Shown here: one piece after another, positions 1 through 64,000 of the stretch
Layout of the letters: the number at the start of each line of letters is the position of its first letter
How positions within the stretch are numbered: the stretch's first letter is position 1
Assembly (NCBI GenBank): GCA_051294905.1
Contig: CM119372.1
Coordinates: forward strand, 24,058,001-24,122,000
Source: Botryllus schlosseri
Lineage: Eukaryota
DNA: 64,000 bases
Reading direction: 5' to 3'
Position numbers and translations under genes: made by a program
The notes under the pieces: generated by a model
Databases searched by the model: none
The model's input: only the letters and a program-made list of their open reading frames with translations
Told to the model about the DNA's origin: nothing

Positions 1-32
1 TGATGGTCGATGAATAGCTTATGAAAATATTT

Positions 33-580
33 TGGCACTTTTTTGATAGCAGCCAGACATTTAACAATGTTCACCATAATCACAAATAAATAATTCCCAT
101 GAACATGTCGAAATAAATTGGGATTCGGGACGTTAGTGTTGGAGGTTAGAGATGTGGGATATTAGGGTTAGGGGTGATAGGTATTAGGGTCGGAGTGACG
201 GATATTAGGGTTTGGGGGATGGGTATTAGGGCTGGAGGTGGGTTAGGGACTGAGAGCGTACTTTAAGATTATGGCTGGGAATATCGTAAGATTGGGGTAG
301 GGGTTATTAGGGCTGGGGTGAGTGATACGATACTCCCAACCCTAATGTTAGGATAACCTAACCCCAACCCTTTACCTAAAACTAATAACACTCACCCCCA
401 ACCCGAATATCCATCACCTCCAAACCTAGGCTAATCAATACGATAACATAACTCTTTCACAAAAATGTCCCTAATCGCAACACGAAAAATAATTTATAAA
501 TTTTGATGCTGTCATGAGAAACATTTATAGGTGAATATGGTGAACAATGTCCGATGTCTGGGAGCTATCGAGAAGCGCCA
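33..580. mobile_element. Palindromic MITE-like element with degenerate TTAGGG/CCCTAA-rich interior
   Basis: The ~50-bp left end (ggcacttttttgatagcagccagacatttaacaatgttcaccata) is an imperfect inverted repeat of tatggtgaacaatgtccgatgtctgggagctatcgagaagcgcc. The interior is G-rich tagggtt-like units (~130-320) followed by C-rich complementary units (~335-430). No clear TSD. Confidence 0.6.
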
Positions 581-899
581 ATATTATTTACTTCAAGTAA
601 AGCAGTGGTTCTCAACCTTTTCCCACCCACGTACCATTTCGAGGTTTTATGCATTGCTCGCGTACCACCTGTGACATAAGTTACACGTTCCGAAGTCGGT
701 AAAAAATGTTTCCATTATTTATGACGTCATAATCGCGTATTTGACCTATGCAGGGTCTAACAACAAATTCTATTAAACTAGGCATTATCAACCAGGGTTG
801 ATGGGATGTATGGAATTGTTTTTTCACCACCAGTCACAAGAAGAACAACAAACAACAAAAGTCAATTTAGTTGATGCGATGGCTGCATTTGTTTATTTT

Positions 900-1290
900 C
901 CACTATCTCAATGGTTCTCAAACTTTTTAAGACATGCCGAATTATTTTTTATAGTGAAAGATTTCTACAAACCAGGTCTGGCATATTTGATAGAACGATG
1001 ATCTTTTTTGTCTACCACATGAGAGTTGGACGACTTGGACAGGCGTGTGCCGTATACTTTTGATAACGAGGTAAAGAAGTCATTGAAGTTTTCGGGGCAG
1101 GGCAGTAGCCGCAGTGGAACCGATACATAAACTTGGCAATTTCTAGTTTCTGCACATCTTTTGTGCAGATTAAAACACCGAATCTTACGAGCAGTGATTT
1201 GTTGGACACGCATCCAACCCTACGTGTCCCTGGCTGTTATACGGAGGACCTGATGTTGTAGTTTTTGCAGCGGCTTCAGTGCAGTTTTAC
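900..1290 (-). mobile_element. LINE (L2/Crack/CR1 group) ORF2 C-terminal remnant
   Basis: Frameshifted minus-strand peptides LEIAKFMYRF...NFNDFF...YGTRLS...RSIKY match the conserved post-RT tail of CR1/L2-group ORF2. A related copy lies at ~17000-17290 (YNTRAS...RSIKY). Confidence 0.65.
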
Positions 1291-2262
1291 TGGCAGAATT
1301 TTCATTATTAGTATGCTACGTTTTTACGTGCATGTATGACATGCAAAACGTACAAACAGCAGTTGTAATAAACATGTCTGACGCACATGATAACAAATTG
1401 GGGTGCATTATTTTCCTATTATGACTACACAAGCTTCAATAAGGGATGTCTGCAAACTGCTATTGTCTCAGCTGCTCGGCGTAAATGTTCCAGCCGGTAC
1501 AAAGTTTGGTCACAAAGTACCATACATTGCAACCAACCAAGGCCATCTTTATAACCAGTCCGGATCAAATCATACCTGTCATTTTGTTTAGCTTACAACA
1601 TAACAAAGGCACCCCAGCCCCACCGGGACGAAGTTAGCCATCAAATTCTAGCCATCAAAAATAAATATCAGAACTACTGTGTAGAGTACCGCAGGTATCG
1701 GATGTATCACCAGGATCAAGTTTCCGGCCATGCCGCGGGGCAGCCATCGGCCACATACGATGTTTCGACGTAGGTTACGGTGAAATACTCATTAAATTGC
1801 CTTCAAATCAATAAAGCGCATAAATACTCGACTGATTTTATCGCATCACGTCATTTGTGAAACAACTAATAAAGAATATAAGCACGACTAGCACCTCAAC
1901 ACTGTTAACTCAACACAGCTATCTCGCGAATGACTATCTCCATCATGAAATTTTCACAGCTGCAAGGTATCGCTCTGCTGCAAACGAAATTTCGCAAAAT
2001 GTAATTTTAGCACACAAAATCTGGATTGGACAAAACAAATATTGCTCCGACACGCTAAACGCCGTACCTCAAATGTCTCTAAACTATATGATACGCTCAA
2101 CTAAACAGTCACTAAACTTAGAATCGAATCCATCTTCTCCAAACTAGAGACTGTGGCAATGAATGGCGTTCACATATGTATAGTTAGCAGGCAAATCTGA
2201 CACCACACAAATTGTCAACTATCTCCAAGTGGCGCATTCAAATTTATCACGAAAAATATTCG

Positions 2263-4102
2263 ACACCGATTTTCAGCGATATCGAAGTGGCGCAAGGTGT
2301 CCAACGGGCCCGATACGTTCGTCTGCTCAGTGATAAAAATTCAAATTTATTCACGAAAAATATTCGAAAATTTTCAAACTATAACCTGTGTCAAGGAATG
2401 ACTTGCAAATATCTATAGCTTACAGTTACGCCAAGCAGCACACCAATTTTCAGCGATATCCAAGTGGCGCAAGGTGTCCAACGGGCCCGATACGTTCGTC
2501 TGCTCAGTGATAAAAATTCAAATTTATGCACGAAAAATATTCGAAATTTGCCAAACTATACCCTGTGTCAAGGAATGACTTTCAAATATCTATAGCTTAC
2601 AGTTACGCCTAGCAGCACACCGATTTTCAGCGATATCCAAGTGGCGCAAGGTGTCCAACGGACCCGATACGCTCGAATGCACAGTCATAAAAATTCAAAT
2701 TTATTCACGAAAAATATACGAAAATTTTCAAACTATAACCTGTGTCAAGGAATGACTTTCAAATATCTATAGCTTACAGTTACGCCTAGCAGCACACCGA
2801 TTTTCAGCGATATCCAAGTGGCGCAAGGTGTCCAACGGGCCCGATACGTTCGTCTGCTCAGTGATAAAAATTCAAATTTATTCACGAAAAATATTCGAAA
2901 ATTTTCAAACTATAACCTGTGTCAAGGAATGACTTGCAAATATCTATAGCTTACAGTTACGCCAAGCAGCACACCAATTTTCAGCGATATCCAAGTGGCG
3001 CAAGGTGTCCAACGGGCCCGATACGTTCGTCTGCTCAGTGATAAAAATTCAAATTTATGCACGAAAAATATTCGAAATTTGCCAAACTATACCCTGTGTC
3101 AAGGAATGGTTTTCAAATACCTATAGCCTGTAGTTAAACGTAACAGCACACCGATTTTCAGCGATATCCAAGTGGCGCAAGGTGTCTGTCACGGTGGATT
3201 CTCTCAGCATGAGTGGCTCTGTCATGCTCTACTTAATTCTTAACTCGAGAGAAGCGACGACCACGTTTTCGCCCTTTTTAGAGACAGACGTCGTACAGTA
3301 AACAGGGAATTTGTGTCGCATTTCGTGTAGCATTGCATTAACGTAATATCTTCCATTTAGAGTAATTGCCAGCGTATATTTTAACGATACGTTATAGACC
3401 AGTTAGTTAATCCTACTCGCAATACAAGCTACGGAAACCCACTGTGTCTGGACTTTAACGGTCAGTTAGATATCGGTCGTTACTTGCAACAAATATTCCA
3501 GTCCAGTTCTATCGAGAACTGATCCTACGCGACAGTGTCCAACGGGCCCGATACGTTCGTCTGCTCAGTGATAAAAATTCAAATTTATTCACGAAAAATA
3601 TACGAAAATTTTCAAACTATAACCTGTGTCAAGGAATGACTTGCAAATATCTATAGCTTACAGTTACGCCTAGCAGCACACCGATTTTCAGCGATATCCA
3701 AGTGGCGCAAGGTGTCCAACGGACCCGATACGCTCGAATGCACAGTCATAAAAATTCAAATTTATTCACGAAAAATATACGAAAATTTTCAAACTATAAC
3801 CTGTGTCAAGGAATGACTTTCAAATATCTATAGCTTACAGTTACGCCTAGCAGCACACCGATTTTCAGCGATATCCAAGTGGCGCAAGGTGTCCAGCGGA
3901 CCCGATACGCTCGAATGTACAGTCATAAAAATTCAAATTTATTCACGAAAAATATTCGAAAATTTTCAAACTATAACCTGTGTCAAGGAATGACTTTCAA
4001 ATATCTATAGCTTACAGTTACGCCAAGCAGCACACCAATTTTCAGCGATATCCAAGTGGCGCAAGGTGTCCAACGGGCCCGATACGTTCGTCTGCTCAGT
4101 GA
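2263..4102 (+). repeat. 177-bp tandem array, left arm (8 full monomers plus a partial, interrupted by a solo LTR)
   Basis: cagcgatatc recurs at 2274, 2451, 2628, 2805, 2982, 3159, 3689, 3866 and 4043: spacing 177, except 177+353 across the insertion. Confidence 0.97.
3187..3534. mobile_element. Solo LTR (348 bp)
   Basis: Begins TGTCACG, ends CGCGACA (TG...CA with short inverted ends). A 5-bp TSD gtgtc (3182-3186, 3535-3539) splits the monomer motif ggtgtccaacggg. Confidence 0.85.
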
Positions 4103-5319
4103 CATGTTAATCTCAAAGTCACAATGTTGGATGTAATGAACATTTTATCAATCACTTTTCCGTCTTTGCGATGATGGAAGTGTTTGTGATAAATCTGTAG
4201 ACCCAGAATGTTTTACATTAGGGACGTTATATAATACGAAAGAATTCAAGCAATATCCAACCCGCGACATGCAAAACCGGCCACACGCGCTCGCGCAACT
4301 TTTATTTTATCGTACATACAACGGTTAAGTTAGACGGGAAGGTATAACCGGATATAACACATGGTGATCTGTCAGTAATTGGCCTTGTTAGGTTTTGTAA
4401 GATGTCGATATTTCGGATGCAATGGCGATAGCATTTTCCAATACTCAATTTTGACACGGGTAAAACAGATCACTGATTGAGTTGAGTTTCAAATCATTTT
4501 GTGAATTCTTTGACATACTACACCCGAGAAACACTTAAAATTAATGAATATAACATATTACCATGTCTAGGTGAGCTTGAGATAAAATCACCTTGATTCT
4601 GGGGTGGAAAATTAACACAGTGATTGTATATCGTGGTGTAATATTGTCATAAACAGTCAGTTGGGTGTTGAGCGCCGACATCCGCCTTGCGAAACGGTGC
4701 ATCCTCGTATTACATTTGCGATATAACTACCATAGTAAATAATTGGACTCGACAGGATACCCGAGTCATTTGTCCCACAGAATATGAACTCCTTTTACAG
4801 TTAAATAAAAAAGACAGGTCGTTGGAACATAAATATAACCAGGATTTATTTAGGTTGCTGGTTACAGTGATTTATGCTCATGCAACCTTTTTTTTTTAAT
4901 CATATAGGCCTACATACACTGTTTGAGTTTGTCGAGTAAGGTGCGGTGTAAGTGATATTTCAGTAATTGAATCTGTTGGGTTGTAACATGTCGACATGTT
5001 GCGACGCAAAGGTGATACCATATCCAGAAACTCAATTTTGACACAGGAAAAAACCGGATCACTGATCGAGTGGCATGGTTTCAACCCTTGATACTGCTGT
5101 TTGGTGGCCTTGATTAGTGTAAACGATTAGGCTTGTGAAATATTAGCTGATAATCACATCATAAGATTCTGCAACACAGCATCCCGATATATTGCAATAT
5201 ATCACATGGATTCGCTTGAGATAAGATCATCTGGATTTCGGATGTGAAAATTAACACAGTGATTGTATATCCACGCGTAATAATTCTGTCATACAGAGTC
5301 AGTTCGGTGTTGAGCACAA

Positions 5320-5522
5320 TGGTGATTTACACTAGGCCGATATGCTTTATTTTGATTTCGTAGCTGCCGACTTGTAGCACGGGTACTGCTAGGCTTTTTT
5401 AACACACTGCGTACGCCAATCGAGGTGGCGAGGAAGAGCCTAGATAAACATATACAATAAATCGGTAGGAATTCTGGAGTCAACCTCGGTCGGACTCGAA
5501 CTCGCAACTCATTGGAGCCACA
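5320..5522 (-). mobile_element. tRNA-derived SINE fragment (family B)
   Basis: The minus strand reads gcgagttcgagtccgaccgaggttgac (B-box-like). It is homologous to copies at 36345-36580 and 37150-37370. Confidence 0.65.
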
Positions 5523-5629
5523 TAATGTTAACCAAGTCACAAGTCAATCAAAATGTATTAGTTTTAATCAGAGTCATCTTCAATTCACCATGAAGTCAAG
5601 TGCTTGCATGCCTACGTCAAGCAATCACG

Positions 5630-7617
5630 AGCGCCACTTGGATATCGCTGAAAATTGGTGTAGTGTTGGGCGTAACTGTAGTCCAGAGGTCTCAAACTTA
5701 CGTGTGCTCGCGGGCCATTTCCTAGATTTTGATGACGCCGCGGGCCGCAGCATCAATAATAGCGACATTCAAGATTTTTCATAGCGCCTGTCCATTTTCA
5801 ACCCGTTGGACAGCTTGCGCCACTTGGATATCGCTGAAAATCGGTGTGCTGTTACGTTTAACTACAGGCTATAGGTATTTGAAAACCATTCCTTGACACA
5901 GGTTATAGTTTGAAAATTTTCGAATATTTTTCGTGAATAAATTTGAATTTTTATGACTGTGCATTCGAGCGTATCGGGTCCGTTGGACACCTTGCGCCAC
6001 TTGGATATCGCTGAAAATTGGTGTGCTGCTTGGCGTAACTGTAAGCTATAGATATTTGAAAGTCATTCCTTGACACAGGTTATAGTTTGAAAATTTTCGA
6101 ATATTTTTCGTGAATAAATTTGAATTTTTATGACTGTACATTCGAGCGTATCGGGTCCGCTGGACACCTTGCGCCACTTGGATATCGCTGAAAATCGGTG
6201 TGCTGCTAGGCGTAACTGTAAGCTATAGATATTTGAAAGTCATTCCTTGACACAGGTTATAGTTTGAAAATTTTCGTATATTTTTCGTGAATAAATTTGA
6301 ATTTTTATCACTGAGCAGACGAACGTATCGGGCCCGTTGGACACCTTGCGCCACTTGGATATCGCTGAAAATCGGTGTGCTGTTACGTTTAACTACAGGC
6401 TATAGGTATTTGAAAACCATTCCTTGACACAGGGTATAGTTTGGCAAATTTCGAATATTTTTCGTGCATAAATTTGAATTTTTATCACTGAGCAGACGAA
6501 CGTATCGGGCCCGTTGGACACCTTGCGCCACTTGGATATCGCTGAAAATTGGTGTGCTGCTTGGCGTAACTGTAAGCTATAGATATTTGCAAGTCATTCC
6601 TTGACACAGGTTATAGTTTGAAAATTTTCGAATATTTTTCGTGAATAAATTTGAATTTTTATGACTGTGCATTCGAGCGTATCGGGTCCGTTGGACACCT
6701 TGCGCCACTTGGATATCGCTGAAAATCGGTGTGCTGCTAGGCGTAACTGTAAGCTATAGATATTTGAAAGTCATTCCTTGACACAGGTTATAGTTTGAAA
6801 ATTTTCGTATATTTTTCGTGAATAAATTTGAATTTTTATCACTGAGCAGACGAACGTATCGGGCCCGTTGGACACCTTGCGCCACTTGGATATCGCTGAA
6901 AATCGGTGTGCTGTTACGTTTAACTACAGGCTATAGGTATTTGAAAACCATTCCTTGACACAGGGTATAGTTTGGCAAATTTCGAATATTTTTCGTGCAT
7001 AAATTTGAATTTTTATCACTGAGCAGACGAACGTATCGGGCCCGTTGGACACCTTGCGCCACTTGGATATCGCTGAAAATTGGTGTGCTGCTTGGCGTAA
7101 CTGTAAGCTATAGATATTTGCAAGTCATTCCTTGACACAGGTTATAGTTTGAAAATTTTCGAATATTTTTCGTGAATAAATTTGAATTTTTATCACTGAG
7201 CAGACGAACGTATCGGGCCCGTTGGACACCTTGCGCCACTTGGATATCGCTGAAAATCGGTGTGCTGCTAGGCGTAACTGTAAGCTATAGATATTTGAAA
7301 GTCATTCCTTGACACAGGGTATAGTTTGGCAAATTTCGAATATTTTTCGTGCATAAATTTGAATTTTTATCACTGAGCAGACGAACGTATCGGGCCCGTT
7401 GGACACCTTGCGCCACTTGGATATCGCTGAAAATTGGTGTGCTGCTTGGCGTAACTGTAAGCTATAGATATTTGCAAGTCATTCCTTGACACAGGTTATA
7501 GTTTGAAAATTTTCGAATATTTTTCGTGAATAAATTTGAATTTTTATCACTGAGCAGACGAACGTATCGGGCCCGTTGGACACCTTGCGCCACTTCGATA
7601 TCGCTGAAAATCGGTGT
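5630..7617 (-). repeat. 177-bp tandem array, right arm (10 full monomers plus partials)
   Basis: atcgctgaaaa recurs at 5830, 6007, 6184, 6361, 6538, 6715, 6892, 7069, 7246, 7423 and 7600, plus a partial unit at ~5630-5683. It is the reverse complement of the left array. Confidence 0.97.
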
Positions 7618-8476
7618 CGAATATTTTTCGTGATAAATTTGAATGCGCCACTTGGAGATAGTTGACAATTTGTGTGGTGTCAGATTTGCCTGCAAACTAT
7701 ACATATGTGAACGCCATTCATTGCCACAGTCTCTAGTTTGGAGAAGATGGATTCGATTCTAAGTTTAGTGACTGTTTAGTTGAGCGTATCATATAGTTTA
7801 GAGACATTTGAGGTACGGCGTTTAGCGTGTCGGAGCAATATTTGTTTTGTCCAATCCAGATTTTGTGTGCTAAAATTACATTTTGCGAAATTTCGTTTGC
7901 AGCAGAGCGATACCTTGCAGCTGTGAAAATTTCATGATGGAGATAGTCATTCGCGAGATAGCTGTGTTGAGTTAACAGTGTTGAGGTGCTAGTCGTGCTT
8001 ATATTCTTTATTAGTTGTTTCAAAAATGACGTGATGCGATAAAATCAGTCGAGTATTTATGCGCTTTATTGATTTGAAGGCAATTTAATGAGTATTTCAC
8101 CGTAACCTACGTCGAAACATCGTATGTGGCCGATGGCTGCCCCGCGGCATGGCCGGAAACTTGATCCTGGTGATACATCCGATACTTGCGGTACTCTGCA
8201 CAGTAGTTCTGATATTTATTTTTGATGGCTAGAATTTGATGGCTAACTTCGTCCCGGTCCCAGCCCCCACTCCCCATGCGCAGCACCGCACCTGTCGTGT
8301 ATTGACTATTTTTTTTATACTACACCACTATCATTGGCACACATGGGTCGAAGTTGTGAGATAACTTGTTTAGCAAAAGGCGAAGAGGAACTATGCAGTG
8401 CTAACTGGGTCTGTGGCGTCCCACAGGCGAAAAGCCGTAACCGACCACCTCACACCTCAACTGAACCAAACGCATT

Positions 8477-8511
8477 CGCTAACTGAAATATTCCTTTTTT
8501 CTTCTCAACAG
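8477..8511 (+). promoter_or_regulatory. Strong splice acceptor upstream of the CHID1 ATG (5'UTR intron or SL trans-splice site)
   Basis: Branch-like cgctaac, then pyrimidine tract ttccttttttcttctcaa and CAG ending at 8511, 92 nt before ATG 8604. Confidence 0.5.
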
Positions 8512-8603
8512 TTCCGGCGTTCGGGGAATACCCCTTCCCACGTCTGCATTTTGCGGACTCGCTCTTCGCTCTCGTTCAATGCTGCACCGTTTGTACGTTC
8601 GGT

Positions 8604-11600
8604 ATGCTGAGGAACGTACCATTCCTTGTGATTTTTTACCTATTCCTTATCTGTAGTTGCGAGGCTACGTTATCGAAAAAGAAGAAAACTAAGGATAAGA
8701 AAAAGAAATCAAAGAAGGTGACTCGATATTTATTCATTATATATGAACTAATAACTTTAATCATGAACCGTATATGCCTGTGAAATTATTTATAAGCATG
8801 GATGTAAATAACTAATACAACAGGCAAAAGATTCAGTGCATTAGTCATTACACTCGTCCGCCATAGTCACTGAATGCAAGCAGATCATGTGTGCATCCAT
8901 ATAGCATTCACCGGGAAACTGTGTATTACGATTGCTCTTGCTATAGGCTACTTTTGATCAGGTATAGTGGCAAATTTGAAGATAATTAGGCGTAACGTTG
9001 GCAGTATACTATGTGGCTGCTGAACTACGTCTATTTTGTCTGTATATGTAATTATGTATATCGTTGTGTACAATTAGCGTTATTCATTGCATTACAGGAA
9101 GATGAAGTGAAGGTTAGCCTTCCAGAACAAACCGTCTTCAAACGCGGCTTGGTGAAAGAAAACATCACTTACACTGAAATTACTGATAATTACATGCTGT
9201 ATTCGAAATTCCACAAAAATGAACGGCGATTCGAAGGTGAAGTTCTGGCATATGTAACTCCGGTAAGAAAATATATGTAAAAAGTCTATAATAGCTACGG
9301 TAGGCTAGTAAAGTAGCCTTTGTAGGCTATGTTACTGGAGTAGAGCAATCACAGAGAAAACTGACTGGTGTAAAAAGTATGCCTGTAGACTTATTAGGAG
9401 AACTTCTTAGCACTAATGTAATAGGCTATGTAGATGTTGACTGTTGGGTAGATTAATGATGCAACTCTATTGATGAAGTCATTTCTATTTGACCAAATTT
9501 GCAATGAAGGAACAATGGCATTTTTAATGTGAGCCACGTTAATACAATTACAGTGGCTGTCACATTTACTCATAGAGTGGGTCACTACAGATTTTAGGGC
9601 AAGTTTTTGTTGCAGTCAAATCCGTGGAAAGTTGCATTTATTTTTCACAAAATTCCCACTAGTAAGTTGCATTTATGGACAAGTTCCTTGAAATTATTAG
9701 GGTATGAAATACTCGAATCAATCGCTATCCAAGGCACTGTAGTAAAACTTGGTGTTGGTGACTTCAACAAATTCAATAGCCTGAAAAAATTGACCCAGTG
9801 AAAATATAATTTTCGGCGGTATAGCCTGAATGTACGTCAAATCAGGAAGGACCTCAAATTTAAACGACAGCGAAATAATCAAGCTATCTATTCACGTATA
9901 GTGCCAAATATTTCCAGTAAAAAGTTGGTTGCATGAAAAATCGGGAAAAACTGGAAAAAATTTGCATGAAAAATCAAAAAAAGTTGCAAAAAGTTTCATG
10001 AAAAATCGAAAAAGTTACAAAAAGTTGCATGAAAAAAATGGAGAAAAGTTGCTAAAGGTTGCAATATAAGAATCCTCCAAACAGCTTAAAACACTATGCT
10101 ACATAACTTTTGAGTATTTAGGAAGCTGCAGGAAGCTCTAAAAAAGTTGCAAATGTTGCAAAACTTGCCCTACTGATTATATATAGGCCTCAAAGCTGCT
10201 TGTGTCACCTAGTTCTTGAAGGCAATTATTCCTGCTTTATGACAAAAGTAATCCTATCAAGTTCATGTAATGGTAAGCAAGTGATTCTAGCAATTGAATA
10301 GTATCTTCACATTGAAATGAACCCGAATATTTTCGGCTGACACTCGTCAGGGGTAATCGTCAGCAACTAGTAGAGAATTGGAAAGAACATTGTACGACGT
10401 ACGTTATACAATAGTTATACATTATACAATGTTGTTTCCAATTCTCTACTAATTGCTGACGATTTCCCCTGTCAAGTGTCAGCCGAAAATATGCGGGTTC
10501 ATTACAATATGAATAGACTATTGAATTGTATAGGCAGGGTTGCCATACCGTCCTTATTTTGAAGGGCCACGTCTTAGAAAACTCAAATGTCCTTATTTCT
10601 AAGAAATGTCCTTATTTTCGACTTGCGTCCTTAATTTGTCTTATTTTCAACCACTGCAGAACTTTGATCGTTTTTCTGTGGTATCCGTGTTGCATAATAT
10701 TCTAAAATTATGCTTTTGTGTCGAGATTTCATGACATCATAAATGAAAGGAACTCTTGTGACGTACACACCATAAGATTTGACTACCAAGTGGTGAGATA
10801 GCTAGGGCAGTGGGTGGTATTTTAGCAGTAAACAGCAGTACCAGGTTCCTGCTATTTGATCTACAGCAGAATAAGCTCAAGCTGTGGGGAAGGCAGCATA
10901 TATTGCGTAGTGAAAAAAGACGCAGTGCAGCCGACACATTGGTTAAAAAGTAGTAAAGCTATAAATCATTGATAAATTTTTCAAAATGATATTGCACTTG
11001 CGCACTATCTGCAATTGTGACATTAACCATAGGAAAGACCGCTATTTCAACTCACATTGATACCCCAAAACACAAGAAGTGTGTCATAATGATTAATTTG
11101 AGCCAGTCGATGAATAATGTTTCCACAAGTCGATCAGCGCCAACGAACGACCATCGACTACAAGGCAGCTGCTGCAGAGGGTATGCCTGGACATTCCATA
11201 TTGTCAAATAGGCCTACCAGCAATCATTCCGCACCAACGATTGCACATCGCAATTGCTCAAAGCAATATTCCAACATCGCAAATAAGTTTTCGTCGGTCA
11301 GGACCAAGACTACAGCATTGTTACTGGAGTTCTTGCTCCATATGCTCAAAAAAGATTTTGTCTAAACTTATTGTACGGCATTTTTCCATCTTGATTGACG
11401 CCTCTAATCACAACGAGGTGAAGAAGTTTGGTTAATCAGCCTAGTGGGGAAAGACCAAGGTTTTTTTTGGGAGGGGGGGTGCTGACGAAGTGCTGTATCG
11501 GCCCTGAGTAAAGGTAAATCTAGACCTGAGCTGTCGTGAGATCCATGAAGCACTTTCTACTAACACGGACTTGCTGGAGCAGATTTTTTCTGGCGAAAAG

Positions 11601-14600
11601 TATGGAATGTGATGTGACACGCATCGTATAAATACAAAGTATGTATTAAAACGCTTATTCATGCTAATCTAATTTTTCGACTGTCCTTACTTTTGGGTCC
11701 ATGTCGATGACAACCCTATGTATAGGCCTACCGGTATGGAAGTTCTTTAGCTCCGGGAAGCTCTTCAAATAGTATGCCTGCATCACCAGTTGGAGATGTG
11801 AAGATGATTTGAATATACTTGTTCCTTTTGTTTACTTGCAGTTCTCCATAAATGACATCTAGATTGATTTCTTTTCTTCTAGTGGAATAGTCACGGTTAC
11901 ACTGTTGCGAAGAGGTGGGGTAAATTTACTATGGTGTCCCCGGTGTGGTTTCAAATCAAGAGGAAACAACGTGGAATGTACAATGTAGAAGGCACTCATG
12001 ATATCGATAAAGGTATGGAAAGTTTAATGGTCGTACATTCATTATTTGCTTAATGTGCCAGGATACGACTATACTATTGTGGGCACTAAGCAGGTATAGG
12101 CCTACGTAGTAGGGCCAGTCGAAACCCCATTCTTTAGAAATGCTGATCATATCTCCAATGTTTCTTAGCTCATTTGCAATTCATGTTAGCAGTGTAGCGA
12201 GAATCGACAGTGTACCCGAAATCCTGCTGATATTGTGTGATTGAGTGATTGGCAGCTACTGCTGTGTAGAAATATGATATCTGATGCGCCAGGCCGGAAC
12301 TAATGCGTCTGCTGTGATAGTGATGTCTGATGTGCTATTGATTCAAGACTGGGGACTTGAATGGAATTAATTGAAATATACATAACTGACTGTGAACAGA
12401 ATCCGAGTGGCTAAATTGCTAATACAAAAACACACTGTAATCTGTTCAGGAGTGACACCTATTTCAGAGAGAGAGCTGATGCGATCTACTTATTATAGGC
12501 ATTTGCACATGTACTTAACCCTCATAAATTGATGCTAACTTGGCACATTTGAAAACAATTCTAACCCCTCCCTTTTTTCCGGCTGCCTAGTGCCTACTCG
12601 CCTGGCGCTAGGGCTTATCATTGAAATTTAGGAAATCTCCAGTGCAGTTTTCATTTCAGTGATAATTTTATGTTAAGGTTGGATGAAAGACTTGAAGAGA
12701 AAGGAAAAACCTCCAAAAATTGGTACGAACCATACTGTCCCATTGATTTTTGGTTGAACATGTTGTAAATTTCGGAACGTTCTTAGTTCCACGAGTTCTG
12801 TTCGATGGCTGGTCGGAAATGGAGTACAAATCGCTTTTCTCGAGCGAAGACGAAATTGAAACTATGACAAACGAGATTGTTCAAGTCCTGAAGGAAAACA
12901 ATATGGACGGGGCTGTGATTGAAATATGGAGCCAGATTGGACACAAGTATCCCGAGTGAGAATTTCCTAGAATACAATCGACTTAGATATTGTACTCAAG
13001 TATCGGCAATGTGTGTTCATCACTGATGTTACTTGAGTATAATAAGTAGAAGCAATAGAGAACTTGCTATTTTTTTATGACTACTGCCGGTACCAGTAAT
13101 ATTTTTTGTCCTAGCCCACCATAGTTTCAACGTTAAAACACACATCTGAAACCGATGTAGGATAGGTCACATACTCACACAGCTGCGAAAAGATGCGACT
13201 CAATAGAAAGTTTATGTTGTGGTGATGCCTTGGTTAGATATCTTGGCAATCTGGCATTGAATCGATCCATACCGAGGCCCAGTAACTACCGTATGTTCTG
13301 TTTGACAAAAATTTGACATGTGTATACCGTCCGTATTGTCTTTGAAGCCAGTAAAGTAATTAGTGTTAGGCAATTTCTAATACCGGTACCTGTAATTCCG
13401 ATTAGAGTTTTGATCTTTTGAGTTGAGTATCCGCGTAGCCACTCATTAAAATGTCACAAAAGTATTTATGATCATAAAAGTTCAAAAACATATCTTTTTG
13501 CAGCCACAAGTAAAATAATGCCAGTTACACGCCATCACTTTGTGACAATGTCGGCCACTAACTCAGCATTTCCTCGAACATGCGTATTGCATAACCTCTA
13601 CGCAGCATGTGTTGGAGGCTAACGTACAAACAATCGTGGTTATTAGGATTACATGGTGGAAGAGGGTAGCACAGCTATATTTTCCGCTGATATAATAACT
13701 CTTTCTACGAAGTGCATGTGTTTTCATTACTCGAAAAAATTCACTCCCACAAATTGACTCAAATCGTGATGCCCAGCCCAAGTACTCGCTCCCAACTACT
13801 ACTCGTAAAAATTTGCCTTTCACTGCTCGACTTGATTCGTTACAATTGATACTCGGTTAGCATTCATTGTGTCCAAGCCCAGAACTAATCTAAAAATAAT
13901 TACCAATATGTTGGTCTATTGGAGAAAGTGGTAGTTACTGATCGTCTGTGGCGCTGTGTTGAGGATGCTAATTTCCAGATACATGCATATTGCATGTGTT
14001 ACGATATGATAAGAGTTGATAGAAAACTGATGCCTTCTCGTATTCACCAAAGTATGCATGTGGATTGTGGAATGAGGCTGTGATTGTAATATCGGTCATA
14101 GTTTAAATCTTGTTGGTAGAAGTCTTTTGCGATTTTCATTTGATATTTTTGCTTGCAGAGAGGTAGTGCACGTTGTCACCCACATGGCCGAGATCTTCCA
14201 TGAGAACGATCTCATGATCATATTGGTTGTGCCACCCGGATTAGACAGACAGTGAGTACTAAAATATGCGCAACGTCTGCGCGGTCACTGTTTCAGTGCT
14301 CAAATTTTTCAGAAAAAATGTAGTGACGACCTTCACAGCTGAGCGATTTGAACAGCTCGTCCCACACGTGGATTATTTCAGTTTGATGACGTATGATTTT
14401 TCGACAAACGGAGGTCACATTGGGCCATCGTCACCAGTGCCATGGATCATCTTGTGCGTTAAGTTCCTTGACCCAGAAGAAAAGCATCGGTCTAAAATAT
14501 TGACCGGCTTAAATTTTTACGGCCACATGTTTTCGTCACTTGGAGCGTCACCCATAACGGGGAAAGAGTAAGTACCATACTTCTATGACAACATATTAGA

Positions 14601-15694
14601 GATTATGTATGCCATTATGCATTGGAATGCTACCTTACTATCCGACCGAAAGCCCTTGTAGTGGGTTTCGATGGTGCAGAATTCTAACTGATAGAGTTCA
14701 AGGTACACTGGTACTCTGGCAGGCATAGTCACTAGTCAGTTTGATTACTTATCGGTGGTAATGAAGCACGAGTAGATATATTGACGTATAACAACCCTGA
14801 TTCAAGTATGTGTCAGTGTGTTTTACGAAACGTTAACACAACCACTGGTACAAGTGGAAAACGATTGGTTTGAAGGGTCGTATGGATGGCCGTGACTTTC
14901 CACGTTTGAGAATGCTAGCACAGCTGCAGATGTTCTTGCTCTCAGCTTTTAGAAATTGTGACATCAATTCTGCTTAACGCATTATCCTTGGTCTCGCTAA
15001 AATGCTGAAATATGTTCAATGAATATTGTTCATCTTACTGCAAATTTTCATCCTGACTATGCCGTCATATGCAGAGTGAGCCATTTATCATTGTGTTACA
15101 GACTTACAGTACCTACAGATATTATTTGCGACAATTTCACCTGTAAAAATGATGCGAATCTATCTACTTTAGACTATTTTAGAAAATTAGTACCTAACTT
15201 ATACTGCAGCTCAAGTAACTTACGGTACTTGTACATTTGATAAATTGACAAAGTGTCTTCATATATTGGTCGATGGTCGATCTTATGTCGACCAGATTGA
15301 TAATAATGGTGCCTCCTGAAATTATGTTCTTTTTGTAGTCTTACTCTTATGAACACTCAAATGAACTCTGTTGTATATTAATACCTTAAAAACCTTCGTT
15401 CTTCAGATATTTGGAGTTTTTGAAATTGTACAAGCCAGCAATCGAATGGGAAAAATCCGTTGCGGAACATCACTCGAGATTTGGGAACGACCAGGGTCAG
15501 GGGATCGTGTTTTACCCCTCGTTGCAAGTATGTCCAGAAAAGTAATTGGGTAAAATTGATCAACCTCCAATGCTGTTATTTGTACCTTACAGTCCATCGA
15601 AACTCGGTTAAAAACTGCCAACATTATCACGAAGACTGGCGTAGCGATATGGGAGATCGGACAGGGTTTAGATTACTTCTACGATGTATTATAA
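8604..15694 (+). CDS. CHID1: Chitinase domain-containing protein 1 (SI-CLP, GH18-like), 397 aa
   Basis: Exons 8604-8717, 9098-9262, 11883-12012, 12678-12722, 12787-12955, 14159-14251, 14313-14567, 15407-15527, 15593-15694. All introns are GT-AG with consistent phases (1194 nt). Signal peptide, then [60 protein letters not shown] and [15 protein letters not shown], which match human CHID1 motifs. Confidence 0.97.
9595..10172. mobile_element. MITE with TIR tagggcaagtt and internal aaaagttgca repeats
   Basis: Ends tagggcaagtttttgttgca and tgcaaaacttgcccta. Degenerate aaaagttgca tandem at ~9920-10160. TSD degraded. Confidence 0.6.
10291..10528. mobile_element. Almost fully palindromic MITE (~240 bp)
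   Basis: ~110-bp arms (gaacccgaatattttcggctgacact...tagtagagaattggaaa and tttccaattctctactaat...agtgtcagccgaaaatatgcgggttc) around a short loop. Confidence 0.75.
10535..11718 (+). mobile_element. Internally deleted hAT transposon with transposase remnants
   Basis: TIRs cagggttgccat and atgacaacccta. Perfect 8-bp TSD tgtatagg (10527-10534, 11719-11726). Broken peptides [14 protein letters not shown] (BED-finger-like), RTKTTALL and [10 protein letters not shown] (first catalytic D region). Confidence 0.85.
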
Positions 15695-15979
15695 CGCATC
15701 CTGTCTTTGACATTGCGGGTTTTTAGTACCCATTCGATCATTTAGTGGAAAGCTTGGTTGCAAGCTGATATGCCGCTGTTGTCAGTCTCACATTTCAGGA
15801 AGCGATAACTGTACTGCGTTGTGATGTAGAATTCTATGCAAAGAAAATAACACAGGAAATGATGTAACTGCTCGAACAATATATAATGTATTGTACAATT
15901 ATACATCCATTGTCAATAGTTTTATGAAATTCTGTCGGTTCGTTTCTTCTCCACCCAACACTGCACTTTCCGTGACTGT

Positions 15980-18900
15980 CTAGGTGTTATAGTAGTCGGT
16001 GGGGAGAGTGTCTGTCAAAAGTGAAGCATTATTTTATGTGGATGCTCTGTTAGTCGACCAGAGACGTGCTGAAATTAATGGACGGAATTGCAAATAATTA
16101 ACAATCTTCAAGTGGCGTTTCAATATAGCCTAATCTTGGTCATGGTAGTCATGGAGGATGAATCGAAATGTCATTTCATGGTAGGGATCAAGCTATCCTT
16201 TCAGTTTCATTAAGATAGCTGCCACATGTTTTCTTCCAGTTTGCTTTAGTTCAGGCTTGGATCATAATTTACAGCAAGAAATTCTGGAACATATGCTTTG
16301 GCAGTCTGCTGGCCATGTGCCTTGAGACTCGGGGGGGGGGCATAAGATTCACTTGACGGCAGAGATTCCTGGAAGCATCGGTGAAAGTGCTACATGGCTG
16401 GGGTGCCAGAGAGCATATGATGTATCTTTTCAGTTCGTCATTTCCACACCATGGATTCAACATACATACCATTGCATCTGTACATCAAATTGGACCATAT
16501 CACTTCTTCTTGTGAGAAACAGAATACTCCAAGCCGTCCCCCTTTCATTGTGTAATCAATGATTCGCCCCGAGTCGGAAATCTGGCAAACGAAATGGTAA
16601 ATGATGTATAGAAACAACAAGCGACAAAAATGGAGGTGGCATGTCATTCAAGGCGAGATCGATAGGTCAGTCGTGGTCCGGTAATCTTGAGGATGGACTG
16701 TATTTATTTAGTAGTAATTGCTTGTATTTCGACTTGAATATGGACATTAGGGCTGTTCAAAAATAACATTTTGTTCTGGATTCCAGTCATTAAATTGTCA
16801 GGTTACCCTAAAAAACGCTGCGCACCAAATTTGGTTAAATTCTAACAAGTATAGGGCTCCGCAGATCCAGTTGAAATTTTTAATTTAAATGGGAAAATGA
16901 AAAATTCTAAATTTTCTTTCAACCCCATGGAATTGTTGAGCTGTCTTTGGAGACGATCCCAAACAAATTTGACTCAATTCCAACTAGTAGAAGCGGAGTT
17001 ATTGGAGTTTTCCGTTGATAATCCTCGGATTATCCACCAATCAAATCATGCTCGTCGACTGTCGGATGGCCGGCGGGATACTGTTCAACCCACACCTCAC
17101 GTTCGGCATATTTGATAGAGCGATGATCTTTTCGGTCGATCATAAGATATTTGAATGACGTGGACGCGCGTGTGTTGTAGGCTACTTGTGCAGAACTTCC
17201 AAAAGGTTTGATAGTGTCATTTTTAATATTGGTGAGGCGAGTCGTGGCTTCAAGGTTATAACAAGCCAATAAACGAATCAGCCCATCCGATGTTACCTAG
17301 GGAGCAATAGGCTACCAGTTTGCTCTGCAAATTATTGTAATAATGTCAGGACTGCGTATGACAATTGAAAAGCTAAGTATTACTTTACAGGCCCCATTTT
17401 CGAAACGTCTATTATGATAGCAGGAGTTATAATCCTAAAGCTCCCGGTTATTTAAATCGGTAGTCGGAATCATGAGAGAGAGAGATAGAGAGTCTTTATT
17501 TTCATTCTACCAAAATACATAAAACAACAGACGGCAATGAAAGTGGTACAGAAAATATGCATGCACACTAAATTGCACAGTATTCGGTATTACATAGGAA
17601 TGATCGATATGACCTTGAGGGTCAACTAGTCTGATCACACCCGCATCAAACAGGCACACTTGACTCTGTGTAACGAAATGGTAGCAAAAATTGGCATAAA
17701 CGATATCGGTGATATGAAGGAGGCTGAAATACTCCCAATATACAAGCATATTACAAAATCTTACCAGTATGTTTCGTCGGTACATTTGTAATCTGATGTA
17801 GCCTACGTTTGGCCTGTGGATGAGCTTCCACCGATAGGGAGTATTATCACGCCAGCCAACGTTCTTCGGGTCCTTCCATAGAAGCTTCACCTGATTCGGC
17901 GTGTTGCCGCTTTGCCAAAGGGCGTTTCGAAGGTATTCTCCGGGACCGCTGACAGATTTCACTACCTGGAACCAGCAACCAAATATCATTAAGCTTCATA
18001 CTTGGATATACAGTTTTATACAGTTTTTACCCCATTATCGTGTAACACTCTAACTCAGTGGTTCCCAACGTGGGCGATATCGCCCCCCAGGGGGCGATTT
18101 GGCGGTCTAGGGGGGCGAAAATAACGAAGGGGGCGATGGTGCGTTAAAACGGCTATATTGGAGTCGGGACCGTAACTACCGCACCCCAAACCCCCCAATT
18201 GGGGTGGGGGGCCCAAAATCGAAGGAAGTCCAAAATTATTTCGTGCATTAACATGAATGATAGAGTAATTTTTTAGAAATTCATGCGACTTTATCAAAAA
18301 CTTTTCGCGTTGCGCCCGATTTAATATTTTCATGTATCGTATCTTGATGTTGGGGTCCCCGTCACCCAACAAAAATACGCATGATTTATGGAAATGGGAG
18401 ACTTCGGCGTCGGCCATTACTGCGCCACGACGCACCAAGACAAATGAAGATAGAGGCCATATGTAACATGCGACTCCGAAAAGTGTGCCAGAACGACCGA
18501 AAACTTCGATATATATACATATATGTTTAATTACCTCAATGGCTGGCGTCGAATGTTCCTGTCCTGGCGACCTTAACCCTACACATGCCATCCCGCAAGG
18601 AAAAAATTATTTGCCAGTTAAGAAATACCAATATGAAATCATGTGCGTCTTTTAGTTTGGTACGTTTTGACGATTTCCATATCTTCTGACATAGCAGATC
18701 TAGGAGGTCACGAAATAGCATCATGTAAAGAAGTCAATATAACAACGATTCCGCCCGAAGATGTTTAATTATTATTTAGGGGTCCTACCTTTTCCAACAT
18801 ACCACATCGACCAAATTGACCGATTCAAACATGAATTATATAAATTTGTCGCGCTTCGAGCGTTTAGGCGAAGTACGGTGACTCACCAAACAGTACATGA

Positions 18901-21900
18901 AATAGGGTATAGCTGATATATAGCGACAAAAATCCCACTGGCTGAGGGGAGTCTGGGGTTTGGTTTATCACCCTATGGGGCCAAAGACCAACGTTTTTTT
19001 TCGGGGGGGGGGGGCTGAGAAGTGCTGTTTTTCGGTTCCCAATATTTGGGGGGCGATGATCGGTGTGGCGCATCAAAAGGGGGCGATGAGTCGAAAAAGG
19101 TTGGGAACCACTGCTCTAACTTGTCCTTGATGATCTCGAGGTGGTCTGTATCGTAGTAGGCCTATATACTCTTACTTTTCGGGAATGATTAGGTATTTTC
19201 ACACTACTTGCACTATACTAAAGCGACTATGTTCATATACTACTTCCACTTATCCTTTTAGGCAAAAACTTCTTTTTATGCTACAAATAGGATTTTGTAA
19301 CGTAGAATGCAGTTTGTGATACGTTTGCATCTCTTGAAATTGCCATATAACAACGGGACGAAAGCTCCTGTGTCACGGTAAACTAAATATTTTTTCGAAA
19401 GTTGTGCCTAGTTATGGTGTTATTAGTCGTTTTACGTTGGACGCGAAGATACGCCATTAAATTTCAATTCTAGCTACTTCCGAATGGGATTAACTGTTCA
19501 TCCTAGGACCAAATTTACTTCATGAAGCTACTTGGAGTAATTTCCGGATCTTTATTTTTCCACTGCCACTTTTGGCATGAATTGTGGCCAGTCTACTCTC
19601 CACCTCACCCAACATGGATGGACTTTAACCTGGTTGGTGAAACAATTCAGCCCATAAAAATGATGCAAATTGATTCAAAGACAATTTCATATCTCAATGA
19701 AAATGATGAAGTAGCCTAACCAACGAACTAGGCTACGTGGCATTTGAAAACTAACTAAAATAAGAATCACTTTAGTGGTATAAGTAAGCAGAGCTACCAG
19801 TATTCGACCTATTGTTTTTACACAGTGATCAAATAAATATATACATCGGTCAAATTCCTCGGGGACGTGAGACGGCATATCATACTTTCAGCTGGATCCC
19901 AGGTTCCGCTATTGCTCGGAAGGGCTCTGTTTGCCAATAGGTCTGCTTCGACTGTTTCCACGTCACTGCGTAAAAGCTCTTGCTGTCCTGTCAGTAGTCG
20001 TGTATTTTAAGAATGAAATATATTTGTCCGAAACCAATTACCGACCTGATAACCGAATATAAATCCAGCGTAATCGTCATCTGTCTTTGTGTTGACGTAA
20101 AACGTTCCGTAAAAGTCAAGTCCATTGAAGGCCGTGTAGCCTATAGCGAGCCCAGGGTCGCTATTTAGTGTCTGCACAATCTCTCTGCCCTGTTGATGAG
20201 AAGTTGTGGTCAAGACAAATCTTGAACTGACATAATTGACGTTTTTAGGAATTGGGAAATCGATTTGCGGATTACGACTGAACGCGGAATTCTGAACGAT
20301 TTCAAATATTCGTGTTAGGCGCGACGACTGAGTTTTCTGTTTACGGCTGTGCAAAAATGATATCTTATTAAGACAGTTCTGTAATAAATCAGTTGGGTAT
20401 ATTCCAACATCGCCCAGAAGTCAATGGTGTTTGATTTCTCACCGGAAAACACAGTCAATGTCATACGGGGATGCATTTTGGTGGATCTGACTCGAGTATT
20501 ATAATATCACCCGAAAAGATTTGATATATAGATGCAAGTTCGTAGGTATAATATATTTTGATATATTTAAATACTTTTGAGCAGCACCGTAACTGCCGCA
20601 CCCCAAACCCCCCAAATGGGGGGGCCCGAGCTCAAAGGGGGCCCAAAATTATTTCGTGAATTAGCATAAATAATAAAGTATTTTTTGAAAATTTATGCCA
20701 ATTTTTCAAAATTTTTTCGCGCTGCGCGCGAATTCAAGAAGCCATTTATCTTTATTATTGGGTATTGGGCCATTACCGCGCTACGACGCACCAAGACCTA
20801 CAATCAAGTTTTAGGCAATATAACATGCGACTCCAAGAAGTGTGCCAGAACGATCGGCAGCGAGAAAACCTTGGCCGAAAAGGTCTATGCCCTTTAGGGT
20901 TGTTCAGAATTGATCGACTTTCAAAATGTCGTTGTTTTCAGTCCGATTCCCATGCCTTATACCATAAAAACATATCCTAGGTACTTTTTTTCGTAATTCA
21001 TCCCTTGCATCCGTGTGCACATTGAGCTGGAAGAATATCGGCTAAAAATAGGGGATTCCCCTAAAATTTGAAGGTCGCCATTCGGACTAGGCTAGTGAAA
21101 CGTCATATATAAGCTGATTTTATGTAGCTATTGCGGTTGGAGTGCTACATAACCTCACTATAGAAAGTATTGTCAGTTCAGGACACCACTTTCATGTCCC
21201 ACACTGCCTTAGAACTCCTCAAAACTGCCTAAGACTGATAGTCATTTTGTTGGATCACCTTTCCTACACTCCTCAACACTACCCGAGATTGTTCATCAAT
21301 TGCCGGGATCACCACGTGCAAGAATACAACTGTAAATGTATCATTCACTCACAGCCACATTATAAACATCACATTGTTCAAAGGAAACGAAACAAAAAGA
21401 CAGAAACAGATCAACTTGGCAAATGCTACTTAAATCAGGTACGGATGAAATGGTTGCATTAGAGAAATCGGCATATCTGTTCCCGTTATCTTCCACGGCT
21501 TGTAAGATGCTCGCTCGCTGTTCTTTGTCATCTGTTTTGAAAGCATCAAAGTCGGTATTCAATTTCACCAAACGCTCTGCTGCGCCGTTAACTATTTCAA
21601 CGCTACTCACAAATTCTTGAGCAGTCACGAAAAGCGAATCAGTATGCCATTCCGAAACTGGAAGACTAAACCAATCATGTTCGACATGTATAGCATTGAA
21701 TAGAAACCATGATTCCGGTTCAATTAAAGCAACCATACTCATTGACTCGGAGATAGAGTCAGAGATTAGACTCAGAGGTGTAGCCTACCTCTGCGAAATT
21801 GTTCTAAGGATTGGCATTTGCAGCAATTTAGCAGCCATTGCTTCCTTCACTTTGTCAGTAATCTTTGGTTTAGCCGAGAACATTGTTGATACCACCGTTT

Positions 21901-24900
21901 CCTCGGTGAGATGCCAATGATGTCCTCGCATCTTTCTATATGCCACATCAGCAACAGTGAAATCGCACATTGAAAAGTCTGTCATGCCATGCAGGAATTT
22001 GAGATCAATATACTGTGCGTCACATGCATTACCAGTTTTCAACCAAGCTGGGACATAAAACAGGGCAACTTTCTAATGAACTCTTCAGAATAGCTCATTT
22101 GCTCTCTCCACATGAACATTTTTGACAGTACAGCACTTGACTCATCCATCCAGTGCTATTAGTAGCACCAGGCTTGCGAAAAAGATTATCAAGATATTGG
22201 GCAGCTACAATCGCCAAGGTGCCTGTTGCACATTCTCTGTAGTCATTTATTATCAAGACTTCTTTCTGCTTTCCATTATATGGCTTCATCAGTGGAATTA
22301 TTTCTTGCTTAGCTTCATCAGCTTTGATCGCCAACCAGCTGCATTCATCAAACTGAAGTGTTTTAGATCTTCTTAATTGATCAATATCTTTCCACTTCTT
22401 GGAAGGTAATAAAATCTGTGTTTTCAGGGCCTGTGGTCGCTGATCCAAACCCACTTCACTTCCAGACCTCGGAACCACGGATGACTAGTTCATAAATATG
22501 ATGGCGACAAGCAGAAGTAGAAAACTTTCCTGTTTATCAATTCTTCAAGTAACAGAACCGCACCTTTATTTTTTCCATTGTTTGAGGGTGTTGTGTCAAA
22601 CACAAGAGCTCTGACATTATTTGTTAAATTATAAAGTTCCAGCAGTTCAAATGACAGATCAGCCTGTGCTTTTCTTGTAGCACTCTCCAGAGTTCGATTG
22701 CCAAGAAGTTTGCCTTTCTCAAATGCGTTGGAATACGCAGACTATGCCAGCACTGCCAAGGCCTCAAATTTCCCTCCGAAACGACTTCTAGTGAGCTTTG
22801 CATCCCAGTGCAATGCAATGTGCCAAGTTGATATGTTTATTTGCCTTTTTGTTTCGTTTCCTTTCAACAATGTGATGTATATAATGTGGCTGTGAGTGAA
22901 TCATACATTTACAGTTGTATTCGTGCACGTGGTGATTCCGGCAATTGATGAACAATCTCGGGTAGGGTTGAGGAGTGTAGGATAGGTGATCCAACAAAAT
23001 GACTATCAGTCTTAGGCAGTTTTGAGGAGTTCTAAGGCAGAGTGGGACATGAAAATGGTGTCCTAAACTGACGATACTTTCTATAGTGAGGTTATGTAGC
23101 ACTCCAACCGCAATAGCTACATAAAATCAGCTTATATATGACGTTTTACTAGCCTAGTCCGAATGGCAACCTTCAAATTTTAGGGGAATCCCCTATTTTT
23201 TAGCCGGTATTCTTCCAGCTCAATGTGCACACGGATGCAAGGGATGAATTACGAAAAAAAGTACTTAGGATATGTTTTTATGGTATAAGGCATGGGAATC
23301 GGACTGAAAACCACGACATTTTGAAAGTCGATCAATTCTGAACAACCCTAATGCCCTTATGCTGACCGAAGACTGCGTTCTATATATAAAATAAACATAG
23401 GTTTAATTGTACATAGGCGCCTAAATGACTGACGCCGAATGTTCCTGTCTTTGCAATCTGAACCTCACAAGACAAATACCATCCCGCTGGGAAAAAATTT
23501 ATGCCAGTGAAGAAATACCAATTTGAAATCGTGTGCGTCTCTTAGTTTAGAAGCCTACGTTTGGGCGATTCTATATGTTTTGATATAGCAGACTGGAAGT
23601 TACGAAATAACATCATGTAACGAAGTCATATCAACGGGTCCGCCCGCCAGAAGATGTTTAATTATTATTTGCGGGCCATCCCGTTTTCAAGACACTTCAC
23701 TCAGCTCTACCGGTAAATCTAATTACGTGAGTAGGGAGGAAAATAAATTGATAACATAATATATATGCAATCGCCGATCTGATTGACCGATTTTATCATA
23801 AATTAACGAAAATTTTCGCGCTTCGCGCTGGCTCACAATACAGTACAGATGATTTCGTGACAAACGCGAACAACGTGATGGGGGGGTCGTTTTATCACCC
23901 TATGGGAGCCCAAGACCCACGTTTTTGGGGGCCTGACGAGGTGCTGTTTCGTTCCTGCCAACGGGTATACGCTTGAAGATGTTTAATTATTAATGGAGTG
24001 GTCCTACCTTTTCAAACACACCTCACTCAGCTCTACCAGCAAATGTGATTACGTGAGCAGAGAGAAGATAAAAATTGATAACAATATAGGCAATTACCGA
24101 TCATACGGACCGATTCAATCATGAATTGTAGAAAATTTTCCGCGCTTCGCGCGCTTAGGCGACAAAATCTGATTCACTCAACAAACTCCTAATGAATATG
24201 ATAAATAGCGTTAAACTGTGTATCGCCGGAGGGGGGTCTGGGGGGGCGAAGCCCCCCAGAAGTTAGGTCTATAACCCTATGGGGGGCCCAAGACCAAAGT
24301 TTTGGGGGGGGGGCTGACGAAGTGCTGTTACGGCCCTGCTTTTGAGCCATAGCAAGTCCTGAATCTGGAAAACATTAGGCTACCCTTATACATTTATCTA
24401 TCTCAGCATAAGTAGGCCTACGGAATCTTCTCTGGACTGCATGCAGGAAACTTCAACTCCCATAAAGGATCCGTGTTACATAAGACCATGGTTGTAACCA
24501 AGTCAATTTGACTTTTATAGTATTGACTGGAGTCAAGTCGAGTGATTTCCAATTCACCACCGAGTCATGTCCTAGTCCAGGTCAGGGAGTAACGGGTTGA
24601 GTCCACGTCAGAGGGTTTACTCTTCAGTATCGAGTTCAACGCACTTCTCAAAAACTCTAGGGTGATATCAAAGGCCTTGGGTTCCTTACTAATTTTCTCA
24701 TTCTAAACATTTTTATTCAAATGGATAAAAGACTGTTTCCGGGCCTATTTTACAATTATTATCGGCCCTCAAAAAGAGTATTGAATAAATCATGTGGAAT
24801 GTGTCGACTGTCGAGTCATAAGAGACTTGATCGAGTCGTACGCAGCGACTCGAGGAGGCCCTGTCAATACACAAATTATAGATAGGAAACGTATAGGAAA

Positions 24901-27900
24901 TGCTTAATACTAATGAGGGCTCGAGGTTCCCGGACCACTATCTATAACACAGTGGCTCTCAAACTCGACTCCGAGACAACGCTGACTATACGACTCTGCA
25001 AGTAGGCTACGCTAAGCGCTATTTATAATTATCTGGCAGGAAGCACCAATTCAAAATGTATGAGTTATCGCGGCCGTTTACTCGAGAATCATTATAGACA
25101 ACTACCGCAAGCTGAACACATGTTAAGAAAGCACTCACAATGAATGGAAAAGAACTAGTAGAAAGGGCCGCGGCTTCAAAGAGATCAACATCGGAAAAGA
25201 ACTGTGACATCGGGCACTCTAGGCCGAGGTGGATGTTAGAGTAAAGGATCGCTACTGATGCGTGTCGTTCTACATCCTCCTATCTGTTCATGACATCGCA
25301 TTGTGTCTTATCGCATTGTACATTGTGTGTGACTTGTTCAGATAAAAATATAACCCAACCATGTTATGTTATGTTAACTCCATCCTGCTCCACTCCAAAA
25401 GGAACCAATATAGGTCCATTACCAACAGTAAAATGATGAGGAGAAACATTCGCTGATCACATGCCGAAAGGAATGTTATTTACAAGCTGCGTACTGCACA
25501 GTTGATAAAAGCATTGTACGATATTGCATATCCACTCAACCTGTTCTGAAACATGAACTTGCCTATTTATTGTGATAGCCAGTTAAAGGTACATTTTAAT
25601 GCCAATCTGGTACACCCCAGTACACTCCATCCGAGTGGTAGCCTACACCCTTCGGACATTATGTGTCAGTGGTGTTATTTTATTTGTTCAGAGGGGGTCA
25701 AAGTAGTCAATAAAGCTACTCAAGAAGAAGTAGCGACGTAAAAATCTACTTAAGTACGAGTAGAGATAGTAATTTTGGAAGCAACCTAAAACTACTTGAA
25801 GTAGAAGTCGAATTTACTGACTTTAAATCTACTCAAATAAGTAAGTAGCTGTGAAAACTGTCGTAATTCGTTCGCATGGACTGTTAAAATCTGCAAATTG
25901 AGGTATACGAAAGGTGCAGAGAGCTTTATTCAAATTGATGCATCTTCGGAGTCAGGAGATATAAATTTTAGACAGAATACCCATTCATCCGCATCATGGG
26001 ATGCAAATGATAGCATTGATAAGGAAATGCGATACTAATTCTTTGTTTATTCAAACATCCCGTTTTCGAAAATATCATGGCATGGCGCCCTCCCCCATAT
26101 TTTAAGGCCCGTAGTTTAGTCGAAGAGCAATACGAAGAAGTTTCATTGGATACGGTGTTAACACTTTGCGCGATTAGTATACGATAATAAAAAATATGGC
26201 TGATCGTAAAAGCGTCATTTAGTGTATCGTTATTTTAGAAAAATAGAAGTATTACTACACTTGCTCTTATACTATATTCTACAATTGTTTTATGCATGAA
26301 TGTTCTCCAGACAAAAGAACCGAAACTGTATTTAGAACTCGAAGTATGATACTGGGAATTGAGAGAGAAATACAAATACCACTTCTAAGGAGCGGAAAAT
26401 ATATTCATATCTTTTGTCCAGGAAGTATTAACATTGGTCTGCTAAAACGGTCTAACGCTAGAAAAAAATAAGAGTCCACTATTTTAGATGAGGACACGCC
26501 ATGAGCTGCTAAATTACGATATGATAGGTAGCCTAATTGCTAGTTTGCAAAATGGTAGTTTCAAACGTTATGATGGGCCATATTTACTGTGATTTCATAT
26601 GGGCGACAACGTGGTGTGAACGGAATCACACAACCCGCTACCTAAATTATATTCACCGTTACTTTAATGAAAACACGGTTATCACTCCTTATGTACTGTG
26701 CGCGAAGCGCGACGAAAATTCTGGGCTTCAACTTTTATGTAAATTAATTGTTGGTACTCCGTGGAAACAGCCCCAAGATTCCTCAGGCTATCTTTCTGAT
26801 TGGTGGATTAAACTACTTCTACTTGACAAACTGAAAATAGTTAAAAGTAAGTAAGTCGATCACAAAATATTAAGAAGTAGAAGTAGCCGAAATTTGATTT
26901 ACTTAAGTGAGTACCAGAGTAGCGGAAAACTACTTGAGTACTTCGAAAAAGTAGAAGGACTTCGTTACTGACCACTTCTGTTTGTTAATCAGTTTACCAA
27001 TTCCGCGTTTGTTCTCGCTCCCCCTATTTTTGCATATAGCCTAATGTATGTCGATGGCAACCCTGATTATACCTGATTTCGCACGATCCACATCGGATCG
27101 ATTTGCGCATCTCCGAACGGGTCCAAAAGCACTTCCTGGAAGCGCCTGAAGTCCGTCCTGTGGATCTCCGCGTTATCCGGACACGCGTCGTTTTGATCCG
27201 GTACTTTATCGAAGTCGAAATCGTCGCTGCACGCATCGCCAAGGCCGTCACCTAACAAGTGGCATTGTGATTAGGGTACCGTTTAGGGTCAACATATGTT
27301 CTCCTTTAGGCGGATTTGTCTTCTTGTTTCAGGAAATCGAAAATGTCCTCTGAGGACGCCTGAATGTACTTTTTGGAAATTCGTCCACTTTTACAGCTTT
27401 GATCGGGCATCAACTTAAAATCGCCATAAATAACGCGAAATACGTAATGCGTAACGTTCGAGCAGGTCATTCGGAAGTCGAGTCAGAGTGATGATCTTTT
27501 CTTTTTGTTTCAGTCAACTCAAGATTTCCAGTAAATATTTCAAAGTCAGCTGTTTTCAATTTCGGCGAACTAACTTTTATGATTTGATAAGTGTCCTCCT
27601 TTCCTTATTCCAAAATATGGTAATCCTAAGACCGTTAGTTTTGGAGATATAGCCTACATTGCACAGTACATGATGTTTATATCTTGGATTCGAATCGCAC
27701 TGGAATGTGAACAGGTCTTTTGGAAACATGATTGTATCCGGACTTGCATGTCACTTCAACTGCTTGATCCGCATAAGATTCTGAATTATTTAATTTTGTG
27801 TTGCCACTGAGAATTTGTTCGGCCTCCCGAAGCCATCCCGAGCGAGATAGTGTAATGGTGATGCGTCTGGCTTCTCGGTCGGTAGGTCGAGGGTTCGATC

Positions 27901-30900
27901 CCCGGCCGGGTCATACCAAAGACTCGAAAATTGGTATCCGCAGCTATCCTGCGTCCCGTCGTCAAAGCATCGCGATGGTGCAGGCGAAAAATAATATCAT
28001 ATCTCTCTCCTTCGTTTTGCATATAGTCACATCTATGTAGCATTCGAGTTGCGACTCCTCCGTAAAGTAGGCCTATCTGATCAGAGATCGTCACGGTCTG
28101 TCACCGGAGGCGGTCAATACTATACTATACTTCAATACTATACTTCAAGAGAAAATGAAGTAAGTGGTTAAAATAGTAGATTCGATCGAGGGAAAGCATA
28201 CCTTTTGTCATCTAATTTATAGAGCGCTGACTATAGCAGAGAGAGAGAGATGAAATTAATTTTCGGCGGCACCATCGAGATGCTTTGATGACGGAGATGT
28301 GATACGACTGTAAGGTCATCTAGTCTGCGCCCCCGTTTTTGTATCCTTCATGTTATCCGGGGATGCTGAGAGTCAAGCAGGCAGGATAGCCGCGCATGCC
28401 AATTTCCTAGTCTTTGGTCTGACACGACTGGGGACCGTACCCACGACCTAACGATAAAAAAGCCGGACGCATCACCATCACGGTATCTCGCAAGTGCCAA
28501 GCAAGCAAGCTATGTCATCCCTACACTATAGGACACTGAAAATTAGGGCTAACAAGATATAGAAGGTATAACGTTAAGTTAGGACGGAGTGCGTAGTTGT
28601 AAAGTAAGAATGAACACAATACTGTTGTTGAAATGCACGTGCAAATAAAAGGGAATAAACTATGAAAAATATAGTCGTACTAAGGAGAAGAGGTGGTCAA
28701 TAACGAAGTAGGCCCATCTACTTTGCGAAGTACTTCGAGTAGATTTTGCCCAGTAGAAATGTGCGGCGCTACTTCTACTTCTACTTGAGTAGCGACAGTG
28801 ACAATACTTTGACCACATCTAGTGAGTAAGATCATCTGATGAAAGTTGGAAGACTCATAAAAGCTTCTGCGATTGAGAGCGCAATGTCATTCTGAAATTG
28901 TACTGTTTATAGTTTAGTAGAAGCGGAATTAGTCTAAAAATATGCCCACTGGAGTAGTTAGTGCAAGTAGGCAAAAGCTAGCTGAGAACTCCGAAAAAAA
29001 GAAGTACTTCGTAGTAAGGGACATTTTTCCAGATCCGGATCTTCAATTTAAATATGGAAAGTAGATCCGGAATCCAATGTTACTGGCCTAATGTGACCTA
29101 GGTGAGACCGGGACAATTGTAACACTTTTTGTATTTTCTAACATTACGTGTTTTTCTCGTGGGTATTTCGTTTCCAAACTTTTATATAAAGAAGTCAACA
29201 ACTCGATAGTGAATATAAAATCTAAAATGGAACTCAATCAACAATCAATCATGGAAATTTTGGGTCGCGAAATTCGTCGCTCAAATGTTACAATCACCCC
29301 GTACCCAGGGGAAATTGTAGCGCCCATGCGGGGCAATTATAACAGTGTTCTTTATGAATAACAACAAACGAAATGAACAACAAAAACGGGAGCACAAATT
29401 GTATTATTGCATTAAATTAAAAAAGAAAAGTTTGAACGCTTCCAGGCTACCCCAATCGCATTTTGGCATCTGAATAAAGTATCACCCTTGGTGCCTTATG
29501 CATGGGCTCAAAGTGTACAAGCAACACATTCATTCCGTCATATCCCTACACATATTCGGCCTCTTCTACCAAGGTCCTGTAGTTCAGCGTGCATAATGAG
29601 TTGGGCATTCGGTCACCTGCGAAGTTGCAAAACCGACCTATGGCTAAAACATCTTGGTTGAATGGGCCGATAATAGTGCAGCAAAACGAGGACACAACAT
29701 TGTGTGGCATCAAAGCTAATGGTATCCTTCTGCTATGTACGAAATTAAAATAAATTGTTCACACCAAATGACAAAATGTAAGTGGGTCATGCTCAAAGTC
29801 AGGGGATGAGGATTCAGTCACGGGCAAGTTCTAAGTGACCGTTGAAGGTCGACACACCAAACGTCGATCAACATGGGATAGGGTATAGTAGAATCACGGA
29901 AATAACCGGACCGTAAGATTCACATCACCACTTCTATATGGCCGTTCTGACAGAGGATCATCTTAGAATTGGTATGGCAAGGTAGTGGCTGTTCTGGTAA
30001 TGAACTTCTGGCCGTTGCAAGATTCATCTGCAGTAGATAAATGGTTATACCAACATATCAACACAGATATTCAGCATTGGAAAGATATTTTAACGTGGCA
30101 AAAGTAATAGAGTGTTACAATTGCCCCTGACACGCTCGACCATGATTAATGTCTCAGGTCTCAGTATAGTACCTTCCGGGCGATGCAAGTCCTAGTTTTC
30201 CTATCATCACGGTAGACTATGGTAACAATGTTCCAGCTACATATATTACGTTGTAATCATTTGAGGTATTATCGGTCTGAACAAATTATTCCAGGCCGGA
30301 ATATATTTACTCAAGTCTCCAAAATTTCGTTTTTTTTTCAAATTATTCCGTAATTTCGGCAATGTTAGGAGAGATAATTACCGCATGTGCACTCAAAATA
30401 TGAAGGCGATTTCTACATCCTACTAGCGGTGAGGTTGATTGTTACATTTGCCCCGTGTTACATTTGTCCCCGGTCTCCCCTACACCACTCCAGATCGTAT
30501 ACCGCGCTAGCTGTAACCCACATCATATTATTCTTAAATATTTTTATCAAATAAAAACACCACAAGATTGAGATACAATGAAAAGGTAGGTGGGTTCCGA
30601 AAAGACTTGGAGTAGTCTTTTAATCGGACACCCACCTTGGCCTAGAGAGCAAGACAGACGCATGTACATTGTACGTACATATATACACTGGATTTAGGAA
30701 TTTTTCAAATGTTGAATCGTAAATCGTTACCGTTTTCATCTCTCTGATTGGGATTGGAAACGAGGCGGCAATTATCCGGGCCAGGAGGCCTGTAGTCGGG
30801 TATGCTGTCATTATCATCATCGTCATCGCAAGCATCGCCTGTATTTTCGTTGCTGGTTAGTGACCCTCTAACTCAGAATGATACGAATATTGGCCAGACT

Positions 30901-33776
30901 TACCGATGCCGTCGTTGTCTGTGTCGAGCTGATTGCTGTTAATGTCTTTCGGGCAATTGTCCAGATTGTCCTGTATGCCGTCTCTGTCGAAATCCTAATA
31001 AAATAACACGCTGGGAGCTGGAGTTTGGCGGCTATCGGCTACCTTGCCGCGTTTTCACGATGAATTTACGCGAGCTTGGTCATGGTTACGGATAGCGAGA
31101 TTTACAAAACTAGAGACAGTTCGTAACGACACATTGTTCACTTATCCGGGATCAGGAAAGCCTTCTTTGTCAGTACATACTCAAGTGACTTTGTACTCAG
31201 ACTACTTCAACTTTACTTACCCGTGTCGTTATGTTCTACTACTTCCAGTTGAACTTGACAGTTTTTTAGGCAAAGATAATTACCTTTTACACTTAATATA
31301 TTTGAAAAGTAGAATGTAGCTTTTGGCCATGCTCGCATAGAGATATACCAGGGGCGGGCAACATACGGCCCGCGGGCCGGATCCGGCCCGCGAAGGGATT
31401 TTGTCCGGCCCGCGGAGAGTTTTCCGTCTTACCTGATAATGTGGCCCGCGGCCCCAGTCTGCCGAGATTTCCCACTACTTGCTTACTACGTCAAATTTTA
31501 GAGACTGTATGTTGTGATATACGTGTATGCGCTGCGCAGCGTTCGAGAGTGGAGCTTATACGCGCAAGTTCGTCAAAGCGACAAGACTTGCATTATCGGA
31601 ATTGACGATATACTCAACCCTAATGTCGTTTGTGGTAATCATGGTGTTTGTCGACTACAATGATCATTTACACCAGGCTGATATTTCTTATTTTTCATTC
31701 TGTAACCATATTTTGGAAATCTAAAAGAGGACAATTTTTTTCAAATTTTCAGTCCTGCAAAACCGGAGGAAAATCCTGAAAAAATGGTAAATTTTTCCGG
31801 TTGACTAAAAAAAGAAAGGTCAGCACTCTCGCTCAGCGCCCAAAATACAGTTTTTCCTTTCACATTATCAGTTGGTTGACTAGAAAAAGGACAATTTTCC
31901 GGCTCAACTTCTGAAATAGCCGCTGGAGCGTTACTTCAGTGCTAATTTACTGTATCTCAGTCGATTTTGCCATATATTTAACCAAAATTCCCAGAAAAGA
32001 GGAAAAAATCTCAAAAAAGAGGACGTATGGTAACCCTATAGTAAGACACCGCTTATATCAGTGATCGCCAACTCAAAATAGGTCACGGGCCACGTTTCAA
32101 ATTTCGCAGAGGATGCGGACAGCATGAATTCAATATCGAGATTAATCAGGCCACACAGTTGAACAACGACGCTATCTCGTCACCTACTCAACCCTACTGG
32201 ATTGATACCTTGGTAAATTAGGGTTACCGGCCTACCGAGGTTATCGAACGCCTTGAAATCTTAATTAAGGATTGCACCGTGTGTTGATTGATCAGATAGA
32301 AGCAGACATGGCGGCGCCTGTATGACAATGCTATTCTCAAATCCACATCGTCTTCGTCATTGTCGGCGAGAAATGGCTTTGAAGCGACATTGCTGTCGTT
32401 AATATATATTCATTAAATACGATTAATTCCTTGATGAATGGGCAAATAATGTATCGATTCAGCAATCCGGCCCGCCAAGTACCTAATTTTCCTATATCCG
32501 GCCCGCGGACTGGAGAAGTTGCCCGCCCCTGAGATATACGGTGTTACTTCTGCTACTTAAGTTAGCAACACTGGCTAAGTACCCGAATAAAAATACTACG
32601 AAACCAGTCAATCCAGCATTTGAGACCAATACAATTATTGATTCGCATATCCCACCCCTCTGCCGTGATCCCAGATGGTCTAGGGGTCAGGATTCCTGGC
32701 TCTCACCCAGGCGGCCCGGGTTCGATTCCCGGTCTGGGAAATTACAATTTTCGGTATCGTGAAATAATATCATAAACGTTGAAAATCTTATATCATTTAT
32801 TCATAAGTAAACCTGAACATTCTTATTTCGCCTGTCAGTATCCGCAGTGCGACGGTGTACACCAGGGGTGTCAAACTCAACTTACAAAGCGGGCCGGATT
32901 CAAACCTTCAGAGCACTCGCGGGCCGGGCCGGACCAGTCGAATGATTCCGAAATGTTACCTCAAAATCCATTTCCTTGTTTTTCACTTGAATATTCAATA
33001 ATAAAAATATGGTATATCACGGACCATCGGGTCCTATTCGATCAACAATGGAATTGGCAAAATTAAGATGATTGGTCGGTTGAACAAGATCAACTGCTAA
33101 AACAGCGGCTTTACCGACGATATACGTTGGCATATTGCTATGATTGCTTTGTTTTAGTCGTAACCTCACAATACTGACCTGTATATGCATGCATGAGGAA
33201 TACAAGTGATTTAACCGTAAACGTATATAGACGTTGAAATTTGGTTCAATATTTTTATATCGCGATTTATTTGTATCTCGTGTCACGAATAGTAAGTGCC
33301 GCAGATCAATCATATATCATGGACCAAAAATATGGAATGACATTCCTTCGGCCATTAAAGAAATGTCTTTTTCAGCCTTTTGTCGCGAATTTAAATCTCA
33401 TTTACTCTTGACATATTGAAGTTAGTTAGATTTGCATTGTAATTGCCGTATATTGGATTCGATAATCTTACGTTGCCAAATTGTTTTTTTTTCTAGAATT
33501 TGAACTGACAACTCTGTACATTTATCTATCTTCTATTTATTTTTTGTTTTCATTGCATTTCATTCTTTCGTTTACTTCGTTATTATTGTTGCCTGTTACT
33601 CTGTTGTTGTTCCAACTTACCACTGTTCTACCTGTTTTTTTGATTTATTACTGACGCGAGGCTATATTAAAATACGATTTTTTTACTCCAACAATGCAGC
33701 TGACTAGATGGTCCCTAAGGACCGTATCGCTGCTACATGTATTTTATTTTGAACGCAATTTTTTGCTCAATAAAAA

Positions 33777-33816
<40 letters not shown>

Positions 33817-36800
33817 AGTTTCTATGCGGGCCGAAGAGCTGTTAAGTCATAAGCGCGAAAGGAGTGTGAGAACAGATATTTTAATTATATTTTTGTGTCA
33901 TAATTATACTTTCCATGTAACCTGCACAAATCGATTTCTAACTGACGTTTTCACTTCTGCAAATAACTATTTTATGGCACATTTCCCCATAAAACTTTGA
34001 ACTCGCTGTATACTTTTTTGCCTTATCGTAGCTGGGTGTCAATGGGTATTTAAGCGATTTACGACTGTCCACTGGCATGCGGTCATACGGAATAGAAGTA
34101 ATCATCGAAATGTGACCGTGAATAGCAAAAATTTTGGACAGGACTTCCAGCGTCAGTGAATTTAGTGACCAATACAAATATTTATTTGACAATTCAGCTC
34201 CTCCGACGAAATCCGAGATGGTCTAGGGGTCAGTATTCTTGGCTTTCACCCAATAGGCGGCCCGGGTTGGATTCCCGGTCTGGGAATATCGTTTTACCAT
34301 AAATGCTGCCATTCTTATACCGGGTTTAAGAGTCATTCATATCTAATTTACACATCTTCACTTCGCCACACATTATTCATATTGCACGGTTATGGATTCG
34401 AGAATTCCAACCCCGCGCTGTCGTTGTTCCAGGGGTAAGGATTATTGACTCTCACACAGATCCCGGATTCGAATCCTGGTATGGGGAACGCTAGTTGTGG
34501 GCATCGCGAAACAATACCATGGAAAAAGATTCTTTTCGAGCAATCAAGGGTAATACATATCCAAATTTCATCCTGGGAGTCGCGACCTGCGAGGGGGTCG
34601 TTTGTCCTTTTTTGCGAGAATCAAAAGTGGTGACCTTTGTATTTTTGACTGTCATAAATGAGCTTCCCAAACATAGCCTCATCGAATTTAGGGGTGGGCC
34701 GTGAAACATTTTCAATACCAAAATTTCGTTGCGACCATAAAAAAGGTTGGGAGCCATCATAGTTTAGCGGTTAATCGGAAGTTGGAGAGTGAATCTTTCG
34801 CAGCCTTTACTCATAGAAATGATGCAAACGTAACCCAATACTACTTCCAAAAATCCGAAGTCTTCAAAGTAGGCCTAAGCTTTTTGCCTTCATAATAACT
34901 TGTTAAGTAGGCCTAGTGGTGGAAGCAGTCTAAATCATACCCACTCGAGTAAGCAAGTATAGACAAAATATGCTTGAGTACTGCGAAAAAATGGAAACAC
35001 TTCGCTACTGACCACGTTTCGTTGAAATATCGTGAACGTATTTAAAAAGTGGAAGCATAGATATCACTAGCAACCGCCAAATTTACAATGATTAACAGCC
35101 GCGATTCGACTTCCAACTTTTAGAAAGCTGCTAAAGCCAAGATAGTTTGACGATTTTATTCGTGGATATTCACCATTCCGTCGTCGCAAGCGTCTCCAGT
35201 TTCGTCGTCATCATTGTCCTGTTGAAGTGGATTTTGAATTTTTGGGCAATTGTCGCAAGCGTCTCCCACACTATCTCCATCACCGTCGTACTGGACTGCG
35301 TTCGGATGCGCCGGGCAATTATCTCGTAGGTTGCCGATGCCTGAACAATGTGAACATAGATCGAACTTTCTGTCTCAGTTTTAATAATAATTTTATCAGA
35401 ATAATGCGCCACAAGATTGTGCTACTATGCAAAGATAGCAAGGTATCGAAACGACTTGGAGTAGTCTTTTCTTTACATCGTCTAGGCAACGGTGCCTGTC
35501 AGATTTCAAAGACTACTCCAATGTATACTTAGGGTTGCATTTAAAGCAAACGGTGTTTTAAAACACTTCGTTCAAAACATGTTTTAAACGGTGTTTAAAA
35601 AAAAGACCTTTTTAAAAAAAAACTAAATTGTGTTTTTTTCAAGTGATAAAATTATGCCATAATTGTGTAAATACTTTACAAAAACATGTTGTGTGAGACT
35701 ACGGACAATTATCACCCGATATAGCCGACGTTCATCGATATGGGATGGTTGGAACCCTCAAAATAGTTGGTTCAAAAGCAATAGTACATATATTTCGTCA
35801 AAGGAGTTATTTATACCCTATATTTTCAATTGTCAATGTCAATCCACTATGACGTTACAATTGAATATTCGTGACGTCATGGCTTAAAAAAAACATAAAA
35901 TACAATAAAACACATGTGTAATATTAGGGCTTTGTTTAAAACATGTTTGTTTTAAATTGATTTTTTTTAATGCAACCCTAACTGCATGAAAAGTAATACA
36001 AGATAACATATAGAACAGAGGTCTCAAACACGCGGCCCGCGACCGTATTTTGGATTCGAAGTATTCGACAATATTTAAGTGTCATACATCTTTTTTTATT
36101 TGAAAACTGGAAATTGGCCCCAAAACTACCCCAGAAGCTTGAAACTACTCATCAAACTTCACTATTTCATCACTTTCAAAAGTTACCACTGAGGGCAGGA
36201 TCACTGAATACTTCGGCGATTGAACATTTCTATTGCTATGACACAGTACGGTAATCATTATATTCAAGTTGTTTTAGATCTGTTCCAATATTCGAAGGTA
36301 AATCAAACGCTGATTTAATTTGGCATAGGTAATGAGACATAATCAATAGCTGCAACACCAATGGGAGCGGGTTCGAGTCCGACCGAGGTCGACTTTCAAG
36401 TGTTAGAGGTTTACCTATAGGCCCCTCCTCGCCGCCTCATCCGCGTCAGCGGTGTCTTACAAAAGCCTAAAGGTGGGCCGTGCTAGAAGTCGGCAGTTTC
36501 GGAAAATAAGAAGAATATCGGCCTGGTGTAAATGACCATAGTAGTCAACAAACACCATGGATACCCCAACACAAACAAACAAGCAATAGCCTTGTTATCA
36601 GGAGTATGCCTGAAACTCGGAATAGGTTGTACTGCTCCAATGCTCTGATAGCAGCAGATCAATCTTTGTAAAATTCTAAAATATTCTACCTATAACGTCA
36701 AATTTCCGTTAGCTGCAAAATTATAACGCAACAGCTTTTACGGTGTCCTGATGCATTTTTACTCTCGCATGGTGTCTACAGCAGCTATGCTAAGTACAGC

Positions 36801-39800
36801 AACAATTTTATTCAAATATTTTAAAATGTGATTTTTTCGTGCCGAGCGTGAATTCACAATAGTAAATCACATTTTAAAGATGCGTGTGGTATGTCAGTTT
36901 GCAAGGTCCCGTCAAATAAAGTCTACTCGAAAATACATTGAATTCCTCCATTATTGTTGCTGAGGCGCGCAGCGCCATGATCAAGTAGCAAATTGACCCG
37001 CGAGTACATTTGAGTTTGAGACCTCTGATATAGAAGGACAAGCGACATAAATGTGGTGGCATGTGACGGAAGGCGAAGTCGATATATCAGATCGTGGTCG
37101 AGTGATCTCGAGCGCTGACTATTTAACTGTGTTGTTGTTTTGATATTCATGGTGTTTCGACTACATTGGTCATTTTACACCTGACAGATATTCTTTATTA
37201 TTATTCCGTATTTACCGACTTGTTGCACGGCCCACTTTTAGGCTTTTTAAGACACCGTTTACCCTTACAAGGATGAGATGGCGATCAGATGTAGAAATTC
37301 TGGAGTCGACCTCGGTCGGACTCGAACCCGCAACCAATTGGTGTCGCAGCTGTGGATCATACCACTACGCTTTCTCATCAGACTAGTCATCAGACTGTGT
37401 TCGGTTCGGTACCGACGAATGAAAGCTAATTACCATAGATTCAAATCGGAATATACATTTCGAATCTACTACAGTCATTGCTTAAATTAACCATCTGTTA
37501 CGGGCGAGCAGAGGAGATCAAAGTAGTCACCGTTTCAACTCAAGTACAAGTCGAAGTAATACCGTAAATTTGCAATCAAGTAGAAGTGGCGATTTCCAAG
37601 ATACGTCAAAACTACTTCAAGTATTAAAATAGAAAGGGATAGGTCTCAACCGTACTAATGTAAGTAATTTTTAAAAGTAGATTTGGTCGAGTGGTCGGAT
37701 AAGTTTAGTAGTCGATCGAAGGCGACAGTTTTTCAAATCGAAAGATTCTGCATCGCGGATAACATACGGCGACGTATATAAAAATGTAAATATATTAGGG
37801 TTACCATACGTACCGTTTTAAGAGGATTTGTCCTCTTTTTTTAAAGTGTCCTCAGAGGACGCCCGAATGTCCTCTTTTTTGAGATTTTGTCCTCTTGTTT
37901 GAGGATTTTGTTTAAAGATAGGGTAAAATTCGAGTGAGATACAGTAAATCAGCAGCGCAGTAACGCTCCGGCGACTATTTCGGGAGCTGAGCCGGAAAGT
38001 TGACCATTTTATTTAGTCAACCAAGCACAAAGTCGGGGAAAATTTACCATTTTTTCCGGATTTTACTCCAGAAATGTTTGAAAATTTTCGAAAAAGTGCC
38101 CTCTTTTCACGTGTCCAAAATATGGTAATCCTAGAATATATAGCTGCACTTGTCGAATATAATACCAAATGTAAAAAACTAAGTAGTTTTTTTTTCTACA
38201 GAAATCGTTAAGTAAGTATAGAAGTAGCCTAAAAATAAAACAACTCGCTCAAGTGTAGTGCAAAGTATAGGCAAAGCCTGCTTGAGTATAGCAGTCGGAA
38301 AAGTTAAAGTAATTCATTACCCTTGGTTATGTTTTAAAAGTTTGACATGATTGGATACAGAGGACCAGATTCAAGTCGAATCGGATAATTCAAGACCATT
38401 GTCGCGTTGAATCGGCGATTCAAATTCTGACATCCCTATATGTTCTTCCGTAAAAACACGAACATTAGCATACCGTCTCCGTCCATATCTTCATCGCAAG
38501 TGTCACCGACTCCGTCGAAATCCAAGTCTCGCTGATCCGGGTTCGATATTTCGCGGCAGTTGTCGCACGCGTCGCCGTGCCCATCCGAATCTGAATTGCT
38601 CTGGTGCACGTTCACGTGGAGGGGGCAGTTGTCCTGTAATGTATTCGCATTGAAATTATGAAATTGGAAATGCTCACATCCGCATATTTCCTAGACCATC
38701 ATGCTATCCTTTCAGTATAGGTATGGCGGTTTTCAGAAGCAACGTAACATGAATTTTTCTACTGCTTAACCTACTCAATGATTTCTCTAGTGCACTCTTC
38801 GCGAAAAGAGTTTGTGTTCACACCCACAGTGCCGAAAAGGGTGGTACACGAAAACAGAACCTAACTCAGAATTATACGCATAATTTGGATTAAAATGTTG
38901 TACTCAATTTATACCGCGGTATAAGTCTGGGGCAGGTTCTGGCTTCGTGCGCCATGGGTGTACATTCACACCCGTATTTCAGGGTGGTACGCAGGTGGAA
39001 ATACACACCCTTCTCGCCAAGAGTGCACGTCTTTCTTCCCTTCAACGGTTTTGAGGATCATGTGGTTGGGCTCACTTCTACATTTCCCTGCTGCGTTTTG
39101 TCAACGAGAAAGTGGTCTTCGAATGGATAATCATGAAGACTATCTAGGTAAGGGGCGTAGCTACCATAACATCGGGGCGTATAATAGACTTTGTGTAACC
39201 GGCACAGAACGGCTTGGAAATTGCACCTGTTAGTGTCGCCATTTTTAATTATGAGTTAATCGCGGGCATGCACGCACAGTGCGATTGAAAAATTCATCGG
39301 AGTGAATGATGGTCGATATTTACTACTCTGCGACGCGCCTGCTTTTCAATCAATCTACCTTACAATATTTTCGATACTTCGTTTTATACCTAATCCTAAA
39401 TAGGTTTTGCTAATGCTAGACAAATAACGTCCTGGACCCTTCCCGTTACATCAACTGCTAATAAGATACCTTCTTCGTGTATCGAAGCGCGACTTCAACG
39501 TCGTGGTTTTATGGCTAAACACTGCTCCTAGAGCGAGTGAACAAAACCGTGGCAACAGTGGCAAGGCGTAAATTATACGTCGTCATATCGATTTGATCGG
39601 CAAGTTGAGGACTTCATACCCAAGCACTATATCATGAACAGCGATTTTCGAATGATTTTTATTTTATTTTTTTGTAACCGGGAACCGGGAAGCCCGGGTT
39701 CGATTCCGCGACGGAGGATATTCTGGGCTCCTCTTCCCCCGCGTCGCTGTTCTTACGGCGACAAAAAAGTCCAGAAAAAAGATCCGATGAAAGAGCGCAC

Positions 39801-42800
39801 TTACAAGGAATGGAAAGAGCAACAAAGAGCCGCGGAATAGAGATGTACATCGAAAAAGAATCGTGACATCGGTCACTAGGTCGAGGTGGATGTCAGTTTA
39901 AGAGACCGCAACTGCAACCGCAACTGGTCGCTGGGCAATGGGCATCCTCCTATCTGTTCATTACATCGCATCGTGTCTTATCGCACTGTATGTCTTGCTC
40001 AGATACAAATATAATTTAGCGATTCTTGTGCGACCGGAACCCTAGCCCGGTTAGCTCAGTCGGTAGAGCGTTGGACTTCTAATCTCTTTTGTCCCATTAT
40101 TAAATCCTTTACTTTGCAATACGCACTACGCAAAATGAAGCCAAATTACGCCAGTTCGAAAAAGACCCACAGCGTTCTGTTGACCGATTTAACTGGGCTG
40201 TATGTAAACGCACTCAATTTGAGCTCATTTTGCGTACTTTTAAGCAAAATATTTAATGTTATGGGAAAAACACCCGCCCGATCAGGGACTTGAACCATTG
40301 ACCGTTGGATTAAAGGTCCAACGCTCTACCGACTGAGCTAATCGGGCTACTGGCGGCATGCATAATTACGCAGTTCATCATACAGTGCTTGATTTGACGA
40401 CGGTATTTACACCTGGACAAGGTGACCTTGCCATTATGCCGATCGGTGCAGTGGTCACTGATCAGTCAAACCGCGCAGTTGATGTTGTGCGGCATTGAAC
40501 GGGGAGGTATCTTGACTTGATAGCAGTTGAGGCCGCGGGAGGGTTCACGATGGCATTGGACGAGCATCAGCAAAACTATACTTCAAGTGAAGTGATTAAT
40601 TACGCAGTTAATGATATAGTACTTCAGCAGGAAGTCCAAAACTAGCTATAGTCAAATTGATATGACGACGGAATTTACACCTTGCCATTATACCAATCGT
40701 CAAAGGCCACAGTTTTATTAACTGTCCATCGAAGCGGTGATCAGTCAAACCACGCCGTTGATGTTGTGCGTCGTTGAATAGGAAAGGTGCCTCGATAAAG
40801 CAGTTGATGTTGTGGGAAGGGTTCACGCATTGGACTAGCATTAGCAAAACTACTTCTTAGTAAGGGTACAAAACGAATTATCGAAAATATTGAAAAAGTA
40901 GATTGGTTGAAAAGTAGACGCGTCTTACACTTTTATTATAGTAGATCACCCATGACTTCGCATGAATTTCCAACTTGCACGACGCATATCTGCGATTAAC
41001 AGGTTCAATTTTCAAAGCATGCTCTGTGTCGGTGATAAGGTGTCCATTACGCGCGAGTGGGGGCGTCTAATTTCAGTATTCAAAAGAATATTCTCTCATT
41101 AGCAGAGGCGCTAACGAAGTATAGGCCTACTTCCACTTTTCCCGAGTACTCAAGCTGTTTTCATCTATTTGGTGTACCTACTCAAGTAAATCTAATGTAC
41201 CACCACTACTTCTACTTCCACTTCGTCATAATTGTTACTTACTTACTCTATTTACATTTTTTCAAATAAAAGTATTCTTTTCCTCCAACAAGAGAGAGAA
41301 AGAGATTAATATGGAGAAATGTAGTGGCCCTTTTCGCGAAGAGACCAAAACTTTCATCACACTTCGAGTGACGCATATGTTTCTACGAAAGTCTCGGTCA
41401 TAAAATTTATATAGCGGCCGCCTGGTTCATGTACGCGATTTCGGGCTGCATAGTCCCTAATATGACAGTTTCACCACAGAATATTGAGAGCAGCAAAACA
41501 TTTAGTATTATACGATCTACCTTATTTTCAGTTGCCTTCCTAATCGCGAAAAGCGATAATGCAGTATTCGATACAACTTATACATACGCATCGCTCATCG
41601 ACTCCCTACATGGCTTGTAACACGAGGGTCACACCATCACATTTTCTGAAAAGTGGCACTGGGATGGTAAAAAGCTATATCGTTTGTATCACATGATGTG
41701 GTCGAATCCTTATACTGTTGAACATATATATCCCCTGTGATGTACAGTAACACGAACCCAGCTATCTGCGCCGTCCGCATATGTCAATTTCCTGGTTTTT
41801 ATCGTCCATGAAACCGTAGGCTATTTGTGTCTGGATTTCAACACTGCATAAGTAATTGATTTGTTTTTGTTCATCATTGGTTTATTAGAAATTTTTATCA
41901 GTTCACTACACCACAAAATGTTGTTAGTGGTATACATGGTGTTTGTCGACTACTATGGTCATTTAAACCAGGCCAGTGCCAATTTTTATTCCGTAGATGC
42001 CGACAATACCCACTGGTATTGCTGCCGTGAATTATACTACTACGCTATCTCGCCACAGTACGAATGAATATATCGTTCTCTCACAATAGCGCATGTAGGT
42101 AAACTTAATTACTTGAGTAGTTTTCATTTTCAGAAAATTTACTTCTACTTGGAGTAGTTTTGGTGTGCCTCGAAAAGCAATGCTTTTACTCGTACTTGGG
42201 TAAATTTCTGCGTCGCTACCACTACTTCTACCTGATCGAGTACCTTCTTTGATTACTTTAACCACATCTTGTCACTACTTGACTTGAATCATTACAATTA
42301 ACGCTCGATTCAGATTCGATTGCTCGATTCATTGTGTCAAACCCTGCCTAATACTCGATTCGGCATCGAATTATTTACGAACTCGCTATTGCCCAGCCCT
42401 AGACTCACAAGAGCGCAATTCTCCCCTGGTTACGCCTGCGATCTGTTCGAAAACATGTTGTCTCACCTTAGCGTTCCATAACCCGTCACCGTCCGCGTCA
42501 TCATCGCACGCATCACCGATTCCGTCCAAGTCTGCGTCTCCTTGGCCGCTATTCGGAACGTCGACGCAATTGTCCCGCTCGCATTGCGGCTCGTCGCAAG
42601 GTAGCTCTGCATCGGAGATCCCGTCGATATCCGTGTCGTAACCGCAAACCAGTCCGTTCCCGGCGTATCCCAATCGACAGACGCAGACCGCGCCGCCACG
42701 GTACGGCTCGCAGGTTGCGTTGTCATGGCATTGGTTACTCGCGCCGAGGACGCAAAATCGACCTCTCTTGCACCCCGAGCTTTGATCTCCGCTGTAGCCT

Positions 42801-45800
42801 GCTTTGCATTTCCCGCATGCGAATGAGCCCTGCGATCACATTCTTGATAAATTTATTTCACTTTCAGGCCTCTACTAGAGACAATATGACATGCAATCAG
42901 TAACGAAGTTACATTTTGAGGTAATCAAGTAGATTTGCCTACTTGTAGGCTACTTCTTGCTCGAGAGCGAGTGATTTTCGACTACTTCTACGTAACAGTT
43001 TTTAGGCAATACTACTTACTTATGGTTACACTTCATATTTTGTAAAGCAGAAAGTAGTTATGGGATCTGCTCCCACCCCTTTTATGAGCGAAATTGCCGT
43101 GATGGCTGGAGAAAGTGCCCTGTATCGTGGTGACTAAATATAATTTGGAAAATTGCTCATATGTTTATAGCATCGTTAGTCATATTGCGTTAGTCGCGAA
43201 GATGCAACCTGCACCTTATAAAGTATAACCACATGCGATCAGCTGCTAAACCAGTGGTTCTTATTAAGCGGTGTTCCAGGGGTTTCATGAGAGAGCTAGT
43301 TGCAGAGGTTCGGTTGAGGTCAAGACACGCACTCAACTTTTACATGATTTGTGGCCATCATTGGTTGCAGGCTATATTTGGCTCCATCGGCAGGTGAATT
43401 GTGACTGTTGTGGTGGCACGTCGTGTGCACTGTAATGTAATAGATTTTAGTTTTTGCGACTCAGCAAATATTTGGGTTTCCTCGCAAGGCTTTCAGTTAA
43501 GCGTAAGGATTCCCCAGCCCAGGTTAGAGCTTAAGAACCACTGACGTAAGGTCACCCTAAATCACTCTTTTTCACCTATAAATTTCTATTCTTACCAAGG
43601 ATATGCAAGTGGAAAGACAATATCTGCACGTACCACAGTATTTCGGCATTCTGAATTTGCTACACAACCACCATTGTTGCGGTGGCATTCGTCGATATCT
43701 TCGCATGTTTGTCTGCGCACAAAAAGTTATAAAATTTACAAGTTATATTTTGGTCATTCGGTAGTAGCCTACATAAGCTACCTGTTGCTCCTTGCAAAAT
43801 CTAGACCGGCACCTTCAACGCTGTCTCCGTAAAAACCGACTGGGCATAAGCTGCAACTAAATCCCGGAATGGTATTTTGGCATCGTGTAAGCGAAGAGCA
43901 TGGACTCGCATCCTGGCACTGGAATGCAAATTCTTAGAATGTTTTCTTCAAGTTCACACTGGATTTATCGGATAGGTCAGCACAGTGGTAACAGACATTT
44001 ATAGTGACTCCGTCGGTTAAAAACGATACAGGATTGAGACACTAAGAAAATATGTGGAAAGATTCTGAAAGACTTAGTGATGTGGTGCATATATGAGACA
44101 TTCACACTACGGGAAAGATATAATCAATGGACACTATGTAACTTCGTAATATTTATCGGGGTCGCCGCCTATGGTATATAGACTACTAATAAGCATGTAA
44201 CTGCATACAACTATGCTTTATGGGTACGTTTTGTTGGCCCACCTCATCGATGTCCTCGCATAACCTTCCGTTGCCCTTCATACCAAGAGGACATGGCCCA
44301 CATGAGATTCTTCCGTCGGCTTCATTCAAACATTGCACTCCTGGGTAGCATGGGTTTGAAGTTTCGCAATTTTCTACCAGCTTTGCGGGTCCTTCCACTC
44401 CTGTGGTGACAAGGTTTAAGTTACGTGATAATTCGTGAAAGACAGAGCGACTTAACAGCGTGAATTAACTATACGAAGACGCCGGTGACTGCTTGGTGTT
44501 GGTACGTTCTCTTTATAATACAAAAATGTTGCAAGTAACATGGAAGTGTCTTAGACTGCCGTTTGGATAACCATTAGCATCTATAAATCCACCCACCGCC
44601 TGCCTATGCCTATATGCGTAACATCACGACATCATTAGCATACCGCACGCATGGCAATTCTCCAATGATTCCCGAAGAGAGCGAGCCTCCTCTTTTGCCA
44701 GAGAAAGACAGTCCTTCAACTCTCTGACTACCTTCGATAGGTGATATACATCCTCTGCCGTCAGCAGGTCGTGATAGTAAGCCGGATAGACTGATCTGCC
44801 TTTAGTAGGAATTGGTATGCAAGAAGATGAATGTGGTACACTATGGTTTTTAGTTATCTTAGCAGACAATTACATGCTGCACAACGAAAGCCGGCGTCCT
44901 CCTGGTAATCGCATCCATTGTCCAAAAGATATTGATTTGGTTTCACGTCATATACGAGCGTCATCGCTTTGGTTAAAACTTGAACTCGAGTGCCTCTTCC
45001 AGTTTTTATCTAGCAATGAAATAAAAAGAAGTCAACAGGTAATATCACGTCGTATAACATAATGTTGTGAGCTAAGCAAAATTACCGAGGTTCTTGAAAA
45101 CTCGCGTTGAAAGTTCGCAGTGACGTTCGGGACGTTCTTTGCGCTATTCCTGAGTTCACAATCAACATAAATTCGCAGTTCCGTTGAGCCAAGTATAGCA
45201 AGAACAATTTTATGCGATCCAGTTGAAGTTATGCCTACTCGTCGAAACTTGACAGACGTGTGCCCGCCATTACCGTTGCGGTAACGTATTGAGGCTGTTA
45301 AAATATCAAATAGGCTATTATGCTCCGAGCTGACGATAAATTATGATTGATAGTTTGTAGGGTTATTTACAAATAGTAGGCCTACAGCCCTACACCCAGT
45401 ACCCACTTTCAACATTATGCATTAGCCTCAAAACTTCAACGCGGACGTGCAACCGCTAGATTCAAATATCGACATGCTTTGAGTAACTGTAACGATATAA
45501 TCTCAATCTCACCTGTGTCCGATGATGGGGTGAGAGAAAACTCAAAATCGACTCGATCCTTCGCAATCACGAAGTCCGGAACATTCAGTCGGCTCGGAAT
45601 GCTCTCGATGCTGAATATTCTTGTGTGATTGGTATTGAAAATCTGTCATTTTGATAACGAAACAGCCATCAAGTAGCGACTTTATCAGGATTGTGGACAT
45701 TGGCTACCTCTAATTCCACTGCTAGTAAAACTTCATTGAAGTTCGTAAACACGTCGACGACCTTTCTGGCGATGTTATTGTGCTCTCGTGAGCTCGGCCT

Positions 45801-46141
45801 TTCGTATTGAAGTAGATCAATCTCTGAAAGGCTATATAAGTCAGAAATGAAGGCCTATGCAAGACATACTATAACAATGCGTCATGAAGTTGAAGTGTAA
45901 GGTGACAGCTAGGACGCGACATTAGTTACCCACACCACCTGGCATGTTCTCGAACCCAACATAAGAGGCAGACTATTATTGGTGATGCACACCACTGCCC
46001 GCATGGACCAGCCAGTCCGAATGCGCTAAATACGACTCGATCTGGATCGTTCGAGATGACACACATCATGCCAAAACCGAACTTACCGGCCGATTCAGCA
46101 GTGCACAACACAGCTAAGAAAACCGCAAACCCGATGTTCAT
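15980..46141 (-). CDS. THBS4: Thrombospondin subgroup B (pentameric, THBS3/THBS4/COMP pro-orthologue), 944 aa
   Basis: Exons in transcript order: 46141-46087, 45823-45708, 45642-45513, 45294-45086, 45009-44874, 44799-44644, 44400-44243, 43918-43782, 43712-43634, 42829-42467, 38633-38474, 35340-35174, 30994-30904, 30838-30731, 27251-27073, 20189-20046, 19987-19886, 17965-17765, 16581-16470, 16011-15980 (2835 nt, phases consistent). Signal peptide, LamG/TSPN (HKIVL...LRIYVDC), coiled coil ending CHACG, 4 EGF domains, Ca-binding type-3 repeats, C-terminal lectin domain ([35 protein letters not shown]). The symbol names the nearest vertebrate-like paralog only; the exon 5 donor is the least certain boundary. 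Confidence 0.96.
17470..17640 (-). mobile_element. LINE 3' end
   Basis: The minus strand has a short stem-loop, aataaa and a (CT)n tail, similar in layout to the LINE tail at 33700-33813. Confidence 0.5.
18056..19113. mobile_element. hAT (Charlie-like) non-autonomous element
   Basis: TIRs cagtggttcccaac and gttgggaaccactg. Perfect 8-bp TSD ctctaact. The interior carries most of a CCGTAAC-family element related to 20582-24338. Confidence 0.9.
20582..24338. mobile_element. hAT-type non-autonomous element (TIR CAGnnCCGTAAC) hosting a nested hATm relic
   Basis: Ends cagcaccgtaac and gttacggccctg. Perfect 8-bp TSD cttttgag (20574-20581, 24339-24346). Confidence 0.88.
20895..23350 (-). mobile_element. 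hATm-like transposon relic with ~530-bp TIRs and a broken transposase
   Basis: Ends tagggttgttcaga and tctgaacaacccta. Perfect 8-bp TSD atgccctt. TIRs span 20895-21420 and 22822-23350. Frameshifted motifs [27 protein letters not shown] (CxxH), PGA...[10 protein letters not shown] and [11 protein letters not shown]. Confidence 0.9.
25100..25376 (+). mobile_element. SINE fragment (family C) with (atgtt)n tail
   Basis: gtgacatcgggcactctaggccgaggtggatg...catcctcctatctgttca...catcgcattgtgtcttatcgca is shared with 39675-40015. Confidence 0.6.
25689..26980. mobile_element. Non-autonomous DNA element rich in AAGTA/TACTT motifs
   Basis: Ends cagagggggtca and tgaccacttctg, flanked on both sides by tttgtt (6 bp). 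Fragments of the same family occur near 28690, 34900, 37510, 41120, 42100 and 42900. Confidence 0.65.
27284..27628. mobile_element. hAT-type MITE (tagggttaccat family)
   Basis: Ends tagggtcaacatat and atatggtaatccta. Imperfect TSD gtaccgtt/agaccgtt. Related copies at ~31700-32039 and 37796-38133. Confidence 0.7.
27842..28148 (+). mobile_element. tRNA-derived SINE (family A)
   Basis: A-box-like tagtgtaatgg and B-box ggttcgatccc, a central ggtcataccaaagact...aattggtat block reminiscent of Meta-type SINE domains, and a short repeat tail (tatac/aatactatacttc). Confidence 0.8.
28240..28491 (-). mobile_element. tRNA-derived SINE (family A), inverted second copy
   Basis: The reverse complement aligns to 27842-28010 (gcgagata...gatgcgtc...accaaagact...gctatcctgc...caaagcatc.cgatggtgc). 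Confidence 0.75.
29101..30480 (-). mobile_element. Tc1/mariner pogo/Fot1-like deletion derivative
   Basis: TIRs ggtgagaccgggacaattgtaacac and gtgttacatttgtccccggtctcccc, flanked by TA on both sides. Subterminal tgtaac repeats. Decayed PHD-like tail ECVACTL*AH...FRC on the minus strand near 29460-29530. Confidence 0.75.
31349..32531. mobile_element. hAT (Charlie-like) non-autonomous element with nested MITE
   Basis: TIRs caggggcgggcaac and gttgcccgcccctg, ggcccgc subterminal repeats, perfect TSD agatatac. Confidence 0.9.
32669..32740 (+). tRNA. tRNA-Glu(CTC), intact
   Basis: Complete cloverleaf: acceptor TCCCAGA/TCTGGGA, anticodon stem CCTGG/CCAGG with loop CTCTCAC, T-arm CCGGG-TTCGATT-CCCGG. 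A T-run follows ~8 nt downstream. Confidence 0.95.
33255..33813 (+). mobile_element. 5'-truncated LINE (L2/Crack/CR1 group)
   Basis: ORF2 C-terminus [35 protein letters not shown], then a T-rich 3'UTR, stem-loop ggtccctaaggacc, aataaa and a (CT)n tail. It is inserted in a cagggg-type hAT MITE that starts at 32862. Confidence 0.85.
34212..34286 (+). pseudogene. tRNA-Glu(TTC) pseudogene
   Basis: Paralog of 32669-32740 with an acceptor-stem mismatch, a small insertion after the anticodon stem and a mutated T-loop (GGTTGGA). Confidence 0.8.
34417..34488 (+). pseudogene. Highly decayed tRNA-Glu-like copy
   Basis: aggggtaaggatt...ctctcac...ccggattcgaatcctggtatggggaa aligns loosely to tRNA-Glu(CTC). 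Confidence 0.55.
35530..35980. mobile_element. MITE with TIR tagggttgcatt
   Basis: Ends tagggttgcatt and aatgcaacccta with aaacatgttt subterminal motifs. No matching TSD seen. Confidence 0.6.
36016..37027. mobile_element. hAT (Charlie-like, cagaggtctcaaac family) element with nested SINE family B (36345-36580)
   Basis: TIRs cagaggtctcaaac and gtttgagacctctg. Perfect TSD atatagaa. Confidence 0.9.
37150..37370 (-). mobile_element. tRNA-derived SINE (family B)
   Basis: The minus strand begins gcgtagtggtatg...gcgggttcgagtccgaccgaggtcgac. Homologous to 36345-36580. Confidence 0.75.
37796..38133. mobile_element. hAT-type MITE (tagggttaccat family)
   Basis: Ends tagggttaccata and tatggtaatccta. 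TSD aaatatat/gaatatat (7 of 8). Confidence 0.8.
39675..40015 (+). mobile_element. tRNA(Asp-like)-derived SINE (family C)
   Basis: Head ccgggttcgattccgcgacggagga. The body is shared with 25100-25376 and with ~62520-62640 on the minus strand. Confidence 0.7.
40045..40085 (+). pseudogene. 5' half of a tRNA-Lys copy
   Basis: gcccggttagctcagtcggtagagcgttggacttctaatc, truncated after the anticodon loop. Confidence 0.7.
40275..40347 (-). tRNA. tRNA-Lys(TTT), probably pseudogenised
   Basis: GCCCGAT TA GCTC AGTCGGTA GAGC G TTGGA CCTTTAA TCCAA CGGTC AATGG TTCAAGT CCCTG ATCGGGC G. U33 is replaced by C and the T-stem has two mismatches. A T-run terminator follows. Confidence 0.75.
43252..43543. mobile_element. 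hAT-type MITE
   Basis: Ends cagtggttctta and taagaaccactg. TSD not evident. Confidence 0.55.
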
Positions 46142-46590
46142 TTCTGTTTATCTTCAACCTGACTACATGTGCACAGTGTTGTTCAGAACTTATATGCACT
46201 CAGTCCAGACCTCAAGCTGTTCTTCGTTTTGTCCTAAATACCAGTCTACTATAGGCGCAGCGCAACAAAGAGCTCGTAAATCACACAGGGACAGATAACC
46301 CCAGTCAAGTCAACACCATATCAATCGCTACGCGGATCTACCTACATCTCAAGTTGATCGCGCAAGTGGTTTACCGTACAACTGACTTCTTCGATTTTAA
46401 TGCTTGTCATTTCCGACTAACACGTAATCGCAAGGAACATCTATCACACATAATCCCACCTTGGATACCAACGATATGCGTACTCCAACAAGTGGCCCAA
46501 GGCCGCAACGGAAACTTGTCACCACATGGCCCCTAGCGGATGATCACCAGCGCTAAAAGATCTGCATTATCCATTCTTGCAGACCTTGAT

Positions 46591-47008
46591 CAGGGTTGTA
46601 ATGACTCGACTTTTCTTGGTCACTCCAGTCATTTACTAAAATTCGAAAAATGACTCTACTTGTATTCGAGTCATTACTCGACCAAATCCGTTGACTCGGG
46701 CCGCCAACTCATGTATTTCGTCACTTCGAAGGATAGAATAGCTACCGGCCTACCGCAATATTGGTATTTCGTCTGTAAGTAATCGTGTTTGTAAAATAGG
46801 GCTAGAGACCGTGTAAAAAGTGAGAAAAGTTCGTATATTACGAATACGAGGCATTCAATATCATCCGAACAAGAATTATAAAATTTAAGCTGAACCAGAT
46901 TGGACTCGGACTTTTGAACCCTGACTTGTACTCGACTCGGTGGTGAAGTGAAAATGACTAAGTGCAAACTATAAAAGTAGAATTGACTTGTGACTTGTTT
47001 ACAACCTG
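46591..47008. mobile_element. hAT-type MITE with gactcga motifs
   Basis: Ends cagggttgtaa and ttacaacctg. TSD accttgat/accttggc (6 of 8). Confidence 0.7.
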
Positions 47009-47601
47009 ACCTTGGCCCATAACCGCGACCAAACCTTTGATCAGAGCTTGACCTAAGTACGTAAAGGAATGGGACGATTTTATTGACAGCAAAATGATGG
47101 ATTCACTGGCAAAGAAATTTATATGGAACAAGACTAAGATGAACGGACTGCAATATGCACAAGACTATCACCAAAACACCACGGGTCTATCAAGGTTAAA
47201 GATTTAGGATACGAAGGAATACCACAATCGATGATAATTAATGCTAATTTCGAGATATTATCAAGCAGATAGCATTCAATTTATCACCGTATACCAACAA
47301 TTCGTTGCTATTTTATCTACTGTGCAAATGTCCCATCCAAATACATTCCAGACCAGTTCATTTCGAATCAAATGCAAGATAGGACGACCCAACCAAGTAA
47401 GAACTGCTTCGAATAGAAATTCTAACAGGACTGTTACACTAAGTACGATAGTACGTGAAGATTTAGTAGAAAAAAATACATACACATACAAAATGGCTGG
47501 CGCTACGCAATGTTACGACAAAAATACAAAATTATCATTTGTATATATATACAGGGAGCTGTTCATGCGAAGCACATGCGATGCTATCTTTGCATAGGCG
47601 A

Positions 47602-50600
47602 TCACGCCACGATGCTTGAATAGTCGAAGCCCTCGTTTCGTTTTCGACGCTGGATCAAGTAGACAGATCCGACAACTCCGAAGAACTGAAAACAATCGTA
47701 GATCGTTAGTTCCATCGGTGAAAATCGATGTGATATATTCAAGCAGTACACAAAAATCGACATTATTCATCATCCTTCCGTACAAATTAGTTAGAGTTAG
47801 CTTATTTTTCTTCCCCAGGCAAGCAAATACAGTGTCAGTATAGCTCATTTTTACAAACATGTAGCGCCATTACGAATTTCGGCGTAATCCCAAATACCTA
47901 TGTTATGCCACCACACTACAAAATTATTGCAGTAGTTGGTTACAACGGTTATTAATAGCATTTGGATAGAAGTTATACCGTAAATTGTACAAGAATCGAC
48001 AAGATATATATCAAAACTACATCAGATAGATGTGGAAAATGATAGCTTTAAGTGGTTTTAAAAGAAGAACAGGATGAAATGACTTTAATCAGCCACGAGT
48101 TGATCACAGGTGGCAACTTTCAAAATTGAAAGACACACCTACGCTAGAAGTAGAACTATATGGAATGATTAATGACGTCACATTCACATATGCATGCAAT
48201 TTTGCCCGGGTTTCAATTATTTGAAAATGTATGCTGCCTATTGGCATCTGAAACACATATATTAAAATTAATCCATAACCAACACCACTTGAGTAAACAG
48301 CGAGGGTGCACATTCACACCCTAATACACAGAGAATGTAGAAGTACTTCATTACTGACAAATGACCCACCCGTCTTTCAGGCCTGTTACGATCATGTGTG
48401 AAGATACCTGCGCAGTGTACCACACCACCATATCATTGTCACATGATCGAAGTAATGTCCACGCATATATTCTCATTTCATCATGTGAACAACCAGAAAA
48501 GGGCATTTTATTCATGCACTACACATTTGATGGTTACAGAAATGATGGTGCTAAATCACACTCACAGTCCAGTCCAAAGTTTTCTCCGCGCAGTAGTCAC
48601 TATACATGCAATTCACATTCTAGTAAGCCCTATATGGAATGAGTTATTTCACAACACACCGGCCAGGTATATTTATTCATTCTCAAATTCAGGTGAGTCA
48701 GTTTCGCATTACACCTATATCAAATAAGCCAGTGCTGACAGCATAAGCCTAAACAATAACCAAGAGGAAATTCCATCATCTTTCGCCCGAAACCTCAAAT
48801 TAGAACAGAACAGAATACTTTCCATCTTATCACAAGCATACCTGAATACGTTTTACATTTCAAATCGAATGCCCAAACAGTCTACAATAACACATCCCGC
48901 ATGACATACATAGCGGTTAACATAATAAGTCACATGACAAATTGACCGCGCACTACACATAAGCATGATGCAATTAATCAGCTGACATGAATCAACAAAA
49001 GCCTTGATGTACTCAAGATTGCGCAATAGCTTTTACAGCGGCAGGCGGGATGAAGTTTACCAACAATGCAAACCTACTCTTAATGGAATTAGCACCAGCA
49101 AAGCACTTACCACAAGGACGAGGAAGGCAACAGCGGACCATGCCATTAAGTCGAATACAAACTCAAGAATGTTATCGATGTCGGTCTCGCAACCCTGCAA
49201 AATTAAAACAATTGAGGTCTCATAAATTGCGACAATAAGGTTGACCACTGAGCGACATTAATGGCATTTTATTGCTGTCAAGTAGTGTTAGTTACATAAT
49301 GGTAGCGAGCAAATCTAATGCAACACAATGATGCACTCAATTACATTGTGTTACGATCAATAAAGCAGATATCAAGAGATTAGTAATCTACCATTACCAG
49401 CCTATTTAAACAGTGTTCACATTGTATATCAATGCTGTTGCATTGTGTTGTCAAAATTGATGACTAACAAATCTGTAAGTTGAAGAATGTTCAATTGTCC
49501 ACACATTGAGCAATGACTGATTTACTGTCCACCATAAATCATTTTTCTCAGATTCAGAAAATGGGAATAACAGAGTTATTGACCAAGAGAGACGTTCTTC
49601 TTTAGTGATATGCCGAATGCAATTGTACCGCAGCTGAATAGTGAAGTGAAGTTGCTCAGAATATGCAAATTCATCAAATTCGAGACAATAGTGAGGAGAA
49701 GATGCATACACATTACACAAACAACTATATTATATTACAGACTTCAAAATTTCAAGCAACTCTGATGACAAGAGCGAAGCACAGCCCCTAAACGATTCGA
49801 AACAGGAAACAAACTACCTGAAAAAAACATTCTTGATAAGTTAAGACAACCAAGGAGAGCTTGTGTTGGTTGCGAATGAGGACCTTAGATCAGGAATGCA
49901 AATGTGAAACTTTTTTTATAAAGCAGGCTAGATATAAATAACGCAATGAAATCACGGGGCTGCACATAGGCTTTCTTAGTCGTCGTAAAGCCAACCATCT
50001 CATTAAGCATCAGTAACGGTGATGCAGAGAAGTTTAATATCGGACTACACATTACAATTATAAACTTTACCCATAGGTAAATCAAGGGAAGCGAGAAAAA
50101 CGGAATGTGATTTTAGTGTTTTTCTCAGATTCAGATTAGCTCTAACAGAACAGGCTGGTAATAAGCTAAATTTGTAATGTTGTCATGGGGCTTTTTCATT
50201 GGCCGCACAATTTTTCTGTGAGGACTGCTGGTTGCGAACCCCTGTCTTAGATTACAACTTTTGAGTAGTGCAGAGGTCTTATTGAATGCACTTCATGCAG
50301 AACTATACCGTCAATGAGCTGGCAATTTAGTAAAGGAAATATAGGCAGGGCGAAAGGATTTTAACAATGAAAATTATCAGGCCACACAAACCGCATCTAT
50401 TAATTTCCATAATGAAGCATTGCATATCACAGTAGATCCAACATTTTCAGTTTGGCAACATGCTCTGTCGCTCTCACATATTGTGAAATCCTTACCACTA
50501 ACCAGACCTGTTGTAAACAGCAAGAACCAATATATATGTAATTCATGCGATCCGCATAGCATGTCACATTTCAAACATTCAAACTGCCAGCGGATCGCTT

Positions 50601-53418
50601 GAAAAATTTTCAAACACAAACTCTCGAAATACCTCGTCAAAAATGATATCTTTATGCTGCTTCATGCTGATCCTGATTTTGGGGCATGTCACATTCATTT
50701 TCGCTGCGGCTTCTTTATCGCAGCAGGAAGAAGGGACGTAACCCATATTAGACTTGTTCCAGGCGTTGAAATGGTCCCAGTCTGTGTAGTTGGCCCATCC
50801 GCAACAGTGCAACTTTAAAACAAGTAGCATTGAAAGGAAATATAACGTAACACTGCCACTCTGATGGAAATACCTCTCCTAGGAAAGATGTTATGTCTAC
50901 CACCTTCTATGACCAGTGGTAGTTTTTGACCGCTTTAGCTCAGCAGTGTGTATTGCAAGTGTGAAATCTTTTCCACAACCGAGCCAAATGTAAAAACTCT
51001 GTGAGACTGCAGGCAGCACATGCGGTTTCTAGTCACAAGGAACACGTTCTCAATTAGAAAAGTCAATGGTGAAACTACTTAATAAAACTGGATACCGTAT
51101 GGGACTACTCATCCCGACAATCGGTAATGCTGAAAGCAAAAACCCATGAAGATCAAAAAAGAACTCGGACGGGTTATACCGCATAAATTTTCATCAAAAT
51201 AGTCGTGTGTAATGTGATCATATGAATTAGTTTGGTGAATTTAGCATTACTTTGGCCAGGCAGCACATATGAGCTTTGCCAAAACGTTGCAGGCCAAGTT
51301 TATGAAACACCAATTTCTCAGGCCGCACGTTACACACACCTTTAGTTGCATGACGCCAGACAGACTCAAGACTTACGAGCGAATGCAAAAATATAGCATC
51401 AAATGAACGGAGGATCCACAAAAGTCCGGCAAGTGGCATTCTAACATAGCCTATATGAAAGATTAGAAAACCAGTTACCAGGCATGATAAAGTTTATCAT
51501 AAATCTGCAGCGAAAATGAAGAGTATCGGAATGAGATTACACTGCAGCATTAGATTTACTTACACCAGATTGAATGTTGTCTATGAAGCTATTATTGGTA
51601 TCGGTGGATGGTGCTAATGTTGTCATGATAGCCGTCGTCATTGGCACAGTGGTCGTTCCATTGTTACTAAGGGAGGGTGCAGTTGTTTGAGCTTTGACGG
51701 AGAGCTTGCTTGAAAATCCATCGGTACTGTTGTAACTGTAGAAAAAGATTTTATTGGTTATAGACAGCTTCGAACAAAAAAAAACGCAACATAGTTAACT
51801 AATTATAAACGCGATTTAGAGATCTGGGGCCGTAAACCTAAATGCATGGATTCCAGTAAATAGAAAGCACACGTCTAAAATTATTCATAATTGAGTATCA
51901 GCCATATAACATGGAGGGGAGGCACAGTCTACATTGTACAGTTGCTCACAACACAAAAGACCCTTCTATTTCAGTGTTCCTGCTAGTTCAAGACCGGCAG
52001 AATTACATAGGTAGATTTCCGTGCTGGGGTAAATAATTTCATGGCGTCATGCTGCTTCAATAGGAAATACCCATCATTAAGTTTCTACTTTGTACAAACA
52101 TGTGCACGTGTACAATATATTTGATCATGCAGGATCATATCAGTGAAATGAACCGCGTGCAACATTGTCTTTAACAGTTGAAAATACGATCAGCCTATGC
52201 TGAGGACAGTAGTATTCACCTGTTGAATTGATCCAATACACTGTCTTTGGCAGTATCGGTGTAATTTTGCTTGTTCTTGAACACTGTGATGCTGGTGTAC
52301 ATTAACAAGCCCAATGCAAGTAGACAAAATATCAGAAACTGAAAGGCAAGTACAATGATATCAACTGATGGATGAAATAGGCCTACATAAATGAAGGTTG
52401 CAAGTGTAATTGTGCGACATAACATACTTGGACCGATATGACATATTTTTTCAATTTTGTGCAAACTAAGAATATGAAATGCAGACTTTTGGTCAGTTGT
52501 TTTGTGTGAAAAGGTCTCCCCTACCAGTTACCATTAGACGAAATCCAGATAGTATAGTTACTTTACTATTCTTCGAAATAATAATGAAATGTCGGTCTAG
52601 GCCGTCCGAGTCTAGAGTCATGCACAATGACTCGAGTCAATACACAAATTGACTCTAGTCATTACAACCCAGCTGCCAAATACCTTGGTGTTTTACTAGA
52701 TTCAGACCAGAGTTGAATTGGTGGCGACGTCACACATAATTTTCTGTTCAATTACTTAATTATTCTATGCAGAAAAGCTCTCATCACGCAGGATTTATTT
52801 CAAAAAATGAACCTAGATTCCGTAGAGGGATTCGGACATGTCTTGGGAAGAGTCACGTACAGTCACTATGAGACCACAATTATCGAAGGTATGTGGTCTG
52901 TTCCGCTGGGATTTGAACCCACGACCAACCATGGTCAGTGCAAAATCTCTTAACTACGGGGAATGTACAGCTTTCGTCGCAAAAATGTAAATCAGTTCAT
53001 ATTTTGAAAAACCAATAATGTTTCTGTTGCATGGAACCGAGGATCTCGACTAGACTATGCAATATTGGGGAGGGAATTGCTACAGTATAGGCCTACTAAC
53101 CGTCCAAATTAGTCCCTTCTTTTCCGTGCAAGCACCGCAAATGCCGATTAGGCCAATGACAAAGAGGAGGACTCCAATAACGATTGCAACATAGCCCGGA
53201 GCACCGGAGACATCGTCAGTGACGCCATTACCTTCAACAAAATATGCGGTACCAGCAAACAGCATCAACGCCGCTCCAATCTGCAACAAGCATGTGGGGT
53301 TTAAAGGGAGAAGTACAGGTACACTAATATGAACTTGTGAAGTGATATATTCACTTACCCATATGAAGAGGTTGATAAAAATGATCACGCATTTCGATAA
53401 ACACGAAGATGCTCCCAT
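47602..53418 (-). CDS. Tetraspanin (CD63-like, 6-Cys large extracellular loop), 292 aa
   Basis: Exons 53418-53359, 53280-53101, 52338-52220, 51735-51564, 50812-50633, 49194-49111, 47685-47602 (879 nt, phases consistent). Four TM segments, GLIGICGACTE, CCG, PSSCC, a single C and GC before TM4. The C-tail ends in a YxxPhi motif (DYSSIVA). AATAAA on the minus strand at 47079-47084. Confidence 0.93.
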
Positions 53419-53798
53419 GTTACGAGATATAAGAAAATTGGGACTGAAAATACGATCCTAAAGAAATTTCATAGAATACACGAGCAATGACATGAGCAAT
53501 ATGAGCGAGCATGCAAATAATATCAGCAACTGAAGATTGTAACATATGTCAGACAAGACAACTCCTACACCCCAAGCTCCATGGTGACCTAGTCACACCA
53601 GTAACGCGGCAAAAATGAATGTAACGGAGTCCCACTGAATAACAATTACCCTTGCTGGCGAAGGCAATAACTATAAAATAATAGGCTCTCAGATTATGAT
53701 TTTGAGTAGTTGGGTCATATGACCGGATGCAGACGAGAGTCATGTGACTGTTTGTAACCGAGACTACTTGGAGAGTTGTTATGGTCTATCTAGCGCCA

Positions 53799-53813
53799 GC
53801 GCCATCTACCGCC
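53799..53813 (-). promoter_or_regulatory. CTCF-like motif upstream of the tetraspanin
   Basis: Minus-strand ggcggtagatggcgc carries the AGATGGCGC core. Motif resemblance only. Confidence 0.25.
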
Positions 53814-55389
53814 AGTAAATCTTTTTTCAGCTGGTTGACAACTTGTGCAGTAGCCATGAAGAATGAGTTTGATATACCGCTGACAGCATCTATAATATTG
53901 AAACTGTTGAGAGAGAAGTCAGGGTGTTGATGCAGTTAATCCACTGAAATATGTATAAGTTTATATAGCAGTCCTCTTCAGTTTATGAGGAATTTTTATC
54001 ATTTCAAAACACCAAAAGAGTGCGATAGAATGAAAAAATAGGAAACGACTTGGAGTAGTCTTTGAAAGCAGGCCCCGGCAGAGCAAATACCTTCTCTTGA
54101 TGATGCAGTTGGTATGTATATATATAGCTCAGTGGTATAACCGCAGACGATACCGACCGAACGGCAACATGTATTTGGCCTACCTATAGGTAGGTATATC
54201 CTGTAGTGCCTTATTCTTTAGTATCCTTCCTACCTGTTAAAAAATAGTAATGAGATATGAAATTATAAGTAGCCAACTAGATAAAAACCCTTTTAGGGTT
54301 ATATGTTTGTATATCTGACTTAGGTCAGTGCCTCGTCGCCAACCGTTAACCACACCGCTCGTCACCGAATGGTGAATACTGTAGCTAATATATCTATTGG
54401 CCGACGTGGATATGTTAGATTGATAGACCGTTCTTGATAGCCTCGGCAATCTGTCATCTTCTGCTTACGTCGCATTGTGTCTTCTGTACACCGCATTGTA
54501 CGGCGAGTGTCCGAGTAGATGAAAATCATGGAAACGCTGATCATGATTAACGATGCCTGTAGTTCCAGTCGCTGATGGCCTCCTCTTTACATCGCTTTGG
54601 CCAAGGATGGGTGTCTGATTCCATAGACTTCTCCAGGTCGCTTCCAATCTTTTCATTGTGTCGCATTTTTGTGGCGTATTGAACTGATAAAAATTGCTTA
54701 TAAACCAATTATAATGATAATCGGATCGCGCGGAAAATTATCTCGAACTTAGCAATATAAGCGCATCGGGAGCGTTCCTCACTTGTGAACTCGCTATAGA
54801 AAAGCACAGTTACCGACAAGATTTTAGAATTGCTTACAAACGACAAAAGTTACAGACTCACTGCACTTAATCCTATTTCAAGTATATTTGAAAGGTTCTT
54901 TTCTATACTTTCGCAACTTGACCAACCTGTTAAGTCAGTGGTTCCCAACATTTTTGTCTTCATTCCCCACTTCAGATTTATTCCGAGCCTCCCCACCAGG
55001 ACCGTAACAGCACTTTGTTAGCGCCGTCAAAAAAAACGTTGGCATTGGGCCCTCAGAACCCCCTCAGCCCCGCTGAGCCTGTACGCTTTTCCCCTACAAC
55101 TTATCGGCTACATTGGTTCTACTGTTTAGAGCGTCGCCCTATTTCAAGTAAACGCGCGAAGCGCGAAAAATTTATAATATAGGCTAATTCGTGTTTGAAT
55201 CGGCAAATATGATCGGGAATTGCATATATTTTGCTATCAATTTTTTACCCCCTCTCTGCTTACGTAATCAGATTTACCGGTACAGCTGAGTGAGGTGTGT
55301 TGGAAAAGGTAGGACCCCTAAATAAGGATTGAACATCTTCGGGCGGACCCGTTGGTATATTGACTTCGTTATTCGTTATAGCAATATTA

Positions 55390-57237
55390 CTATTTAATAA
55401 ATACAGTCCATCCTCAAGATTACCGGACCACAACTGACCTATCGATCTCGCTTCCCATGACATGCCGCCCTATTCTTGTCGCTTTCTTTTTCTATACCAG
55501 AGGTCTCAAACTCAAATGTGCTCGCGAGCCATTTTCTTAGTTTTGATGACGCCGCGGGCCGCACCACCAATAGGGATATTCAACGCAGAATTTCCAAGTA
55601 GGCCTTATTTGACGGGAGCTTGAAGACGGGCATTCCAGAAACATTGTGAATATGTAATTTACTATTGTACTATTCACGCTTGACACGAAAAAAAATCATA
55701 TTTTCAAATATTTGAATAAAATTGATTTTATGCCGGGCATCATTTGTTCAAATAATGAGTTATAGACATCATGCGAGAGCATCAGAGCATGCATCATGAT
55801 TCATGACATCGTCAAACTGTCAGGTTATAATATTGCAGCTAGTGGACCTTTGACGTGCCACAATTTTATGTATAATATTATAAAATCTTATACTGAAGAT
55901 TGATCTGATATCAGAGCATTTGAGCGGTGTAGCCTAATCCGGGTTATGATATAGTCGTGATAAGTAGGCTATTGTTACTATGTCATTGCTAAAGTCAAAT
56001 TAAATCAGCGTCAGATTTTGCCTTCGAATATCATTGGACCATATCAATAACAACTTGAATATCATCATTATTGAGCCGTAGTAATAGCATTGTTTCTTAA
56101 CCTTAGCGATCGTACCCCTCGTGCTTCCAATAAGATTTCTCGTAGCCCCTGTTCATTTTACACTCAATTTCTGATTGTACCTATATTAAATTTAGAAAGC
56201 CCATATACAAGTAAAATCGCACCTAGCGCGAAGACCATTTTCCAGTTGCGTAAATTGGTCAAGAAAATATTCCCCAGCATATAGGCCTAATTCCACAATG
56301 CATCTCGTACCCCATGATGTGGTGCTCCGCGAAGGGGTCTACGGACCCTGGTTAAGAATAGAAATGTCCAATCGCGGTACTACTACCTTACTCGCCACCG
56401 ATAATAACATGGATAAAGAGACTAGACATTTGAGTAGACAACACCTATAGCATGTAACCAACTATACGTCACGGGGGTCACATAATGCCAATGGTTGCCA
56501 TACTGACATGATTAGATAGCTATATATACCTTACGCAACGCAAGCTACCACCTTTTGATACATTACTATTCCCCATGACAGTTTCATAGATTGTTACGTC
56601 CGTAGGATTTCCAAGTCACCGTTCCGCGTCGTAAGTCCTTCTTTGATTTTAACGTTTGACTCGATCGACTCAACTCGAGTCATTTTCATTCAATCGCCCA
56701 GCCAATCCGAAATCGAGTAATTTTACGAAAGATCGCACAAAACCAAATCACAATATTTTCAGTCACGAATCATCAACTTCAACGGGTCATGTTTTATCAT
56801 CATGAACTAGAAATGGGACGTAATAGCTGATCTTATACCGCATGGTAGCTTTTAAAAGTGATGTGATAGTGTAGTTTGCTGAGATTTCAGTGTTTTTGTA
56901 GCAATTTTAGCGTGAACGTCAAGTTCTTATATCTAAAAAAATATATGTGGCACTGAAATAATTGTTGAATACTTGAAATTCAAAAATTCCGTCGCGGGCC
57001 GCACAAAATTCTCTCGCGGGCCGCATGCGGCCCGCGTGTTTGAGACCTCTGTTCTATACTGTCTTCTTTACTTTCATTCAGTGTGCATGCCTCGTCTTTA
57101 CATCGCCTAGGCCAAGGAGGGTGTCTGATTCCATAGACAAATCCAAGTCGCTTCGACATCTTCCTGTCTATTCATTGTATCGCATTTTTTGTGGTGTGTT
57201 GAACTGATAAAATTGCTAATAAACCAATGATGATGAA
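55390..57237 (+). mobile_element. Short retroposon-like insert with aataaa and (atg)n tail (third shell)
   Basis: About 300 bp once the nested element is removed, flanked by aatatta. Family fragments occur at ~16600-16720, 30540-30670, 35390-35490, 41870-41920, 53995-54063 and 54590-54720. Confidence 0.55.
55498..57051. mobile_element. cagaggtctcaaac-family hAT element (fourth shell) containing an inner MITE at ~56078-56360
   Basis: Perfect TIRs and perfect 8-bp TSD ttctatac. Confidence 0.92.
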
Positions 57238-58822
57238 ATATTATGCTACTACCCGTGACGGCGTGACCTATGTCAAAAGATATGGAAATCGCCAAAACTA
57301 AAAGGTACACACGCTTTCAAATTGGTATTGCTTTACTGGCAAATAATTTTTCCCTGCGGGATGGCATTTGTCCTGTGGGGCTCACATCGCCAGGACAGGA
57401 ACATTCGGCGCCAGCCATTTAGCCAATTGAACATATATGTATATTGTATATATATCGAAGGTATGGGTCACGACAAGGGCATTCCTTCTCGGCTAAGGTC
57501 TTCTCGCTGCTGATCGTTCTGGCACACTGCTCGGAGTTGCATGTTACATAGCCTATAACTTCATATGCCTTGGTGCGTCGTGGCGCAGTAATAGCCGAAG
57601 TCTCCATTTCTATAAATTCTACGTATTTTGTGGGGAAATGGTACCCAATAATTAGATAATTGGCAATATTAAATCGCGCAACAAGCGCGAAATTTGTTTG
57701 AAAAAGTAGCATAAATTTTAAAAGATACTTTAATTTATGTTAATTCACGAAATAAATCTGGGCTCTTCGAGCTCGCCCCCCCCCCCAATTGAGGGGTTTG
57801 GGGTGCGGCAGTTACGGTCCTGTTCCCCACTACCCAGCACTTTTGTCATCAAAGAGCAGCTATTTGCTGGTTTGACTACACAAGACACACAACCACACCA
57901 GTACGCAAGACAATCGCCTATAACTGCAACATAAAACGTATTGTGAACCGATACCATCCAGTAACGCTGAAAGTTTCGCGAAAGCGTTATTTCACGTCAA
58001 ACTAGTCGTGCTGGATGCGTTTGTGACGCCATGATTGATGGCCATCCAGATTTAAAATGAGGTTTTGTGGACAACACAGCAATATAATTTTCGTTACATA
58101 CATTCCAGAGCAGTTAACTGGTAACGGTAATTGCGCATGTGTCTCCGTGAATATGTACACTGTCCTATGTATAATTTTGAACAAATGCGTCTATTCCCCA
58201 CCAGAAACCATTGAATTCCCCACCAGTGGGGAATTCCCCCCCGTTTGGGAACCACCGTCTTAAGTGATACTCTATTTTTGATGTGTGGAAATGTTGCGGG
58301 TCAGATAAACTTCATGGTGTTGACGAACTTATGCGTATATGGTGGACATCAACCACCATCACTAACGAGTCCGGCTATGCTATCGATTAGCGATCTCCCG
58401 TGAATACATATTCATATGAACTTTTATTATAACGAATCAGGTGATTTCAATGACACCATTTCGCATACGAATGAATAACCCTATACGAGGGAGATCGCGT
58501 GCCGCTTTCCAATCGATTCTCGCTAATTGGAGGCGCCGATAATACGAATAGCAAATGAGGGAAGAAATATTAGAGACACGATCGGCATTTCATACAGACG
58601 TTTAATAAACGAGGTTAATAATGTAAAGAATTTGTTTTCCAAGTGAGTCTATTCCCAGCCAGAAGCCCCTAAATTCCCTACCGGTTGGAAACCACTGCAT
58701 TAGAATATATCTGCAAGTATAATTTTACATCACTACAATCATTTTGCGACATATGATCAAATGTCTATCTTACCAACCAATCTGTGGGTCACACTCATTA
58801 GCCAATACATCAGATTTTATGA

Positions 58823-60495
58823 CAGAGGTCTCAAACACGCGGCCCGCGAGAGCATTTTGTGCGGCCCGCGACGGCATTAATACTATAAAAATTACTGAAA
58901 TCTCAACAAACTTCACTATCACATCACTTTTAAAGCTACCATGCGGCAGAAGATCAGCTAATACGTCACATTTCTAGTTCACGATGATAAAACATTACCC
59001 GTTGATGATTCGTTACTGAAAATTGTGATTTGGTTTGGTGCGACCTTCTCGTAAAATTACTCGACTTCGGATTGACTGCGTGATTGAATAAAAATGACTC
59101 GAATTGAGCCGAGTCAAACGTTAAAATCAGAAAAGGACTTGCAACCCGGAACGGTGACTTGGTAATCCTACGAACGTAACAATCTATGAGACTGTCATAG
59201 GGATTAGTATTATATCAAAAGGTCGTAGCTTGCGTTGCGTAGAGTACAAACAAACAGCTATCTAATCAGGTCAGTGTTGCAACCATTGGCAGTCTGTGCC
59301 CCCCGTGACGTATAGTTGGTTACATGCTGGGTGTTGTTTGTTCTCTTGATCCATGTTATTATCGGTGGCGACTGGCGAGTAAGGTATTAGTAGGCTCTAC
59401 AGCTGTAACATCAATGAAATCTTCGCCGATTAAACACTTCTATTCCAGGTGTTCTTAACCAGGGTCCGTAGACCCCATCGTGGTAAGCACCACCACATCA
59501 GGGTGTACGAGATGCATTGCGGAATTATAGGCCTATATGCTGTGGATTATTTTCTTGTCAGTTATTCAACTCGAAAATAGTCTTCGCGCTAGGCGCGATT
59601 TTATGTGAATGAGCTTTCTGATTGATTTTAATATATGCACCATCAAAAATTGTGTTGAAGATGGACAGGGGCCAAGAGAAACCTTATTGGAAGCACAAGG
59701 GGTACGATCGCTAAAAAGGTTGAGAAGCAATGTTATTATTACTATGGCTCAATAATGATTATATTTAAGTTGTTACGGATATGCTCCAATAATATCGACG
59801 GCAGAATCGATCGCTGATTCAATTTGACTTTGGCAATGACAGGAACAATAGCCGATACTGATCACGACTGTGTCAAAACCAGGATTAGGCTACACCGCTC
59901 AAATATCAGAACAATCTTCAGTAGATTTTAAAATATTCTACATAAAATTCTGGCACGTCAAAGGTCCACTGGCTGCAACATTATAACCTGACAGTTTTAC
60001 GATGTCAAGATCAATGTTACCTCTAAGCTGCGCACGTGTGCAGACGCGCAGTGCTGACACGGTCTCTGCGCACAGAAAATCTAAGTTGCGCACAAATAAT
60101 CCGAAGTGATGACCTTTTTTTTTAGTCGTTACGCAGTTGTCCAAGGGTCTGCGCAGTGAGTTTGCGCAGTCTCGTCAAAAATTAAAGCGAACATTGGTCA
60201 TGATGCATCCTCTCACATGATGTCTATAAGTCATTAATTAAAAAAATTATGCCCGGCACAAGAACAATTTTATTAAAATATCTGAAAATATGATTTTTTT
60301 TCGTTTCAAGCGTGAATAGTACAACAGTAAATTACGATACCACGATGTTTGTGGAGTGCATGTCTGCAAGGTCCCGTCAAAAAAGGCCTACTTGGAAATT
60401 ATACATTGAATTTCCCTATTATTGATGCTGCGGCCCGCAGCGTCATCAAAAACTAGGAAATTGGCCCGCGATCACATTTGAGTTTGAGACCTCTG
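58823..60495. mobile_element. cagaggtctcaaac-family hAT element, inverted relative to 55498-57051
   Basis: Perfect TIRs and perfect TSD ttttatga. It has the same inner MITE (~59446-59733) plus a private insertion at 60012-60196 (TSD gtcaagat/gtcatgat). Confidence 0.92.
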
Positions 60496-61405
60496 TTTTA
60501 TGAAGTTACAAAGCGTGTTGTAGGCCGGCATATCGTAACGTCGCTCCAATACAAGCTGCATATTTTTGAATTAGAATGATGGTTCTGTCAAATAGATATT
60601 GCGTGATGATCCTTCTCCCAGAGAGCAGAAAATTATTTCCAAGCTCAAGAATTAATAAAATATTCATGTAACTTCTACATTATCAGAGTCTACAATTTTA
60701 AACCTCCATTGGTTATTTACGTAGTGGAAGTTCAGATAAGCGAAATGCAATTGTAACGCGACAGCGGTCGAATATCGTTCATTTTCATATTTAAATTGGA
60801 ATAATTATCATTAATATTATTTTCATTCTTATGTGCGTCACGAAACAAATAGATGTCGACCGGAATGGGTGAGTCATGAATCAGAATTTGAGATATGAAC
60901 ATAGACAGCGAGTGATTTTCTGTGGTATGTAATCAATCAGAATTGTCAAATCGAAAGTAGTATTATTGTCATGGTTCTGGCAAAACTGTCAAAGTCAGGA
61001 AACACGTTCCATACCATGCCTTGACCATACTTTGAAAACTTCCGTACCATACTTGCACATTTCCATATTCCATATCGAAATTTCGTTTGATACCATGCCC
61101 TGGTCCAAAGGACCGCGCAGTGAGTCGGAGAGTACGCGCAGACTCATGAAAAATTAGAGGGAACATTGTATCAAAAAAAGACAATATCGCTGAATTGGAC
61201 AAGTTATCAGATGCAGGAAATGTACATTGATGTCCTCCAACTATATTTTTGTTAAGTTATTTTTGAAATTTTAATTCTTCAGATTGCAACTGCTTGGCAA
61301 CACAACTGCTCTAGCAAGCTTCCATTTGAGAAGCCCATTAGGGTCTATAATTCAGCATCTGAAGCGTGGGTATTGAAGTGCACCTTGATTGTTATCAACT
61401 GCGAG

Positions 61406-61887
61406 TGGGGTCGTTCAAAAATAACTTTTTTTTTTCGATCCCGGGGATTCACTGATCAAATTTTTACGTTGCCTAAAAACGCTGCACATCGAATTTGGCT
61501 AAGTCCTACCTGTAGAAGCCGACACGGAGCCAATTGCAAACCTCATGAAATTGAGTTGTCTACGAAATCGATGCAAAATAAATTTGACGCAATTCCAACC
61601 CATAGAAGAGAAGTTTTTCATTAATAGTTCTGGGTTTTCCCACCGTCAACGCTATTTCAGCAAATTTAAAACTTTCAGCTGCAATAATTTTGCTTCAACC
61701 GGTTGGAATTGAGCGAAAATTGTTATGCATCGTTTTTTTTAGGCAACTCATTATATTTTTCACAAAAATTTCAATTGCGTTGGCTTCTACTAGCTGGAAT
61801 AGAGCCAAATTTGGTGTGCAGAGTATTTTTAGGAAACCTAACAATGTAATCAGTGAATCCAAAAAAAAGTCAATTGAACAACCCTAA
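61406..61887. mobile_element. hAT-type MITE (tagggttgttca-like ends)
   Basis: Ends tggggtcgttcaa and ttgaacaacccta. A related fragment lies at 16748-17000. Confidence 0.55.
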
Positions 61888-62482
61888 CTGACAGGCATCG
61901 CAATAGCCAAGGTGTCATGCCCCCACCAAATTTTGCTTGAATTTTTGTAAAGTAACATATTAAATGGAGTAAACAAATTTAATCAACTTGAAATTTTTCT
62001 CATCACAAGTCAGTTTCAATACAATTCATTGCTCAAAAAGTAAATACAGACATAATGGAGTCATGCGGTGTTGCGATGGCGAACCGCAGGCAAAATCAGG
62101 GTCAGGAACTGTGTATGTGTATCCGCCTTTAGCAGTAGCCCGTATCAAGTGTGTTTAGGCAGCGGTTCACCCAGCGGCTCGCCTATATGGATTTTTGGGA
62201 CGGAGTTTGAAAATGAGGAGGTTGTTACAGATTACGCGGTCATGTTTATAGCATTATTCCAGTACACTGAGTGAATTTAACAAACCAAGGCACTTTGCCT
62301 TTGGCGTCGTCAATTGTAATCAATAAAACTGTGACCACGTTGCGTTGCAGTTACCGGGTGCATAATGGCCAGGATTGCACAAACTCGTACTGAACTGTCC
62401 ATGTTGTGCGTCTCTTAATCAGCATGACAAAATATGATTGCACCTGAGAAAGAATCAAGTTATACAGACTCGAGTCGAGTCA

Positions 62483-63018
62483 CTATAACCCTGGTTCAAT
62501 CTTGATTGTTCGACTGTCTTTCTTATTGGCGCATTCCCCGCTCTTCTCATTTGCTTCTTCGCATTCATCCTTCATCGGGCTTTTATTTGTGAAGACACCG
62601 TAAGAACAGCGACGAAGGGGAGGAAAAGTCCAGATATATCTCTGACTCCCTGCCTTGCATTTGCTCTTCAGCGCGTCTTTCTTTGGGCTATCTTTTGTTA
62701 AGACGATGTCAGAACCGTCATATGAAGAAGTAAAAGTCCAGGTAGACGGCCGACGCAAATAACTGACTCCGACCTGACACCCGAAGCTTTTCATCTCTAC
62801 ATCTTGAAAGGTACAGATATTACAATATAATCAGCGATCATCGATAATATCCTCTTACTTTCGCTTCTGATGTAACGTGAAGGCTTCCCAACTTGAACAG
62901 CTTTATCATCGAATGATTTTGGGTCCGAAAACTGTTGTTCCTCTGACGTTAGGAATTGTTCTTCACTTTGTATTTCACGGTTTGGTCTTCCCTCATAACT
63001 GGTTTTCGAAGATACATC
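62483..63018 (-). CDS. Possible 3' exons of an unidentified gene that continues beyond the window
   Basis: An open exon at 63018-62859 (tttag acceptor, gtaag donor) joins in frame across a 56-bp intron to the ORF running 62802-62483. The product is not recognised, and the distal part overlaps a SINE remnant. Confidence 0.35.
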
Positions 63019-63464
63019 CTAAACCGATATAGTGCTAGTAATTATACAATCGGAGGTGATCGGCAACCAATGCCTTTGCTTTGCTACGGTGCCAGAAGTA
63101 ATGTCCCAATATTAGCTGTCCAGGGGAGCGGCAGCTCAAAAAGCTGGAGAAACACTGATTTAGAACATGTAGAGAGTGAGCCAAGCAATGCAGTTCTGCA
63201 TACACTTCGATTGAAGAGATCATCTCAATTTTTCATGTATTTTCACCAGTGATATGTCAAAAGTATATGAGAGTAGGCCTGAAGAACCAGATGTCACAAT
63301 CAGAGTTGGATCAATATTAATTTGTAATTGAGCATTTTTTCATGTAATTCTAATTGAAGCATTTCTATTTTGTGTAATTGCAATTGTAATTTGATAAAAA
63401 TTTTGCTCAATTACAATTTCAATTGCACTGTTATAGAAACCTGACCATCACAAGATAAAATTAT

Positions 63465-63575
63465 CAATCAATCATTTATTCGTCACACACTCACACAAGT
63501 AAAAATCCGGTACGGACCAGGATGACGACGAAGGGCCGCAACCCGCAAGGCCTTAGTACACAGTCGCCACCTGTA
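63465..63575 (-). mobile_element. LINE 3' end
   Basis: Minus-strand stem-loop ggccttgcgggttgcggcc, then aataaa and a (tgat)n tail. Confidence 0.55.
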
Positions 63576-63701
63576 ATAGTTAGCCTATTTACATCGGGTT
63601 CTACGCGTGCCGCGTTATAACTAGATAATTCAGCCATGCTAAACTGTTTCCCATACTTCAGTAGCAACAGAAAACTTTGTGAATTACAATATAGGCTAAA
63701 C

Positions 63702-64000
63702 CAGTGGTTCTCAAACTGGGGGACGAGCCCCCCTCGGACGGCATGAAAGCATCGGAAGGGGAGCGCGAAGCTCCGGTAAACTGAAATTTTTTTCGCGCTT
63801 GGCGTGATTCACCTCGATTTCATAGTTATTGCTCTGTGTATAGTCCGAATTTCATATTGGAGAATTCTCTCATCTACAGTCATAACCTTCCATACCATCA
63901 AACTATCTGCAAGGGTTGCTGTGGTTCCATTGTGTGATATGACGATAAGGGGGCACGAAATATTTCACTGTCATAAAGAGGGGCGTGTCTAAAAAAGTTA
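63702..64000. mobile_element. hAT MITE left end, cut by the window edge
   Basis: Typical terminus cagtggttctcaaactgggg. Confidence 0.5.

Follow-up and report, generated by a model that had tools for sequence, protein, structure and literature searches.

A gene-less foldback DNA transposon with 177-bp tandem units in its inverted arms in Botryllus schlosseri, likely of Mutator/Rehavkus type

Anatomy of the element and its surroundings

The window analysed here, a 64,000-nt stretch of Botryllus schlosseri DNA, contains a ∼6.6-kb element with exactly inverted ends (first base 1622, last base 8258), whose arms pair without gaps over 1565 nt at 97% identity. The element is bounded by a 9-bp target site duplication (TSD), CCCAGCCCC, at positions 1613..1621 and 8259..8267; these are the only two occurrences of this 9-mer in the window, and identical pairs of random window 9-mers came up in 24 of 2,000,000 draws. 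Both arms begin with a 641-bp outer domain of the terminal inverted repeat (TIR), located at 1622..2262 on the plus strand and at 7618..8258 on the minus strand, and the two domains differ at four of 641 positions (1682, 1694, 1857 and 2186). The original prediction, which had reported exact inverted termini, a perfect TSD and four mismatches counted by eye in outer domains of ∼640 bp, is borne out on each of these points, and the end at 8258 is also marked independently by a contig of a public run (X7, see below). The left outer domain harbors an 11-bp subterminal direct repeat (1635-1645 and 1649-1659), a putative pair of transposase sites. This repeat is absent from the internal monomers within 2 mismatches (27 matches in the window vs. 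25 expected, none of them in the arrays), and thus lends no support to secondary binding sites there.

Inside the outer domains lie tandem arrays of a 177-bp unit, which face a loop of ∼1.5 kb as predicted; TRF places arrays of period 177 at 2263-3186 (5.2 copies), 3535-4090 (3.1 copies) and 5802-7617 (10.3 copies). The left array (plus strand) consists of an outer part (2263..3186) with a 39-bp lead-in followed by monomers L1-L5, and an inner part (3535..4102) with L6-L8 followed by 32 bp, while the right array (5802..7617, minus strand) holds 10 full monomers, in which a periodicity of 3-mers (531 bp) is partly developed (R4 = R7, R5 = R8). A remnant of the innermost right-arm monomer, 92% identical to the array, is found at 5631..5680 (minus strand). 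The 18 full monomers, eight on the left arm and 10 on the right, represent nine distinct sequences with a mean identity of 93.8%; four of these nine occur letter for letter on both arms, in a different order. In addition, the outer domain itself contains a degenerate monomer (2090..2236, plus strand; mirrored at 7644-7790) that is ∼74% identical to the array unit (nhmmer E-values of 2.8e-16 and 3.3e-17; z = 11.4 against 200 shuffles; 73.7% over 99 nt by BLAST) and is likely an ancestor or older copy of it.

The description of the unit as ‘nucleosome-sized’ found no backing in its composition: AA/TT/TA periodicity of the monomer at 10-11 bp, with its strongest peak at 11.06 bp, was not significant (p ∼0.077 with 5,000 shuffles), and 27 of 310 other pieces of the window scored as high. 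Single-strand DNA folding of the monomer is likewise ordinary (z = 0.79).

Two insertions interrupt the arrays. One, likely a solo LTR, is a nested insertion of 348 bp (3187..3534) that divides the left array; it is flanked by a 5-bp duplication (3182-3186 = 3535-3539) and has TG...CA ends, short imperfect inverted ends and an AGTAAA motif. In the right arm, ∼110 bp of the innermost monomer are replaced by a fragment (5684..5789, plus strand) that is 88-90% identical to both termini of an inverted-repeat element at 55498-60495, and that is presumably a hAT-like end. Neither a solo-LTR-like insert nor a hAT-like end that has decayed would be expected in a very young copy, unless the donor already carried them. 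The 1528-bp loop (4103..5630) is non-coding. Within it, 4364-4673 and 4952-5315 resemble each other in blocks of 77-83%, as the product of an old internal duplication; 5308-5442 is a fragment of a different inverted-repeat element (76% identical to 36418-36550), and 51 bp recur at 37291-37341 (90%). The duplication had resembled the monomer by eye; nhmmer gave no match in the loop proper, and z-scores against shuffles were 0.7 and 1.4.

As originally noted, no transposase is visible: none of 53 stop-to-stop frames of at least 28 aa from the loop, the left outer domain and the insert has a Pfam match at E ≤ 0.01, and for 12 frames at E ≤ 0.1 no transposase appeared, the matches within the element being sub-threshold (E 0.04-0.07). 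Rfam returned no match in 1600-5900 at E ≤ 1; elsewhere in the window, its gathering level yielded two tRNA-like matches only. In RNA run X24 (∼6% of it read), depth on the element is 0 to ∼5 per strand, with many differences, a coverage too thin to speak for or against expression or dsRNA. For a CHID1-like gene, the first exon with visible expression (8512..8717, plus strand; acceptor AG at 8510-8511, ATG at 8604) lies 253 bp downstream of the element and was recognised by RNA depth and a splice loose end. Further exons of this gene lie at 9098-9262 and from 11883, the latter matching PDB 3bxw (E 3.9e-13). A search with a thrombospondin exon gave at least 376 matches; among the 120 of them listed, those bearing a name showed 52-62% identity (vertebrate COMP/TSP; amphioxus, 56%).

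Other copies, a probable empty allele and signs of arm homogenisation

Public runs were compared at the right end of the element, in 4 of 24 runs, and no record spans the whole element; the depth of a contig does not translate into copy number, and rare variants drop out of contigs. A contig of run X7 departs exactly after 8258 into a foreign flank, representing a second insertion with the same terminal base, and outer-domain contigs of run X5 reach a depth of ∼2,430-2,560, roughly 24 times that of the flank. Copies sharing the terminus, as the original prediction anticipated, are thus present. The X5 monomer depth roughly equals that of ∼10 units per arm and gives no sign that the family has seeded free satellite DNA, another suggestion made at the outset.

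In X5, a 574-nt contig aligns only from 8259, preceded by 372 non-element letters, at a depth of 106 (vs. 103 for the neighbouring flank contig), and probably represents an empty allele. The original prediction had proposed to look for an empty-site allele; in this contig the right flank occurs without the element, the 372 preceding letters being identified as non-element and not as the left flank. Run X1 contains an element-flank junction contig (8231-8353, depth 7.2), whose 28 element letters fall below the 31-letter bridging rule, together with a second allele (depth 10.6) carrying the letter of the X5 contig at 8323. Two such alleles are what one expects from a heterozygous insertion; X1 itself is possibly the source sample. 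The insertion appears to be polymorphic and to be absent from this site in another sampled animal.

Could the palindrome have arisen in assembly, from a chimeric or fold-back read that mirrored a satellite-bearing repeat? No record spans the element and contigs offer no check on the number of array units, which leaves some room for this, but the order of the monomers differs between the arms, which argues against a mirrored misassembly, as do their differing number and the 348-bp insert with its own duplication in one arm. Four outer-domain differences, different flanks, a 9-bp direct duplication, recurrence of the terminus at another site (X7) and a flank without the element in another sample (X5) point the same way, making an artefact very improbable.

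Four positions of the outer domain (7852, 7876, 7996 and 8061) carry the same letter on both arms of this copy, while the entire X5 depth shows the other letter, as does X7 at the three positions covered; 31-49% of the X1 depth lacks that other letter. Since these letters are common to both arms and mostly missing in X5 and X7, they suggest that the arms were homogenised before a recent spread of this sub-lineage. Signs of arm homogenisation, which was part of the original proposal, are found in these letters, the monomer variants shared between arms and the 4/641 mismatches.

The family is also structurally mixed, as indicated by an X5 terminus depth (∼11,300) that is 4-5 times that of the inner part of the outer domain, and by an X5 variant whose outer domain lacks 227 bp (depth 933). 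Such a mixture would agree with a composite, in which two inverted single-arm elements had picked up host DNA as the loop and then moved a single time as a unit; the loop would in that case be unique to this copy and there would be no 6.6-kb family. The ragged inner ends of both arms, and a loop pieced together from old repeats that recur elsewhere in the window, also agree with this. We nevertheless consider this improbable, given that a single TSD encloses both arms, that the outer domains differ so little and that the sub-lineage letters are common to the arms; a composite origin would, moreover, alter the source of the loop and not the class of the element.

Class and proposed mobilisation

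The element has features of the foldback class: long modular TIRs with internal tandem repeats (the 641-bp domain plus 8 and 10 monomers), a TSD at the exact termini and dispersed copies. Foldback middle domains are variable and usually non-coding; in this copy the middle is non-coding. Its TSD falls within the 8-11 bp of Mutator-like elements (MULEs), as judged from one copy, and the 9-bp TSD combined with long TIRs containing subterminal tandem repeats also matches Rehavkus (TSD lengths from PMC6446971). The anatomy, the lack of coding capacity in this copy and the presence of other copies with the same terminus are observed directly, and they support the original proposal of a multi-copy, non-autonomous, recently inserted foldback element of the FB/Mutator kind. 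We therefore consider it probable that this is a gene-less foldback DNA transposon belonging to a multi-copy family, likely recent and likely cut and pasted by a Mutator/Rehavkus-type transposase encoded elsewhere in the genome. Because this copy has no transposase, its architecture and the length of a single TSD are the grounds for assigning it to a superfamily.

The foldback shape is convergent, and an origin outside Mutator (from a P/Galileo-like element, from hAT or from a palindrome with Polinton ends) might be suspected, as there is no transposase here to classify by and the right arm contains a hAT-like end. This hAT-like piece is single-ended, sits within the arm and has diverged more than the arms have. 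The terminus at 8258 is fixed independently by X7. TSDs measure 8 bp in hAT and P elements and 6 bp in Polintons, and hAT TIRs are short; a 9-bp TSD thus speaks against membership in each of these groups and, together with kb-long TIRs, against hAT in particular. Galileo, too, combines long TIRs with tandem units of ∼210 bp, and TIR length is regarded by its authors as an unreliable guide to classification, but its TSD is 7 bp (PMC3573991). Long modular TIRs are, in addition, described from unrelated superfamilies (PMC3573991, PMC3169594). On balance, a non-Mutator origin seems unlikely.

Under the favored Mutator/Rehavkus assignment, a helper transposase acting in trans would bind the terminal ∼40 bp, where the 11-bp repeats form a pair, and would cut the target with a 9-bp stagger that gives rise to the TSD. 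The 177-bp unit may have arisen when the inner end of the outer domain, in which the degenerate unit survives, was duplicated, and the arrays could then have lengthened and shortened through unequal exchange or slippage. At times one arm may have served as the template for the other, through gene conversion or repair, so that the two became alike again; this would explain the identical monomer variants and sub-lineage letters on both arms; regeneration of TIR symmetry is known for maize Mu (PMC10401008). The loop would represent a filler of old host repeats, with the solo-LTR-like piece and the hAT-like end as passengers. Mutator insertions are biased to the 5′ regions of genes, and the proposed landing of this apparently polymorphic copy just upstream of a CHID1-like exon would be consistent with that bias.

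A bolder version, which we regard as possible though doubtful, is that a Rehavkus-type sub-lineage is bursting now in one lineage, that its arms were equalised just before, that a higher-order repeat of 3 units is emerging in its arrays, and that the family is both a living source and a carrier of satellite DNA. Should a helper with the same ends be found, the family would provide an active animal model for the upkeep of TIR-repeat symmetry and for satellite birth. A heterozygous copy 253 bp from a CHID1-like exon would, if confirmed, offer a natural test of the effect of a 5-kb inverted repeat on a neighbouring gene.

Relation to known foldback elements

Foldback TIRs with variable short tandem units, 8-9-bp TSDs and a MULE transposase characterize Drosophila FB/NOF. 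Accounts of Tm1 of Meloidogyne (PMC3169594) and Muta1 of Aedes aegypti (PMC5225508) describe the same TIR organization and TSD lengths, with non-autonomous copies that have heterogeneous middles and a MULE transposase in the autonomous copy; in contrast to the present element, their units are 12-15 bp, their TIRs ∼150 bp or a few hundred bp, and their helper is known. Galileo, a Drosophila element of the P superfamily, resembles ours in its tandem units that differ in number between arms and in its two-TIR non-autonomous copies, and differs in its P-type transposase and shorter TSD (PMC3573991).

Rehavkus, a Repbase group placed beside or within MULE, is listed from arthropods and annelids in PMC6446971. 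The Tribolium elements Rehavkus-1_TC, Rehavkus-3_TC and Rehavkus-like are described as carrying 2-12, 6-8 and up to 50 satellite-type monomers per terminus (bioRxiv 10.1101/2024.12.02.626372). The likeness to these is one of architecture and consists in the 9-bp TSD and in long inverted termini that contain satellite-type monomers in varying number; this copy lacks the PHD-finger DDE transposase by which the group is defined.

A search of mainly open-access literature found no such foldback family for ascidians or Ciona intestinalis, and a prior name, for instance in Repbase/Dfam, is possible; the main text of a recent ascidian genome paper (PMC12448946) does not contain the words ‘MULE’, ‘transposon’ or ‘satellite’.

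A close architectural parallel is Tetris of Drosophila virilis (PMC4079207), which has TIRs of up to 1,735 bp containing ∼220-bp units (vs. 177 bp here) that are kin to an outer flanking domain of up to 866 bp (vs. 641 bp here), a non-coding variable middle, an 8-10-bp TSD and no known autonomous copy, and is tentatively assigned to Mutator. These units and those of Galileo show that, contrary to the original prediction, the internal units of the present element are not unusually long. Tetris comes from a different phylum and is compared here by architecture; its arms are shorter (up to 1.7 kb vs. ∼2.5 kb with 8-10 units here), its TIRs include an inner domain absent from this copy, and its units have formed free satellite arrays, of which there is no sign here. 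The present element shows evidence of polymorphic insertion. As the architecture is already known from Tetris and from Rehavkus of Tribolium, the gain is an example and not a mechanism, and a useful one in that apparent polymorphism, homogenisation recorded in both arms, a degenerate parent unit still in place and an adjacent expressed gene occur together in a single copy.

Architecture and coding capacity of the foldback element

The inverted arms of the 6.6-kb element start at 1622 and end at 8258, are 97% identical over an ungapped 1565-nt pairing, and differ at four positions over their outermost 641 bp (the outer domains). The 9-mer flanking them occurs in the window only at 1613-1621 and 8259-8267; two random window 9-mers were identical in 24 of 2,000,000 draws. 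Period-177 arrays (2263-3186, 3535-4090, 5802-7617) lie inward of the outer domains, around a loop (4103-5630). The longest stop-free frame in the element is 107 codons, none of 53 frames (≥28 aa; loop, left outer domain and insert) matched Pfam at E≤0.01, and Rfam gave no match at E≤1 within 1600-5900. The original prediction, made from sequence alone, was therefore borne out in its exact inverted termini, perfect 9-bp TSD, four mismatches in ~640-bp outer domains, 177-bp arrays pointing toward a ~1.5-kb loop, and lack of a visible transposase.

The 18 full monomers (8 left, L1-L8; 10 right, R1-R10) have a mean identity of 93.8% and comprise nine distinct sequences, four of which are letter-identical across arms (L1=L4=R1=R3, L2=R2, L5=R4=R7, L8=R9). 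Monomer order and number are unequal between arms, and the right array has a partial three-unit period (R4=R7, R5=R8). Differences between monomers are modular (head, middle, tail), as unequal exchange would give. Misassembly is unlikely, because the arms differ in monomer order, only one of them carries a nested insert and the 9-bp duplication is direct, features that a mirrored chimeric read would not produce. That insert (3187-3534, 348 bp) splits the left array; it has TG...CA termini, short inverted ends that pair imperfectly and a duplication of 5 bp, hallmarks of a probable solo LTR. The innermost right monomer is reduced to 5631-5680, beside which ~106 bp, presumably a hAT-like end, match both ends of an inverted-repeat element at 55498-60495 (88-90%). 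The latter is an older 5-kb foldback with arms of about 1.4 kb (83-86%) and hAT-like ends, whose end sequence lies inside the element at 5684-5789 and also near 36801-37036.

Since the outer domain contains a degenerate monomer (2090-2236; mirror copy 7644-7790, E about 1e-16), the TIR itself is the likely source of the array. In the loop, an old duplication (77-83% blocks) is patched together with pieces common to repeats at 36418-36550 and 37291-37341; derivation of the duplication from a decayed monomer was rejected (z 0.7 and 1.4).

Other copies, a probable empty allele and proposed arm homogenisation

Part of the window is contained in 20 of 24 public runs, all of one organism, and four (X1, X5, X7 and the RNA run X24) were compared over 7441-9900, which covers one monomer, the right outer domain and the right flank. 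An X7 contig matches the terminus exactly to 8258 and continues into 147 letters unlike either flank of the element; it is a second insertion, a further copy of the kind the original prediction had proposed to seek. Because it departs exactly after 8258, the element end, and hence the 9-bp TSD, is independently fixed. In X5, from a different sample and study, a 574-nt contig (depth 106, vs 103 for the neighbouring flank contig) opens with 372 other letters, known only as non-element, and matches the window from the first TSD base (8259) onward. It probably represents the empty-site allele that had also been proposed. X1, possibly the source sample, has both a junction contig (8231-8353, depth 7.2), with 28 element letters where the bridging rule asks for 31, and a second allele, at depth 10.6, with the same letter at 8323 as the X5 contig, which suggests that the insertion is heterozygous there. 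The element is real and young, and probably polymorphic.

Contig depth is a rough guide and gives no copy number. In X5, outer-domain depth is about 2,430-2,560 (24x flank), reaching 11,299 at 8186, near the element end, and a variant without 227 bp of the outer domain has depth 933. Depth at monomer positions (20,655-66,608) is 8-27x that of the outer domain, near the 8-10 units per arm seen in the element, so that a large free satellite (at least 88% identity) is not required, though one may exist.

At 7852, 7876, 7996 and 8061 both arms carry the same letter. All X5 depth has another letter at these four positions (absence of the element's letters is not proven, because contigs drop rare variants), as does X7 at the three covered, while 31-49% of X1 depth lacks the X5-type letter. 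The family letter at 8186 is missing from the right arm only; the left-arm letter accounts for 4,775 of 4,811 X1 depth. These patterns are most simply read as a sub-lineage in which arm-to-arm copying fixed the four changes on both arms and which spread within the lineage to which sample S1 belongs, the element gaining a few changes afterwards. Regeneration of TIR symmetry has been described for maize Mu (PMC10401008).

Genomic setting

In RNA run X24 one exon begins at about 8512 and another occupies 9098-9262; splicing continues to an exon at 11883 that matches chitinase domain-containing protein 1 (PDB 3bxw, E 3.9e-13). Downstream of the element, the acceptor (8510-8511) follows after 253 bp and the ATG after 345 bp. 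The element may occupy the promoter, an intron of the 5' UTR, or an outron; RNA depth over the element itself is too low to judge. Mutator elements characteristically favour the 5' regions of genes (PMC10401008). The CHID1-like gene (8512-12014, plus strand) opens with a signal-peptide-like sequence and then a run rich in lysine, and its RNA depth starts at the AG acceptor, with none in the preceding 250 bp. This acceptor could be a trans-splice site, trans-splicing being a feature of ascidians, or could close a 5'-UTR intron. Farther along are minus-strand exons of a COMP/thrombospondin-3/4-like gene (17507-42852; named thrombospondin matches 52-62% identical, among the matches listed) and a tetraspanin exon (53080-53457).

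A second young TIR element (20895-23350) has 534-bp arms at 96%, ends TAGGG...CCCTA, an 8-bp duplication read from the flanks, and a broken minus-strand transposase-like frame whose motifs we take to be hATm; two frames scanned gave no Pfam match. A very high-copy repeat with a sharp start (9595-9900; depth thousands of times flank in X1 and X5) is followed by a short tandem repeat (9928-10063). Also present are a minus-strand remnant at 980-1200, similar to 17105-17174, whose motif resembles that of a LINE ORF at its 3' end; degenerate TTAGGG-like repeats (155-430); two tRNA-like Rfam matches, possibly SINE heads (32669-32740, 40275-40347); and further MITE-like inverted-repeat elements with arms of 79-84% (10291-10528, 27842-28491, 36450-37257, 39332-40924).

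Proposed mechanism and relation to known foldback transposons

A Mutator/Rehavkus-type transposase may act in trans on the terminal region, where a paired 11-bp repeat (1635-1659) does not recur in the arrays; the arrays would change through unequal exchange, the arms would be re-equalised through conversion or repair, and the loop and inserts would be passengers. Structure, lack of coding capacity and other copies are the observed part of this scheme. The literature covered, which took in few subscription journals and neither supplementary files nor the Repbase and Dfam collections, showed no description of the family.

The overall plan is that reported for Tetris, in which ~220-bp units are akin to the flanking domain, the middle is non-coding and the TSD is 8-10 bp; Tetris, with no known helper, is tentatively assigned to Mutator (PMC4079207). 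Internal units predicted to be unusually long are thus of ordinary length for the class, and nucleosome phasing of the monomer, implied by calling them nucleosome-sized, was not supported. Tribolium Rehavkus carries 2-50 satellite monomers in its inverted termini (bioRxiv 10.1101/2024.12.02.626372); Rehavkus shares the 9-bp TSD, but has a PHD-bearing transposase (PMC6446971) that the element lacks. Foldback TIRs have been linked to MULE transposases in Tm1 (PMC3169594) and Muta1 (PMC5225508), whereas Galileo, with a 7-bp rather than 9-bp TSD, shows the foldback shape to be convergent (PMC3573991). Membership in Mutator or Rehavkus, both defined by their transposase, is likely. The element is a new member of an already known kind of transposon, and by analogy would work like Tetris or a non-autonomous Rehavkus.

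Follow-up and report, generated by a model that had tools for sequence, protein, structure and literature searches.

Mosaic 177-bp units and a doubled trimer in the arms of a probable non-autonomous foldback transposon of Botryllus schlosseri

Between positions 2263 and 7617 of the window (the whole analysed stretch of 64,000 nucleotides of contig CM119372.1), two arrays of 177-bp units face each other, and in the right one a variant returns at exactly every third unit. This raises the question of whether a satellite with a higher-order repeat (HOR), possibly a centromeric one, is being born at this locus or whether units have been rearranged locally within a mobile element. The reading preferred here, to which we assign a probability of about 0.8, is that positions 1622-8258 represent a non-autonomous, helper-mobilised foldback DNA transposon of the Mutator/Rehavkus-like type, with the three-unit rhythm resulting from one 531-bp duplication.

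Anatomy of the insertion

The inverted-repeat insertion measures 6,637 bp (1622-8258, about 6.6 kb) and bears tandem 177-bp units in both arms; hence, the arrays sit inside a transposon-like element, as stated in the first-pass annotation. Among the lengths k=4 to k=13, identical flanks were obtained at k=9 only, corresponding to a 9-bp target-site duplication (TSD) at 1613-1621 and 8259-8267 (both plus strand), while other lengths, including the 8 bp of the hAT type, are ruled out. A TSD of this size points to a Mutator-like rather than a Galileo-type element, the latter showing a TSD of 7 bp. The outer inverted repeats of 641 bp at 1622-2262 (plus strand) and 7618-8258 (minus strand) pair with four mismatches and are present in many copies in other runs. 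Within them, nhmmer detects a degenerate, older 177-type unit at 2090-2236 (plus strand) with a mirror copy at 7644-7790 (E 1.4e-8 and 1.8e-9); its local score of 101, compared to a shuffle mean of 25.6, was reached by none of 300 shuffles. Additional degenerate units in 1622-2060 are ruled out, as the scores found there were reached by 121 and 42 of 300 shuffles. The left array (2263-4102, plus strand, period 177) comprises eight full units plus 71 bp and has an abrupt inner end. Its sixth unit is split by a 348-bp TG...CA insertion (3187-3534), not noted in the first-pass annotation, with a 5-bp target duplication (3182-3186 and 3535-3539), of which the right arm does not contain any copy; this insertion is likely a solo LTR, a label presumed from general LTR features. 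The non-coding middle (4103-5630) consists of two diverged direct repeats (4364-4673 and 4952-5315) and one dispersed repeat (5308-5515). It is followed by a degenerate stretch at the inner side of the right array (5631-5801, minus strand), which is broken by a 90-bp fragment of another dispersed repeat (5683-5772), and by the right array itself (5802-7617, minus strand, period 177) with ten full units plus 46 bp. A CCAAGTGGCGC box is kept in both degenerate edges and has 23 matches in the window, all of them inside the element; as a weak lead, it may be regarded as a candidate binding site.

The longest stop-free frame of the middle encodes 107 aa, and none of 20 element frames matched a Pfam family at the curated cut-off, neither a DDE transposase nor a PHD finger being found in this copy. 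With a minimum length of 40 aa, 35 frames are present; the scan covered 20 of them, including 16 of the 22 middle frames, while the other 15 mostly overlap the arrays or one another. Two host-gene frames included as controls were recognised. With no longer middle frame and no Pfam family at cut-off in the 20 frames scanned, a coding role for the element was rejected. Scanning the element gave no Rfam match up to E 0.1 and no tRNA, and the fold of the 177-bp unit is unremarkable (z 0.96). A helper transposase tied to the element ends was not found, the exact end-motif pattern giving zero matches in metagenome contigs; likewise, contigs from metagenomes, viruses and prokaryotes yielded zero matches to the exact unit-motif pattern. 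Altogether, the element is likely a gene-less mobile element of an already known kind. Its insertion site is gene-rich. A neighbouring CHID1-like gene, outside the element, has its first coding exon predicted at 8604-8717 (plus strand, frame assigned by eye and start codon predicted), 345 bases past the element end. A later exon of this gene (14263-14568) matches CHID1 of PDB entry 3bxw with an E value of 3.5e-19. For a thrombospondin exon compared with other species, the highest identity over the full length was 59%, with 53% for Ciona and 52% for Clavelina.

Unit variants, three-unit rhythm and exchange between the arms

The variant map of aligned monomers proposed in the first-pass annotation comprises 18 full units with 28 variable columns, all biallelic, and ten distinct sequences. 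The four-gamete test is violated by 136 of the 378 pairs of columns; the units are thus mosaics, and all three pairs of diagnostic blocks named previously were recovered. Neighbouring units share about 92% identity. The observation that the two outermost units are the same in both arms holds (an exact run of 399 bp), as does the subsequent difference in unit order and number, with eight versus ten full units. The differing order is explained by gains and losses of units in register, 1,599 of the 1,816 right-arm bases being derivable from the left arm by three in-register jumps and with one mismatch. The birth of new variants, in contrast, is not corroborated, since the blocks look old. In the degenerate outer unit, 11 of 19 block sites have the minor and 7 the major allele, suggesting that the variant blocks are about as old as this unit. 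Moreover, the marker allele of the best-covered block, gctcgaatgcacagtcat (2308), present in 6 of 18 units here, accounts for 25%, 35% and 29% of the depth in the independent runs X1, X16 and X5, respectively. The marker at 2405 is found in 12 of 18 units versus 84-99% in X1 and X16; family frequencies thus do not simply mirror this copy.

In the right array, gcctgtagttaaacgt is located on the minus strand at 5854, 6385 and 6916, which confirms the reported recurrence at every third monomer with a spacing of exactly 531, albeit five bases off the coordinates given initially (5849, 6380 and 6911). It is found once in the left arm, at 3126. The right-arm mismatch at lag 3 amounts to 3.66% (47/1285) compared to 7.0-7.9% at lags 1, 2, 4 and 5, with a permutation p of 0.009 and, when the best of lags 2-4 is taken, of 0.027, and a three-unit period is absent from the left arm (lag-3 permutation p=0.47). 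Two trimer copies occupy 6025-7086 (minus strand), i.e., 6556-7086 and 6025-6555, being identical at 528 of 531 positions (99.4%) with a longest exact run at the 531 offset of 502 bp (6692-7193 versus 6161-6662). The subunits of the trimer are 86-100% alike and mosaic, and the third block-bearing unit deviates from its counterpart in 11 of the 28 columns, the third copy of the trimer mismatching at 12 of 223 bases. Of the nascent 531-bp HOR claimed initially, the lag-3 signal (p 0.009-0.027) persists, and the multi-unit block is indeed more alike between its copies than units are to their neighbours, as in a HOR. However, amplification to many copies was not observed; there are just two matching copies, as one three-unit duplication gives, the third fails and the left arm is aperiodic. 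Hence, the right-arm rhythm is likely due to one 531-bp duplication and not to a new centromere-type satellite. When one three-unit duplication was simulated, p values of at most 0.027 were obtained in 23 of 120 arrays, compared to 2 of 120 without duplication. Nevertheless, 97 of the 120 simulations with a single duplication gave weaker p values than the observed 0.027, which counts against a single event and, together with the third block being in phase, indicates that an older round of three-unit duplication may be needed.

Near-identical repeats are generally prone to misassembly, and the arm was examined in contigs only. The 531-bp duplication, or the absence of private mutations from the arrays, might accordingly be an artefact of assembly or polishing, and zero private alleles in 3,186 array bases could result from polishing with multi-mapped reads. 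This is quite unlikely, however, as the trimer copies differ at three sites and two of these alleles recur in the left arm, which is not expected from a simple duplication artefact. Moreover, the outer repeats retain their four differences, and the 348-bp insertion is confined to one arm.

Alleles confined to one arm are found at none of the 28 variable array columns versus four differences in the outer repeats (p 0.007-0.014, about 0.01), and at five outer-repeat sites the two arms agree in a letter that differs from the one prevailing in other runs. Judging from sequence comparison, this modestly supports exchange between the arms, or with sister copies, with assembly polishing as a possible alternative. 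From the initially proposed combination of slippage and inter-arm conversion, the former is one way in which the in-register gains and losses that explain the unit order would arise, and exchange is backed to this modest degree. It is possible, though less likely, that mosaic structure and arm likeness were brought about by exchange with other copies of the family or by post-excision repair, not by direct arm-to-arm conversion in this copy. The block alleles are family-wide, and in one variant of the family the degenerate unit is fused to unit 1 precisely in register (junction from 2111 to 2339 with five letters between, at a depth of 933 in X16 and also present in X5), indicating that in-register exchange occurs across the family. 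For Galileo, too, ectopic exchange between copies has been proposed, as far as the accessible text on that element goes. On the other hand, unit order is common to the arms along exact stretches of 399, 551, 426 and 329 bp, rare alleles at columns 22, 42 and 64 each occur in one unit per arm, and the five outer-repeat letters are found in both arms although another form is commoner in the family; the donor would need to be a very close sister copy. Such exchange would alter the donor and leave the nature of the element unchanged.

For a foldback transposon with locally reordered units, as favoured here, the following history is proposed. The 177-bp unit may have arisen via tandem duplication of an arm piece, the degenerate unit at the outer edge and the remnant at the inner edge being remains of old units. 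Short tracts of old, diverged unit lineages would then have been pasted into the common unit, resulting in family-wide biallelic blocks, and the arms would have been copied from each other or from a sister copy, the arrays more recently than the outer repeat. According to the parse, the right arm corresponds to the left arm minus one unit, with three units doubled, one more lost and a different inner end, an order that in-register unequal exchange or slippage would produce. The transposase gene might have been lost or never been present, a solo LTR would have been acquired in one arm, and this copy may have been inserted recently, just upstream of the CHID1-like gene. The units probably represent extra transposase-binding sites or neutral passengers. 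The binding-site idea is weakened by the terminal motif TAGCCATCAAA, which occurs twice at the element end and is absent from the 177-bp unit.

Family depth and the satellite reading

Family abundance was assessed by contig depth in four runs (X1, X16, X5 and X15), a crude measure not equivalent to copy number; X15 is of unknown library type, and its ratio near 1 was kept. Runs with small shares, from marine and seawater metagenomes, do not enter into the evidence. The outer repeat shows 13-307 times the depth of the single-copy flank in all four runs. Also in all four, the match of flank contigs ends at 1621 (1618 in one) and is followed by 28-203 other letters, which is suggestive of an empty site and, indirectly, of an insertion lacking in other haplotypes. 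Arrays bound to arms predict a monomer-to-arm depth of 9-10. Medians at single positions were 13.7, 10.1, 6.2 and 0.7, and ratios by bins were 14-23 in three of four runs and 1.0 in X15. With bin ratios of 14-23, the expectation is exceeded by a factor of up to about 2.5, which leaves room for longer arrays. An escape of the unit into long free, possibly centromeric arrays, making the element the seed of a satellite and of a three-unit HOR, would be in line with the bin-wise monomer depth in these three runs (290-5,338 times flank and 14-23 times outer arm), with contigs that, in X1 and X16, loop from the end of the unit back to its start, and with a 10-11-bp A/T dinucleotide signal, which is borderline (matched by 17-62 of 1000 shuffles for three near-identical units). 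Spread out of foldback arms is documented for TCsat12, reaching up to 80.5 kb in the accessible part of the source. Yet such an escape is improbable here, as the single-position medians (6-14 in three runs and 0.7 in one) fit arm-bound arrays, whereas ratios in the hundreds would be anticipated for a megabase satellite; moreover, there are only two trimer copies, the left arm is aperiodic and the insertion site is gene-rich.

The first-pass idea of satellite birth is thus not supported, as a large pool of free monomers is not apparent from depth. The centromeric hint taken from unit length keeps the borderline 10-11-bp signal beside it and otherwise comes down to length. The several A/T runs mentioned in that context are present (4-5 of at least four letters per unit), but this count was reached by 90-446 of 1000 dinucleotide shuffles, ruling them out as a centromere sign. 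The stronger proposal, with the unit as seed of an abundant 177-base satellite and the doubled trimer as HOR of long, possibly centromeric arrays, is highly improbable. If true, dozens of dated, gene-flanked copies would record the birth of a HOR event by event. Should the unit be the major satellite of the genome, which is not evident from the data at hand, the locus would gain much greater weight, because the HOR would then be tied to its transposon source. At present, the element is a clean, fully readable case of unit reordering in short transposon-borne arrays, since the arms serve as controls for one another; three in-register jumps cover most of the difference between the arms, and the arrays are free of arm-specific alleles. 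The family, with its tens to a few hundred arms per genome, could provide direct estimates of duplication step size and, likewise, of conversion between inverted arms.

Comparison with known repeats and foldback elements

Primate alpha satellite is an example of higher-order satellite repeats. The doubled trimer resembles a HOR in that a block of diverged units is repeated at 99.4% compared to about 92% between neighbours, and it differs in comprising two copies, with subunits 86-100% alike, a failing third copy and no array-scale amplification. In Tribolium satellites, dimeric and trimeric HORs have subunits differing by 18-37% in the accessible text (PMC10218199, PMC12581902), and 140-180 bp is given as the common satellite unit size, including transposon-borne units (PMC12581902). 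Direct reports on HORs in foldback arms or on ascidian and tunicate satellites and foldbacks were not found among the listed results of the literature searched, with most subscription journals outside its scope.

As far as the accessible parts of the respective accounts describe them, Rehavkus-1_TC has 164-bp units, mostly five and eight per end, and a 9-bp TSD, and Rehavkus-3_TC has six to eight or up to 50 units per end (PMC10218199, PMC12581902, PMC6446971). The element shares with Rehavkus and MULEs the 9-bp TSD and the tandem arrays in inverted termini (PMC6446971, PMC10218199), and with Rehavkus also the composition of these termini of TIR plus short tandem arrays and the unequal unit numbers at both ends. 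The likeness is one of anatomy, and the outer repeat of 641 bp exceeds the 26-400 bp listed; another difference is that no transposase or PHD finger was found in this copy. In the accessible parts of the Rehavkus accounts (PMC10218199, PMC12581902, PMC6446971), neither a unit-by-unit variant map nor a doubled trimer is described. Galileo F of Drosophila mojavensis, according to the text available, likewise bears tandem repeats, of about 210 bp, within long TIRs, the arms of a single copy differing in their number, and recombination and conversion have been proposed for long TIRs (PMC3573991). However, a 7-bp TSD and 0-3 units are described there versus the 9-bp TSD here, and Galileo is a P-superfamily element (as stated in PMC4079207).

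Similar in layout is Tetris of Drosophila virilis, for which the accessible text describes an outer flanking domain, an array of units of about 220 bp, a non-coding middle and an 8-10-bp TSD, with the unit resembling part of the outer domain and allelic changes in unit number ascribed to unequal crossing over (PMC4079207). All these structural features recur here, i.e., modular long TIRs with outer domain and inner tandem array, a TSD of 9 bp, a middle without coding capacity, a unit resembling the outer domain, and a dispersed, many-copy family with a probable empty site in other haplotypes. In Tetris, arrays of up to 66 copies were found by FISH (PMC4079207), an expansion not shown here, while the present arrays are longer per arm (8 and 10 units) than in the available description, mosaic and provided with a doubled trimer. 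Thus, the element appears to belong to a known foldback kind, and its mosaic arrays with the doubled trimer would set it apart from Tetris.

Architecture, insertion and surroundings of the element

The 6,637-bp insertion (1622-8258) is composed of two inverted arms, each consisting of a 641-bp outer part followed by an array of 177-bp units, with a larger inverted repeat (1622-3186 versus 6694-8258, 97% complementary) enclosing both arrays. Immediately outside 1622 and 8258 stand two identical 9-base sequences, the sole fit among lengths from 4 to 13, and the two copies of the outer part are mismatched at 4 of 641 positions. The left array (2263..4102, plus strand) comprises 8 full units plus 71 bp and stops abruptly, while the right array (5802..7617, minus strand) has 10 full units plus 46 bp, beyond which the repeat sequence becomes degenerate (5631-5801). 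In the left arm only, the sixth unit is interrupted by 348 bp (3187-3534) with TG...CA ends and a duplicated 5-bp target; this insertion, probably a solo LTR, provides a time marker for the latest inter-arm exchange at that unit. Moreover, a degenerate unit resides in each outer part (left copy 2090-2236), scoring 101 versus 25.6 in shuffles and reached by none of 300. Just inside the element tip, the 11-base motif TAGCCATCAAA occurs twice (1635-1659); by eye, it is absent from the 177-bp unit and represents a candidate primary transposase site.

The element middle (4103..5630) shows two diverged direct repeats (4364-4673 and 4952-5315, about 590-640 bases apart) as well as a dispersed repeat (5308-5515) also found at 36358-36550 and 37151-37341. 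A tRNA-promoter-like box seen by eye in the latter suggests a SINE, and Rfam and ARAGORN searches with this repeat gave no match. The longest frame in the middle encodes 107 aa, none of the 20 frames scanned (16 of 22 from the middle, 4 of 13 from the outer arm) reached the Pfam cut-off, and neither an Rfam match nor a tRNA was found for the element.

In four public sequencing runs (X1, X16, X15 and X5), used as contigs with summed depth and compared with the interval 600-2439, the single-copy flank (1468-1591) has depths of 10.6, 106, 8.9 and 2.8, with the outer arm at 13-307 times the flank. In all four runs, the contig match of the flank ends at the element edge (1621 in three runs, 1618 in X16) and continues with 28-203 other letters, as expected of an empty insertion site. 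Judged from these match ends, an empty site seems to be present in other samples. Run X5, labelled as a different organism (B), contains the element family and, over 186 bases, a single-copy flank that deviates at 1 position; its label is possibly a sister label or reflects a mixed sample. The window contains spliced genes of an animal, with thrombospondin-like and tetraspanin-like exons as well as a CHID1-like gene, one exon of which (14263-14568) matches PDB 3bxw (E 3.5e-19). As the predicted CHID1-like start codon sits 345 bases beyond the right element end (interval 8258-8604) and the element is seemingly absent from other samples, the latter may be a polymorphic promoter insertion. Elsewhere, an older inverted repeat with arms of about 1.4-1.6 kb (55498-56901 and 58883-60495, 80-86% alike) is possibly a second foldback-type element, and a 534-bp inverted repeat (20894-21424 and 22818-23351, 96% alike, about 1.4 kb apart) lies within the thrombospondin-like gene region.

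Unit variants, 531-bp period and exchange between arms

Unit alignment confirmed the variant blocks, the unit counts (8 versus 10) and the matching outermost units described in the first-pass annotation. The 18 full units represent 10 distinct sequences with 28 variable columns, all biallelic and grouped in blocks. All four allele combinations are found in 136 of 378 column pairs, hence blocks have recombined among units. Three occurrences of the gcctgtagttaaacgt block lie in the right arm (5854, 6385 and 6916) and one in the left (3126). Among 40 of the 157 variant rows listed in the run comparison, the gctcgaatgcacagtcat block is represented by marker 2308, which is carried by 6 of the 18 units in this element and makes up 25% (X1), 35% (X16) and 29% (X5) of run depth, and marker 2405 (12 of 18 units) reaches 84% in X1 and 99% in X16. 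At 19 block sites, the degenerate outer unit carries the minor allele 11 times, the major allele 7 times and another letter once. Given this mixture, the two versions of every block probably represent old lineages, and the proposed birth of the variants inside this element copy is not borne out, also considering the similar gctcgaatgcacagtcat marker shares in the three runs.

At a 3-unit offset, mismatches in the right arm amount to 47 of 1285 bases, half of those at other offsets (unit-order shuffling, p=0.009; 0.027 after allowing for lags 2-4), while the same test revealed no 3-unit period in the left arm. Right-arm units 4-6 and 7-9 differ at only 3 of 531 bases, a would-be third copy of this trimer at 12 of 223. 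By an in-register parse, the right arm (1,816 bases) is derivable from the left over its first 1,599 bases with one mismatch and three jumps, namely the absence of one unit, a doubling of three units and the absence of one more, the inner end taking two further jumps. When simulating a single 3-unit duplication, p≤0.027 was reached in 23 of 120 arrays; the corresponding counts, again among 120 arrays each, were 2 when no units were duplicated, 5 for a two-unit and 82 for a four-unit duplication. These frequencies indicate that one 3-unit duplication would be an adequate cause of the 531-bp period; given a rather strong signal and a third block in phase, an older duplication may have contributed. 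The nascent higher-order repeat proposed earlier holds for the right arm in a minimal sense only, with two copies.

None of the 28 array columns has an arm-restricted allele, whereas 8-10 arm-specific changes are expected at the outer-part rate (p 0.007-0.014 for none), and three rare alleles each occupy one unit per arm. At no fewer than five outer sites (at least 1686, 1819, 1884, 2004 and 2028), the arms share a letter unlike that of most other-run depth, the other letter making up 39-72% in X1, 42-100% in X16, 86-100% in X5 and 97-100% in X15; site 2186 deviates from the family letter in the left arm but not in the right. Taken together, absent arm-specific alleles, shared rare alleles and shared outer letters support recent copying, a reading based on four events. 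The inter-arm conversion suggested previously is one of two possible sources, the other being a very close sister copy, and assembly polishing could mimic the absence of arm-specific array alleles.

Abundance of the unit and the satellite question

For an element with these arrays, a monomer-to-arm depth of 9-10 is expected, and values of 13.7, 10.1, 0.7 and 6.2 (single-position medians) or 17, 23, 1.0 and 14 (bins) were obtained for X1, X16, X15 and X5, respectively, where summed contig depth does not equal copy number and a satellite less than 85% alike would escape detection. Arm-bound arrays can explain most monomers, an excess of up to about 2.5-fold being possible. Of the satellite birth envisaged inside a transposon, the arrays within element arms stand, but a role of the 177-bp unit as satellite seed is very improbable. 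A family variant in X16 and X5 joins 2111 to 2339 exactly in register, so that unit 1 directly follows the degenerate unit of the outer part; this join omits 227 bases, and its depth in X16 (933) corresponds to roughly a fifth of the outer-arm depth.

As a possible centromere sign, the A/T runs noted previously are at chance level in shuffles, and the A+T content is 59-61% in the unit versus 59% in the window. Tested on three nearly identical units, a 10-11-bp signal is borderline (reached by 17, 50 and 62 of 1000 shuffles, respectively), and the unit folds no better than shuffles.

Comparison with known foldback elements

By its structure, the element is a foldback element. Satellite sources are stated to include TIRs and internal arrays (PMC12628747), Tribolium terminal units are partly confined to termini and partly expanded to 80.5 kb (PMC12581902), and subterminal repeats together with TSDs of 8-9 bp are described for Muta1 (PMC5225508). 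Literature searches listed no report of a trimer doubled within foldback arms; Tribolium Figs S14 and S16 may show one. In working, the element would resemble Tetris, Rehavkus, Galileo F and Muta1, the Rehavkus/MULE assignment being a putative one on structural grounds. Tetris has the same anatomy; its unit is similar to a portion of the outer domain, and increases in unit number are attributed to unequal crossing over (PMC4079207). The termini of Rehavkus-1_TC bear units of 164 bp, usually numbering five and eight at the ends (PMC10218199), the Rehavkus TSD is likewise 9 bp (PMC6446971), and in Galileo F unit numbers are unequal between arms (PMC3573991), as are the 8 and 10 found here.
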